From the NCBI GenBank assembly GCA_032718475.1, contig JAUCBJ010007777.1, positions 38,986 to 102,985 of the forward strand: a stretch of 64,000 nucleotides of DNA, written 5' to 3'. Shown here piece by piece: positions 1 through 64,000 of this stretch. The number at the start of each line of letters is the position of its first letter. Positions within the stretch are counted from its first letter, which is position 1. Source of the DNA: Nemertoderma westbladi (Eukaryota > Animalia > Xenacoelomorpha). The notes below the pieces were generated by a model, which searched no databases, was not told the DNA's origin, and saw only the letters and a program-made list of their open reading frames with translations. The position numbers and the translations under genes are program-made.

Positions 1-884
1 GAGGAATCTTCGTGTTGCCTCCGGAGTTGCGAGTTTCACGATCACCGATATCTTTACTGGTGCGTTGCCCAAAAGTTTTTACTTGTGGGGGTGTTGCTGC
101 ATCCATGAATTCTGCCTTTAAATTACTTATTTTACCAATTTTACCGTAAAAACTTTACTGTACCGACAGGTACACTAGCGCAATCCCGTTTATTGTATCA
201 GACCAGAATCCAAAGGCCCTCAATGCATGGAATCTCTGCGTAGTTGCAAAAGAGTCAAAATATATGAAATTGAGATTGAAAGAACATGTTTTACTAAAAG
301 CGCTAACAGGGGGTGCGGTGCGGTGTGGGGGGAGGAATTACACAAACATTTTCCCTTCTTGGAATGCATTCAGAATGGTGCACAAATAATAATGTGAAAT
401 ATCATGCAAATATTCAGGTGAATATAGCCGTATTAATATCACCATATTGTAGGGTCAGAGTAAAACGCGGATCCGGATCAGGATTCTATCATTTAACATG
501 TACGTGTAAATAGCAACAACGTGTAAATTTTTAGTGTGGCCTGCCTTACAGAGATATGAAACTTCGGGTTGTCTCCGGGGGTTTGTGTCTGACACGTTCA
601 TCAAACAATTTACTTTTCATCTGTTAAACTTCAACTAAAAACTAGCGGCCGATCATGTGATCGATATTATATGTATTGCTCACAAGAAGAATGGATCATT
701 AGTAATTGGTTTGAGTTATATATTTAAGGTGTATTTTAGCCGATCATCTAAAAAAATAGCTGGCCGATCATGTGATCGATATTATATGTATTGCTCACAA
801 GAAGAATGTATCATTAGTAATTGGTTTGAGTTATCTATTTAAGGTGTAATTTATCAATCCCCCCACCCCCCAAATAATACTCAC

Positions 885-1072
885 GCAGCTCCGTAAAGAA
901 CCTTCTTCTTCGTTAGACATAGTGGACACGCTACTAATACTGGTTGCAGACTCTCTGTATAAGACAGACTCATCGAACTGGTTGATTGGTAGAAGTAATG
1001 GTGGAGGTGGACTTTCGGAACCACTCAATGTGCTACTGTTACTACTCACTGGAGAATTCATACTCTTTTCAT
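885..1072 (-). other. Candidate coding exon of an unidentified minus-strand host gene (Ser/Pro-rich)
   Basis: On the minus strand, tttatAG precedes an open frame (DEKSMNSPVSSNSSTLSGSESPPPP...EEEGSLRSC) that ends at a GTGAGT donor. Other exon-like segments lie at about 1-116, 4575-4692 and 4787-4856. No recognisable domain. Confidence 0.3.
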
Positions 1073-2759
1073 CTATAAATATATTAATTTAATTAATTTA
1101 GAAAGGACTGAAAACTGAAAAATAGGAGCGATGCCTTAATTTTTTGTTGGGTTTGGAGGGTGTCTGGTGCACTGTGCGGTGGTACCACTTATTCTCATCT
1201 CTCACGATCCTGCATCCGTACCAGTGATAAACACATCTCCCCTGTCAACATTTTTTATCAAAACGCTTCTAAAATTTTAACAGGCATTATTCAACCTATA
1301 GTGACCAACTGGAAAAAAAAAATTTTCCAATATATTGCTATTTCCGCTTCGCGCATCACGTTATAAACTCTAATTTTAAAATGTGCGACATTTCCTCAAT
1401 TTTCATTAAAATTATCTAAAATTCGATATAGAGGACTACACAACACTTAAATCATACGTACAATGCATGGTGAGTTGGATACAATGCACTAACGCACTTA
1501 ACAAATGTGGCACCGCATACCGGTATATTTAAATTTCGTTGAAATATTGTGGCAAATTATTATGACAAATTATTGTGGCATATTATTGTCGAAACCCAAT
1601 GCTACCCTGCGCCTGCAGTCACGGCAAACAAATTGCCCCCACCGGCACCGATACGACGACAAAAAATTGCCCCCACCGGTACGACGACAACAAAATTGCC
1701 CCCACCTACACGACGACAAATTGCCAAAAAATATATAATAAAGATTAGATCTTTAGCCAGTTAGAGTATGTAGACAACTGTGGGAAGGGACACGAGATGT
1801 GAGACGCAGAGATGGGCTGTTAACAGGTGGGGATTGTTTATTATTAGTGTAATAAGAGTTTGTTTGTATCCATATATAGTTAAATTACGAGACACATGAC
1901 ATACATTGAATTTCCTAACTACAAATGTTATAAATAAAAACAATATGTTATACTTATAATATATGTTATTTGAAATAAGAACTATATATAAAGTACTATT
2001 TAATATTTTAACGCCACATACTGTATGTTCAAAGTTTTAGTGCGAAAAGTAGAGCATTTTAAAATAAAGGTCAAGTGCAAAAATACGTTAAAATAAATGG
2101 AGTAGATTAAAATAGTAACATCATTAAAATTGAAACATTATAATAATGTACAAGGGTCTAGTGTGATAAATATGTTAAAACGGGTTGTATAAAATGATAA
2201 CTGCTTGTATATAACAGTGTGTAAAAATAATAAATAAAATGTAAGAGCAATATGTACGAAAGCGTGTGTTAAAATAAAATAGTCTGTTCTGGCACAAGTA
2301 GAATTTGAAAACAATATGCTCAAAGACGGGTGTTAAATTAGAAATGCATGGTAAAATTTATTGTAACAATATATAAGGCTAGAGTACGAAAAAATATATT
2401 ATCGGTATACGTTTTGTTTAAAATACTGTGTTCGTTACAAAATTTATGTAACAATTATGTTATTTGAATAAATCGAATCAGTACAAGTGTAATTAAATTA
2501 AATAGGCTTATTATTACTTCATTAATTGTATACTGTCATGCGGTGAAGATCTACATTATGCTATTGTCATGGAATGTTTATTTAAATTACTTATGACACC
2601 GGGGATAGCCTTTTGATGCATAGCCTCATTTCCAAAAGGGTCCCCACAAGGATATTTCTTGGATGTTTAAGCATCAAGCAATAAATAAATAATAAAAATG
2701 AAGGCGGATATGAGAGTTTAAAATCAAATTCAAATTTAAACAGAAGAGGTACTGTAATT

Positions 2760-4260
2760 AAAACGTGAATGTGTTTTGGCCTCTTGAGTGTCAAACGAGA
2801 TAAATATAGTGCCTTAACCCGATGTTTGAAGGTTTCGAGAGTCTCTGATTTGGTGACTGAGGCAGGAAGGTCATCCCATAAGCGAGGGCCTTTAGCGGAA
2901 AAGGAACTTAGTCCATGAACTGAACGTTTAAATGGTACAATGGCCTTGACGTGAAGTCCATCTCTGTGCGAAACGCAATTTTCGCTAAAAGTTTATGTTC
3001 CACTTAGATACTTGGGTGATTGTGAGTACATGATTTTGTACATATTTGTCACGATCCCCTGATTCACCCTGTCCTCTACTGGTAACCAGTTTAATGTTAC
3101 AAAGTGGTCTGACCCGATGTGCTGGCGATTGGTGGGATTTAGGCAGAACCTGACGTATTTGCGCAGAAAGTCTTTGAGACGAAATCGCCAGTTCTGTGTG
3201 ATTGCGAAATACCACGTAATCGAAATGTGGCTGCATGAGCGCGCTGCACAGCAGCCGTCTAAGGTGTTTATCGAGAACATCAGCATGCCTGTACAGAAAC
3301 CGTAGTTTAGAATTCCCTTTTCTCTTTCTTTCACAGTTCTTGACAGCAATATCATAGTCACCAATAGAGACTCTTAGGTTATCGTTGACTTTTAGTCGCA
3401 GGTGGGTGCCAAATATAATTGACACAGTGTTCCCTAAATGTAAACTAAGTTGATTATCTATGAGCCAGGTGGAGATGTTCTTCATATTCCTTGTCAGAAT
3501 GTCTGAGATTACTGAAACTGATGAACCTCGGGTCATGACTCTCGTGTCGTCTGCTAACCTTGGGGTGGGGCAATCGGTTACCAAATCAATATCGTTGTTC
3601 TGACACAGAAAGAGAGGAGGTCCGAGTAATGATCCTTGAGGAAATCCATCTCTGGTCGAAGAATAGCAGTTGTCAATATATAAAAATTGTTTTCTATTCT
3701 TGTGGTATGAAGAAAACCAGCTGAGCGCCACTGGATCAAATCCTAAATGTTTGAGTTTCATAAGATGATACCGTGGTCGATGGTATCGAATGCCATTCTT
3801 AAGTCTATTATTACCATACCGGTCAATTCCATTGTTAATATCAGAACGTCATGTATATATGTGAGTAATGTTTGCGTAGAATACCCAAACCGGTACCGTA
3901 CCCAGACTGCATATCCCGATATAGGCTATTAGATATCATATAAAACATCATTTGATCATTAAGTACGTGTTCTAGAACTTTGAAGAGATCATCCTGTCAT
4001 TGACAGTAAAGCTAGTGGTCTATAATTCTCCACCATCAGCGTGGTTCGGTTGTTCCAATTTTGAAAGCTGGTATTAGCTTGGCTGTCTTGCTCGAATGCA
4101 GTCGGGAACAGGTTGATTGAGAGGTTTATAATGTGTGTCATTGGTTTTGCAAGGATATTTGCCCCCTATTTTCGTAATAGAGCTGTGATAACATCCAGTC
4201 CGGGACATTTGTCGGTGTCTGGGTGTGGTGGAGATTGTGTAAATTTTTTAATACATTTCC
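2760..4260 (-). pseudogene. Decayed non-LTR retrotransposon (L2/CR1-group) reverse transcriptase fragment
   Basis: Frameshifted ORFs carry RT motifs GFPQGSLLGPPLF and LADD, plus LCSALMQPHFDY and LNWLPVEDR. Many stops and indels. Confidence 0.85.
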
Positions 4261-5313
4261 TTCATTAGTTGCTTCAAGTTTGCTTCAAGATAGGCTAACG
4301 ATTAGCTGATTAGCCTACCTACTCGCTACTCCTACCGGTACTGTATTCTGGTGTCTGGTATTTAACTGCTGAACTATTTAATGATATCTGGATATCTGCT
4401 TCTGCTTCCGCGCAGTATTTGTAGATTTACAGATTTAGCTAACTACTGACTGACTGAACTAACAATAACCAGGGTGATAACATCTGTACATCGGCAATCA
4501 CCAGCCAGTAGGTCTACCCTACCCAGCTACCGGTCTGGTACCGACTTACCGATTGTTGAAACTGGTTGGCTAGGCTTGTTTACTTCACGAGAAATGTTTT
4601 TGGGAATAGAGGAATCTTTCAAAGCGCTATCCATATCGGATCCGTGATGAAAGCAGACGAGGAAGGATCACTGGATCACCTTCCAATCTTCTGTAGGCCT
4701 GCCATCCCAAAAACATGTACCGGTACTGGTACCGGTATTACCTGATTACAGTACGGCAGTATTATTAATCTAAATAATGCAGTTTACCAGTTTTGTCCTT
4801 GGTCCTACCACGTTCATGATCCATCTTTCCAGTGTCCATGCATCACAGCATCAGCCTGTCAACATCATGCTTTACCAGTTTACAGCTTAAGTCTGTAAGT
4901 GAACTAATAATCCGGTAGTAGGCTACTGCTGTACTGTACAGTTTGCTGTTGTAATGCAGTACCGGTAGTGCATAACGTGCTGCTGCTGCTACTGCTGCAC
5001 ACCCTGTCGGCTATGCCTGTATGCTGCACAATCAGACACCTAATACTGTAATATGCTGTATACAGTACCTGTCAGCATGTATATATATATTAATTCGCTC
5101 GGCCAATGGTTAAAATTGCACAATATGCACAAATTAAAAATTACAAGTAGTATGAGGGAGAAGACCAACTAGGCTACAAACAGCACTTACAGGAGGCTCG
5201 AAAATATTGTACGCGAGGCGTTCAACACATAAATAAGGTTTTCCAAATTAAAAAGTATATTGAAGTAAAAAGAGTAAATAAATAATTTAAATAAAAACGT
5301 ACCTAAAAGAAAT

Positions 5314-7760
5314 TACATAAATCTGTTAAAGTTGCACCATTTTAATAGGTCAAATTCACGTAATTTATTTGTAAAAGTTGCTAAGGTACGGGCCTCAACA
5401 ATATTTACAGGTAATGAATTCCATATGGGCACCACACGGTTTGAAAAAGAATACTTTGTTATTTGAAGTCTAGAGTAGTTTCAGTGCCGGATTAACCTTA
5501 AGGCATATAAGGCACGTGCCTTAGGGCCAGCGGAAAATACGGGCCATTTATTCTCAGAGAGTAATTACTTTGAAAAAAAATATTTTTATCTGAAAAGTCC
5601 ACATTTTTTCTCACTAAACTTTGTAGAGAACAGAGCAAGAAAGTGTATCTTTCGACTACTTTCTATCCCTAAATTTGTGATAGAAAGTGCAAAATTCTAG
5701 CTCAGTCGACCAACAGGTGCTGTGTTATTAGTTCGAGACCTGATGGCAGGAAAGTGCTAATTACTGAATTATGAACATTGGAAAATTTTACTTTATTTAT
5801 TCGTGGGGAATTACTTGTAGTTATGCTCTTAAACTTTCTAGAACAACCAAATAATAACGTGGTGACATGGAAATACTGTACATAGTAAATGTATGGCGTG
5901 GAGATATGGTAGTGCGAAATTCATTTTATTTACCAGAAATGAGTTTTATAAATATAGGCCCTAATAGATTAAAAAAAGGATCAATTAGTTGTAGATAAAA
6001 TAGTTGTTGATTAAAAAAAACGTGTCAGAAATAACTTCTTGTCACAAATTTAATTTAACCGAAATTCAGATGTTCTGCCCTCGTCTATTGAATTTTGCAT
6101 TCGATGGAATTTTAGGTGCAATTCGTCGTTAGCATTTGTCATTGAAACCTTAATTAAAATTGAATAATTTAATATTGAAAGATATAAAACCCACAAAACC
6201 CAGAGTTCATCATTTTCAACCAGAAATTTGACCACTAGTGTTCAAAGTTCCTGTCGCTATAATAGCTGATTTTCATAATGTCGGTTGTTTTTAGCAGCTT
6301 TTTTTTTGAAAGGGTCTGCGGAAAAAGATCAATTTTCGGGCCATTTTTGGAAATTACTAAAATGTGCCTTAGGGCCACCAGAGGCTTAATCCGGCACTGA
6401 GTAGTTTGTAAACAGTTTATGGCTGTGACCTCTAAGTCCAGAGCGTGGATCAATTTTAAAGAAACAGTCAAAATCAAGATCGACCAACTGTCTTTCAATT
6501 GAATATACCATCTTCAGATCAAAGATTAATCGTCGGACTTCTAGAGGTTGCAGCTTGAGGTACTCTGAACGTTGCAAGTAACTAGTATTGTGATTACCTA
6601 GATGACATCGGGCAAAAAGTCTTCTTGTGAAGTACCTTTGCACCCGTTCAATGAGGTCAATGCTACCTTTCTGGAACGGAGACCAGATCGGCGTACAATA
6701 TTCCAGCAAAGGTCTGACATACGATTTGTATGCAGTTAACAGAGCTTTCTGGTTGGATGTATAAAAACAACGAAAAATCATATTAATTATTTTAAAAGAT
6801 TTCACGGCTTGTTCTCGGCAATATTTATCGAACTTGAGATCCGAACAAACTGTATTACCATTTAAAAAATAACTAGTTTTACTATTATTTGCACCAATAT
6901 ATATTTACTGTACATTTATGGGCAGCAACCTTTAATTGCCACTCACTAGCCCACCACTCAAGAGACTCAAGAGCCGTCACTAGTAAGTGGCTATCAACGG
7001 TTGGTGCATACAATTTAACATCGTCGGCAAAGAGTTTACTTTTGCAAGTTCCTAGTACCTCCGGTAAATCATTGATAAAAAGTACAAATAATATAGGTCC
7101 TAACACGCTCCCCTGGATAGTTCCAGAACGGACTGAGCACACATCTGAAAAATAATTACCAACAAGTACTCGTTGGGTTCTGTTCGATAAAAAAGCCGTT
7201 AGCCAAGCTAAAAGATCACCAGTGATACCATAACTAGATAATTTACAAATAAGCTTAGAATGCACCACAGAATCAAACGCCTTTACAAAATCTATGTAAA
7301 TTATATCAATATTGTTCCGTTTATCTACTAAATTGTACCATTGTGTTACACATTCCAACAACTGAGTACAGGTTGACCTACGTTTTAAAAATCCGTGTTG
7401 TGCCCCTGTAATTATTTTATTAGTTAGTAAGTACTCGGTAAGTTCCAGCTTAATGCATGCTTCCATGATTTTGCATGTTACACAAGTAAGGGAAACTGGT
7501 CTATAATTGCACGGGTCGGATGGGTCACCCTTTTTAAATATTGGTATTATGTTGGCTGTTAACCAAATCGAAGGCAGAGCATGTGTTTCGAATGAAACTA
7601 TAAATAATGCAGCCAGTGGCGTTGCAAGGCAACGAGCTAGCTTCACAAATAAGATACTGGGTAACCCATCAGGTGTACGCCCAGTTTTACATGGTAAACG
7701 CCGTAAAATAGAAAACACCTTAGGTGCACTAAAATCCACCGTCGATTTATTTACATTAGT
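5314..7760 (-). mobile_element. 5'-truncated CR1-type LINE (RT plus C-terminal region), interrupted by a MITE
   Basis: ORF 6885-7739 has NYRPVSLT, QHGF, DFVKAFDSV, QGSVLGPILF and FADD. ORF 6386-6805 has YVRPLLEY, ERVQR and LRGH. Removing the MITE restores ...TNYSRLQITKYSFSNRVVPIWNSLP..., a typical CR1 C-terminus. Confidence 0.9.
5482..6399. mobile_element. hAT-type non-autonomous DNA transposon (MITE), 918 bp
   Basis: TIRs CAGTGCCGGATTAA...TTAATCCGGCACTG with an 8-bp TSD AGTAGTTT at 5474-5481 and 6400-6407. Confidence 0.9.
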
Positions 7761-8647
7761 AGGGACCTTGCGAGAAAATCAAGTCTCTAAGAAAGTGTTT
7801 AGACCTTACACGGACAAGTTTAAGAAGTAGAGACATAAGACTAGAACCTACGTTGGTAACCATGCAGCCATGGGGTAACGATGTGGGGCGAGACACGTAT
7901 GGCGAGCCATCAGCGAACTGATATAATTACACTAGGGCAGTTTTTCAAAAATCTGTGTGTGTGTGTGTCGGAAGCCATAAATGTCGGAAGCCATAATCGA
8001 AGTTAATATCTTCAGCTAAATTGTATGGTTGAGTCATTTTGAACGGTCTCTCCATGGAAATTAATTGTTTAGCACCATACGATTAAAGTTATTTTGCACA
8101 GAAATTAGATATCTGGAATCCATATGTACCCCATTCCATTATAGTTTTTTATTTTTTCAAGTGATTTGCGTTAATAAATATATTTTTAATAACATATAAT
8201 AATAATTGATTTAAACATAATTAACATTGTAAATTCATACGCTGATTCCATCCTCCCCCATAGAGCCTAAGGCACGGCAAGGGCAGCCGTGCCCAATAAT
8301 ATTTCTTGAAGTATTACATTAGTAACATTGCAAGCTAAAGTCTTTGACCAAGCCAGTGCCTAGGTTAGTACATACTGTATAAGGACATAGTAGTCCAGTA
8401 GAAGGAATAGTGCTCCTTCAATACATCTCAACAGACATTAATTCATTTGCCTGTGCCTACCAACGCGTGTTCCTTAACATAACATATATTCTTGATTTCC
8501 ATCACCTCTCACCACAATTATTATTAGTAATTAAAAGTTTCAATTCGGTTTGTCTTTCCGTTATCTGGTTATTCAGTTATTGCATTATTAATAAATAAAT
8601 GTTTTAAAATATATCTTACGAAATATGGTTAATCATTAAAACTTGTC

Positions 8648-9188
8648 GCTAACATTCTCGTTATGGGGGTTTTAAAGAGTGTTGATTACATTTCTGATGT
8701 CAGTTTTCACGTTTACATAAATCTAGTCTGTCTGTCTGTCGGTCTTTCTGTCAGTCAGTCTGTCAAAACATAAAAGATAATTCAAATTAACTAACATTCT
8801 CGCTATGGGGGTTTTAAGGGGTGCTGATTTCATTTCTGATGTCAGTTTTCAGGTTTACATAAATCTAGTCTGTCTGTTTATCGGTCTTTCTGTCAGTCAG
8901 TCAGTCTGTCAAAACTTAAAAAAGAATACAAACTAACTAACATTCTCGTTATGGGGTTTTAATGGGTGCTAATTTTATTTCAGATGTCAGTTTTCACGTT
9001 TAAAAAAAATCTAGTCTGTCTGGCTGTCGGTCTTTCTGTCAGTCAGTCTGTGAAAACTTAAGAAAGTATACTAACTAACCAACATTCTCGCTATGGGGGT
9101 TTTAAGGGTTGCTGAGTTCATTTTTGATGTCAGTTTACACGTTTACATAAATCTAGTCTGTCTGTCTGTCGGTCTCTCTGTCAGTCTG
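8648..9188. repeat. Tandem repeat, unit about 145 bp, about 4 copies, with TCTG/TCAG microsatellite tracts
   Basis: CTAACATTCTCG(C/T)TATGGGGGTTTTAA...GATGTCAGTTTTCACGTTTACATAAATCTAGTCTGTCTG recurs near 8649, 8791, 8937 and 9080. Confidence 0.85.
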
Positions 9189-9436
9189 AACTACTGTACT
9201 GTGGTTGGCATTACGCCATATACCTAACACTAATAATACAGTCTACAATACAGCCTATCTACAGTACAGAATGGATTTTTTGCCACGAAGAGCAATAAAT
9301 GTCATTAATACTATCCACCAGTATACCTAGACCAAGAGCCTTCCAATAAAACATGTATTCCAGCATGACGTGCACTGCACGTCTTCGTGCTGTCCATTGT
9401 GACGTGCAGTGGACGTCATAGGCTCTAAGGGGTTAA

Positions 9437-9810
9437 GCAACACAGTCCCTACTTCGCCCTGTCGACACCCCAGCCATTTTTCACTAATCCTTTTTTAGAG
9501 TTTTTTAATTTTTTCGGTATTGGTGAAAGTTCTACAACATTAGTAGATATGTTTTTTATGATAGCTAGTGTTTTTTTGCTAGCTAGTATTTTTTTAAATT
9601 ATAAAAAATGTGAAAGTCCATGATATTTCAGGTTAAACCTTTGAAGAATATATTAATGACCAAAATAATTTCCAAAAATTACTAGCTAGTAAAAAATACT
9701 AGCTATATACCATAAAAAATCTACTAAGTTTCTAGAACATTCACTAATATAAAAAAGCACTCAAAATCACAAAAAATAAAGGTTAAAAAACTCATTCGGG
9801 ACTCTTTTGC
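9437..9810. mobile_element. TTAA-flanked MITE (Kolobok-like), next to a piggyBac-like end
   Basis: TTAA|GCAACACAGTCCC...GGGACTCTTTTGC|TTAA (11/13 TIR match) with internal inverted segments. ...CTAAGGGG|TTAA lies immediately to the left. Confidence 0.55.
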
Positions 9811-10795
9811 TTAAGGAGTCAAAATTGTAGAAAAAATTCCCGAAGTTTGCGACGTTTGCGAAATTCGCGAAGAATCCGTCAGTTTCTGTGCCCTAATGGT
9901 TTCGTGACGAAACAATAAAATCTTACACACTTAACACACACGAACTAATTTAATGTGTGTATTAGTATGCCATGCCTGAATAATTAAATAGAAATTGAAT
10001 TAATGAACGCTATTTCAACATGAAATCTACGGAATCAATACACAACACACGCACACTACTGAATTCAAAAATTTATATAGATTGCAACTTATATTTGGCT
10101 ACCTTTTAATGGGTGACTAATTTAATTATTCACCCCTATATATTTGTAGCCTTTTTAATTTGTGCCTCTAATTGAATCAAACATTAAACTATGTCACAAT
10201 ATTGGTCTGTCGGTAGCTGGTCACTGATTCTCTCATAAATTTGTTAATTAGTCGCTGCTCAGTCATTGAACATTTGAACACGTGCTGCTCGAAGACCCCA
10301 CAACGTGTAATAAATTAAACTTTAGCTAATCACAAACAGAGCTGTTCAGTATTATGAGAATAAAGTAATTATGAATAGGCCTAGTACATTTTCATTCGAC
10401 GCTTATGCCTTATGGCTATCATCGCATGAATTTAATATTAGTTTTTTTTTATTGCTAATTAATAATAAATTATTGGGCAAATAGAGCATTATGCCCTATA
10501 TCCTGCCCTTACAATTACATGTTAGAAATATTGATTGACCTTGACTCCATGTTGAGATGATCTGCTACCCACACTGATCGAATACCAACCAGGAACACGC
10601 CAACACAGCTCCAACTCCATCCACTGGACTTTGCACACTTAGTAAACGCAATAATTTTTATTGTCCGTTTAAATCCTTTTTTTGTCCTTTTTTTTTATTT
10701 TTTATGTCCTCCAAAAGTCTAACGTTAGGTTCCATGCTACCGGTTTCTCTACTCCTGTTCTCTCAGGCTATCAGTACCGGTATTCGTATATATAG

Positions 10796-12061
10796 TGTAA
10801 AAGCTTCTGTGGGATCTAGCTGGCCCTTTTGCTTTGCGGTCCGAGTTCCCCCCAGGCGCTGGAATACTCTAAAAGGGCTTTCTAACTATATATATATTCC
10901 CCTCGCCCGCAAGGTACCGTAATAGGTGTTTTAACGGACATAAAAGTCATTCTTCTAGATACGTGCTTTGGAGGACATGGTAAGGCAAAAAACCCGCAAT
11001 ACGGCAAATACTTTTACACAGCCTAGCCGTGATGATTCATATTACGACATCTAACAGCTGGTTGCTGACATGGAAACGGCCATTGGACACATGGTTCTTT
11101 GTTTAGCTTGAGCCAATCAGAGCGATTTTTTCTGTCGATGTGGAGATATTCGGCCGATCATGCTAGAGTGTTCAGTCTTACTGTTTTTTATGATACTGTT
11201 GTGTTGTTGGTATCTAGGCCAGGAACACCGGCTCTAGAGTTAATTCGTTTCATACTTTTAGAAGAAACATTAGTAGGCTTAAGATTATAGAGCGTATAAC
11301 TGTTATCAGTTCATATCATACCAGTTCAACTCATAGCGACTCAATCGGCACATACTGTTTTGTTATCTTAACCTACCGTCTTAATGCTGTTTACTGTTGT
11401 GTTTTAGTTGAATATTATTTGGAGAACATTTATAAAGAACCCAAATTTCCCAATTTTCTTGATACACTACAGGTTAGAGAGACGGGTTATATATAGCGAT
11501 TGCGACTTATATTATTGTGTATGTAGTGAATTTAATGCTATTTGATAAGCACTACATTGGTCCGTTGCTGTTCTCTCTATATATGATAAAATTCATTGAC
11601 GGTCGGCAAATTAGTGAGCAGTATTGTGTGTTACCGGTAGTGTGCATGATTGTGACTGATAACTAAGCATTTCCTAAAGAATGCGCCTCATACGTGAATC
11701 ATAAGCCTTACCGACTTACCGTTGTGATTAGTATAAGTCATATCTCCGTTTACCTAGATAGAGCGCCACGTCCTAAAGGAACTGTTAATATTTCCCGAAA
11801 GTGAATAATATTAGTCAGAAATTATTTATTAACGATCAATCGAATAATACAGTAGGCTTCACTGCAATAATAATCTAAGCCCTAAGAATCCAGCCCCCCG
11901 GGTATATCCAGCGGGTGAATGGATGCGCACTAGGCTGGCTTCTGCTAATGTTGTGTTTATTGGTATTAAATATTTGTCATCTTCTAAAGTATATTTATAA
12001 ACCAAAAGACATATAAATTTTGGCAGGTTAAACTGCTAAAGGTCTTCCAAAAGCGCGTACA
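10796..12061 (+). repeat. 5' LTR (TGTA...TACA)
   Basis: Direct repeat of 27736-29001 (offset 16940) with canonical TG...CA ends. Confidence 0.95.
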
Positions 12062-12126
12062 ATAACAGTTATTGACTTTATTGCAGTAAACAATAAAGTT
12101 GAAAGTACCGGCCGACCGGTAAACCT

Positions 12127-12253
12127 GAACCGGTACTTCTGTAGGTCAGTAGGCCCAACTGCCAGAACCGGCACTGCTGTAGGTCCGTAGGTCCAACTGC
12201 CAGAACCGGTACTTCTGTAGGTCCGTAGGCCCAACTGTCCTAACCGGTACTTC
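12127..12253 (+). repeat. 38-bp tandem repeat (about 3.3 copies) in the retrotransposon leader
   Basis: GAACCGGTACTTCTGTAGGTC(A/C)GTAGG(C/T)CCAACTGCCA repeated. Confidence 0.85.
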
Positions 12254-12414
12254 CAGTATAAGTACATTAGTATTATTCGATTTGATTATTGCATACCGGT
12301 AGGCTGTTTAAGAGATTAGGGACTGTACACCCCTTGTTTCTTTTGGAGCTTACTTATTTCTGTCAGTTTTATTTCCTAGTAAGTTAATATTGAGCTGAAG
12401 ACGTGTAAGTCTGC

Positions 12415-12990
12415 TCAGATTGTACAGATAATTGTAGGCCGGACTGTTGTCGGATTGTTGTTGGGTTTGGAGAGATTACGGCGTGTGTAGAGTTTGTCCG
12501 ATAGAGTGCCGTTAGTAAGTTGGGGCAGCCATAGCTGTAAGGTCAATCCCCTCTTAAAGAATAAGTCGTACTACCGTGTTAGAACGCATACTAACTAACC
12601 GTTTTGGAATCTGCACATACTGTAGTTTATTTAGGCTTGACAGTATTCTGCCAGCGTTTTGGCCTGTGTTTGTTTGTGTGGTCTGTTCAGGTACCGTAAT
12701 AGTTATTACTCAGATATTTGTAGGCTGGATTGTTGTCTAGCTATTATTAGGTCTGAAGAGATTGCTGCGTGTGTAGAGTTTGTCTGATAAAGTGCCGTTA
12801 GTAAGTTGGGGCAGCCATAGCTGTAAGGTCAATCCCCTCTTAAAGAATAAGTCGTACTACCGTGTTAGAACGCATACTAACTAACCATTTCAGAATCTAC
12901 ACGTACGGTAGTTTATTTAGGCTTGGTGGTAGTCTGCCAGCGTTTTGGTTTGTATTTGTTTGAGTATTCTGTACGGGTAGCGTAATATTT
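12415..12990 (+). repeat. Tandem duplication (unit about 286 bp) in the retrotransposon leader
   Basis: The block GCGTGTGTAGAGTTTGTC...AAGAATAAGTCGTACTACCGTGTTAGAACGCATACTAACTAACC starts at 12481 and again at 12767. Confidence 0.9.
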
Positions 12991-14289
12991 ATTATTCAGA
13001 GTTTATGCGATTATTCGCAACATTCATGTCCCCAAGTTTATTCCTACAGTAATTGTGCTTGTTATACATACCGTTATAGTTAAATTAACCCCGGTACTAC
13101 ACGGGCTGCTTGGCGTAGGAAAAGACTGGTGACTTTGTGCTTCGGTCACTCCAGCGGATGCCGTGGTTCTTTTAACTGTTCAAGTATATTTAACTACTGA
13201 TTATTTGTTGTACCAGTACTTGTACCTAATTTAGGGTTTAGTGTACAGTGCTTTCCGAAAGTAATTAGTGTGTAGGCAGTATATTTGTGTTGTAAAGTGG
13301 TTAATAGGCACGCTGGATCTGGTAGTCCGCGGTAATTAACTTCTAGGTAGGAACACTCCGTGATACATAACGTAGTACCTATAGCGATACGGTTATAGGT
13401 CGTCAGGCGGTGGTATTTTCCTATCTGGACAGTGCAATATATTTACTACTACTTATTATTTTCAAATACCGTAGTACCCTGTCTGTTGTAATAACCAGAA
13501 TTCTAACCCTTTGTTAGACTGGTTTGTAGTTTCCCTGTAAAATTACCCTAAAATTTCGTACGTAATATATTTTTGTTGTGTTTAATTAGAGAATTAATCT
13601 CACCCATATCGTAAGTAATTTGTAGTATTAAGTAACTTAAGTAAATTAGAATTATCAGTTTTAGTGTCAAATAAATAGCACTTCACTGAGAGCGCACAGC
13701 TTCTGTGTAGTGACACCCCAGAAATAATAACATTTATTTCAAATATTGACAAACCCCTTTTAAACGGGTATATATCTATTATAAATCAACTCAAACGATT
13801 TATAAATAGTAGGCCTGCCATACAATAACTAGGTCTCAATATCAGTTGGACTACTGCTTAAATAACGGTAATAAAGTAAGTTAAAGTAACCAAGTAACCC
13901 TAAAATATTCAGAAATTCAATTATTCTACAATAATTGACATACCGGTATTTACCATAGGCTTATTATATTTATTTCTATAAATTTGAGCTGAAATTATAC
14001 CGGTACTCTGTAATTAATTCTAGTTCATAATTATACTTATATATACTATCAGTGTAATCTATACCGGTATTCACGATAGGCCTATTATATATTTATATAT
14101 ATTTGTGCTAAATTATATACCGGTACTCTGTGACAAACCTAGTTTACAATACTTATATATACTATAAGTGTATACCGGTATTCTAATATACTGTAATAAA
14201 TTAACGGTACTAGGCCAACGGTCATACTGAATTACTAGACTTGCTTTAACTGAAACTATAGCAGTAGACATTCAACTGTATAGCTAAAC

Positions 14290-16218
14290 ATGTCTGACAC
14301 TCGGCAAAACCTGTCAGACAGTCTAATCGATACAACCATCTGTGACACAGATAGGAGTGTGGAGCGATTAAGAAAGGAGTTCAGTTCACCTCCTACTGCA
14401 AGAAAGGTTATCCCTCCAGTAGTATCAGACCCTAGGCTAATCCACCATAGGTCCATCATAGGCACTCGGGCCCAGGTCAAATGGAACCAAGAGGCAGCTG
14501 TCTTATCGCAGCAACATCTTGGTCAAGAACCTAGTTCCCAGCGACCCGATAGCTCCAGTAGTTCGGATACTGTAGAGCTGAACCCCGAACGCGGAGTGCA
14601 GATGGCGGCTACAGCATACTCGGACCCCCTTCTCACCCTTCCTGCCGCAGTGCTAACTACTATATTGATTGCGGTGGAGGAACATCAAGCCAACTGGTCG
14701 AGAAATAAGCGAGCGACCCAAGATAATTATGCGGGATACGCCAGGGAAGAATTGATGTCTATTGTCGAGTCACAATGGAACTTTCCCGGACCCGGACTCC
14801 CGTTAGATCTGTCCGAAGCTACTTGGGAAGACATACATAGGATGGGAGTGACTAAAGATACGATGGATCCAGCTGTTTGGAAGAGGTCGGCAGCAGGATA
14901 TGTGCAGGGATTCTTCGGCTCCTTAGAGCGATTAGAAGAACAACTGTTTCGACAATCCCAAGGACCTCAAGAGCAGGAAGAACTGCTATATCAAGTACGC
15001 GAAAGAACCCTACGCATTCGACTAATCCTATCAGCTTTTGAGGAAACTTCCAAAAGAAGACAGGACACGTCGCTGCAGGTTGCTGTCAAGACTTGGTTCC
15101 AGCGGGTAGGTCTCAAAGTTCAGGAAACGGCCCAGTGGAAATCCCAGCTGGCTGAGAGACCAACCTATGAAGAACCAACCGATGCCACCCTTTCTCAAGC
15201 GGAAAGTGAAGTGACAGCAGAGAGACCGCGAACTAGAGACGCTATCGACATTTATCTGTCCGACTATCAGCGATTCCTAGGAGACGAAGAGTTGAGGAGA
15301 CGGCTGTCTGGACTTTCCCCTAATAGTGAAGGAACCAAGCTTGTGTTGGATTCAATCGATGCGGAAATGTTAGCTGCAAACCAAGCTGAATTTGATGAAA
15401 AACTCCGCCTCGCTAGAGTCCGAGAAGAACAAATAAAGAAAAAACGGATAGAGGAAAGAAAGGCAGCAGCAGTAACGGCGGCAGAAGCAGAAGCAGAAAG
15501 AAAAGAAGCAGAAGCAGAAAGAAAGGAAGCAGAAGCAGAAAGAAAAGCAGCGGCGGCAGAAGCAGAAGCAGAAAGAAAAGCAGCGGCGGCAGAAGCAGAA
15601 GCAGAAAGAAAAGCAGCAGTGGCAGAAGAAGAACGGAGAGCGTCTGAGGAGACTATCCAACTGGAGTTGGAAAATTTACAAGAGACGCAAGACCACATAA
15701 ATAAACAGTTAACTGCTAGTCAAATGCAGATGATGAGAAAATCTACTCCCAAGCGCCAGGGATACACATCCTCAGAGGAAGGCGAGACCACCGATCCTGA
15801 AGGCGGAGGAAATAGATCTCATCTAAGCAGGCGTAGAAAAACATCTTACCGTCACAAATTGCCTGATTTGCCCCCAGCTGTTAGAAGACAACTAGCTAGC
15901 ACAGACTTGAGTAGTATAGAACCTACAGACCAAATTATTAAGGTCAAAAGACTCCCTACTATAGTTGATGAGCCTGAAATAATTAGGCCTGTCGTTCCCA
16001 AAGTCACCCCTGTGTTAGAGACCCCTGTACTTCCAGAGCTTAACTCTAAATTCCCTTTACATAGTACTACACTGCCTGTACCCGGTAGAACAGTCAATGA
16101 GAATATCCCTGTCCTGATAGCTGAGAGAGAAATCAAAGATTTGTCTCCCGTCGTCCCACGTCAGGTCGTCAGCCCGCTACAATGTTGGCGACTCCCGCTT
16201 CGGCGGTCGAGTGGGTAG
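14290..16218 (+). CDS. Retrotransposon ORF1 / N-terminal Gag extension, 642 aa, coiled-coil with EAERK(A)n repeats
   Basis: Long ATG-initiated ORF inside the LTRs. It is helical and charged, has an (AEAERK) repeat tract at about 15463-15630, and overlaps the next ORF, which is in the -1 frame. Confidence 0.8.
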   Translation: MSDTRQNLSDSLIDTTICDTDRSVERLRKEFSSPPTARKVIPPVVSDPRLIHHRSIIGTRAQVKWNQEAAVLSQQHLGQEPSSQRPDSSSSSDTVELNPERGVQMAATAYSDPLLTLPAAVLTTILIAVEEHQANWSRNKRATQDNYAGYAREELMSIVESQWNFPGPGLPLDLSEATWEDIHRMGVTKDTMDPAVWKRSAAGYVQGFFGSLERLEEQLFRQSQGPQEQEELLYQVRERTLRIRLILSAFEETSKRRQDTSLQVAVKTWFQRVGLKVQETAQWKSQLAERPTYEEPTDATLSQAESEVTAERPRTRDAIDIYLSDYQRFLGDEELRRRLSGLSPNSEGTKLVLDSIDAEMLAANQAEFDEKLRLARVREEQIKKKRIEERKAAAVTAAEAEAERKEAEAERKEAEAERKAAAAEAEAERKAAAAEAEAERKAAVAEEERRASEETIQLELENLQETQDHINKQLTASQMQMMRKSTPKRQGYTSSEEGETTDPEGGGNRSHLSRRRKTSYRHKLPDLPPAVRRQLASTDLSSIEPTDQIIKVKRLPTIVDEPEIIRPVVPKVTPVLETPVLPELNSKFPLHSTTLPVPGRTVNENIPVLIAEREIKDLSPVVPRQVVSPLQCWRLPLRRSSG

Positions 16219-18977
16219 AGGAGGGACGGCGGGGGATGAATCTCCTGCTCGGACAGATGCAGGAGACTGTCCACCAACTTAAGGGAACAGTAAGGGAAGG
16301 TAGAGCAGAGTTGCAAGAAGTGCAGCAAAGTATCGCACTAGAACGCGACAAATTAGTCAACATACAAAAGGGCATACCAATACCCCCAGTAACATTGTGT
16401 CAACCTGTTAGGTCTGAAGTATTACATGCGCAAGGTGTGGAGCCTACACGCATCTATACTGCTAGTGAAGTAGAAACTCCTATAGCAAACCCTATTAAGG
16501 GTGATTATGGACCTGTTGTCAATGATATTCCCTATAGACCTGATAATGATCCGAGAAATTTATATACCGATAATTCGATATTAAATAACACGATGGCCCA
16601 AGAAAGCTTTACGCGTCAGATGGCTAGAACAGAAGCCCGCCAAGCGGTCAAAGTGGGAGAGATCGTCAAATTCAATGGAGATGAGATGAAGTGGTTACCT
16701 TTCAACGAATATTACAAAGACAGCATACAGAACTCTGTGCTATCTAACGGAGAGAAACTTAGGTTCCTCATCAAGTGTTTGGAAGGACCTCCCAAGTTAA
16801 TGGCATTAAAGTTTATTGGACATCCAGAAGGATTAAGACAAGTTTGGGATACATTAAACATCAGGTATGGTAACAAGGATAACATAGCTAAGTATTTGTA
16901 TGCAAAATTAGTAGCCCCCCGACACTTCCTTAGTAGCGGGATTATAGAGTTTTCCGATGAGATTCAAGAGATCTGTATACAACTGGACTGGTTAGGTAAG
17001 TCGCATGAATATCAGAGTTCCATGGTTATTGGAGCCGTAGTCTCTACTTTACCAAAGGATGGCGTATGTACACGCTGGGACAAGAAAGTGTTGTACATGA
17101 ATGAACAACAACGACGAAGTCCTACCATGGCTGATCTCATGTCCTTCTTAGATGGTGAAGTAAAACTACAACTCATCAAGCAGTCCAGAGAGAAAACATC
17201 GGAAAATAAGGTAAGTGAAAAACCCGCTTCTAGGAGAAGGGTAACACCGGTGTGTTACACTGACGACGGCGAAAGCCAAGCTTCTCAAGAAGAGGACAGC
17301 GGGAAAGACACCGAGCGATCTTACTATATTGACAAAACCTCAAAAGATGTAAGTAAATACAAAGCTCGAAACAACGATAGGAGAGAACAGGTTGCCAAGA
17401 CCCCTCCTCAGTCTCCTAACAGAATGCACCGAAGAAAACCCGAAGAAAAAACGAGAGTGCATCAAGTTACCCAAGGTAAAGTGAGTAACATAAAACCTAA
17501 CTGTGCGCTGTGCGACGGGACCCACCGTTTGAGTGCGTGTGCTGAATTTCTAAAGAAATCCCTTATAGACAGACGTACAGTCGTGTGGGACAAGCGGTTA
17601 TGCTATAATTGCCTCAGACCAGGACACCAACGGCGAACCTGTTACTCCGACATAAAGTGTGCAAAGTGTAGCGCGAAACATCACATCTTGTTACACAGTG
17701 AGTTCGAACGAGACAAACAGAGTCAGGTAAGTGAGCCCGAACTACATGTCCAATTCAGTGATGTGAACGACACTGATCAAGAATCTGAGATGGAAGGATT
17801 CTATACTGACGAATTCTCCGACGCCAATGAATCCTGTTATCTAATCAATACCGCAGTGTATCGAGCACTTACTTATGAAAAGGACACCAACAATGAGTTT
17901 TCCCCAACTACTTTTGCCAAACAACCCTCTTGGAAAGCTCCAACTTCCAATGTAGGAATCAGAGAATTTCCTGTAGTGCAGGTAAGAGTTCACGGTCTTA
18001 ACAAAAGTTACATAGTGAACGCCCTCCTTGACTCCGGCAGCACAGGAACATTCATCGATCAAGAATTAGCCGAGGATATCTTTGCTGGACAACCCAAATT
18101 CCGGACTAAATTGAATATGTCAGGAATTATGCAGGTTTGGAAATCTACCCTAACGGCAGATTACTATGTAGGTGTGTTGTCCACCCCCCAGGATAAGTTA
18201 GGAACACAAGGTATAAGGTCGGTAAAAATGGTGGCTATAAAGAACTTCGCCACTACTCAAGCAGACCTTTATAATTGGGACGAGGATGAGAGCATCCAAC
18301 ATCTTAAGATACCTCGATTCCAGACAGATTATCCTGGAGTGCAAATACTCATCGGCCAAAACGCGCACGAGGCGCTCGAGACATTGGAGAAACGGCCTGC
18401 TCAACCACAGCCACTGCAAACCTATGCGGTAAGAACTAGAGTAGGTTGGTACTTTACTGGCCCTTCCCGCAGGACTCTCGCAGAGAGAATGCCACAAGAA
18501 CAAACATACCAGGTAAACGATTGGGAAGTAGAGAGCAGTGAGGTGGACGAACAAACTGAGGGAACACCATACTCCTCAGATAATGACGACATCTACCAAC
18601 TCTTCGATGAAGAGAACACAATCGACCTACTTACAGAAAACCAAACCTGGAAAAATCAGGTGAACCTATGTCAACTGATTCGCCCATCGGAACCCATCGC
18701 TTACAATGACGAACTAAACGATGAGATAGAGCGTTACAACGCTAGAACTCGGGACGAACTAGCTGTACGGTTCTTTACTCAGGAACTAGTGGAGCCCAAT
18801 TCATATGATAAGGCTCTATCGATAGAAGAAGAGAGAGCCAAGCAAATCCAGGAAACCACTACACGTTTTTTAAAAGAACAAGGTCGATATGAAATCGGCC
18901 TACCATTTCGAAAACGAGAACCTAGATTTATAAATAACAGACCCTTGGCAGAGAAAAGAATCGATCAATTACATTGA
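16182..18977 (+). CDS. gag: BEL/Pao Gag (DUF1759-like capsid, three zinc knuckles) plus aspartic protease
   Basis: KFNGDEMKWLPF...LSNGEKLRFLIKCLEG capsid region; knuckles CALCDGTHRLSAC, CYNCLRPGHQRRTC, CAKCSAKHHILLH; protease ALLDSGS...ILIG; TRVGW. Ends at a single TGA that is in frame with pol. Confidence 0.93.
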   Translation: MLATPASAVEWVEEGRRGMNLLLGQMQETVHQLKGTVREGRAELQEVQQSIALERDKLVNIQKGIPIPPVTLCQPVRSEVLHAQGVEPTRIYTASEVETPIANPIKGDYGPVVNDIPYRPDNDPRNLYTDNSILNNTMAQESFTRQMARTEARQAVKVGEIVKFNGDEMKWLPFNEYYKDSIQNSVLSNGEKLRFLIKCLEGPPKLMALKFIGHPEGLRQVWDTLNIRYGNKDNIAKYLYAKLVAPRHFLSSGIIEFSDEIQEICIQLDWLGKSHEYQSSMVIGAVVSTLPKDGVCTRWDKKVLYMNEQQRRSPTMADLMSFLDGEVKLQLIKQSREKTSENKVSEKPASRRRVTPVCYTDDGESQASQEEDSGKDTERSYYIDKTSKDVSKYKARNNDRREQVAKTPPQSPNRMHRRKPEEKTRVHQVTQGKVSNIKPNCALCDGTHRLSACAEFLKKSLIDRRTVVWDKRLCYNCLRPGHQRRTCYSDIKCAKCSAKHHILLHSEFERDKQSQVSEPELHVQFSDVNDTDQESEMEGFYTDEFSDANESCYLINTAVYRALTYEKDTNNEFSPTTFAKQPSWKAPTSNVGIREFPVVQVRVHGLNKSYIVNALLDSGSTGTFIDQELAEDIFAGQPKFRTKLNMSGIMQVWKSTLTADYYVGVLSTPQDKLGTQGIRSVKMVAIKNFATTQADLYNWDEDESIQHLKIPRFQTDYPGVQILIGQNAHEALETLEKRPAQPQPLQTYAVRTRVGWYFTGPSRRTLAERMPQEQTYQVNDWEVESSEVDEQTEGTPYSSDNDDIYQLFDEENTIDLLTENQTWKNQVNLCQLIRPSEPIAYNDELNDEIERYNARTRDELAVRFFTQELVEPNSYDKALSIEEERAKQIQETTTRFLKEQGRYEIGLPFRKREPRFINNRPLAEKRIDQLH

Positions 18978-19007
18978 CGCCTTACAGCTAATGCTTCAGC
19001 GAAAGAA

Positions 19008-22000
19008 ATGTACCAAACTCAGCTGAAGAAATTTATAACAAAGGGATACGCGGAGAGAGTACCGGAAGGAACACCAGTGACTGAGAGAACGTATTACTTA
19101 ACACATCATTACGTTCCCAAACCCGGTAAACCACACGAAGTACGAGTCGTATTCGATGGCTCCGCACTATATATGGGCCAATCCCTCAATTCAGAGTTGT
19201 TATCAGGACCCAACTTACTCCAATCTTTGTTGGGAATACTTTTAAGATTAAGACAATATTCCATCGCATTCGCCTCCGATATAGAAGGAATGTTCTTACA
19301 AGTCAAGGTGCTGGATAGAGATAGAGACAGCCTGAGATTTCTGTGGTGGCCTGAAGGAGACCTCAACCAGAAACCGGTAGAGTACTGGATGACCATCCAG
19401 GCTTTCGGGATCATATCAAGCCCTTCCAACGCCTGCTCCGTGGTTCGGACCACTGCGAATGACAACCGGGACGCCTTCTCAAAAGAGGTGATAGACAACA
19501 TAAAACGTAATATATACATGGACGACAATTTAAGGTCCCTTCCATCAGTAGAAGAAGCCATAGCTGTCGCGAAAGGAACGGTAGAGTGTTTAAAAAGAGG
19601 TGGATTTCGACTGACGAAATTCACTAGCAACTCCCGTGAGTTTCTGGAAGCCATACCGGTAGAAGACCGAGGAGCGAAAGACCTAGACTTAATAAAGGAC
19701 GAGCTTCCTGAAACCAAGACACTAGGCTTGAAGTGGGACACTGAAAGAGACATCCTGTTTTTTCAGTTAAAACAGCGAGATAATCCAGTCCGGACCAAAC
19801 GGATTTGTTTAAGTATCCTGAGCACTTATTTCGACCCATTGGGATTTATTAGCCCGGTTATATTGATTGCTCGGAGTTTAGTACAACAAATGTGGCTTGA
19901 AAACCACTCATGGGACGATCCGCTTAAGGGAGAATTGTTAAAGAAATGGATGAAATGGGAAGATTCTCTACCTGCCATCGAGAACTTTATAATTTCCCGT
20001 GCATATTTTGGCCATGTTCTTCCTACGTATTCCTATCAACTCCATGTGTTTGGAGACGCTAGCGACATGGGAATAGGTATAGTTGCATATCTGCGAGTCG
20101 AAACTCCGGATGGAATCAAAGTCGCCTTGGTTACATCTAAGGCATTGATTAACAACAAGTTAAAGGTTCCTCGAGCGGAGTTAAAGGCGGCTTTATACGC
20201 TACAGCCATCGGCCGGAACGTAACGGAACAAATCGACTATCCACTGGAGAAAACGGTTTATTGGACCGACGCTTTACTCGTGTTGGAGTATCTAACCAAT
20301 GAAGTCTGTCAGTTCAGTGTTTTTGTTACTAACAGAGTAGCTATTATTCTTAGTCGCACAAAGATAGATCAATGGAGACATTGCCCTGGTACGATTAATC
20401 CAGCCGATATCGCCTCCAGGGGAGCAACTCCACAGGAACTGATAGATACTCCAGATTGGTTGGGTGGACCCGACTTCCTGAGCAAGGAAGAGGATGAATG
20501 GCCCCCTCACCTTACTACGGCGGAAATTAGACAAGCCAAGGGAGCGGAGACAGTTAAACCTAAAACCCGGGCGAGTAAATCGAAGTTATTTAAACCGACT
20601 ATCGATCTATCTGTATTACATGCTTCCGGAAACGATGCTTCGGATCCACAATCCCTCGCCACAAATAAATCTGTTGTGGAAATTAGAGATAGAGATTGGA
20701 AATCTGGAATACCAGACGTCTCGCAAGGAATCTCACCCCTGCTGCAGAGAGCAATGCATCACTACAGTTCCTGGAATCGGCTCTGTAAAGCCGTCACATA
20801 TTTAAGGAGATGTTTTCATCATCACTACTCCAGGATGAAGACCATTAGTGATACCGCTCCATTGACATCTGCGCAAGTTCATGTTATTAAAGATCTACCA
20901 AAGTATAAGATATCCGACCGGTTTCTAAAGGAGAAACTTAGCTACCAGGAGCATGAAGAAACTAATAAGCAGATACTGAGACTCCTGCAATGCTATGAGG
21001 ATTCCGAAAAGTATTTCCTGTTGTTGAGAAATCCGCAGATGCGCTTAAGGGATCGATTCTCGAGCACAATGATAGATGGGTTAATACGTGTTGGAGGAAG
21101 ACTCACCAATGCGCCATTATCCTTTGACACTAAATTCCCCATACTCATTAGAAATCTTGAAGTACAAATCAAGATGATTGTAGATGTTCACAGTAAACTT
21201 TATCATGCTGGTAGAGAACGAGTTCTTAGCGAAATTCGAACTCGCTATTACTTTCATAAACCTCGTAGAGCTCTGAACCAAGTTCTTAGAAACTGCATAC
21301 CCTGTAGGAAAGCATTCAGTAGGCCTTTAACACAGCGAGAGGCAGAATTACCTAGGGAACGAGTAAGCTTCTATGAACCACCTTTTACTAATACTGGTGT
21401 AGATTTATTTGGCCCTATTGAAGTATATCGTGCTAGGACTATAGTCAAGAGATGGTGTGTCATCTTCGTGTGCATGACTTGTAGAGCCATCCATCTCGAT
21501 ATGGTGAACGATCTATCTACCAACAGCTTCGTCTTAAGTTTACGACGACAGATCGCTCGCTTCGGGACGAGTAATACCATGAGATCGGATAAGGGAACGA
21601 ACTTCATTGGTGCCAACAACGAAATACAGGCTTACGTGAAGGACTGGAACCAAAGACAGGTGGACGACCAGCTAAGGATAACAGCGTCTAGCTGGACCTT
21701 CAACGCCGCCGACGCCCCTTGGTGGGGAGGAAGTTGGGAGAGATTAATTCGAAGTGTCAAAACCGCATTTCACTTTATAGTGCCATGCCGCGCGTATCTC
21801 ACCGACGAACTTTTGCGGACATTAATGGAGGAAATCGCTGCCTATCTCAACGAGAGACCGCTTATGCCAGTCTCATCGAGTCCCGATTCCCTGGAAGCGC
21901 TAACACCCGCGCACTTCCTACTGAAGAAACCTGTAGCCATGCTCCCACGATCGGAGATTGCCGACGGAGACGAATACTGCCGTCGAACTTGGCAACTTAT

Positions 22001-22400
22001 GCAGTTGCTATCCCGTCGTTTCGCTGACCATTTCGAGAAACATTATCTGCCCACGCTACAACTTCGAACTAAGTGGTTTGCGCAGCAAGAAAACGTCAGC
22101 GCCGGAGATATGGTGCTTATTGTAGATCCAGACCTCCCACGTAAACGGTGGCAGACAGGTCGTATCATCGAGACCCACATCTCGGATGATGGTTTAGTAC
22201 GCTCGGTAGAACTCGTCGTCATGCGGCGTAACTTCAAGAAGCCAGGCATAATCTTTGAGACGCAACAACTCAATCGCCCAGTTGGTCGTTTATGTTTACT
22301 GGAAAGAGACAGAGAACTCTCCGGAAACTATGGAAGGCAAGACACTCTTCCCACGACCACCTCCCTAATTCCTCAAACATCTAGGGACTCCCTCACGTGA
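19008..22400 (+). CDS. pol: BEL/Pao Pol: reverse transcriptase, RNase H, integrase
   Basis: RT: VRVVFDGS, SDIEGMFLQV, LRFLW, YMDD. RNase H: LHVFGDAS, PRAELKAA, YWTD, NPADIASRG. Integrase: H-x4-H...CIPC, GVDLFGP, SDKGTNF, WERLIRSVK, with a DUF5641-like tail. Confidence 0.96.
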   Translation: MYQTQLKKFITKGYAERVPEGTPVTERTYYLTHHYVPKPGKPHEVRVVFDGSALYMGQSLNSELLSGPNLLQSLLGILLRLRQYSIAFASDIEGMFLQVKVLDRDRDSLRFLWWPEGDLNQKPVEYWMTIQAFGIISSPSNACSVVRTTANDNRDAFSKEVIDNIKRNIYMDDNLRSLPSVEEAIAVAKGTVECLKRGGFRLTKFTSNSREFLEAIPVEDRGAKDLDLIKDELPETKTLGLKWDTERDILFFQLKQRDNPVRTKRICLSILSTYFDPLGFISPVILIARSLVQQMWLENHSWDDPLKGELLKKWMKWEDSLPAIENFIISRAYFGHVLPTYSYQLHVFGDASDMGIGIVAYLRVETPDGIKVALVTSKALINNKLKVPRAELKAALYATAIGRNVTEQIDYPLEKTVYWTDALLVLEYLTNEVCQFSVFVTNRVAIILSRTKIDQWRHCPGTINPADIASRGATPQELIDTPDWLGGPDFLSKEEDEWPPHLTTAEIRQAKGAETVKPKTRASKSKLFKPTIDLSVLHASGNDASDPQSLATNKSVVEIRDRDWKSGIPDVSQGISPLLQRAMHHYSSWNRLCKAVTYLRRCFHHHYSRMKTISDTAPLTSAQVHVIKDLPKYKISDRFLKEKLSYQEHEETNKQILRLLQCYEDSEKYFLLLRNPQMRLRDRFSSTMIDGLIRVGGRLTNAPLSFDTKFPILIRNLEVQIKMIVDVHSKLYHAGRERVLSEIRTRYYFHKPRRALNQVLRNCIPCRKAFSRPLTQREAELPRERVSFYEPPFTNTGVDLFGPIEVYRARTIVKRWCVIFVCMTCRAIHLDMVNDLSTNSFVLSLRRQIARFGTSNTMRSDKGTNFIGANNEIQAYVKDWNQRQVDDQLRITASSWTFNAADAPWWGGSWERLIRSVKTAFHFIVPCRAYLTDELLRTLMEEIAAYLNERPLMPVSSSPDSLEALTPAHFLLKKPVAMLPRSEIADGDEYCRRTWQLMQLLSRRFADHFEKHYLPTLQLRTKWFAQQENVSAGDMVLIVDPDLPRKRWQTGRIIETHISDDGLVRSVELVVMRRNFKKPGIIFETQQLNRPVGRLCLLERDRELSGNYGRQDTLPTTTSLIPQTSRDSLT

Positions 22401-22947
22401 TACGTCTGGAGTGGGTGTATGACTATATTGTTTTATCTATTTTATTATATTTTTATATGCGAACTTTATTATGTATTTTATTATAATCGTTTTTATTCAA
22501 TTTTATTTAGTAGAATGATATTTTAGTGATTATTTAGTAGATTAGTGCAATATATTAGTGTTTATTACGTACGTAATTACCTATAATATATATTTAGTGC
22601 GACGGCGAGAAATAATTTTTTCTCTTTCCTTACTGTCCGTATCATATTGTAAATACGTGGCTACAGTAAGATGAAATGTCCGTACTTCTTAAAGTACAAT
22701 AAAGCCACTACTATATTCAAGTATTATTGGTAGGCAGAGTATTAGGAATGCAAAGTTCAGATCCTCGTGTCTCGGCTAAACCAAGCTCTGGGTAGACCTT
22801 GGAAACGACTTGCCTCTTCACACTGACATTGCTTCGTGTGATATTGCTCTTCTACCTTATATTAAATAATACATATAGTAGCGTGATGTCCATATAACAG
22901 TAGCGTAAAACGCAAATAAATCTGTTAAACTTTTTGACCATCTGTAA

Positions 22948-23215
22948 TTCTAGTCGATTAAGATATCGCGGCACCCACCGATATACTTGAAAGACAAATT
23001 CTAGAATCAGTGGTTAACGTCCCCAGACAAGCTCTGGAATAAATCGGTGCCCATCTTAAATATTAATTAATATTTATTAAAATTTGTAAAATTCAGATCC
23101 TTTAAAATTTCTAGTCAATTAAGATATCGCAGCACTTACCGATACTCTTAAAAGACAAATTTCATAGAATTAAGGATCATATGTCCCCAGACCTGCTCTG
23201 GAATCAAATTGTGTC
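22948..23215 (+). repeat. Diverged tandem duplication (period about 160 bp) between pol and the extra ORF
   Basis: CTAGTC(G/A)ATTAAGATATCGC(G/A)GCAC...AAAGACAAAT...GTCCCCAGAC..GCTCTGGAAT occurs at about 22950 and 23111. Confidence 0.8.
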
Positions 23216-24135
23216 AATTTTAACATCAAATAATAAAAATTCACGGGAATAAATTTAAATTCATATTTTTGAATTTCATAAATTGTCATTTTGTACAATT
23301 TATAACATTCCCAAAATTCCATTAATTAATAGATCATGGGAGCGGAGATTCATCCTATTGAGTGTATTAGAGTGCGAGAATCTCCAACATATAGTCAATA
23401 GCCGATAAAATAATAAAATCATGCATAAAGAGAATATTGACAATTAAAGAATTATTATTAAATAGCATCCCAGATCTGTATGCATGAGAATTACCCTAAT
23501 TCTACCGCTAGCATTCCATAATGTCACCATAGCAACACCCACGCTAGAATTAGAAGCAAGTTAAAAGAACAATAGAAAGCTTGTCCCCTTGCCTAGCATA
23601 GAGAACACATAGCACACTGTTAGTATCCAAGGATACACAGTAATAACGTGACATTCTGGAAGGCACTGACTAACGGACAAATGGCCTGTATGTGTGCTGT
23701 TAGCGACAGTTGTGTGGAATTTGTGCGTTTATAGGTGAATGTTACTGCTAAAGTATGTTTACAGTAGCTAGTCGCAATTGTAAAAATAGCCTAACTCTCC
23801 TATAGAAAGAACCTAAGTGGATCCAAGCCTTTGGGACGGACAGTGGAGTGACTTGTGCCGGTTATCGTTGTCGTGCTGTTGCTACATGTTGGCGTAAACA
23901 CCGCGACGACGGTACATCGGCGCTGAGAATCCCACTGTCCGGGGGCAAAGAAAGGTAGGCAGCGACGCCCGCTCGCCTAAATATAAACTTATTTGATATT
24001 AATAAACTCAGATAGCAGATATGACGGAGTTGATCGAAGATGATCTTGGTATTAGGGAGCAATATACCCTACCTTTACAAGCATTTGTGGATAGCTTGAT
24101 ACGCGGTGAAGCCGATCCAACCATTACGGAGGACG

Positions 24136-27100
24136 ATGGTCGTTATATCGAACCGTTATATCGTTATATTCGAGCGAAACCTGTTCGATGTATCACCTAA
24201 GATCGCTCGTCTTAAACGATCACTGAATAAACCCATGATCAGAGTTCCGGAATACTCGGTCAGGCCTCCTCATAACCTAGTGAGACCTCAAACTCTCGAT
24301 CCTAACAGTATCACTGATCCTCCCGAACTATATTCCCTGTTCAAAGACTTAGTGTTACCCGAACAACTAATCGGTGGTGCTCCGGTAGTGGGTTCGTTAG
24401 ACATCCGCCCATCCTACTTAGCCGGATTGGGACGCGGGCAGCTAATATCGCCCTTTGATCCTTACAATCGTCCAGGATTAAACCCGATTCAACCCGCCAC
24501 AGAAGTCGAGGAGAGCGTTATAAGAAACGCTTTAGACGCCATTCGACAGAAAATCGGAAAGGGAACACAAGATTGTTTAGAGAAACGTAAACTACACCAA
24601 CAAGTCCAATCGGTGAAGGAGTTAGCCTTGCCACAGTTCGATAGGGAAATCCAAAACCTCGAGGAAGACATAGAGCTTGGACGCACGTATTCTCTACAAG
24701 AATTTTTAGAAGAACGCTTACAAAGACAAGCGGAAGAAAATCTAATCGAAGAGAAACACACGAAACTGGAAGAAAGAGAAGAAGCCGCTTTAGCCCAACC
24801 TGAAGCTCAAATCCTCATGACCGACCTCTACTCTAAAACCGTTCGTCATCCCTCGATGATTCCACATTTCGGGGACAAGCTCTTCGCGACGATACAGCCT
24901 CAACCGGTTGATATCAGTACAGGATCGCAAAATCTTATCGCTGATGCCCCTATGTTACAGCATCCGCCGATCGAGGCTGCTCGTGTTGACGGTATCCTCG
25001 TTGAACCTCCGGACAATCGAGCGGATCTTGTCCGTCGTATGGTACACGATGTCAACATACGCGCTAGACCTTTACAGAACTCGTTTTATGGGATTAAAGA
25101 CCACCCTTATTACGTTAATCTGACTCAATATTATATGGTAAAACCAGAGGACCCGACACATAATTTAAAGTTTCTACCACTAATAAATCCTCTAGACATT
25201 GTTGAACTCGAACAATTGCAGAAACATCTGGATCAGTTAGTAAAGGTAAACTCATTTAGAAAACCATATAACATTTCTCGAATCGAAAAAGATATAGAAC
25301 CTCCTTATAATCTCGATGGATTTATTAAAACTCGATTAGTCCATTGGAATCTAGATGTATTATTTGAAGAGGAGAAAATACCAAGATATGGAAATGTGGA
25401 GACGTATACCACTCGGCACATGAAGTATAGTGATCTCCCTGACGCTAACCAATGCGCCACCTTGTGGCATCCAGTAGGGATGACCCTAGAGAACGCCACC
25501 AAGGAGTGGAATGAAACTCTTAATGTTATTGAGATGTATGGAGTTGTCACCTACGATAATGAAGGTAGCGTTCCGGTCGGAGAACTAGGAACTACGCGCA
25601 TGATCCACATACGCGGATTAGCTGGTTCTACCCACGTGTTTACTCGAGCGTGTTCCGACGTGATGGATTATTCTTTTGAAACTCTCACCGAAACACAAAA
25701 GAATCTCCGACATGGACAATTCGAACTCGCGCAGCGTTACTTCATTGACACCGAACGCAAACCGGCCATGGGCATCGATGGATCGATGTTACCCCAGCCC
25801 GTACTCGAGATGTTGTTCAACGAAAGAATCCTTAAAATCGGCTCAGCTGTTTATGGAGATCTCCAAAACGACTTTCGGAATATGGAGAACATTCCATACC
25901 CTTTCGTTGATACTCAGCTGATTGCTCCCTGGGCAGAAGGCCGAGGTTTCTTCCGCACCATGTATGCTAATACGTCTAGCAACATTACAAAGGTGCAACG
26001 AACTTCCATCGGACATCTTGCCTTTCAGGAATACGGATGGAATTTCAAAGTCGGAAATCCCATTAACTATCAACAAGTATACGGAGACCATTATTCTCGA
26101 TTATACTTTGATGGACCTTTGACCGCACCTGGCGCCGTGTATAGCTTCATGAGTGTTCCACTCCGTCCCTCCTTAGCTATCTACACGATCTTTGAAAACA
26201 CCGCACTTGCCGGTTGGCTAGCCGATGTGTGCAGTCGTACTATACGCGCCCATCCATTAATACTTGGGACCAAACTCGCTAAGCTAGATGAACATAATAA
26301 ATTCATCCGTTTCGAATGTTTCCGGCGATTTTTAACCCCGTTCCGCAACGTGGATAGCCAATTTAAAGACCGCGCTTTGACCAAGCTCAGCCTAAGAATC
26401 TCAGCTGCAGAGAAGTTGGATAGCGCTGGATACGCCATTTTCAAAGAGATTTGTATATCGAACTTGCACTCCTCTGTTATACAAAGACCTCGAATCCCCA
26501 CAGGTTATTCTGTCGTAGAAATTCAGACAATAGGTCCACCTGAAGAGACAGACACGCCCACCTCAGCTATGCACTTGGAAGACGAGCCAATATGTTTAGA
26601 ATCTGAGGAGATTCAGCCTATCACGCCCCGGAACAGCGACAACGATTACATCATAGAATGGTATCAAGGTCCACAGTGTCTCACTGCGTACGATTATCGA
26701 CATGCTAACTATGTCTCTAGGCAACGTTGTCGGCTATGCGCATCGAGAGACCACGATACGCCCATGGACACCAACGTCCGCTGTTCCTATTTCCAAGAAC
26801 AACCGACTATGGAAATTTATTGCGCATATTGCAGACTCAATAACTTGCATATCTTTGCGGTTTGCCCTCAATTTATGACTCAATGTCACCATTGTCAACT
26901 AAAGGGACATGCTAGTTTAGACTGCCCTTTTAATCACGATTTGGAAAGCGTAGATGAAATGATTACACTACGTTACATCAGAGCTTGGGAAGCGAACGCT
27001 GATTTACATTGTGATTCGCGCCATCGCTATTATCCCGGACGCGCTTACGAAGGAGTTTATGCGTTCCATCCTTATCTATTCGCTTCGGTTGAACAGAAAT

Positions 27101-27657
27101 CACGCATATCAAGTTACGAGCTACTGAAGCGCGTCGGAGAATGTATTTCAACCAAATTCGTACGCAAATTTCTTAGGAGTGTTAATCCTAGCGACCTTCA
27201 TTCCTATAACTTAATCAATTATATCCGTCAGGATCCGGACTATGGAGACTTGTTTGTTAACTCACACCCCGAGTTACAGGAAGTGTATCGACGGCCTTAC
27301 GAATACCGAGCCCGAGAACGCGAGTTGGAAAGGACCATTAAACCCCGGAGGTTTCTAACTGCCTATGGTCCACCCACGGCCCTCGTTCAGACCACTCGTA
27401 AAGGACCCGTAAGAGCGGCTGTCTTGAAACGAGCTCTCAAAGCCGTTAGACCCCTCTCACCTGACGTTGATGTCAATCAACCCGGTACTTCGACTGGCGG
27501 ATACACCGACCATAATCCTACACCCTCTGATGCAATCATATTGCACCCTTCACCCAGGAGTTATAGCCCTCCTTGTAAAGTGGCTCGCCCCAAAGAGAAA
27601 AGGACTCTGGCTAGCTTTAAGAAACTGCGTAAACGCCGTCCGCGCAAGAAAGACTAA
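24136..27657 (+). CDS. Extra retrotransposon ORF (about 1170 aa): coiled coil, DEDDy/WRN-EXD-like 3'-5' exonuclease domain, CCHC zinc knuckles, basic tail
   Basis: Uninterrupted 3.5-kb ORF ending 78 nt before the 3' LTR. First ATG is 24136 (alternative 24235). Motifs: VVTYDNEG (Exo I DxE), LPQPVLEMLFNERILKIGSAVYGDL...FVDTQLIA (Exo II), PLRPSLAIYTIFE (Exo III-like), CRLCASRDH, CAYCRLNNLHIFAVC, CHHCQLKGHASLDC, KKLRKRRPRKKD. The ORF itself is certain; the domain assignment is by eye. Confidence 0.8.
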   Translation: MVVISNRYIVIFERNLFDVSPKIARLKRSLNKPMIRVPEYSVRPPHNLVRPQTLDPNSITDPPELYSLFKDLVLPEQLIGGAPVVGSLDIRPSYLAGLGRGQLISPFDPYNRPGLNPIQPATEVEESVIRNALDAIRQKIGKGTQDCLEKRKLHQQVQSVKELALPQFDREIQNLEEDIELGRTYSLQEFLEERLQRQAEENLIEEKHTKLEEREEAALAQPEAQILMTDLYSKTVRHPSMIPHFGDKLFATIQPQPVDISTGSQNLIADAPMLQHPPIEAARVDGILVEPPDNRADLVRRMVHDVNIRARPLQNSFYGIKDHPYYVNLTQYYMVKPEDPTHNLKFLPLINPLDIVELEQLQKHLDQLVKVNSFRKPYNISRIEKDIEPPYNLDGFIKTRLVHWNLDVLFEEEKIPRYGNVETYTTRHMKYSDLPDANQCATLWHPVGMTLENATKEWNETLNVIEMYGVVTYDNEGSVPVGELGTTRMIHIRGLAGSTHVFTRACSDVMDYSFETLTETQKNLRHGQFELAQRYFIDTERKPAMGIDGSMLPQPVLEMLFNERILKIGSAVYGDLQNDFRNMENIPYPFVDTQLIAPWAEGRGFFRTMYANTSSNITKVQRTSIGHLAFQEYGWNFKVGNPINYQQVYGDHYSRLYFDGPLTAPGAVYSFMSVPLRPSLAIYTIFENTALAGWLADVCSRTIRAHPLILGTKLAKLDEHNKFIRFECFRRFLTPFRNVDSQFKDRALTKLSLRISAAEKLDSAGYAIFKEICISNLHSSVIQRPRIPTGYSVVEIQTIGPPEETDTPTSAMHLEDEPICLESEEIQPITPRNSDNDYIIEWYQGPQCLTAYDYRHANYVSRQRCRLCASRDHDTPMDTNVRCSYFQEQPTMEIYCAYCRLNNLHIFAVCPQFMTQCHHCQLKGHASLDCPFNHDLESVDEMITLRYIRAWEANADLHCDSRHRYYPGRAYEGVYAFHPYLFASVEQKSRISSYELLKRVGECISTKFVRKFLRSVNPSDLHSYNLINYIRQDPDYGDLFVNSHPELQEVYRRPYEYRARERELERTIKPRRFLTAYGPPTALVQTTRKGPVRAAVLKRALKAVRPLSPDVDVNQPGTSTGGYTDHNPTPSDAIILHPSPRSYSPPCKVARPKEKRTLASFKKLRKRRPRKKD

Positions 27658-27725
27658 CTGTTTAGAGTATTTACGTATATTAGAAACTGTGATTTTGTAT
27701 ATGTTATAGACTCAAATCCCATTTT

Positions 27726-27735
27726 CTGGGAGCGG
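27726..27735 (+). promoter_or_regulatory. Short polypurine-tract-like sequence before the 3' LTR
   Basis: CTGGGAGCGG directly abuts TGTAAAAG, the expected position for the plus-strand primer. Confidence 0.6.
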
Positions 27736-29001
27736 TGTAAAAGCTTCTGTGGGATCTAGCTGGCCCTTTTGCTTTGCGGTCCGAGTTCCCCCCAGGCGCT
27801 GGAATACTCTAAAAGGGCTTTCTAACTATATATATATTCCCCTCGCCCGCAAGGTACCGTAATAGGTGTTTTAACGGACATAAAAGTCATTCTTCTAGAT
27901 ACGTGCTTTGGAGGACATGGTAAGGCAAAAAACCCGCAATACGGCAAATACTTTTACACAGCCTAGCCGTGATGATTCATATTACGACATCTAACAGCTG
28001 GTTGCTGACATGGAAACGGCCATTGGACACATGGTTCTTTGTTTAGCTTGAGCCAATCAGAGCGATTTTTTCTGTCGATGTGGAGATATTCGGCCGATCA
28101 TGCTAGAGTGTTCAGTCTTACTGTTTTTTATGATACTGTTGTGTTGTTGGTATCTAGGCCAGGAACACCGGCTCTAGAGTTAATTCGTTTCATACTTTTA
28201 GAAGAAACATTAGTAGGCTTAAGATTATAGAGCGTATAACTGTTATCAGTTCATATCATACCAGTTCAACTCATAGCGACTCAATCGGCACATACTGTTT
28301 TGTTATCTTAACCTACCGTCTTAATGCTGTTTACTGTTGTGTTTTAGTTGAATATTATTTGGAGAACATTTATAAAGAACCCAAATTTCCCAATTTTCTT
28401 GATACACTACAGGTTAGAGAGACGGGTTATATATAGCGATTGCGACTTATATTATTGTGTATGTAGTGAATTTGATGCTATTTGATAAGCACTACATTGG
28501 TCCGTTGCTGTTCTCTCTATATATGATAAAATTCATTGACGGTCGGCAAATTAGTGAGCAGTATTGTGTGTTACCGGTAGTGTGCATGATTGTGACTGAT
28601 AACTAAGCATTTCCTAAAGAATGCGCCTCATACGTGAATCATAAGCCTTACCGACTTACCGTTGTGATTAGTATAAGTCATATCTCTGTTTACCTAGATA
28701 GAGCGCCACGTCCTAAAGGAACTGTTAATATTTCCCGAAAGTGAATAATATTAGTCAGAAATTATTTATTAACGATCAATCGAATAATACAGTAGGCTTC
28801 ACTGCAATAATAATCTAAGCCCTAAGAATCCAGCCCCCCGGGTATATCCAGCGGGTGAATGGACGCGCACTAGGCTGGCTTCTGCTAATGTTGTGTTTAT
28901 TGGTATTAAATATTTGTCATCTTCTAAAGTATATTTATAAACCAAAAGACATATAAATTTTGGCAGGTTAAACTGCTAAAGGTCTTCCAAAAGCGCGTAG
29001 A
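27736..29001 (+). repeat. 3' LTR (TGTA...TAGA)
   Basis: Matches the 5' LTR except at about 4 positions seen by eye (near 28474, 28687, 28864 and 29000). The terminal CA reads GA. Confidence 0.95.
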
Positions 29002-29297
29002 TATAGCACTATTTTGCTGTATTGTATGTACAGATGTAGGTATAAAGCAGGTATTTCTGTATTTTAGTACCGGTACCGGCACCGGTACTGCTATAGGCCT
29101 ACTGTGTAGCCTACCATTTAAATACGGTAATGGTAGGCCTACCGGTTGTGCTAATAAATTTTAAATAATTGATAGGCCAAACTGGATTGCAGGATTGTGG
29201 AAAATGTGGATATACCTTTCACATAATTTAGGCCTATTACTGTATTAGTTTTATAATCAATACTGGATCATGACTACTGTCTGAGTAGTGTTACGGA

Positions 29298-30192
29298 TAA
29301 CCTGCTCCTTTCCCTGATTTGGTAAAGTGACTGTTTATTGTTTTGGTTAGAAAATGCGGCCTTAACCTGCTCCTTTCCCTCAATTAGTTAAGTGATCGTT
29401 TATTGTTTTGGTTAGAAAATCCCGCCTCTGTAACCTGCTCCTTTCCCTCAATTGGTAATGTTATTGTTTATTGTTTTGGTTAGAAAATCCCGCCTTTGTA
29501 ACCTGCTCCTTTCTCTCAATTGGTAATGTTATCGTTTATTGTTTTGGTTCGAAAATCCCGTCTCTGTAACCTGCTCCTTTCCCTCAATTAGTTAAATGAT
29601 CGTTTATTGTTTTGGTTAGAAAATCCCACCTCTGTAACCTGCCCCTTTCCCTCAATTAGTTAAATGATCGTTTATTGTTTTGGTTAGAAAATCCCGCCTC
29701 TGTAACCTGCTCCTTTCCCTGAATTGGTAAAGTGACCTTTTATTGTTTTGGTTAGAAAGGCCGGCCTCTGTAACCTGCCCCTTTCCCTCAATTAGTTAAA
29801 TTATCGTTTATTGTTTTGGTTAGAAAATCCCGCCTCTGTAACCTGCTCCTTTCCCTCAATTAGTTAAGTGATCGTTTATTGTTTTGGTTAGAAAATTCCG
29901 CCTCTGTAACCTGTCCCTTTCCCTCAATTAGTTAAATGATCGTTTATTGTTTTGGTTAGAAAATCACGCCTCTGTAACCTGCTCCTTTCCCTCAATAAGT
30001 TAAGTGATCGTTTATTGTTTTGGTTAGAAAATCCCGCCTCTGTAACCTGCTCCTTTCCCTCAATTAGTTAAGTGATCGTTTATTGTTTTGGTTAGAAAAT
30101 CCCGTCTCTGTAACCTGCTCCTTTCCCTGATTTGGTAAAGTGACTGTTTATTGTTTTGGTTAGAAAACTCGGCCTTAACCTGCTCCTTTCCA
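29298..30192 (+). repeat. 68-bp tandem repeat (about 13 copies) inside the MULE-like MITE
   Basis: Unit TAACCTGCTCCTTTCCCTCAATTAGTTAAGTGATCGTTTATTGTTTTGGTTAGAAAATCCCGCCTCTG; the period was measured from 29431 to 29499. Confidence 0.92.
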
Positions 30193-30789
30193 TCTATTGG
30201 TAATTGTTTTTGGCTATAAAATGAGTGTTTTGCTACGTCATGTGGTAATCGATTATCGACAACAACCACAAACTATTAAATATAGAGCCTTTTTACCACA
30301 GGCGCATATGGAAATCTATCTCATAGTCTATAAATCATGGAATCATGGAATGTTTTGGCACAGGCATAGTGAAATGAACTGTCTGACAGTCCAGAAATCA
30401 GCAGTCTGACAGTTTGAAGAAATACATACATAAAAAGTCATTAAAAAGACAATAAAAGTCATTAAAAGGACAACAAAAGTCATTATGCATAATTCGTAAA
30501 AAAAAATGACAAAAATAGTCAAATAAAAGGACATAAAAAATCACTGCCCTTAGTAAATAAGTATAATAATAGAGAATAACTGAATAAGTAGTAATAGAGG
30601 TAAAAATGAAAATCAAAAGACGATCATTGGTTGCTATAATGACATATGTCACTGTACTTTTATGCTAAACTCATTTTGTCATGTTCAATATTTGTTTTAA
30701 GTGGCCCTACAGTACATGTATGTCAATATGAATTTTGAGAATTAAGAGGAAATCCTGCCAAAGTACAGTACCTAACTGATATAGACTTT

Positions 30790-31557
30790 GATATAGACAT
30801 TGCTGATGACTTAGGAGTACTCCAGAATCACTAGAGGGATCCCAACGGCTCCTCAGCTCATTAGAACAGGCTGCTTCTTTTTATTAATTCCAAAAAGGCC
30901 AAAATTTTGACAGTTATAACTTTGAAAGTCCTCAGCAACTCTCTGACCGGATGAGCATAAGCCATAAGCTCAAAGGATGGTATGCTTGATCATGTGGACG
31001 ACTTCTGTTACCTGGGATCATGGATCCGGAAGTCAGGTGGGGCCTTTCGAATACGTAAGGGAATGACATGGGCAGCTTGAATGGATTTGGAAGTCACACA
31101 GAATTAATCGGAAACTTAAGGTCCTTTTATTTAGCGCAGCAGTAGTTCCAGTACTCCTCTATGGCTCTAACTGCTGAGGACACCAAATCTCTGGATGGCA
31201 CATTCAAAAGAATGCTACGCCGGGTTCTCTGTGTCAAGTACAATCAATGCACATATCTCCAACTAGAAACTATATAACATTGGAGGTGTCTCATTGGTTC
31301 CTCAAAGCTTGACACTAGAACAAAGCCGCTTCCGCTTTGCAGGACATTGCTTTCACCGTGAGGACCAGCCAGTGCATAATCTGGTGCTTTGGCGGCCTCT
31401 TGGAATTAATAAGTATGGTGGACAGCCCATGACTTTCTTGAGAGGCATTTTAAAGGACACTGGCCCTGAAGATACGGATGATCTAGCAAATGTCATCGGT
31501 GATAGGGCGTTGTGGCGGCGCAATTATGTCGACAAGGCGGCACAGCATTATTAATAT

Positions 31558-31588
<31 letters not shown>

Positions 31589-31628
31589 TATGCAGCTGAA
31601 ATGCAGCATGCCGATACTAGTAGTAGAG
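30790..31628 (+). pseudogene. RTE-clade LINE 3' fragment
   Basis: Decayed FCYLGS / LLYG / RFRFAGHC...DRALWR coding remnants with a (TAG)n tail. Same family as 32310-33026, 55770-56240 and 46727-46900. Confidence 0.8.
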
Positions 31629-32309
31629 ACAATAAATCTTCTAGATGAAAAAACATAATCGCCAAAAGCTTGAATCAACTTTTCTTTAGTTTGTGATGAA
31701 TTTGTGCCACACAGAATAGTTCTTAAGGTTAATCTGTGAGTTTAGATTTGAAAATTCATTTACGAGTAACACACACTGAGTTTTGAAGGCGGTGCATTTC
31801 AAAAAGTAATGTTTAGACCTTTCGTGCTGGGATTTAGAACTGCGAAGAACTGCAAGCGGAGCAGAGAATGGGTCATCACTCATATGGTCATATCGTCATG
31901 ACCATATGACTGTTTAGGATACTTTGATAAATTCGAGAACGAGAGAAAAGATCGACCAATTCGACACTTCCGACCAATTCATTGGTCGTGTATAAAAAAG
32001 GCGACTATTCGACACTGTGGACGGAGAGTAAATCTCGCAAGTGGTCGGCTGAGTACCATCATACTGTACAGGCCTACTGTACATTGTACAATAAACTTAC
32101 AGTATAGAGGGTCGCAAAAAGTCGCTACATTTTATACTGTATGTAAACTATAGGTGGACCCGACTGTGACAACCAATGCAACTAATACGACAACCCCTTT
32201 GACCTACACCCCCCCCCCCCCCCATCCGTTAACTTATCATTCCATACAATACCATAGGCATAGCAGGCCGTAGTCCATAGGCCCTAGTTTGCTACTGTAG
32301 TCAAAGTCA

Positions 32310-33026
32310 AAGCCAGAAAGACCAAAATTCTGACAGTTAACTTTGAAAGTCCTCAGCAAGTCTCTGATCGGATGAGCATAAGCTCAAAGGATGGTATGCT
32401 TGAGCATGTGGACGACTTCTGTTACCTGGAATCGTGGATCCGGAAGTCAGGTGAGGACCTTCGAATACGTAAGGGAAAGGCATGGGCAGCCTTGAATAGG
32501 CTTTCCAGGATTTAGAAGTCACCGAGAATTAATCGGAAACTTAAGGTCCGATTATTTAGAGCAGCAGTAGTTCCAGTACTCCTCTACGGGAGTCCATGCT
32601 GGGCTCTAACTGCTGAGGACACCAAATCTCTGGATGGCACATTCACAAGAATGCTACGCCGGGTTCATTGTGTCAAGTACAATGCACACATCTCCAACCA
32701 GACACTATGTAACATTGGAGGTGTCTCATTGGTTCCCCCAAGCTTGACAATAGAACAAAATCGCCTCCGCTTTGCAGGACATTGCTTTCGCCGTGAGGAC
32801 CAGCCAGTGCATAATCTTGTACTTTGGCAGCCTCATGGAGTGAATAAGCATGGTGGACAGCCCATGACTTTCTTGAGACGCATCTTAAAGGACACTGGCC
32901 TTAAAGATGCGGATGATCTAGCAAATGTCATGGGTGATAGGGAGTTGTGGCGGTGCAATTTTGTTGACAAGCCGGCACAGCATTCTTAAAAATGCAGCTG
33001 CAATGCAGCATGCCGATCCTAGTAGT
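32310..33026 (+). mobile_element. 5'-truncated RTE-clade LINE flanked by a 56-bp direct repeat
   Basis: ORF 32651-32989 reads RLRFAGHCFRREDQPVHNLVLWQP...DRELWR; tail CCTAGTAGT. Identical 56-bp flanks at 32254-32309 and 33027-33082. Confidence 0.88.
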
Positions 33027-33110
33027 ATAGGCATAGCAGGCCGTAGTCCATAGGCCCTAGTTTGCTACTGTAGTCAAAGTCAGAGTACAATGCTGTTTCA
33101 GGGCCTCCAC

Positions 33111-33170
33111 CAAGGCGTACTATATACTATATATATATATACAGTAGTATATAGTATATAGTACGCCTTG
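33111..33170. mobile_element. 60-bp micro-MITE with P-element-like ends
   Basis: Perfect 23-bp TIR CAAGGCGTACTATATACTATATA with an 8-bp TSD GCCTCCAC at 33103-33110 and 33171-33178. Confidence 0.8.
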
Positions 33171-34407
33171 GCCTCCACACTGTAAAACGAACTTAGATCC
33201 TGCAGGGCCTGACTTTTATGAACTTAGATCTTTGCTAACCTAGGTCCTATATGCGAGCATATCGGGGTGGTGAAATTCGATTCTGGGTGAACTTAGATCC
33301 CACTTTATGCTATTAAAAGCCTTTTGTAATATCATCATGCTAGTCGCGAAGCAAACTTAGCATCCCACGTCGACAGCAATGCGAACTTTAGATCTTATGT
33401 GAACAGATCCAAATTTATACAAATTCTTTATTAGCACACGCTAGATTAGAAGCGAACTTAGATCCCACGTGAAATGTGCGTTGGCCGCGTTCTATTGGTA
33501 TTATAGTATATGTATTGTACTGTGTGTTACATTAAGCATATAAAAGTATATGGTACTATACTGCTATATTCCAAGACTCAACTTAAACAGATTAAGATCA
33601 AGTAAATGGCAAAATGGGTACAGGGGAAGTGGAAGGTTATCACTTTCATACATTTTGCCCTCTAGTGGTAGTGCAGACCACTTACCGACCCCTCCAAGAC
33701 ACAGCAGCAGCAGCACATTGATGCAGGATGTATTCTGGCTGAGCACATACTGGCATAAAGACAGACAGACATACAATATATTTTTGACAAGTTTCAGCTT
33801 GAACGGATCATAAATAGCGGAATGAGCCAAGGATTTCACTTTCAGATATTCGGCCCTCTAGCGGCAGACTAAAGAACTGCATGCAGATTAGCCCCCTTTG
33901 AATGACACATGACAGCTATGAGCTAATGGTCGGTCTAATACAAGTATGACAAGTTTCAGCATTGTCTTTTGGTCGGATTAAATGCAGAGAGATGGCAGAT
34001 GGGAGGACATTTATTAATGTTTGACATGTAGCCCTCTAGCGGGAGACTGTTGTACTGATGGTGTCGAACAGTCTCTAAAATCCCAACTTTTGGTCTTATT
34101 GATGCATTGTACAATTTCTCAACAAAGTTTGTGTCAATTACAATGGGCTACTACTGTTCGATTTATGTTATGTCCCAAATTCCCCCAACTGTCCCAAATT
34201 ACCCCATGCTGGGGTAATTTGGGACATTGATGAATATTAATTAAAAAAAGGTAATTAATTATTTGAAAATAAAAATTAAGTAAATAGTTTGATAGAATGG
34301 GTACATGGTGCATACTTGATAAGGTCGGATTATCAAAAAAATGTTTTTAAGATTCTGAAAAAAGCTTTAAAGGACGATTTTGTCCCAAATTACCCCAGTT
34401 TACCCTA

Positions 34408-36774
34408 CAGTAAGGGAAAATACCCCGAATCGGGGTATAGAAGCAAACCCCCATTCGGGGTTTTGTGATACCCCGATTCGGGGTTCTCCCATAGACATTT
34501 TTTCTCCTTCATTTCCGCATATGAAGATTTTAATTCCGCAATTTCGTTTTAACATATTCGAATACACATTGGTGTGTACTACAAATAAGAAAACTTTGGA
34601 GTAATAATGAAATCTTCCGGCTTCGATATTGTACCGGAAAATCTAATGTAAATTATACCCCGAATCAGGGTATCCAGGACTCCCTGTACCCCGAATGGGG
34701 GCTTGTGATATATTCATACAGCCTGCAGAAGCACCGATTCGGGGTCAGTATTTTCTAGTACACCGATTCAGGAATTCAATTTTCTCGAAAATACACCGAA
34801 TCGGCTCTTTTTTTCCACTCTGACACCGATTCGGTGTATATTTTCTAGTCGTTTTTTTATATTTTTAATGGATTTTTGTGATCAGGTGATGTAATTCATA
34901 TTTTAATTAGTATTAGTGTTATATAAACGAACAAATTAATTAAAATATTTAATATATTTTCGATGCGAGTATATTTGGTGATTTCCTATTGTATTATTGT
35001 TTGTTATTATAGGCTACGTAATTTGTCATCGTCAGTGACAAATTGGCAGTGTATTAAATGGGCCAAGTTTATAATGTGAGCTATTCCTGGTGGCAGAGCA
35101 GTTGCCGCTAATGTGATTTACAGTAGGCTATTACATGTTATTTTTTATTATGGCGTAGGCCTACATTGTCTAATATTAGTCATCCTGGATTAAGTTGTAC
35201 ACCTAGAGGGGTGGGTTGAGTAGTGTTGTGTGTGTTGGAGTCAGGGGGGGGGGGGGGGGGGGGGGGGGACTGGACTCAAAACAATAAACTAAGCACAATA
35301 GAATAGGTTACAACAGTCTTATTTTTGAGAGTAGTCCGCGGTTATTTGCGTCGAATTTACCTTGGAGAGGGATTAATTTTTATTGCGTCCAGATCCCCCC
35401 CCCCCCCCCCCCCCCCCTACAGTAGTATGTTAATTCAATACTAAGTAGCTACAGTACATAATACTACCATAGTTCTGTAGTTTTCACGTACTGTATTTAG
35501 GTTTCACGTACTGTATTTTATTGTCTATAAATAATATGCAAGCCATTGCAATGTAATGTATTCATGTATCCATGTATGCCATTGTCATATATTATAATTC
35601 TCGTATTATAATCGTAATAATTATCATAATAATATATATATCTCGATCTAAAACTGGCAGGGTATAAAATATCTGCTTGCGTGTTATTATACGTGCTTGC
35701 CCAAATGGGCAAGGTTATTATACGTGCTTGCCAGAACGGGCAAGGTTATTATACGTGCTTGCCAGAACGGGCAAGGTTTATACATGACTTGCCAGAACGG
35801 GCAAAGTTATTATACGTGCTTGCCAGAATGGGGAAGGTTATTATACGTGCTTGCCAGAAGAATCTAAGAAGATTCTATTGAAGAGTCTAACCAGGGCGCA
35901 TCTCTGCCTTGCGTCATTAAATGGTAGCTAAATGAGTACTGGAAATTCCTCTGGGGAGTATAGCTCTGGTGGTCCGCAATGGAAATAAGTCGTCTGACTT
36001 TGTGCGCAATCCCTGGCCTAACGGCCGAAGAAAATGTACTGTATTTTACTTCAGCTTTTTTCCGTCAATCTAGTTTCCTTTATTGTTTTGGTTAGAAGCA
36101 CTGCAACTTTAACCAGCTCTTGTCAGTTAATTACGATTAGCTTCGTTTATTGTATTAGTTAAAAGCACCACCCCACCACTGTAACTACAACTTACTATTT
36201 TCCCTCAATTTCGAAGTGTAGTTTCATGTATTGTTTTGGTTAAAAAAAAGCAGCTACTGTAACCTGCTCCTATCTCTTAATAATGGAATTTACTGTACTG
36301 GTACTAATGTACTGGTACTCCGTGTCGATTAAAAAACATACTTTTTGTTATCATATCCATATTTATAAATCAGTTGATAGACAAATAAGACTGCAATAAT
36401 AATAATGTAAATGTACAATATAGTGATATACAGTACCTCCCGTACTTCAGTAGTAGGCCCTATCTATCAATATAGTTACTACATTTATATTATGACTGTA
36501 TGAAACAGTATTGTACTACACAAAATGTAATTTTCGCACTATGAATTCCAGTCTGGCGTGAGTGAAACATCATTTTTCTGGAGGGGCGTAAATAACTCCT
36601 ATACCCCGATTCGGGGTATACCTAATTTTTCCGCTGCCTGAAGATTTTCTAGTAGAGCACCGATTCGGGGTATAGCTTTCTACTGAAAATCTCGAATCGG
36701 TGTCACTATTTTCCACTATGACACCGATTCGGTGTATAGAGCTGTACCCCGATTCGGGGTATTTTCCCTTACTG
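34408..36774. mobile_element. 2.37-kb non-autonomous DNA transposon with 30-bp TIRs and a 5-bp TSD
   Basis: TIR CAGTAAGGGAAAATACCCCGAATCGGGGTA at both ends, TSD CCCTA (34403-34407, 36775-36779), and many subterminal ACCCCGATTCGGGG / CACCGATTCGGTG motifs. Confidence 0.85.
35683..35858. repeat. About 30-bp minisatellite (about 6 copies)
   Basis: GTTATTATACGTGCTTGCCAGAACGGGCAAG repeated. Confidence 0.85.
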
Positions 36775-37639
36775 CCCTATACGGTATAGTCTGGAAATAC
36801 AGAAGTGGCAGTAGGTACCGGTAGCGGTACCATACAGCAGTACAGCCGTACCGTACCGTACTCAATACTGCAATACAGCAATAGACTAGCAATAATTTAA
36901 AAACTTCTAGTTCCAAATCCAAAGTCCTTGAACTGTTGAACCAGTGAACTGCAGTCCACAGTCTGCAGACCTACAGTCTGACAGTCAGACCACAGACAGT
37001 TATGATAGCAAACTGACACAGCAATAGCCTACGGAATAGACCTGACTGCCTGACCTAGAGCTGTAGAGAGTGGCTCGTGGCTGCGAGTCTGGCGTCTACC
37101 AGTCTACTGGTCTAGCACTGTAGCAGTCTAGGAAGGCAAGTTGTTATTTGCTAAACTACCGGTAGTTGTTATTTTCAAGTAGCCGCATGCAGGCATGTCG
37201 CATGTTCTAGGAATTGGAATTGTTTAATGACAGCACGATGCAGTCGGTCACACTACAGTCCTGCCCTGGCAGCCTGGTTCATAGGTGTTCAGTGTTCGCA
37301 AGGGTAATTCTGTCGTGATCATACTGTCTGTACTGTCATATCACGGCTGAACAGAATAAGATAATAGTGGTGTATCTAATGTCGGGGATAGCCCCAAGAG
37401 ACAGAGTCTCGTTTCCATGGGGGTCCCCAATATACAGCAGATAACTCGAATTAACTGCACCAAGCAGCCAAGGATAAAAATAGAAGTAAGACGTGCGGGC
37501 AAAAAAACCCGTGCGTTGCAGTATAAATACCGTACTGCCGTACAATATTGAGTAAAAATAACTGTAAAGTACTTTAATGAAGATACTATAGGCCTACTAT
37601 ATAGCCTACCTGTATACCGGTAACTAAATTATAGGCAGG

Positions 37640-38300
37640 ATGTGGTATAGTAAAAATACATTGGTGATGGTGAATAAAAAATAAATGAAACAATTGGGTA
37701 AAAAAATACAAATACGGGCATAAAAATTGTGTGTTGTAGCAGTAGCATAAAACTGTAAAAACAATGTTAAGAAAAAAAGTAAAAATAACTGCACATGGTT
37801 ACTACTAGGCCTACTATATAACATGAATTTAAAATTGTAGATAGTAAGAGGCAGAGTAAAAATCACAACGGCGAATAAAAAAAATAAATAAAACTGTAGG
37901 ATAAAAAGTAGAAATATTAGTGCGTTGTATCACAAAAACAATGTTAAGTAATAAATAACTGCACACGAGGATACTATATGACATAAATTAAAAATTGTAG
38001 ATAGATAGGAAGTAACTGAGTAAAAAACACAGCCGTGAATAAAAAATATATGAAACTGTATAAAAAATAGAAATAGTAGGATAAAAAATAGAAATATTAG
38101 TGCGTTGTAGAATAAAAACAATGTTAAGTAAAAATAACTGCACATATGATATAAATTTAAATAACATAAATTTAAAATTGTACATAGGAAGTGATGGCAG
38201 AATAGTGAATAAAAAATATATAAAACTGTAGGGTAAAGATAGAAATATGGGCGTCAAGTTCGTGCGTGGTAGTATAAAAACAATGTTCAATAAAAATAGC
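37640..38300. repeat. Diverged AT-rich tandem repeat (unit about 180 bp)
   Basis: AAAAACAATGTTAAG, AATAACTGCAC, TAAAATTGTA and GAAATATTAGTGCGTTGTA recur. Confidence 0.7.
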
Positions 38301-38496
38301 CTATGTATTAAAAGTGTGGTCGAAAATAATGTACACCATCTCCCTGAATTATGGTTGTTTTAAAAATAAAATATTTATATATTAATGGGCAGTTTGAGAT
38401 ATTGTTGTTGCCACTTCGTAGGGTAAATTACAATACAATATGAAAAATTTGAAAGATATTAAAATAAAGTTGTTGTAAGTTGTTGTAAAGTAAAAG

Positions 38497-41210
38497 TTAA
38501 GTAAAATTACTCAAATGGTTTTCAACAATGCCCTTAAGTAAATGCGCTTTCACTCTATGTTTGAAAGTCTCGGATGTCGGGGATTGCTGGATTGTTGGAT
38601 TTCCGCGGGCAAGTTCTGAAGTTGTTTCATAACTGCGGCCCAACGTACGATATTGATTGTGCGCACGTGACTGTGCGTTTTTGTGGTTTTGTTGAGTGTG
38701 CAGAGCCACTTCTTAAGTGCGCTGTAGTCTCGTAAAATGCTTCAAGATCACGGAGGTATTGTGGTGCGCCAGGCTGCAAATGAAGTGCAAATATCGCAAC
38801 GCGTTGTGCGCGTGTTTGAAATAGTGCGCGGTAAAAGCGCGCGGAATTGAAATAAAAGTGCGCGAAATTATGGAAAGACAACAAAAGTGCGCAGTAATCT
38901 GTGCAAAAGATCAAAAGTCGTAAAGTGCGCGTACAGGTGGATGACTGGATGAGGTGTAAAAAAAGTTTACATGCATTCAAAGTGAGAAAATAATTTGCCA
39001 CAAAAAATTTCGCTCGCGTTTCTTTGCATTTTGCACTGTTAGAATGAAAAAATTTCGCTTACTTACAGTTTTGCTCGTGTTTCTTTTTCATTTTGCAATG
39101 TTAATGAAAAAGGTTTGCTCGCTTCGCTCGCGTATGTTTTTCGTTTACATTGTTAAAATGTGGTGTGCGCGGTTTTTTCGATGCATGCGCAGTATATTGT
39201 CCAATATTGCGTGGCTGAAAAATTGTGCGCAGGCGTTGTGCGTGGTTCAGTGGTGGTTTGCAGCCTGGGTGGTGCGGACTCTGTGTATATGTTGTACATG
39301 TGGGATAGATAGATTTGGCTCGTTCACTCTTTGATTGGCAGCCAGTTCATGGTGACAAAGTGGTTGGCATCGATATGGGCGCGTTTATCTAGAGACAGGC
39401 AGAAACGGATGCATTTCCTCTGTAGATCATCCACTTGTTCTCTGAGACGGACGGATGTGCTTGGGTGCCACAAAGTCAATAAGTAGCTGGATAAGGGAGT
39501 TGCATAGTGCATAGGATTCGACGTAGAACAGTAGATGTGTGTCAAGAAGCCGCGAATTTCGATAATGAAATTTCAAGCAAGAGTTCCCCTTTCGGATTGC
39601 TTTGCAGGCCGCGGCTATACCGGTAAGGGTTGTGCATCGAGAGTGAAGCCCAAATAGTTTACGCTGTTTGATGTCACAATATTTTGATTCTTAAAAAATA
39701 CTTGGAATTCGTCAGAGTTTGTGATTGATAGTCGTTGATGTGTACCAAAGAGCATTAGTTCTAATTTATCAGGGTGTATAATGAGACCATTGTCCTACGC
39801 CCATTCTGATACTTGCAATAGAGTTTGTGTCAGCGACGTTGCAATTTCCTCTGCGTTTGATCCAGATTGCACCAAGTTTGTGTCGTCCGCATATTTGATA
39901 GCTAGTTGTGCTTGAATCTTGTGAGTTTCGGGTTCTAGCTTTGTGGCTAGGTCAAGGTCGTTCATGTAGATGACAAAGAGTAGGACTGCTAGACTAGAAG
40001 TGCACCCTGTGGGGTCCCTAGGTCTATCCACCGAGTTTTTGATTTTGATCTACCAATCTAGACAAACTGGAATCTGTTGAAGAGGTTACAGCTTAACCAC
40101 TTTAGAGAGTTTGTGTCTAGACCAATATATTTGAGTTTTAGTAAGAGCTTGTCCCGGTCTATTGTGTCGAACGCTTTCTGGAAGTCTATCCCGATCATTC
40201 CAACTAACTGGCCAGTGTACATGGCCCCTCGCCTCGGATAAAGTCCACCAAGTGTAAAAGGGACATTTGGACCGAAAATCCATGGCGAAAACCGGACAGC
40301 AAGATGTCCAGAATGTTGTTTCGTATGAGATAATCGGCAAGTTGGTCATGTACAACCTTCTCCAGGACCTTTGATATTATTTGTAGAAGGCAGATTGGTC
40401 TAAAGTTGCAGGTTTGCAGCCTACTACTGTTCTTGAAGACAGGGATTACCTTGGCTATTTTGTAGATGGATGGCAATGTGCCTGTATTAATGGTTAGTTT
40501 TACAATTGGCGTTATATAGTTGGCTAAGATTGTGAAGCCATCTTTAAAATTATCGGGCTGATTTCGTCGGGACCACTGCTCTTTGAGGCATTTAGATTGT
40601 GTAGAATCTTCAGAATGGTGTCGTCGTTAGTTGGTTGTAAAGAGAAGCTGTTCTCTATAATACCTGTGTTGGAGTATAAATCTTTGAGTATTTGACCGGT
40701 GTAGTAGTACCCTGACACAAGAGGGAGATTATCAGTTAGTTTTTCCGCAATGGTTGTGAAATACATATTGAATTGGGTTGCTATTTCATCCGGGTCCTGG
40801 GTAAGATAATTGTCAACTTGTAAACAACTGATTGAGTTGCTTGTTGAGTTTGATCGCTTTGAGGGGGCTCCAATATCCTTTAAAGTCTTCCATAGTTATT
40901 TGCTGCTGGATTTCTTTTGCTCCAGTTTGGTTTTAATATATCAGTATATGTTTCTTTGGCAACACAAATTTTAGATACAACATAGTTTCTGATCTGTTTG
41001 TAGGAGTTGTAGTTGGAAATGGTTCTGTGAGCATAAATCTTTTGAGTGCGGTGTGTACTGGTGTATGTGCGGAGTGTATGAGAGTTATTATTGAACTATT
41101 CATCCATGGCTCAGTTTTCGATTTAACTCGGACGTTTCTGTGTGGCGCAATGACGTTAAGTAGTAGTGCTAGTGCAGTAGTGGCGACATTCCTGGGCTTC
41201 CAATTACTGA
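38497..41210 (-). pseudogene. Decayed LINE (L2/CR1-group) ORF2, interrupted at about 38720-39230 by unrelated repeat DNA
   Basis: Fragments KSSGPDEI, KIAKVIPVFK...NFRPICLL...KVLEK, SGFR, LFVIYMNDL, YADD, LQRKCIRFCL...MNWLP and FKHRVK appear in the right order but are frameshifted. Confidence 0.85.
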
Positions 41211-41369
41211 ATTAGGCTGTTAGGAGGCCCCGATTCGATCCCCTCTACCCCTGCTGCCTTGACCGGCTGACTGGGTAACACTGTTTGTCTGAAAACATTA
41301 AAGAAATAGAAAACGTTAAAAACGTTTTCGGTTTTCGATCTTAATTCAATTCAAGTCAGATATCGTAAT

Positions 41370-41766
41370 TAGTAAACGACCGGTTAACCAGGCCGGGTTC
41401 AAACCCGGGCCGTGTTTGGGTGACCCGGAACCGGACCCGGCAAAAAAGTGGCTGGGGTACCGGGTTTTATTAAAATGAACCAATTTGCGTGAATGAGAAT
41501 GACAAGCCTGTTTGCATACCTATATACGTAGGTAGGTACCAGTACACAAAGTTGCCTTAAAGCTGTAGGTCTGTAGGTAGTCAGGCAGTAGTAGCATCTT
41601 CTTACATTTTATATTTTTTTTCTTTTGATTTATAATTTTTTTGGATTTTTTTTTATTTGTATCATTTTTGATATCACAAGTGTGGACCCGGACCCTGCCT
41701 TTTTGAGACATACCCAGACCCGGAACCGGACAAACCCGGCAAAATGTTCGACCCGGTCATTTACTA
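41370..41766. mobile_element. hAT-type MITE with ACCCGG subterminal repeats
   Basis: TAGTAAACGACCGG...CCGGTCATTTACTA with an 8-bp TSD ATCGTAAT at 41362-41369 and 41767-41774. Confidence 0.85.
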
Positions 41767-41818
41767 ATCGTAATATCATTCAGTCATATTTTAAATTATT
41801 TTGTAGCTGATCTGAGTT

Positions 41819-42082
41819 CGGTCTGTCTAAACACCTAAATCACACAAAAAATTATAATATTTATTTATTTCCAATCGTTTATTGTTTTGGTTCCTTCTGG
41901 CTACCACTGTAACCTGCTCCTTTACTTTTAAATTTGTTTTGTGATTTGGTCTGATTTGTCTGTTTGTTGTGATTTGGTATCATTTGGTGTGATTTGGTTT
42001 GGTGTGATTTGGTTTTGGGATTAATTTTTGTGATTTGGTGTGATTTGTTGTGATTTGGCGATTTGGGTGTTTAGACGGACCC
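41819..42082. mobile_element. MITE with (GTGATTTG)n subterminal repeats
   Basis: CGGTCTGTCTAAACACCTAAATC...GATTTGGGTGTTTAGACGGACCC with an 8-bp TSD TCTGAGTT. Second copy at 57504-57858. Confidence 0.8.
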
Positions 42083-42339
42083 TCTGAGTTGAATATGGAA
42101 ATGTTTTGGACCACGCAAATGCATCCTAAGTCCTAACCCTCCAAAGTCATAATCATTAGAAAATTTAGAATAATTTCGCGGAATTTTGGACATTATACTT
42201 GCTGTATTGCCATTAACTGATTAACGCACCTTAGCAACAATTAATACAGTAATAACTGTAGGGTCTGTAGGAGGCCTATTAGTTTCAGTTCACATTTCAG
42301 TGCCCTTGAAGTAATACTGTAGAGGAATAGAGTTCAAAC

Positions 42340-42686
42340 ATGGGTTTCTCTGCTTGGTACATGGATGATTTACCGGAGAACCAAAAATCTCCGCATAGAA
42401 CGGAAGAAACCGTACCCATTTCGGTCCTCGAGCATCTCCAAGTGCAACACTACACCATCACCGACACCGACAACTACGAGAACGACCCAGTCTACAAACG
42501 ATTCGTGGAGGCCAACGGGTATGATTACAACGATGTCATTGAAATCCGACCGGATCTCTTGGAGAACTACGAGGCAAAGATGGTGACCTTCTTTAAAGAA
42601 CACATCCACACGGATGACGAAGTCAGGCTTATCGTTAAGGGGTCCGGGTATTTCGACGTCAGAGATTCTCGTTACCCCACCAACAG
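42340..42686 (+). CDS. ADI1: Acireductone dioxygenase (ARD, methionine salvage), exon 1
   Basis: MGFSAWYMDD...FFKEHIHTDDEVRLIVKGSGYFDVRD is the ARD cupin metal-binding signature (EHxHxDEE-like). Donor AG|GTAAGG follows 42686 (phase 2). Confidence 0.95.
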
Positions 42687-42859
42687 GTAAGGCTGAGATT
42701 CTAACTCTCTAGTCTAGTAATCCCAGATAGGGGGGACTTGCGACGCAAGAAAAATGTTATCCTCTCCAGGCAACCAGGGGAAAATCGACGCAATGGTCGG
42801 CTATATGAATCCAATAACAATGCATTTACCCTAATTACCGTCCCTCATTTCCATGTACG

Positions 42860-45366
42860 TAGGGTGGTCCTTATTTCAATGTAAAATTTAATAGTTGTGG
42901 AAATTCTCCTCTGACCCACCCCCCCCCCCCCCCCCAAGTCCTTTCTTCTGATAAAAAAAAACACTTTTAGGCTTATTTGAACCGCAATCATCGATTTAGT
43001 GGGTGTAGATACCTTCAAAACAAGTGCTAAGCTAATAGTTCTTGAGATATCACACGAAAGCTTAGCCCGGCACAACTCATCAATCGATCATTCAATTGAT
43101 TGCGCCTAGGACATATTGAAATATTGGCATTAACATTTTGTAGGTCTACCTCCCTGCATCTTATTTCAGTTAATCTCGATTTTAGCATTGTCTAACCATT
43201 CAAAGCTATGTTTAGTAAAAAAAAATTCATCACAACCCCATGGGAAATGCTTGCACAAGCATCACTAGTTTGTGTCTAAGCACCATTTGGTACGATATCA
43301 ATAATTGGCCACAAAACTTAACTTTTGGTTAATTATATCTAGGGACTGTTCGTTTAATTTTATTTTGACTGATTTTAAGGTGCAAAATCCAAAAATCTCA
43401 TCTGATTTGAATTTTAAAATGATACAGTGCATGATATACAACAATACCATACTGTACTTCAAAGCATATTAAACGGATTGATAGATACAGAGATATGTGC
43501 ATCCAGCGACCATAAGAGTACTATATGGGCGGGAAGAAGCTTTGAACATATGCATTATACATAATTAGACAATGCTGATTCCAAATCTGACTTCAGATTT
43601 GCCCTACCCCATCAAGTTTTCTCACAATTGCCAATTTGAATTCAAAAAACTTATCGCAAACGACTATGATGAGTGATGTAGATTCAAATGAGAATCAAAT
43701 ATGCTCAAAATCAATCTAAAACTTTGAAAGGAGCTTTGTTTATATGAATTATATATAATTAAAACAATGCTGATTCTAAATCTGCTTTCATATTTGCCAT
43801 AGCATATCAAGTTATTTTCAAAATTACCAATTTAAGTTCAAATTATATACTTATCGCGAACAACTGTAAGGAGAGAAGTTGATTAAATAATAATCAAATA
43901 TGCTCAAAATCAATCTACAACATTGAATGGAGCTTTGTTCATATGAATTATATATAATTAAACAATGGTGATTCCAAATCTGCTTTCAGATTTGCCATGC
44001 TGCCATAGCATATCAAGTTTTTTCACAATTGCCAATTTGAGTTCAAATTACTTATCGCGAACAACTGTGATGAGTGAAGTAGATTCAATAATAATCAAAT
44101 ATGCTCCAAATCAATATAAAACATGAAAAAGAGCTTTGTTAATTTGAGTTATATATTAAACAATGCAATCTATATGGTGAATCTGCTATCAGATTTGCCA
44201 TAGCATATGTTGTAGATTGATTTGGGGGTGTATTTTATTCTTATTGAATCTACTTTCACTCATAATAATTGTTTGCGATAAGTAATTTGAACTTAAATTG
44301 GCAATTGTAAAAAAAACTTGATATCCTATGGCAGTATGGCAAATATGACAGCAGATTTGGAATCAGCATTGTTTAAAAATATATAATTCATATAAACAAA
44401 ACTCCATTCAATGTTTTGGATTGATTTTGGGCATATTTGATTCTCATTTGAATCTACGCCACTCATCACAGTCGTTTGCAATAAGTTTTTGAACTCAAAG
44501 TGGCAATTGTGAAAAAACTTGATGTGGTAGGGCAAATCCGAAATCAGATTTGGAATCAGCATTGCCTAATTATGTATAATACATATGTGCAAAGCTTCTT
44601 CCCATATATTAGTTCTCTTTTGGTCGCTGGATGCACAAATCTCTGCATCTGTCAATCCTTATCTTAAAATGCTTTGAAGTACAGTATAGTATTGTTGTAT
44701 ATCATGCACCATATCATTTTAAAATACAAATCAGATGCGATTTTTGGGTTCTGCACTTAAAATCAGTCAAAATCAAATTAAACGAACAGTTCATAGATAT
44801 AATTAACCAAAAGTTAAGTTTTGTGGCCAATTATTGAATTGATATCGTACCAAATGGCGCTTAGGCACAAATTAGTGCTGCTTGTGCAAGCATTTCCCAT
44901 GGGGTTGTGATTAGTTTTTTTTTACTAAACATAGCTTTGAATGGTTATACAATGCTAAAATCGAGATTAACTGAAATAAGATGCAGGGAGGTAGACCTAC
45001 AAAATGTTAATGCCAATATTTCAATATGTCCTAGGCGCAATCAATTGAATCTACTAGCTCAATAACTACTAGCTTAGCACTTGTTTTGAAGGTATCTACA
45101 CCCACTAAATCGATGACTGCGGTTCAAATAAGCCTAAAATTAACTCTGTACGACCAACAGAAGCCTTCATATCAGCAAACTCTATTATATTCTTCGCGCG
45201 CGATCAACCAGTGACCAGACACTCAACTTCAGTGTGTTTGAGCTACCTTTAATATTTGATGTACATGCTTAAAATTTTGCATGTCGTATTTTTTGACGAA
45301 ATGGAAACATTTGAGGGGGTCAGAGATGATAAATTCCAACCTTTCAAAATAATAAGGACCACCCTA
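42860..45366. mobile_element. Foldback-like palindromic DNA transposon (hAT-like TAGGG ends) in the ADI1 intron
   Basis: Ends TAGGGTGGTCCTTATT / AATAAGGACCACCCTA with near-TSD ATGTAC(A)G. Inverted arms of about 1 kb (about 42966-44200 vs 44215-45140) with about 180-bp subrepeats. Confidence 0.85.
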
Positions 45367-45595
45367 ATGTACAGCATTTGATTGGTTAATTTGTAAAACT
45401 ACGTACTATATATATTAGTTGGCCAGTTATAACTATTTTACTATTAATTATATATTTAATGTCTATTGTCTATTTGAATTATTGTGTATGTGTTAACTAT
45501 TATATATGAAAGCCGACCAACCGACCACAGGTGACATATGGAGGATCGCTAGAAGTCGGCTAGTTTAAATAGTGAGTATTTAGGTTAGCCGAACT

Positions 45596-46333
45596 ACCGA
45601 CCACTTGCGACTTACCCTCAGTTCACTGGGTCGAATAGTCGCCTTTATACACGGCCCAAGAGGTGGTCGAATAGTCGACTCAACGGATAGTCTACATATA
45701 AAGTTTTGCGACTTTTAGCGACCCTCCATATAGTCTATTGTAGACCTACGATAATATATGTAAGCCGACCAGCCGACCACTTGCGACTTACCCTCAGTTC
45801 ACTGGGTCGAATAGTCGCCTTTATACACGGCCCAAGAGGTGGTCGGATAGTCGACTCAACGGATAGTCTACATATAAAGTTTTGCGACTTTTAGCGACCC
45901 TCCATATAGTCTATTGTAGACCTACGATAATATATGTAAGCCGACCAGCCGACCACTTGCGACTTACCCTCAGTTCACTGGGTCGAATAGTCGCCTTTAT
46001 ACACGGCCCAAGAGGTGGTCGGATAGTCGACTCAACGGATAGTCTACATATAAAGTTTTGCGACTTTTAGCGACCCTCCATATAGTCTATTGTAGACCTA
46101 CGATAATATATGTAAGCCGAACTGCCGACCACTTGCGACTTACCCTCAGTTCACTGGGTCGAATAGTCGCCTTTATACACGGCCCAAGAGGTGGTCGAAT
46201 AGTCGACTCAACGGATAGTCTACATATAAAGTTTTGCGACTTTTAGCGACCCTCCATATAGTCTATTGTAGACCTATGATAATATATGTAAGCCGAACTG
46301 CCGACCACTTGCGACTTACACTCAGTTCACTGT
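45596..46333. repeat. 176-bp tandem repeat (about 4 copies)
   Basis: Near-identical spurious ORFs start at 45706, 45882 and 46058 (176-bp spacing). A related inverted monomer fragment lies at about 31990-32050. Confidence 0.92.
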
Positions 46334-47738
46334 GTCTAATAGTTTTATAGATAGAGGGAGATTTGACTGGCATATACGTACATTACATATGTGGGATGTA
46401 TTTACCTCTGCTTCTGTTATTCTTAACCGAACCAATGAAAATAAACATATTTATGTGTTTATTCGCCGTCTCTTCAGTGCATGCACATGCGTACTGTATA
46501 TATTTATTGCCAAATATCTCTGAATACGCAATTTGGTTCTTTACGTCATTTTAATATGGCTGTAGGGGATGTTCCAATGTCGTTGCCCCTTACACGTCCT
46601 CCGTTTGGCTGACTTATTGCTGGAAGTTTGTAACTATTTAAAAAGGGGGTTGTAGTTTCTGTAATATTAAATGTTCCCTGTCATCTGCGTTTCTGTATCT
46701 GGTTTACTAATATATTTCAATTCGATGTGACTTCCAAATCCTGGAAAGCCTATTCAAGGCTGCCAGTGCCTTCCCCTTACGTATTCGATATTATTACATA
46801 TACATATTGGATATTATTTGCAGGGTATACTACTACTACTACTAGGATCGGCATGCTGCATTGCAGCTGCATTTTTAAGAATGCTGTGCCGGCTTGTCAA
46901 CAAAATGGGGTAAAATGCAGGGTATAAGCGCTAGTGATATAGATATTTTTACATACGATATAACAACAAAGGTTATTGTTTTGGTTAGAAAAAGCCGTCT
47001 ATATAACCTGTTCCTTTCCTTCATTTGGTAACAAGATCGTGGTTACTGGGTGGTTTACTGACATAAAAATTCGAGATAGGGGGGGGGGGGGGGGGGGGGG
47101 GCTGGACGCAATACAAATTCATCCCTCTCTAGGGGAAATTCGACGCAAATAACAGCTGATTATTCTCTTACAATAAAACTATAACCTGTTCTATTGTGTT
47201 GTTTTGGTTAAAATAACGCGACACTGTAACCTGCTCCTTTCCCTAAATTGAGAATTTAACATTGAGGTGGGATATTAATTCGCCAAGGCGGGATTTGCGT
47301 CCAGTTTCCCCCCCTGCCTCAAAAATTCGGTATAATCAATAAATTTCCGTTCTGCTGGTACTATTTAACAGATATTCAAGACATTTACTTCACCATTTAT
47401 AATTCGGGACCCCGGTCCAAAACATTCGGGACCGGGACCGGGATTGCATTTTTCGCCGGGATCCTGGTTATTCGGGATCGGCCTCCCGTTTAATCACTAC
47501 TGTGTATCAGTAACTAGTTATATTAACTATCGTTTATTGTTTTACTTAGAATGACATTGACTTCCCACTATAACCTGCCCAGGAGATATTAATTCTCCGG
47601 GATGGGATTTGCATCAATCCCTCCAGCCCTGTCTCGTAACCATAGTAACTTTATTCCAACCATTTTCACCCATTAAAAACAAATCAATTAAATCAACTAC
47701 TTAATATGAAACTAATTATGTTTAATATTTTCTCCTAG

Positions 47739-47943
47739 ATGGATACGAATGGCGGTGGGCGAGGGTGACGCGATTGTACTTCCGGCGGGATGTTACCACC
47801 GGTTCACCGTTGACGATAATGATTACATTAAGGCTGTTCGGTTGTTTAAAGGAGTACCAATCTGGACTCCACACAACATGTCCGCGACAACGGATAATAT
47901 GGAAGAGAGAGTTTCTTACGTCCGGAGAGTGTCTCTGGTATAG
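47739..47943 (+). CDS. ADI1: Acireductone dioxygenase, exon 2
   Basis: Acceptor ttttctcctAG|A. Splicing gives ...[50 protein letters not shown], which matches the ARD consensus WIRI..GD.I.LPAGIYHRFT. Joined protein is 183 aa; the intron is 5052 bp. Confidence 0.95.
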
Positions 47944-49594
47944 GTGCCAGCATCAAACATTGGAACTATTCTAGTTAGGATGAATAACTTAATTAATATA
48001 AGTGTCTTTATTAATCAAGCTCTTTTTCCTTTGTGGTGATTAACCTTACTATTGTACAGTAGCTATAATGCGTATGGGTTTATAGAATAGTTTTGGTGTC
48101 GGTATTTTTTTCTTATATAAATTATTTTATAAAGTATATTGGCTGTAAACCTCAGGGAGGACTTCTGTACGTTGCAATTTCCTGGAATACATAGGCTGTC
48201 TAAATTCAGGTACCCATCGAAATTTCCTACAACGACTTCCATTTTTGGTGAGTCCTTTCAATTTTTAGCTTTTGGAAACGGCGCCAATGTAAGTCGTACT
48301 GCGTGTTATTTTTTTTTCTTTACAGTTATTTGTTGGTACCGTTGGTTTATTTACTGGTTTGGAATCATTATCTTCTTTATCGGTCAGACTAAATTTCGAA
48401 TATTCCAAATAATATAATATATGGTACTCCTGCTGCGGACAGCCAACTAAACCTGAATAAAACCCCCATACTGTAGGACATGGTGTATTAATATTTTAGT
48501 ATTCTATTCAGGAATGTAGCGTACACCCTTATATTTTTATTTGCTATTATTTAATTAAATACAACTCATTATTGTGCTTTTCCATGTGGTTTAAGGGTGG
48601 AGTGAAATTTTAACTTCTTTTCCCAGGCAGTTTTTTGGTATTTGCCCAAGTGTTAGATATTGTTCACAAATTAAAAAAAAAATAATTTAAAATGTCACTT
48701 AAGTTTCCAACTGATAGATTTATTTTTGTACCTAACGTTGACTCATTCGAACTGTAATTAATGGTTGTGTTGGGGTAGCTAGACATCATTAAAATGAGAT
48801 TAGTTATTGAGATATATTGCACAAAATGTGTCGACTAAAAGTCTAAAACTAAATCTCTTGTTACGCAATATTGTTGCCAAGCTTATTTTTTTTCGAAACA
48901 TGTTCTTAATTCGGTGTCGAAATTCAAAGTTTTTTTTAATGGGAGATGTATATTGCATTACAATGGGTTTAGGTTGATTTGAGTGAACCTATATATTTTG
49001 GGGAATATCTGATTGAGTAAGAAGAAGTTCCAGAAGACGAGCCCGGGGTCAAGCGATCCTACAATAATTTGGATAAAATATTTCGGATTTTTAATTTCTG
49101 AACTAAATCTCACACTTGGACGAATAATTTCCGTTTATTATTCAAGTGTGCTATGAGAATCCCACAGATATGTTTACTATTATTGTTATATTTGGTATTT
49201 TATACGTAGTTATATTATCTTCATGCTTATTTCATGCTTTTAATAATTATTTATATTTCGCTTATTAGTTCAGTTTCCTTTATGAAAAGGATCTATCATG
49301 ATACTTACAATATATTAGATACACACAACCCTTATATCTCTTTATTTCATATTTAATAGTTTTTGTAAAGGACAGGCTAGCTAGACCATGGATCTCTGGT
49401 TACAGGACGGTTTCCTAGAACCTCAATACTGAATCTCTGGTGTTGGATCGGATTAGATCTCCACTGTATGAAGGTCTGGTTGCAATAACTGCGGTACAAA
49501 CTCAAATAAAACATTTATACATAATTTCCCGGAATATGGGAAAGTGAGGTTGACATCCTGACTAATTAGCTATAATTAGTCATTTATGGGTCGC

Positions 49595-52500
49595 GCCACG
49601 AAAGTAAGCGAGTTTAGCATACGGGTACCACTAACTCAATCGGTGTGTCTGTGGGACGAGCCACGAAGTGGGTAAGCTTAACATACGGGTACCACTAACT
49701 CAATCGGTGTGTCTGTGGGGCGAGCCACGAAGTGAGTGAGCTTAGCTTACGGGTACCACTAACTCAATCGGTGTGTCTGTGGGGCAAGCCACGAAGTGAG
49801 TGAGCTTAGCATACGGGTACCACTAACTCAATCGGTGTGTCTGTGGGGCAAGCCACGAAGTGAGTGAGCTTAGCATACGGGTACCACTAACTCAATCGGT
49901 GTGTCTGTGGGGCGAGCCACGAAGTGGGTGAGCTTAACATACGGGTACCACTAACTCAATCGGTGTGTCTGTGGGGCGAGCCACGAAGTGAGTGAGCTTA
50001 GCATACGGGTACCACTAACTCAATCGGTGTGTCTGTGGGGCGAGCCACGAAGTGAGTGAGCTTAGTATATGGGTACCACTATCTCAATCGGTGTGTCTGG
50101 GGGGCGAGCCACGAAGTGAGTGAGCTTAGCATACGGGTACCACTAACTCAATCGGTGTGTCTGTGGGGCGAGCCACGAAGTGAGTGAGCTTAGCATATGG
50201 GTACCACTATCTCAATCGGTGTGTCTGTGGAGCGAGCCACGAAGTGAGTGAGCTTAGCATATGGGTACCACTATCTCAATCGGTGTGTCTGGGGGGCGAG
50301 CCACGAAGTGAGTGAGCTTAGCATACGGGTACCACTATCTCAATCGGTGTGTCTGTGGGGCGAGCCACGAAGTGAGTGAGCTTAGCATATGGGTACCACT
50401 ATCTCAATCGGTGTGTCTGGGGGGCGAGCCACGAAGTGAGTGAGCTTAGCATACGGGTACCACTAACTCAATCGGTGTGTCTGTGGGGCGAGCCACGAAG
50501 TGAGTGAGCTTAGCATATGGGTACCACTATCTCAATCGGTGTGTCTGGGGGGCGAGCCACGAAGTGAGTGAGCTTAGCATACGGGTACCACTAACTCAAT
50601 CGGTGTGTCTGTGGGGCGAGCCACGAAGTGAGTGAGCTTAGCATATGGGTACCACTATCTCAATCGGTGTGTCTGGGGGGCGAGCCACGAAGTGAGTGAG
50701 CTTAGCATACGGGTACCACTAACTCAATCGGTGTGTCTGGGGGGCGATCCACGAAGTGAGTGAGCTTAGCATACGGGTACCACTAACTCAATCGGTGTGT
50801 CTGGGGGGCGATCCACGAAGTGAGTGAGCTTAGCATACGGGTACCACTAACTCAATCGGTGTGTCTGGGGGGCGATCCACGAAGTGAGTGAGCTTAGCAT
50901 ACGGGTACCACTAACTCAATCGGTGTGTCTGGGGGGCGATCCACGAAGTAAGCGAGCTTAGCATACGGGTACCACTAACTCAATCGGTGTGTCTGTGGGG
51001 CGAGCCACGAAGTGAGTGAGCTTAGCATATGGGTACCACTATCTCAATCGGTGTGTCTGGGGGGCGAGCCACGAAGTGAGTGAGCTTAGCATACGGGTAC
51101 CACTAACTCAATCGGTGTGTCTGGGGGGCGATCCACGAAGTGAGTGAGCTTAGCATACGGGTACCACTAACTCAATCGGTGTGTCTGTGGGGCGAGCCAC
51201 GAAGTGAGTGAGCTTAGCATATGGGTACCACTATCTCAATCGGTGTGTCTGGGGGGCGATCCACGAAGTGAGTGAGCTTAGCATACGGGTACCACTAACT
51301 CAATCGGTGTGTCTGGGGGGCGATCCACGAAGTAAGCGAGCTTAGCATACGGGTACCACTAACTCAATCGGTGTGTCTGTGGGGCGAGCCACGAAGTGAG
51401 TGAGCTTAGCTTACGGGTACCACTAACTCAATCGGTGTGTCTGTGGGGCGATCCACGAAGTAAGCGAGCTTAGCATATGGGTACCACTAACTCAATCGGT
51501 GTGTCTGGGGAGCGAGCCACGAAGTGAGTGAGCTTAGCATACGGGTACCACTATCTCAATCGGTGTGTCTGGGGAGCGAGCCACGAAGTGAGTGAGCTTA
51601 GCATACGGGTACCACTAACTCAATCGGTGTGTCTGTGGGGCGAGCCACGAAGTGAGTGAGCTTAGCATATGGGTACCACTATCTCAATCGGTGTGTCTGG
51701 GGGGCGAGCCACGAAGTGAGTGAGCTTAGCATACGGGTACCACTAACTCAATCGGTGTGTCTGGGGGGCGATCCACGAAGTAAGCGAGCTTAGCATACGG
51801 GTACCACTAACTCAATCGGTGTGTCTGTGGGGCGAGCCACGAAGTGAGTGAGCTTAGCATATGGGTACCACTATCTCAATCGGTGTGTCTGTGGGGCGAG
51901 CCACGAAGTGAGTGAGCTTAGCATATGGGTACCACTATCTCACTCGGTGTGTCTGTGGGGCGAGCCACGAAGTGAGTGAGCTTAGCATATGGGTACCACT
52001 AACTCAATCGGTGTGTCTGTGGGGCGAGCCACGAAGTGAGTGAGCTTAGCATATGGGTACCACTATCTCAATCGGTGTGTCTGTGGGGCGAGCCACGAAG
52101 TGAGTGAGCTTAGCATATGGGTACCACTATCTCAATCGGTGTGTCTGTGGGGCGAGCCACGAAGTGAGTGAGCTTAGCATATGGGTACCACTATCTCAAT
52201 CGGTGTGTCTGGGGGGCGAGCCACGAAGTGAGTGAGCTTAGCATACGGGTACCACTAACTCAATCGGTGTGTCTGGGGGGCGATCCACGAAGTAAGCGAG
52301 CTTAGCATACGGGTACCACTAACTCAATCGGTGTGTCTGTGGGGCGAGCCACGAAGTGAGTGAGCTTAGCATATGGGTACCACTATCTCAATCGGTGTGT
52401 CTGTGGGGCGAGCCACGAAGTGAGTGAGCTTAGCATATGGGTACCACTATCTCACTCGGTGTGTCTGTGGGGCGAGCCACGAAGTGAGTGAGCTTAGCAT

Positions 52501-53872
52501 ATGGGTACCACTAACTCAATCGGTGTGTCTGTGGGGCGAGCCACGAAGTGAGTGAGCTTAGCATATGGGTACCACTATCTCAATCGGTGTGTCTGTGGGG
52601 CGAGCCACGAAGTGAGTGAGCTTAGCATATGGGTACCACTATCTCAATCGGTGTGTCTGTGGGGCGAGCCACGAAGTGAGTGAGCTTAGCATATGGGTAC
52701 CACTATCTCAATCGGTGTGTCTGGGGGGCGAGCCACGAAGTGAGTGAGCTTAGCATACGGGTACCACTAACTCAATCGGTGTGTCTGGGGGGCGATCCAC
52801 GAAGTAAGCGAGCTTAGCATACGGGTACCACTAACTCAATCGGTGTGTCTGTGGGGCGAGCCACGAAGTGAGTGAGCTTAGCATATGGGTACCACTATCT
52901 CAATCGGTGTGTCTGTGGGGCGAGCCACGAAGTGAGTGAGCTTAGCATATGGGTACCACTATCTCAATCGGTGTGTCTGTGGGGCGAGCCACGAAGTGAG
53001 TGAGCTTAGCATATGGGTACCACTAACTCAATCGGTGTGTCTGTGGGGCGAGCCACGAAGTGAGTGAGCTTAGCATATGGGTACCACTATCTCAATCGGT
53101 GTGTCTGTGGGGCGAGCCACGAAGTGAGTGAGCTTAGCATATGGGTACCACTATCTCAATCGGTGTGTCTGTGGGGCGAGCCACGAAGTGAGTGAGCTTA
53201 GCATATGGGTACCACTATCTCAATCGGTGTGTCTGGGGGGCGAGCCACGAAGTGAGTGAGCTTAGCATACGGGTACCACTAACTCAATCGGTGTGTCTGG
53301 GGGGCGATCCACGAAGTAAGCGAGCTTAGCATATGGGTACCACTAACTCAATCGGTGTGTCTGTGGGGCGAGCCACGAAGTGAGTGAGCTTAGCATATGG
53401 GTACCACTATCTCAATCGGTGTGTCTGTGGGGCGAGCCACAAAGTGAGTGAGCTTAGCATATGGGTACCACTATCTCAATCGGTGTGTCTGTGGGGCGAG
53501 CCACGAAGTGAGTGAGCTTAGCATATGGGTACCACTATCTCAATCGGTGTGTCTGGGGGGCGAGCCACGAAGTGAGTGAGCTTAGCATACGGGTACCACT
53601 AACTCAATCGGTGTGTCTGGGGGGCGATCCACGAAGTAAGCGAGCTTAGCATACGGGTACCACTAACTCAATCGGTGTGTCTGTGGGGCGAGCCACGAAG
53701 TGAGTGAGCTTAGCATATGGGTACCACTATCTCAATCGGTGTGTCTGTGGGGCGAGCCACGAAGTGAGTGAGCTTAGCATATGGGTACCACTATCTCAAT
53801 CGGTGTGTCTGTGGAGCGAGCCACGAAGTGAGTGAGCTTAGCATACGGGTACCACTAACTCAATCGGTGTGT
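49595..53872. repeat. 64-bp satellite array, about 67 copies
   Basis: Unit GCCACGAAGTGAGTGAGCTTAGCATA(C/T)GGGTACCACTA(A/T)CTCAATCGGTGTGTCTG(T/G)GGGGCGA, head to tail, with no spacers. Confidence 0.98.
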
Positions 53873-54401
53873 ATGTTATTCTGTCACGTCCAATATTTGA
53901 ACGTTAATGATTCGGCCAATCCCCGATGAAATCTAACCAAAATTGGTACACATACACTTCTTGTTGACTTCAATATCTCCTTTAACCTCATAAGATTATT
54001 ACCTCATTTATTTCTCCTTTTAGGGTAGATTACCATAAAAAAACTTTAATACATAGTATATGATTCTGACTTATATTGTCGAGTTCCTGCGAGGCTTTCG
54101 AGAAGTTACAAATTTGTAACACGTAAGGATTTGTTGCCCGTGTATTCAAAATCTCGTTTGATGGCCTCACCCATGGCGATTTTTATAAAAGTTATCGTTT
54201 AATTTATTAAATAATATATAATTGTCAAAATTCTTTAAATTATGCGAAAAGTGTTTACTATTACATGCAACTAAGAACTCTAACTATAACTATTTCCGAG
54301 TAAAATATCAAATCTAGTTGAGGTGGGACTTTTCATATATTTTCAACTATTATTTCAACTACTGTAACGTATAGATGAGTGAGTCCTTTAAGTTCTTGTT
54401 A

Positions 54402-55067
54402 TTAGTGGAGCCCGCAAATCTGGGATAATCCTGGTCTAATCAGCGGGGTGGTAAAGATTCCCAGAGGACAGACATCGTGTGTCGCACAATCCGTTCGCTT
54501 AGTCAGATATCCCACAAAATTGGTGATACATCCGTGGGTACTGACGCATGATTCATTCTTGGTGTCGCAGACATACTGGTGGTCAATGGAGTCACGTCGG
54601 CAGATCTGTTTGGGACACGTGGTGTCCATTTGAAACAGGGCTTTAAATTGATCAACGATGGTGAAGACGTCATCTTCTTCGCTGTTCGGTATCAAGGAAA
54701 TTCTCAGTTGCTGCAAGAGATTGGGAAACTCAGACATCGTCATTTCCAGCAGTCTTGGTGTCTCATCCTCGTAGGGACATCGGAAACTGATTTCAGCCAC
54801 AACCGACGTCTCACCTTCAGCTTCATCAGGGATATCGAGTTCGTAGTCGAACACACAAATGTTCTCAGTAGAGCAGGTATATTCCGTTCCTCCATTGAAG
54901 TTGATGCATGAAGAAGCTTTTGCGTAATAATCAACAACATCCACGTCAGATACGTCGACATCGAAAGGACATGTGACTGTCTGCATGGGGCAGGTCACGA
55001 GACCCAAAGTAGGGCAGCACAGAGCGGCAAGAGCAAGGCTTACCGAAAGTAACACAGATGGCAACAT
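54402..55067 (-). CDS. Intronless secreted cysteine-rich protein, 221 aa, function unknown
   Basis: ATG at 55067 is followed by a signal-peptide-like MLPSVLLSVSLALAALCCPTLG. The ORF is open for 666 nt with higher GC than its flanks and has two Cys clusters. Confidence 0.75.
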   Translation of the reverse strand: MLPSVLLSVSLALAALCCPTLGLVTCPMQTVTCPFDVDVSDVDVVDYYAKASSCINFNGGTEYTCSTENICVFDYELDIPDEAEGETSVVAEISFRCPYEDETPRLLEMTMSEFPNLLQQLRISLIPNSEEDDVFTIVDQFKALFQMDTTCPKQICRRDSIDHQYVCDTKNESCVSTHGCITNFVGYLTKRTDCATHDVCPLGIFTTPLIRPGLSQICGLH

Positions 55068-55769
55068 TTTGATCAAATGTTTTTCTGTTTTTTTCAAAAT
55101 GTTTACAGAATTTTGTATTCAAAGATAATCGATTGAACAACTGTAATGCAAGAATAACTTCGTTGGACTTGTTTTTATAGATAATTGAGCACCAGTCGTA
55201 AATTGTGGAATTGGAAATATGTACAGCTATAGTCATTAAAATCGTGTGGTTTTGTTGAAATACCATTTCACTGTTACGATATATATCATTGCATAACTTA
55301 TTACCGGGGCAGACATTCAGACGGTCTCATATTATGTAATTCCAGCAATCAAAATTGCGTTATATAACAATCACATATAGTTTTATTGATTTGCTTGTGG
55401 TCACATTACATAAAGGCCTGACGTAACATGTAAATATATCCCAGATAAAACTTGTGGATGGCGGAATTTACTGGGATATCCCAAATATTTTTCGTTTTGG
55501 AGACTTTATTACTTTACTGAAAGCCGCAATGTTCCGGATTGATACTAATATGATTGGCATACTAAACCGATTGTGACCATAGGATCCGTATTCTAGTTTC
55601 ATTTCTCAGATGCATTGAATATATGGGCATCATGGAATGTGTGTGGTTTGGTTATTCGTTATTAACTCACGAAGCATCTTGTTATGGTGTTGTATGATCC
55701 GTACCAGTTCAAGGAGCTGATGTCTGGTGTTTTTCAACATTTTGGATAGGATTGTTTTAATTAGGGTAT

Positions 55770-56240
55770 TACTACTAGGATCGGCATGCTGCATTGCAGC
55801 TGCATTTTTAAGAATGTTGTGCGGGCTTGTCGACAAAATTGCACCGCCACAACTCCCTATCACCCTTGACATTTGCTAGATCATCCGCATCTTCAAGGCC
55901 TATGTCCTTTAAGATGCGTCTCAAGAATGTCATGGACTGTCCACCATGCTTATTCACTCCATGAGGCTGCCAAAGCACAAGATTATGCACTGGCTGGCGA
56001 AGGCAATGTCCTGCAAAGCGGAGGCGACTTTGTTCTAGTGTCAAGCTTGGGGGAACCAATGAGACACCTACTGTACAATGTTATATAGTGTCTAGTTGGA
56101 AATGTGTGCATTGTATTTGACACAGTGAACCCGGCGTAGCATTTTTGTGAATGTGCCATCCAGAGATTTGGTGTCCTCAGCAGTTAGAGCCCAGCATGGA
56201 CTCCCATAGAGGAGTACTGGAACTACTGCTGCTCTAAATA
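55770..56240 (-). pseudogene. RTE-clade LINE 3' fragment
   Basis: Reverse complement of the 32560-33026 sequence; ORF 55808-56059 reads SRLRFAGHC...DRELWR. Confidence 0.85.
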
Positions 56241-57503
56241 ATAATCAGTAAAGTAATCACATAAAGTAATCAGTACACCTCACCAATATACTACTCGAGC
56301 AATGGGTAATTAGGACAAGCAGTGTAAGGAACCAGACTAATAAGACAGCTTGCTTATTGTTTAATTCGCAAAATCATTGGCTTAGTATTTAATGGTGATT
56401 CTTTATAGAATATAATTCGTAGAATTATTAGCAAAATAATTTCGTTGAAGCGTTGACATGATAAATAAATATCAATATTATCAGCATAAAGGTTTATTAT
56501 TTATAATCAATACTATCAGCATAAGGTAAGTTTTAATATTTCTTACAAATTGGTTCGCTTCCACGCCTAACACATATTACTTTTAAAACACCAATGTTCT
56601 GTTAATACCTGCCTGTCATTAATCCTCTGTGTTCGCCTTTGGGTTGGGTTGGTGCAGATTAAAGGGGAGTTTTAGAGGGGGGGAACTCTCCCCTCTTCTT
56701 TGATTTATTGGCGGTTTGGTTAAATTTCTTAAATACCAATTTTGTGATAGAATAGCTCAATTTTAGTTTGTATCCCATAACTGAGCATCGTCTACATTTT
56801 ATGTATACATTAATATATTATTATATTGCCTTAACGGCTGGTTGAATTTTGAGTTTATAAAAGGAGGGAAATTCAAAGCGAATTAAGAACAATAATTTTG
56901 TTGTTGTGAATTGTAGAGTGGTAGCAGTACAGCAGTCTGAGCAGTACAGCAGTAGCAGGGCTACGGTCAGGCTGTCAGGCTATCAGGCAGTGATGCTTGC
57001 AATCAGGCAGTCTTCGGCCTTTTCCTATAGCCTAATTCATTGTGTTCGGAGGTTGGGCTTACAGTTTATCCTATCCTTTAAAACTGACAGACTGACTAGG
57101 CCTACCGTATTTTCGTTGGGCAGTTGCCAGTTGGATATCGGTATTCAGGTATTTCATAATTTATGCTGCGATGTGTGGCGTGTGGGTGGGTGCCACTGCC
57201 AATGCACAATGGTGCCATACCATATCATTCGACGACTATATAAAATTAGAGTAGCCCACTTCTCAGCCTTTTAGATTACAGAATTCTATGGCAGTGCAGC
57301 AGTGTGTCCTACGGCTGTACGGCAGTACGGCTACGGGCCCGGTTGTCAGGTTGTAGGAGGCTAATCTATAGCATATAGGCCTACTTTGGCTACTTTGAAT
57401 GAAATGAATGATATTTTATTTACTGGTTTAGGTACTTACATAAACCGTTACCGGTACTAGCACTAGCCGAAGCCGACTAGCGAAGCGAGCTGTATAAAAA
57501 AAA

Positions 57504-57858
57504 CGGTCCATCTAAACACCCAAATCACACCAATCACGCGAAATCACTCAACAAATTAGAATTTTTATTTTTTCACATCGTTTACCGGCTGACCGGTATT
57601 GTTTTGGTACCTTCTGGCTACCACTCCACTGTGTAACCTGCTGACCTGCTCCTTTTTTTGTGATTTGGTTTTGTCCTGTTTGTGATTATTTTTTGTAATT
57701 TGGTTTGTGATTGTGTTTGTAATTTGGTTTGTGATTGTGTTTGTGATTTGTCAGTTTGTTGTGATTTGGCTGTTTGGTGTTACTGTGATATTTATTGTAA
57801 TTTGTTCTGATTCGGTGTGATTTATTGTGATTTGGGTGTTTAGACTGTTAGATGGACC
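57504..57858. mobile_element. MITE of the same family as 41819-42082
   Basis: CGGTCCATCTAAACACCCAAATCAC...GTGATTTGGGTGTTTAGA..GATGGACC with (GTGATTTG) repeats. Confidence 0.75.
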
Positions 57859-57864
57859 TATAAA

Positions 57865-60800
57865 TTGAGGTAGGGGGTATAAGGTCATGTCTTCAGAATC
57901 ACCTTGGGACATGTTTTTTCGATGTATTAGGGGATATGGGCATAATATTCAGATTCACAACAATTTTGAAATTTTAGTCCAAATTCATCAGCAGCTAGCA
58001 AAAAAACTGAGCGGTACCCACAATGTGCTCGAGCGATAATGGATTTATGATATTTTTGCTTGTATAGGGCCTACCAACTTCTTATGGTCGTATTGACTTG
58101 ATTTTGGTTTCATTTGAATCGCAATGGTCGATTTAGTGGGGGTAGATGTCACCATTTAGTCACTAAACACTATATTTCTTAAGATATGGGTAATTTGCCA
58201 TAAAATTTTCATTTTTATTTCGTTTCGATTGGCATCAGTTCTTATAAGTAGCACTGCAATACATTATACACTTATACAGTTGTATTTTTTTATGTATTTA
58301 AGTATATTTATTTATTTTTTTGTTTCTTAGCTGAAGAATTTGTATATTAAATATCACTTACATTTCTGAAATTTCATCAGTCTATTGTTGAATGATTCTA
58401 TAACTGCACAGGTCAAGATTTGATCTTTATACACATGAATGTCAGTCATCTAGAATAGAAAAGGGTATTTCCAGAATGTATCTGTACCATGATTAAACCT
58501 TCCTAAGTGCTCGACTACATACATATAGGATAGGTTGTCGCCTCCCAGATTGTGGCACACATGCTATTCTGTTGGTACAGATCTGATTGATTACTTATTC
58601 ATAATGACTGTATGGGTGGATGGATGTCTTGGATAGTGATAGCGTTGTTACTTATTATCTGGAAAATATCATCGTTAGAAGGAAGTTTGATTTGATCTCT
58701 GTTGCTTCTAGAAGCAACGTGGCTCTCATCTGATAATAACACAGCTGGATTCTCAACCATTCCCTCATGGGAAATCTTCATGAGCCGAAACAAATGGCAA
58801 TGGAAAAAACTGGCAATTACATCAGACTTATGAGAACGTTTGGAAAAAGCCTTTAAGTGCGGCTTTTTAGAATTGATTCATGCTCATCAAGTGAGGTGCA
58901 TGGTCCATAGTTTACAATCTTAAGAAGCTTCGTAGTTAGATAGTGTACTAATTGTGAGTGAATGTGTGATCCTGTAATCACAGTGAGATGCTAGGCCTAT
59001 TTTATTTAGAAGCCTCTGTTTCTGGAGAGCTTTTTGGCTTTGAGACAATCTATCCTCCCTTTCACGGAGAATGGATTGAACTTGTCGAGAAATTCTTTCA
59101 ACAATGCCTTTTCAGCCTGATATACAGTACTGTAAAACCATATCAGTACAAATCCCTTAGCAGTGAACTGGGCATTGTGATATTTTGCTGCTACCGCCAA
59201 GTGTCTATATTTGGCAAGATCCCTCTTAGATTCAATATTATGTCTTATGTCTTGGAAGTTCTATCAGATCTTCAGGATCAATCCTAAACAATTCAGTATC
59301 TCGTGGTTTCTCCCCTGCCTCTTTGTAAAATCCATATTCTCGACCACCAACCACACTGAGAATGAATTACAGTACCTCTGCTACATGAAGGCACATTTTA
59401 TGCATAATGGCCTTATCAAGATCAGTTTGGGACTTCTTTCAGGAACATGTTTGTATATTACTATAGTCTGCCAGGGTCTCAGTTTTACCAGCCTTGAGAT
59501 CACTGCATAGTTTAGGAAGTATCTCAAGAAGCTTGTCTTGGCCAGATTGCTCAACACAGATAAGAAAAGGCAATGTAAATAAGCAACTAATGCAAAGGTT
59601 TGGAGCTCTCTAAGGAAAAACTCACAGCTGATATATATATATAGATTACATGCATCCACAAGTAAGTTGGTCTTGTATGTCTCTTGTAGAAGCATCTGTA
59701 GCAATGGAGGGCATGAAGAAGAGAGACATAGCCAAGCTTTGTGAAGCGTCGTTCATGATACAATGTCATATGTTTTACTTGGGGCCTTCATGTTCTACAA
59801 TAAGGTCAGAATTGGATGACTTTGTCATGAGTGACAAGTTTAAGCAAGGCATAAATGCCAGCAATCACTAAAGCTTTCTTGCCCTTAAAAAATGGCCTCA
59901 CGGATGGATTTATTGCCTCTAACCTATCTCTTAACTGTACAGATAACTCAACACATTACAGTAATATTTAAATTTTCCTATCCTTCAACAGTATGACCTC
60001 ATCAGGCATCACAAGATGCTAGATTCGGCATCAGAGGGATTTTCTGAATTGAATGACATATAATTTAATTTTTAATTTTAATTTAATTTCATACACAAAC
60101 AAAATATAGTTTGGTACACCGTACTTAATGTGCACAAATCGACCACCTAAACTATAAATAGCAAAAGCACAGACTGAAACAGAAACATGACAAAATATTG
60201 GTAAAATGTAAGTGTATTAAACCCTAACCAAAAAACTAAGAGAAGAATCATGAAGTAGCAGCAAAATTTATAATATTATCTAGTTCAAGGGAATCAAAAC
60301 CGGGAACACTGGCGTTATTTAACCGACAATTAATAAGTTCATGTAACAAAGGAACCCGCCATTCATTACCAACAGGCACAAGTGCATAACTCAAACTATT
60401 AGCAAACCTTGGGACCAGAGAACGTAAATTATATATGTTACACCGGTTACCAATATTTCGTAAATTTGTGCCCGAACATGTCCTACAATCAAAAACGCAC
60501 AATTCGGCCAAAAATCGTATAATACGTTGGCTTTTTAAATTGGCTTTTTAAAATTTATTTATTTTTAAGTCAGAATTATAATAAAAATAAGTTAAATTTT
60601 GTTAAATCTACCATAACTTTTACCCTAACATAACATTTAGAGTTTAATGACTAAATGGTGACATATACCCCCACTAAATCGACTATTGTGATTCAAATGA
60701 GTCCAAAATCAAGTGAATACAACCATAGGAAGTTGGTATACAAGCAAAATTATCATAAATACATTATCGCTCGAGCGGATTGTGGGTACTGCTCAGTTTT

Positions 60801-60943
60801 CTTGCTTGTTGTTGATGAATTTCGACTAAAATTTCAAATTTTTTGTGAATATTATGCCCATATGCCATAATGCATCGAAAAATCATGTCCCAAGCTGATT
60901 TGGAGAGCATCACCAAAAATCTGACCCATACCCCCTACCTCTA
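57865..60943. mobile_element. 3.1-kb DNA transposon remnant with diverged inverted terminal arms of about 300 bp
   Basis: GAGGTAGGGGGTAT...ATACCCCCTACCTC ends; 57867-58175 is an inverted match to 60645-60941; CTATAAA occurs on both flanks. The interior is stop-riddled, coding-like DNA. Confidence 0.7.
60090..60520 (-). pseudogene. 3' end of a LINE ORF2 inserted in the transposon remnant
   Basis: DCRTCSGTNLRNI...EWRVPLLHELINCR...PGF..LELDNIINFAATS* resembles the C-terminus of invertebrate LINE RT proteins, followed by an (AATTAA)-type tail. Confidence 0.55.
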
Positions 60944-61089
60944 CTATAAAAAAGCAGCAAAGCGGGTCTTAATTCAGTGTCCCGTACAACCTATTCTTTA
61001 TAATTATATATTATAATATAATTCGTTCGGTATAAATTATTTCTGAAAATTTGCATGAATTCGTATTTCATTGTTGTAACTATGTAAAG

Positions 61090-62225
61090 GGCAGTGATTT
61101 TTTATGTCCTTTTATTTGACTTTTTTTGTCATTTTTTTTTTACGAATTATGCATAATGACTTTTGTTGTCCTTTTAATGACTTTTATTGCCCTTTTAATG
61201 ACTTTTTATGTATGTATTTCTTCAAACTGTCAGACTGCTGATTTCTGGACTGTCAGACAGTTGATTTCACTATGCCTGTGCCAAAACATTCCATGATTCC
61301 ATGATTTATAGACTATGAGCTAGATTTCCATATGCGCGCCTGTGGTAAAAAGACTCTATATTTAATAGTTTGTGGTTGTTGTCGATAATCGATTACCACA
61401 TGACGTAGCAAAACACTCATTTTATAGCCAAAAACAATTACCAATTGATGGAAAGGAGCAGGTTAATGCCGAGTTTTCTAACCAAAACAATAAACAGTCA
61501 CTTTACCAAATCAGGGAAAGGAGCAGGTTACAGAGACGGGATTTTCTAACCAAAACAATAAACGATCACTTAACTAATTGAGGGAAAGGAGCAGGTTACA
61601 GAGGCGGGATTTTCTAACCAAAACAATAAACGATCACTTAACTTATTGAGGGAAAGGGGCAGGTTACAGAGGCGGGATTTTCTAACCAAAACAATAAACG
61701 ATCATTTAACTAATTGAGGGAAAGGGGCAGGTTACAGAGGCGGGCCTTCTGTGCTGTTGGAAGTAGTGGTGCCGCTATCCGTAACACTACTCAGACAGTA
61801 GTCATGATCCATTATTGATTATAAAACTAATACAGTAATAGGCCTAAATTATGTGAAAGGTATATCCACATTTTCCACAATCCTGCAATCCAGTTCGGCC
61901 TATCAATTATTTAAAATTTATTAGCACAACCGGTAGGCCTACCATTACCGTATTTAAATGGTCGGCTACACAGTAGGCCTGTACTGCTATAGCAGTACCG
62001 GTGCCGGTACCGGTACTAAAATACAGAAATACCTGCTTTATACCTACATCTGTACATACAATACAGCAAAATAGTGCTATATATACTAATACCGGTACTG
62101 ATAGCCTGAGAGAACAGCAGTAGAGAAACCGGTAGCATGGAACCTAACATTAGACTTTTGGAGGACATAAAAAATAAAAAAAAAGGACAAAGAAAGGATT
62201 TAAACGGACAATAAAAATTATTGCG
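61090..62225 (-). mobile_element. Mutator-like non-autonomous element, copy 2 (uninterrupted, 1136 bp)
   Basis: 9-bp TSD TATGTAAAG at 61081-61089 and 62226-62234. Inverted copy of 10647-10795 plus 29007-30548, with fewer 68-bp units. Confidence 0.9.
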
Positions 62226-62289
62226 TATGTAAAGTACCGGTCAGCCGGTGAATATTTCGTACTATATAGTTTCCGATAGTTATTGCCCC

Positions 62290-62890
62290 TCGACCTATTC
62301 GCCCCAAGTCTATTCGCCGCAGATTTTAGGGACATATGACAGTCACTTTGCCGCATATAATTATAAATTATTTAATGTTCTGAGTCTGACTAATACGGTA
62401 CTAATTCTTGTCAGCTTATGGCTTGTACAAAACTAATAGAAAACCCAACAAATCCCCATGACGATCAGGGATTTGATGATTCAATTGTTGTGAGTTGATG
62501 GTGCAACTATAAACTGTTGGGCATCACTGCATAATTACAGAACTGCAGAACAGCAGATGTAGACTGAATCATGACTTATGAGCAAGCTGACATGTTTATT
62601 GTTTTAAATATTTATCTAGCATGTCTAGGCTACTGTCAGACTATGTATACAATATACTACCCAGCTGTACAGTACACGTAATTGTAATTTGTAAATTATC
62701 GTATGTTATGTATTATCGAGTGTTATAATTAGATTTTTTGAATTGGATACCTAGATAAGTTAAAAATATTTGAACAGTGATAGTTAGTTATAGTATAGAC
62801 CCTATTTATTATTATATTACATACCGGTACTGTATATTATATTACTGGGGCGAATAGACTTGGTGCGAATAGGTCGAGGGGCGAATCGAC
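62290..62890. mobile_element. Probable MITE with inverted ends
   Basis: GCCCCTCGACCTATTCGCCCCAAGTCTATTCGCC is inverted against GGCGAATAGACTTGGTGCGAATAGGTCGAGGGGC. Exact ends and TSD are not resolved. Confidence 0.6.
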
Positions 62891-63182
62891 CCGCACCCTT
62901 ATTTACCGGTTCACATTTTTACACATAGAAATATACAACTTTTAAGCCCACCGCCAACCCCATTACTGTAGAATAGGGCTTGTCCCAGGAGTGGTGTAGC
63001 CTGTCCGTAAATTTATTTTATATCATATCATACATAATATAATATATAATTATTAATAATACTTCATATTATATACCCGCATATGGGAAATATATCTACA
63101 CATTTGTGGTCTAAGTATTGCCGTTGTAACTTGTAATGGATGTCGTTCGAAAGGAACCCAATATGCAACCGTTGAAGTAGAG

Positions 63183-63524
63183 GTGGAGAAGCTTCAAAAT
63201 GAAGTTGATACTCTAATTGAAAAGGAAGTTTATTTAGAATCGGAGAAACATAAACTAAATGTGATGCTGGGTTCGCTAACTCAACCATCGGATACATCCA
63301 ACATGCTTGGTGAATATATTCGCGATAAAGATATAGATGACCCAGATTTGTTTACAGAAATATTTAATCTTGTAAGCGAATCGAAGATAATAAAACTGCG
63401 AGTAAAAGAGATGCAGGAACAACTTGATAGGATTGCATGTATGAAGGATGAGGTGGAATTTATGAGAAATATTAAAACCAATTTAGACTCTGGTGAGATT
63501 GAAGTTAAGCCCGAACTATCGTAG
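63183..63524 (+). CDS. Possible coding segment (acidic coiled coil), unknown
   Basis: The frame is open from 63060 with no upstream ATG. Heptad-like VEKLQNEVDTLIEKE...LRVKEMQEQLDRI. It could be an exon or a gene fragment. Confidence 0.35.
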   Translation: MEKLQNEVDTLIEKEVYLESEKHKLNVMLGSLTQPSDTSNMLGEYIRDKDIDDPDLFTEIFNLVSESKIIKLRVKEMQEQLDRIACMKDEVEFMRNIKTNLDSGEIEVKPELS

Positions 63525-64000
63525 AGAATTTGGTACCGTAAAACAAACTTATTAAGCCCGATTCGCAGATACACTTCCCGGTGGATTTGATTTTGAACGC
63601 ACTTGACAGCGCGGTCACAGCTTTCTCGCCGCGAGATATATATGTGAATCAGCAAGTGTAATAAGTGTATCATACTCAACTGTTTCTAGTAATGTGTAAA
63701 TAAATGATTAGGAATAAACAACAAACTTGATAATACTGTAACAATTATTGTTTTGTTTTCATACAGATAATTATCAAATGCTTGTGAAAAATAAAGCTTA
63801 CCACACTAATTCTGACTCACTCACTCACTCACTCAAGCAACAGGAAAGACATGGACATAATTCTGCAGAAATCCTGTTATATTTCACACTTGGGGAGAAA
63901 TTTTACTGGGCTACCAAAAGTCAAGTGTTTTTTTTGTCGGTAAAGTGGCAAAGGTAATTAAATCGCATTTCTATGAGTTGTCCAGATAGAGTGGGGGTGG

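Follow-up and report, generated by a model that had tools for sequence, protein, structure and literature searches.

What does a BEL/Pao retrotransposon do with a long gene that occupies the place of env and reads as a 3′-5′ exonuclease? The element lies on Nemertoderma westbladi contig JAUCBJ010007777.1, at 10796-29001 of the 64,000-nucleotide stretch that was analysed (the window, in which all positions are given). It is 18.2 kb at full length and bounded on either side by the 5-bp sequence TATAG (Table 1). The PR-RT-RH-IN order with Pao-type domains, the TG...CA LTRs and the short duplication place it in BEL/Pao (Belpaoviridae), and its matches to DUF1759, Peptidase_A17, Integrase_H2C2 and DUF5641 all exceed the Pfam cut-off. 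The two LTRs differ at four positions, one of which is the GA terminus of the 3′ LTR, and the insertion is recent. Empty-site joints in contig pieces were not accepted as proof of a polymorphic insertion, since the target sequence is repetitive and an uninterrupted paralogue of it lies at ~61087-62226. In the present copy, gag-pol is interrupted by a frame change at ~16125-16218 and by an in-frame stop at 18975-18977. Specifically, the first ORF, which is probably the front of gag, gives nothing above the cut-off in a Pfam scan, and the gag-protease frame differs in frame from it and terminates at the in-frame stop.

Table 1. Features of the element and of its third gene, ORF3 (positions in the window)
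Feature	Position	Strand	Remarks
Target-site duplication, left copy	10791..10795	.	TATAG; lone copy in uninterrupted paralogue at ~62077-62081
5′ LTR	10796..12061	+	1266 bp, TG...CA
11-mer inside 5′ LTR	11296..11306	+	exact reverse complement of post-LTR bases; candidate self-primer should the transcript begin here
Primer-binding-site position	12062..12072	+	complements LTR 11296-11306
AT-rich leader	12073..14289	+	2.2 kb; tandem repeats of 38 bp and 286 bp
First ORF	14290..16218	+	642 aa, charged, coiled-coil-like
gag-protease frame	16125..18977	+	DUF1759 E 5e-11; knuckles; aspartyl protease E 0.014 (below Pfam cut-off)
pol	18978..22400	+	RVT_1 E 0.003 (below Pfam cut-off); Peptidase_A17 (Pao) E 4e-36
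pol (continued)	18978..22400	+	integrase zinc finger (Integrase_H2C2); DUF5641 E 6e-20
Small ATG frame	24021..24200	+	59 codons; out of frame with ORF3 and overlapping its start; Pfam negative
ORF3 (P0001)	24136..27657	+	1173 aa
Predicted DEDDy-family 3′-5′ exonuclease domain	25513..26235	+	~residues 460-700
ORF3 acids	25555, 25561, 25858, 25909	+	D474, E476, D575, D592
ORF3 Exo III residues	26182, 26194	+	Y683, E687
Cys/His cluster	26728..26925	+	atypical C-x2-C-x4-H-x9-C group and two CCHC-type knuckles
Lys/Arg-rich tail	27583..27654	+	ORF3 C-terminus; NLS-like by composition
Polypurine tract	27728..27735	+	adjoins 3′ LTR
3′ LTR	27736..29001	+	1266 bp
Target-site duplication, right copy	29002..29006	.	

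An earlier note on this DNA had described an intact sense ORF of ~1170 aa between pol and the 3′ LTR, carried as cargo of the element and not encoding an envelope protein, and all of this holds. ORF3 sits inside the LTRs with their TATAG flanks, after the pol stop (22400) and a 1.7-kb spacer and before the 3′ LTR (27736), and it stays open over 1173 codons, against at most 187 codons when the sequence from pol to the LTR was shuffled 200 times. Its top 19-residue Kyte-Doolittle mean is 1.2, and a retroviral-type env was rejected since this hydropathy scan gives no transmembrane or signal-type segment. The Cys/His cluster and basic tail described earlier are likewise present: the cluster spans residues 865-930, with CCHC-type knuckles at 896-910 and 917-930 that resemble retroviral nucleocapsid (E 6e-4). 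The N-terminal arm is long and charged.

All eight motifs quoted in the earlier note for an exonuclease occur in the order given there, at 25543-26196, and profile comparison supports its assignment to the DEDDy family. ORF3 alone matches no family at E ≤ 1 in a Pfam scan, whereas a profile of P0001, P0002 and P0003, the latter two being its homologues, matches PF01612 (DNA_pol_A_exo1, RNase D/WRN type) at 96.7% (E 4e-10, 176 columns; hhalign), the reference being 57 bacterial domains of this one family, of our choosing, rather than a library. All controls stay under 1.3% (0.08 for the reversed profile, at most 0.57 over 40 shuffles of its columns, and at most 1.24 for four other ORF3 segments), and the ORF3 domain by itself reaches 66-71% over 49 columns. 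Additionally, PF01612 is found on 25 of 30 Atlas matches to ORF3 (score 0.93), and the best Atlas cluster for P0003, from Euglenozoa, carries PF01612 at 100% and zf-CCHC at 61% (score 0.92). In a profile search of 201 genomes, the sole stop-free match is a stand-alone PF01612 relative. Structure prediction, on the other hand, is uninformative on an RNase H-like fold: two AlphaFold models have pLDDT of 30 and 31, and the Foldseek and VIA matches are noise. Judged by the profile match, the domain very probably has an RNase D/WRN-type fold.

The Exo I D-x-E and the Exo II acid (D474, E476 and D575) line up with the acids of the reference domains, and all three members retain them. At Exo III, the Glu for Asp exchange noticed earlier is borne out: the motif is Y683-x3-E687 in ORF3, Y-x3-E in P0002 and the canonical Y-x3-D in P0003, and every reference domain in which the motif was matched (45 of the 57) has Asp there. 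As predicted from sequence, the active site is a D-E-D-E variant, a non-canonical DEDDy. The hhalign register at Exo III falls 15 residues earlier and lacks an acid; the later register, with Y683 and E687, is favoured by BLASTP against P0002. P-L-x6-Y occurs twice at Exo III, and at the DNA level the two copies of the motif show no duplication (12/45 bases). The Glu may weaken or abolish catalysis, yet we consider it somewhat more likely than not that the domain is catalytic despite it.

P0002 (E 2.9e-7; ~30% identity to ORF3) and P0003 (E 8.7e-4) are the sole two matches among 1.84 billion representatives, and each covers both the exonuclease region and the knuckle region. Word-based searches gave 0 of 2754 candidates for P0001 residues 380-1000 (lengths 645-2053 only), 0 of 3178 for a family alignment in which Exo I was mis-aligned, and nothing besides P0002 itself for P0002 residues 40-270. 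Related loci were absent from the metagenome, viral and prokaryote collections searched, with phage matches at E of at least 6. The three-member profile has no preference among three bacterial subsets, RNase D and PolA types included (41.0, 37.6 and 40.9), and similarity to EXD2 is weak (E 0.47-0.94). These scores, which are against bacterial references only, so far do not support placing the domain closer to Mut-7, EXD1 or Egalitarian than to either the RNase D or the PolA type.

Six of the seven ORF3 family variants among those listed are silent, against 0.29 expected (p=0.003), in a test that is not dN/dS and draws on 34 coding entries among 40 listed of 2952, as chosen by the tool. Among those listed, pol variants are silent in 9 of 10 cases, ORF3 indels number 0/12, and gaps occur in 3/12 contig pieces in ORF3. 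Both ORF3 and gag-pol are covered in four of four runs, in pieces diverging by up to ~15%. The family is abundant and recently active, depth of contig coverage not being taken as copy number, and ORF3 appears to be under purifying selection.

How might such a gene serve the element? As the best explanation, which we hold tentatively and with less than even confidence, we propose that ORF3 is an intact accessory gene, apparently under purifying selection, whose predicted RNase D/WRN-type exonuclease and CCHC knuckles trim single-stranded RNA 3′ ends for element replication. RNA is the probable substrate by analogy with trypanosome RNase D, in which knuckles hold the single strand and pass its 3′ end to the active site; those of ORF3 would act likewise. 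Because a tRNA primer site is absent and an 11-base LTR complement is present, the most specific candidate substrate would be the element's own primer. Cut from the RNA 5′ end, such a self-primer would have to finish flush with the duplex on its 3′ side, and an exonuclease specific for single strands could hypothetically produce this end.

Specifically, no TGG of a tRNA-type primer site occurs within 100 bases past the 5′ LTR, and the 11 bases directly past it complement the LTR 11-mer at 11/11 positions with offset 0, as do 0.04-0.14% of background positions and 33 of 5000 simulated LTRs. This is the arrangement of self-primed elements, in which, according to PMC2864245, LTR-complementary sequence past the 5′ LTR generally replaces the tRNA site. 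Folding of the RNA does not count as separate evidence, because the predicted helix, which requires the RNA to start at 11296, forms equally with a shuffled middle and adds nothing over the complementarity. The 11-mer, a near-palindrome, could instead be a protein-binding site. In the Tf1 type, an 11-base self-primer is cut by RNase H alone and an exonuclease is not needed; we know of self-priming in Gypsy-type elements only. It is unlikely, in our estimate, that the element represents a BEL/Pao lineage that has lost the tRNA primer and turned to self-priming, in which the 5′ end of the RNA pairs with the 11-base site and a knuckle exonuclease encoded in the env slot anneals and trims this primer. 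If true, ORF3 would be a retroelement gene dedicated to primer maturation and give exonuclease ORF3s their first concrete role, and self-priming in BEL/Pao would be notable by itself if also unpublished. The basic tail suggests the nucleus, whereas priming occurs in particles, which counts against a primer role.

A possible but doubtful alternative is that ORF3 counters silencing: it would degrade or trim host piRNA/siRNA precursors, or lure small-RNA factors or exosome-targeting factors away in the nucleus as a decoy, and the family would escape repression. The abundance and variety of the family in the listed runs and the basic tail are consistent with this, and a separate ORF past a 1.7-kb spacer fits expression independent of gag-pol; mature piRNAs, however, are 2′-O-methylated and resistant to such enzymes. 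Trypanosome TbRND has the same exonuclease and knuckle layout and, when overexpressed, depletes small guide RNAs (PMC7797062), but bdelloid families bearing DEDDy genes remain covered by small RNAs without clear copy-number gain (PMC5408684). A self-primer substrate and anti-silencing make separable tests of why retroelements carry nucleases.

The Glu in place of an otherwise invariant Exo III Asp, and the long charged N-terminal arm with the knuckles, would suit an RNA-binding adaptor in the style of EXD1, Egalitarian or Maelstrom, with little or no catalytic activity, that brings the RNA of the element into the germline or the nucleus. We regard this as unlikely: all four positions are still acidic and the Tyr is retained, whereas dead DEDD relatives usually miss several acids, and Y-x3-E is common to P0002 at ~30% identity while P0003 is canonical. 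EXD1 and Maelstrom are indeed named as inactive DEDD derivatives (PMC5408684).

An exonuclease of DNA ends in the WRN or proofreading style, which would clear the ends of the cDNA of mispaired or untemplated bases ahead of strand transfer or integration, also seems improbable. PF01612 includes DNA exonucleases, the profile scores equally well against PolA domains, the basic tail is compatible, and editing would benefit an 18-kb genome, BEL/Pao elements usually having 4.2-10 kb (PMC3118150); nevertheless, the nucleocapsid-type knuckles point toward single-stranded RNA, and ORF3 is not fused to RT. A captured host gene travelling as a passenger without benefit to the element is very improbable, for although extra ORFs captured behind pol are common (PMC6431247) and, in bdelloids, ORF3s of the env and GDSL kinds show neutral variation inside a genome (PMC5408684), the silent-site excess in ORF3 resembles that in pol, ORF3 and gag-pol are covered in all four runs in pieces up to ~15% diverged, and no homologue search gave a close cellular relative.

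The setting is only partly new, a point that the earlier note had left to a search. DEDDy ORF3s have been published for the LTR retrotransposons Juno and Vesta of bdelloid rotifers and for Terminons in PMC5408684, which already proposes mut-7-like and 3′-processing roles for Gypsy-like elements; in the literature we found no report of an exonuclease ORF3 in BEL/Pao or with knuckles, and PMC5348765 does not mention an exonuclease. Exonuclease ORF3 cargo is thus a known kind, known since 2017 with no function shown, and its BEL/Pao host and knuckles are apparently new.

The element shares gag-PR-RT-RH-IN, Pao-specific Pfam families and TG...CA LTRs with the env-bearing BEL/Pao elements roo, Tas and Cer7 (PMC5408687, PMC554778, PMC3118150), but differs in its non-envelope third gene, its 18.2 kb against the usual 4.2-10 kb and its lack of a tRNA primer site. 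With the self-primed Tf1 type it shares an LTR complement directly past the 5′ LTR and no tRNA site, whereas the putative loop here would be ~755 bases. TbRND (PMC7797062), compared by layout only, likewise has an exonuclease domain followed by CCHC knuckles, which increase its RNA binding and cleavage; it is, however, a mitochondrial host enzyme of about one third the size with four fingers near the domain, whereas ~165 residues separate domain and knuckles in ORF3. The bdelloid DEDDy ORF3s, compared by description, agree with ORF3 in sense strand, env position, an RNase D-like domain, no transmembrane segment, one Asp to Glu change and the same candidate roles. Their hosts are Gypsy-like or Penelope-like rather than BEL/Pao, their motif is DEED rather than D-E-D-E with the change at Exo III, and a Cys-His-Cys motif is the most that they carry, in contrast to the CCHC knuckles of this 1173-aa protein. 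Given the occurrence in BEL/Pao, the abundant and recently active family and the signs of selection, capture therefore looks recurrent and useful, and the element extends exonuclease ORF3s to a second LTR superfamily, with another active-site change and RNA-binding-type knuckles.

Self-comparison of the window reveals that a single long direct repeat surrounds the region of ORF3, the open frame between pol and the 3' LTR. The two LTRs both begin with TG, with terminal bases CA in the 5' LTR and GA in the 3' LTR, and a purine tract lies directly ahead of the latter. TATAG borders the element on each side, and the insertion target is a host repeat; TATAG occurs only once in the uninterrupted copy of this repeat, which confirms the element boundaries. 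The interior begins with a charged ORF of 642 aa, followed by a gag-protease frame and pol; a spacer of 1.7 kb then separates pol from ORF3. DUF1759, Peptidase_A17, Integrase_H2C2 and DUF5641 lie above the Pfam cut-off, with the reverse transcriptase (RT) and protease matches under it; judged by this domain set, the element is a BEL/Pao retrotransposon. Its 18.2 kb is well over the usual 4.2-10 kb given for BEL/Pao in an excerpt of PMC3118150. Additionally, the gag-pol of this copy contains a frame change and an in-frame stop, which may reflect either programmed recoding or damage.

Features of the element and of its surroundings (window positions)
Feature	Position	Strand	Details
LTR pair	10796-12061, 27736-29001		1266 bp each; 4 differences between them
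11-base LTR motif	11296-11306		near-palindrome
Post-LTR site	12062-12072		11 bases immediately 3' of the 5' LTR
Repeats in the 2.2-kb leader	12127-13000, 13940-14172		38-bp and 286-bp tandem repeats; one duplicated 115-bp block; several splice-donor-like sites
First ORF	14290-16218		ahead of gag, making the gag region unusually long; AEAERK-type repeats; no above-cut-off Pfam family
Frame change	near 16125-16218		between first ORF and gag-protease
In-frame stop	18975-18977		near front of RT
Short ATG frame	24021-24200		59 codons; protein-like composition; overlaps the beginning of ORF3 in a different frame; may be an upstream ORF or an alternative start
ORF3	24136-27657	+	encodes P0001
Host repeat	10646-10795, 29002-30551, ~61087-62226		internal 68-bp tandem array; uninterrupted copy (61-62 kb) inverted
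Satellite	49587-53876		64-bp, GC-rich; 67 copies, 95% matched
Open frame	54402-55118	-	Cys-rich protein with hydrophobic start; no Pfam match; possibly a secreted host gene
Non-LTR retrotransposon RT fragments	2591-3848, 6386-7778, 32516-32989, 40204-40895		broken; judged by translation

ORF3 is open for 1173 codons, compared with at most 187 codons in 200 shuffles, and contains every exonuclease motif quoted in the earlier note, whose claim of an intact frame with ordered exonuclease motifs is thus borne out. Its claim that the product is not an envelope protein also holds, since hydropathy reaches a maximum of 1.2 over any 19-residue window. Contigs from four public runs cover all 30 of 30 element bins, including ORF3. 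Among the 40 differences displayed of 2952 listed, 34 fall in coding frames, with silent:replacement counts of 6:1 in ORF3, 9:1 in pol, 6:6 in gag-protease and 2:3 in the first ORF. The silent excess over a neutral silent share of 0.29 (p=0.003 for ORF3, p=1e-4 for pol) concerns these displayed differences only, a small, tool-picked sample that does not equal a dN/dS. Of 210 indels, 12 are displayed, and none of these is in ORF3. One contig piece of 730 bases in ORF3 has 102 differences and zero gaps, and gaps are present in 3 of the 12 listed pieces within ORF3.

The Pfam, AlphaFold and fold-search checks proposed for the exonuclease domain lend no support: the ORF3 protein matches no Pfam family at E<=1, and AlphaFold gives no usable model with one sequence or with three, so that structure-based fold searches are noise. 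In a HMMER search over 1.84 billion representatives, only two proteins match, P0002 (648 aa) and P0003 (575 aa), both from ENA assemblies, which share with ORF3 both the exonuclease region and the Cys/His cluster, together with a short motif behind the latter. These distant homologues lie on 9-11 kb contigs with the same exonuclease-plus-knuckle layout, and exonucleases of giant viruses and fungi are among their Atlas neighbours. A profile of the three members compared with 57 bacterial domains of PF01612 (DNA_pol_A_exo1), a target of our own choosing, reaches 96.7% (E 4e-10, 176 columns). Among the controls, the reversed profile and 40 shuffled ones all remain below 0.6 and four other ORF3 segments below 1.3; the ORF3 domain by itself reaches 66-71%. 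Two unbiased looks agree with this putative assignment. Specifically, the Atlas places PF01612 on 25 of 30 ORF3 matches with a score of 0.93 (shuffled proteins get 0.9 in 4-10 of 100), and the profile yields six matches at E<=0.1 in 201 genomes, the sole stop-free one being a stand-alone PF01612 relative. Placement reaches the PF01612 level with no subfamily within it, and residues 1-440 have no match.

There is no TGG in the 100 bases 3' of the 5' LTR, and therefore no ordinary tRNA primer site there. Instead, the post-LTR site is the exact reverse complement of an LTR motif, which occurs three times in the window, at this site and once per LTR. This complementarity is matched by chance at 0.04-0.14% of background positions; with five offsets allowed, 33 of 5000 simulated LTRs reach it too. 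LTR-related sequence at the post-LTR position is a sign of self-priming in an excerpt of PMC2864245, and we lean slightly towards a self-primed element; the case is weakened because the match was spotted by eye ahead of the statistical test, because the helix is predicted only for RNA starting at 11296 and forms equally with a shuffled middle, and because the 11-mer is near-palindromic.

Direct observation of ORF3 extends to its position, frame, motifs, knuckles and homologues; the exonuclease fold, activity and substrate of its protein are predicted. The predicted site comprises D474-x-E476, D575 and Y683-x3-E687, and the knuckles match retroviral nucleocapsid (E 6e-4). We tentatively favour the reading that the protein is an RNA 3'-end trimmer serving the element's own replication, with the self-primer as its most specific candidate substrate. 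An anti-silencing role, the candidate put forward in the earlier note, seems unlikely, and in rotifers the DEDDy-bearing families remain targets of small RNAs (PMC5408684), which argues against it. The Exo III acid is Glu in ORF3 and P0002, Asp in P0003 and Asp in 45 of 45 references with a motif match; that the protein is an inactive RNA adaptor is improbable, and so is editing of cDNA ends. ORF3 variants carry an apparent sign of selection, and a mere passenger is very improbable.

Exonuclease ORF3s have precedents. DEDDy ORF3s are described in Terminons as well as in the Gypsy-like elements Juno and Vesta, with 3'-end processing and a mut-7-like role already proposed (PMC5408684), an account repeated in excerpts of reviews (PMC5718144, PMC6431247, PMC6338049). 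Of the earlier interpretation, the part on element cargo, other than env, encoding a predicted PF01612-type exonuclease with knuckles stands; the kind itself is already known. Literature searches for exonuclease ORFs or additional ORFs in retrotransposons, BEL/Pao among them, gave no BEL/Pao case, and the excerpts that treat BEL/Pao third genes name env alone; Repbase, Dfam, GyDB, subscription papers and preprint supplements, outside this scope, may contain one. The nearest Atlas cluster of P0003 combines PF01612 with zf-CCHC, the same layout as TbRND, whose fingers increase RNA binding and cleavage according to an excerpt of PMC7797062. Unlike the Juno and Vesta ORF3s of Gypsy-like elements, ORF3 here sits in a BEL/Pao element. 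Follow-up is merited by this setting, by the combination of a D-E-D-E site and knuckles, by the apparent selection sign and by the putative self-priming signature.
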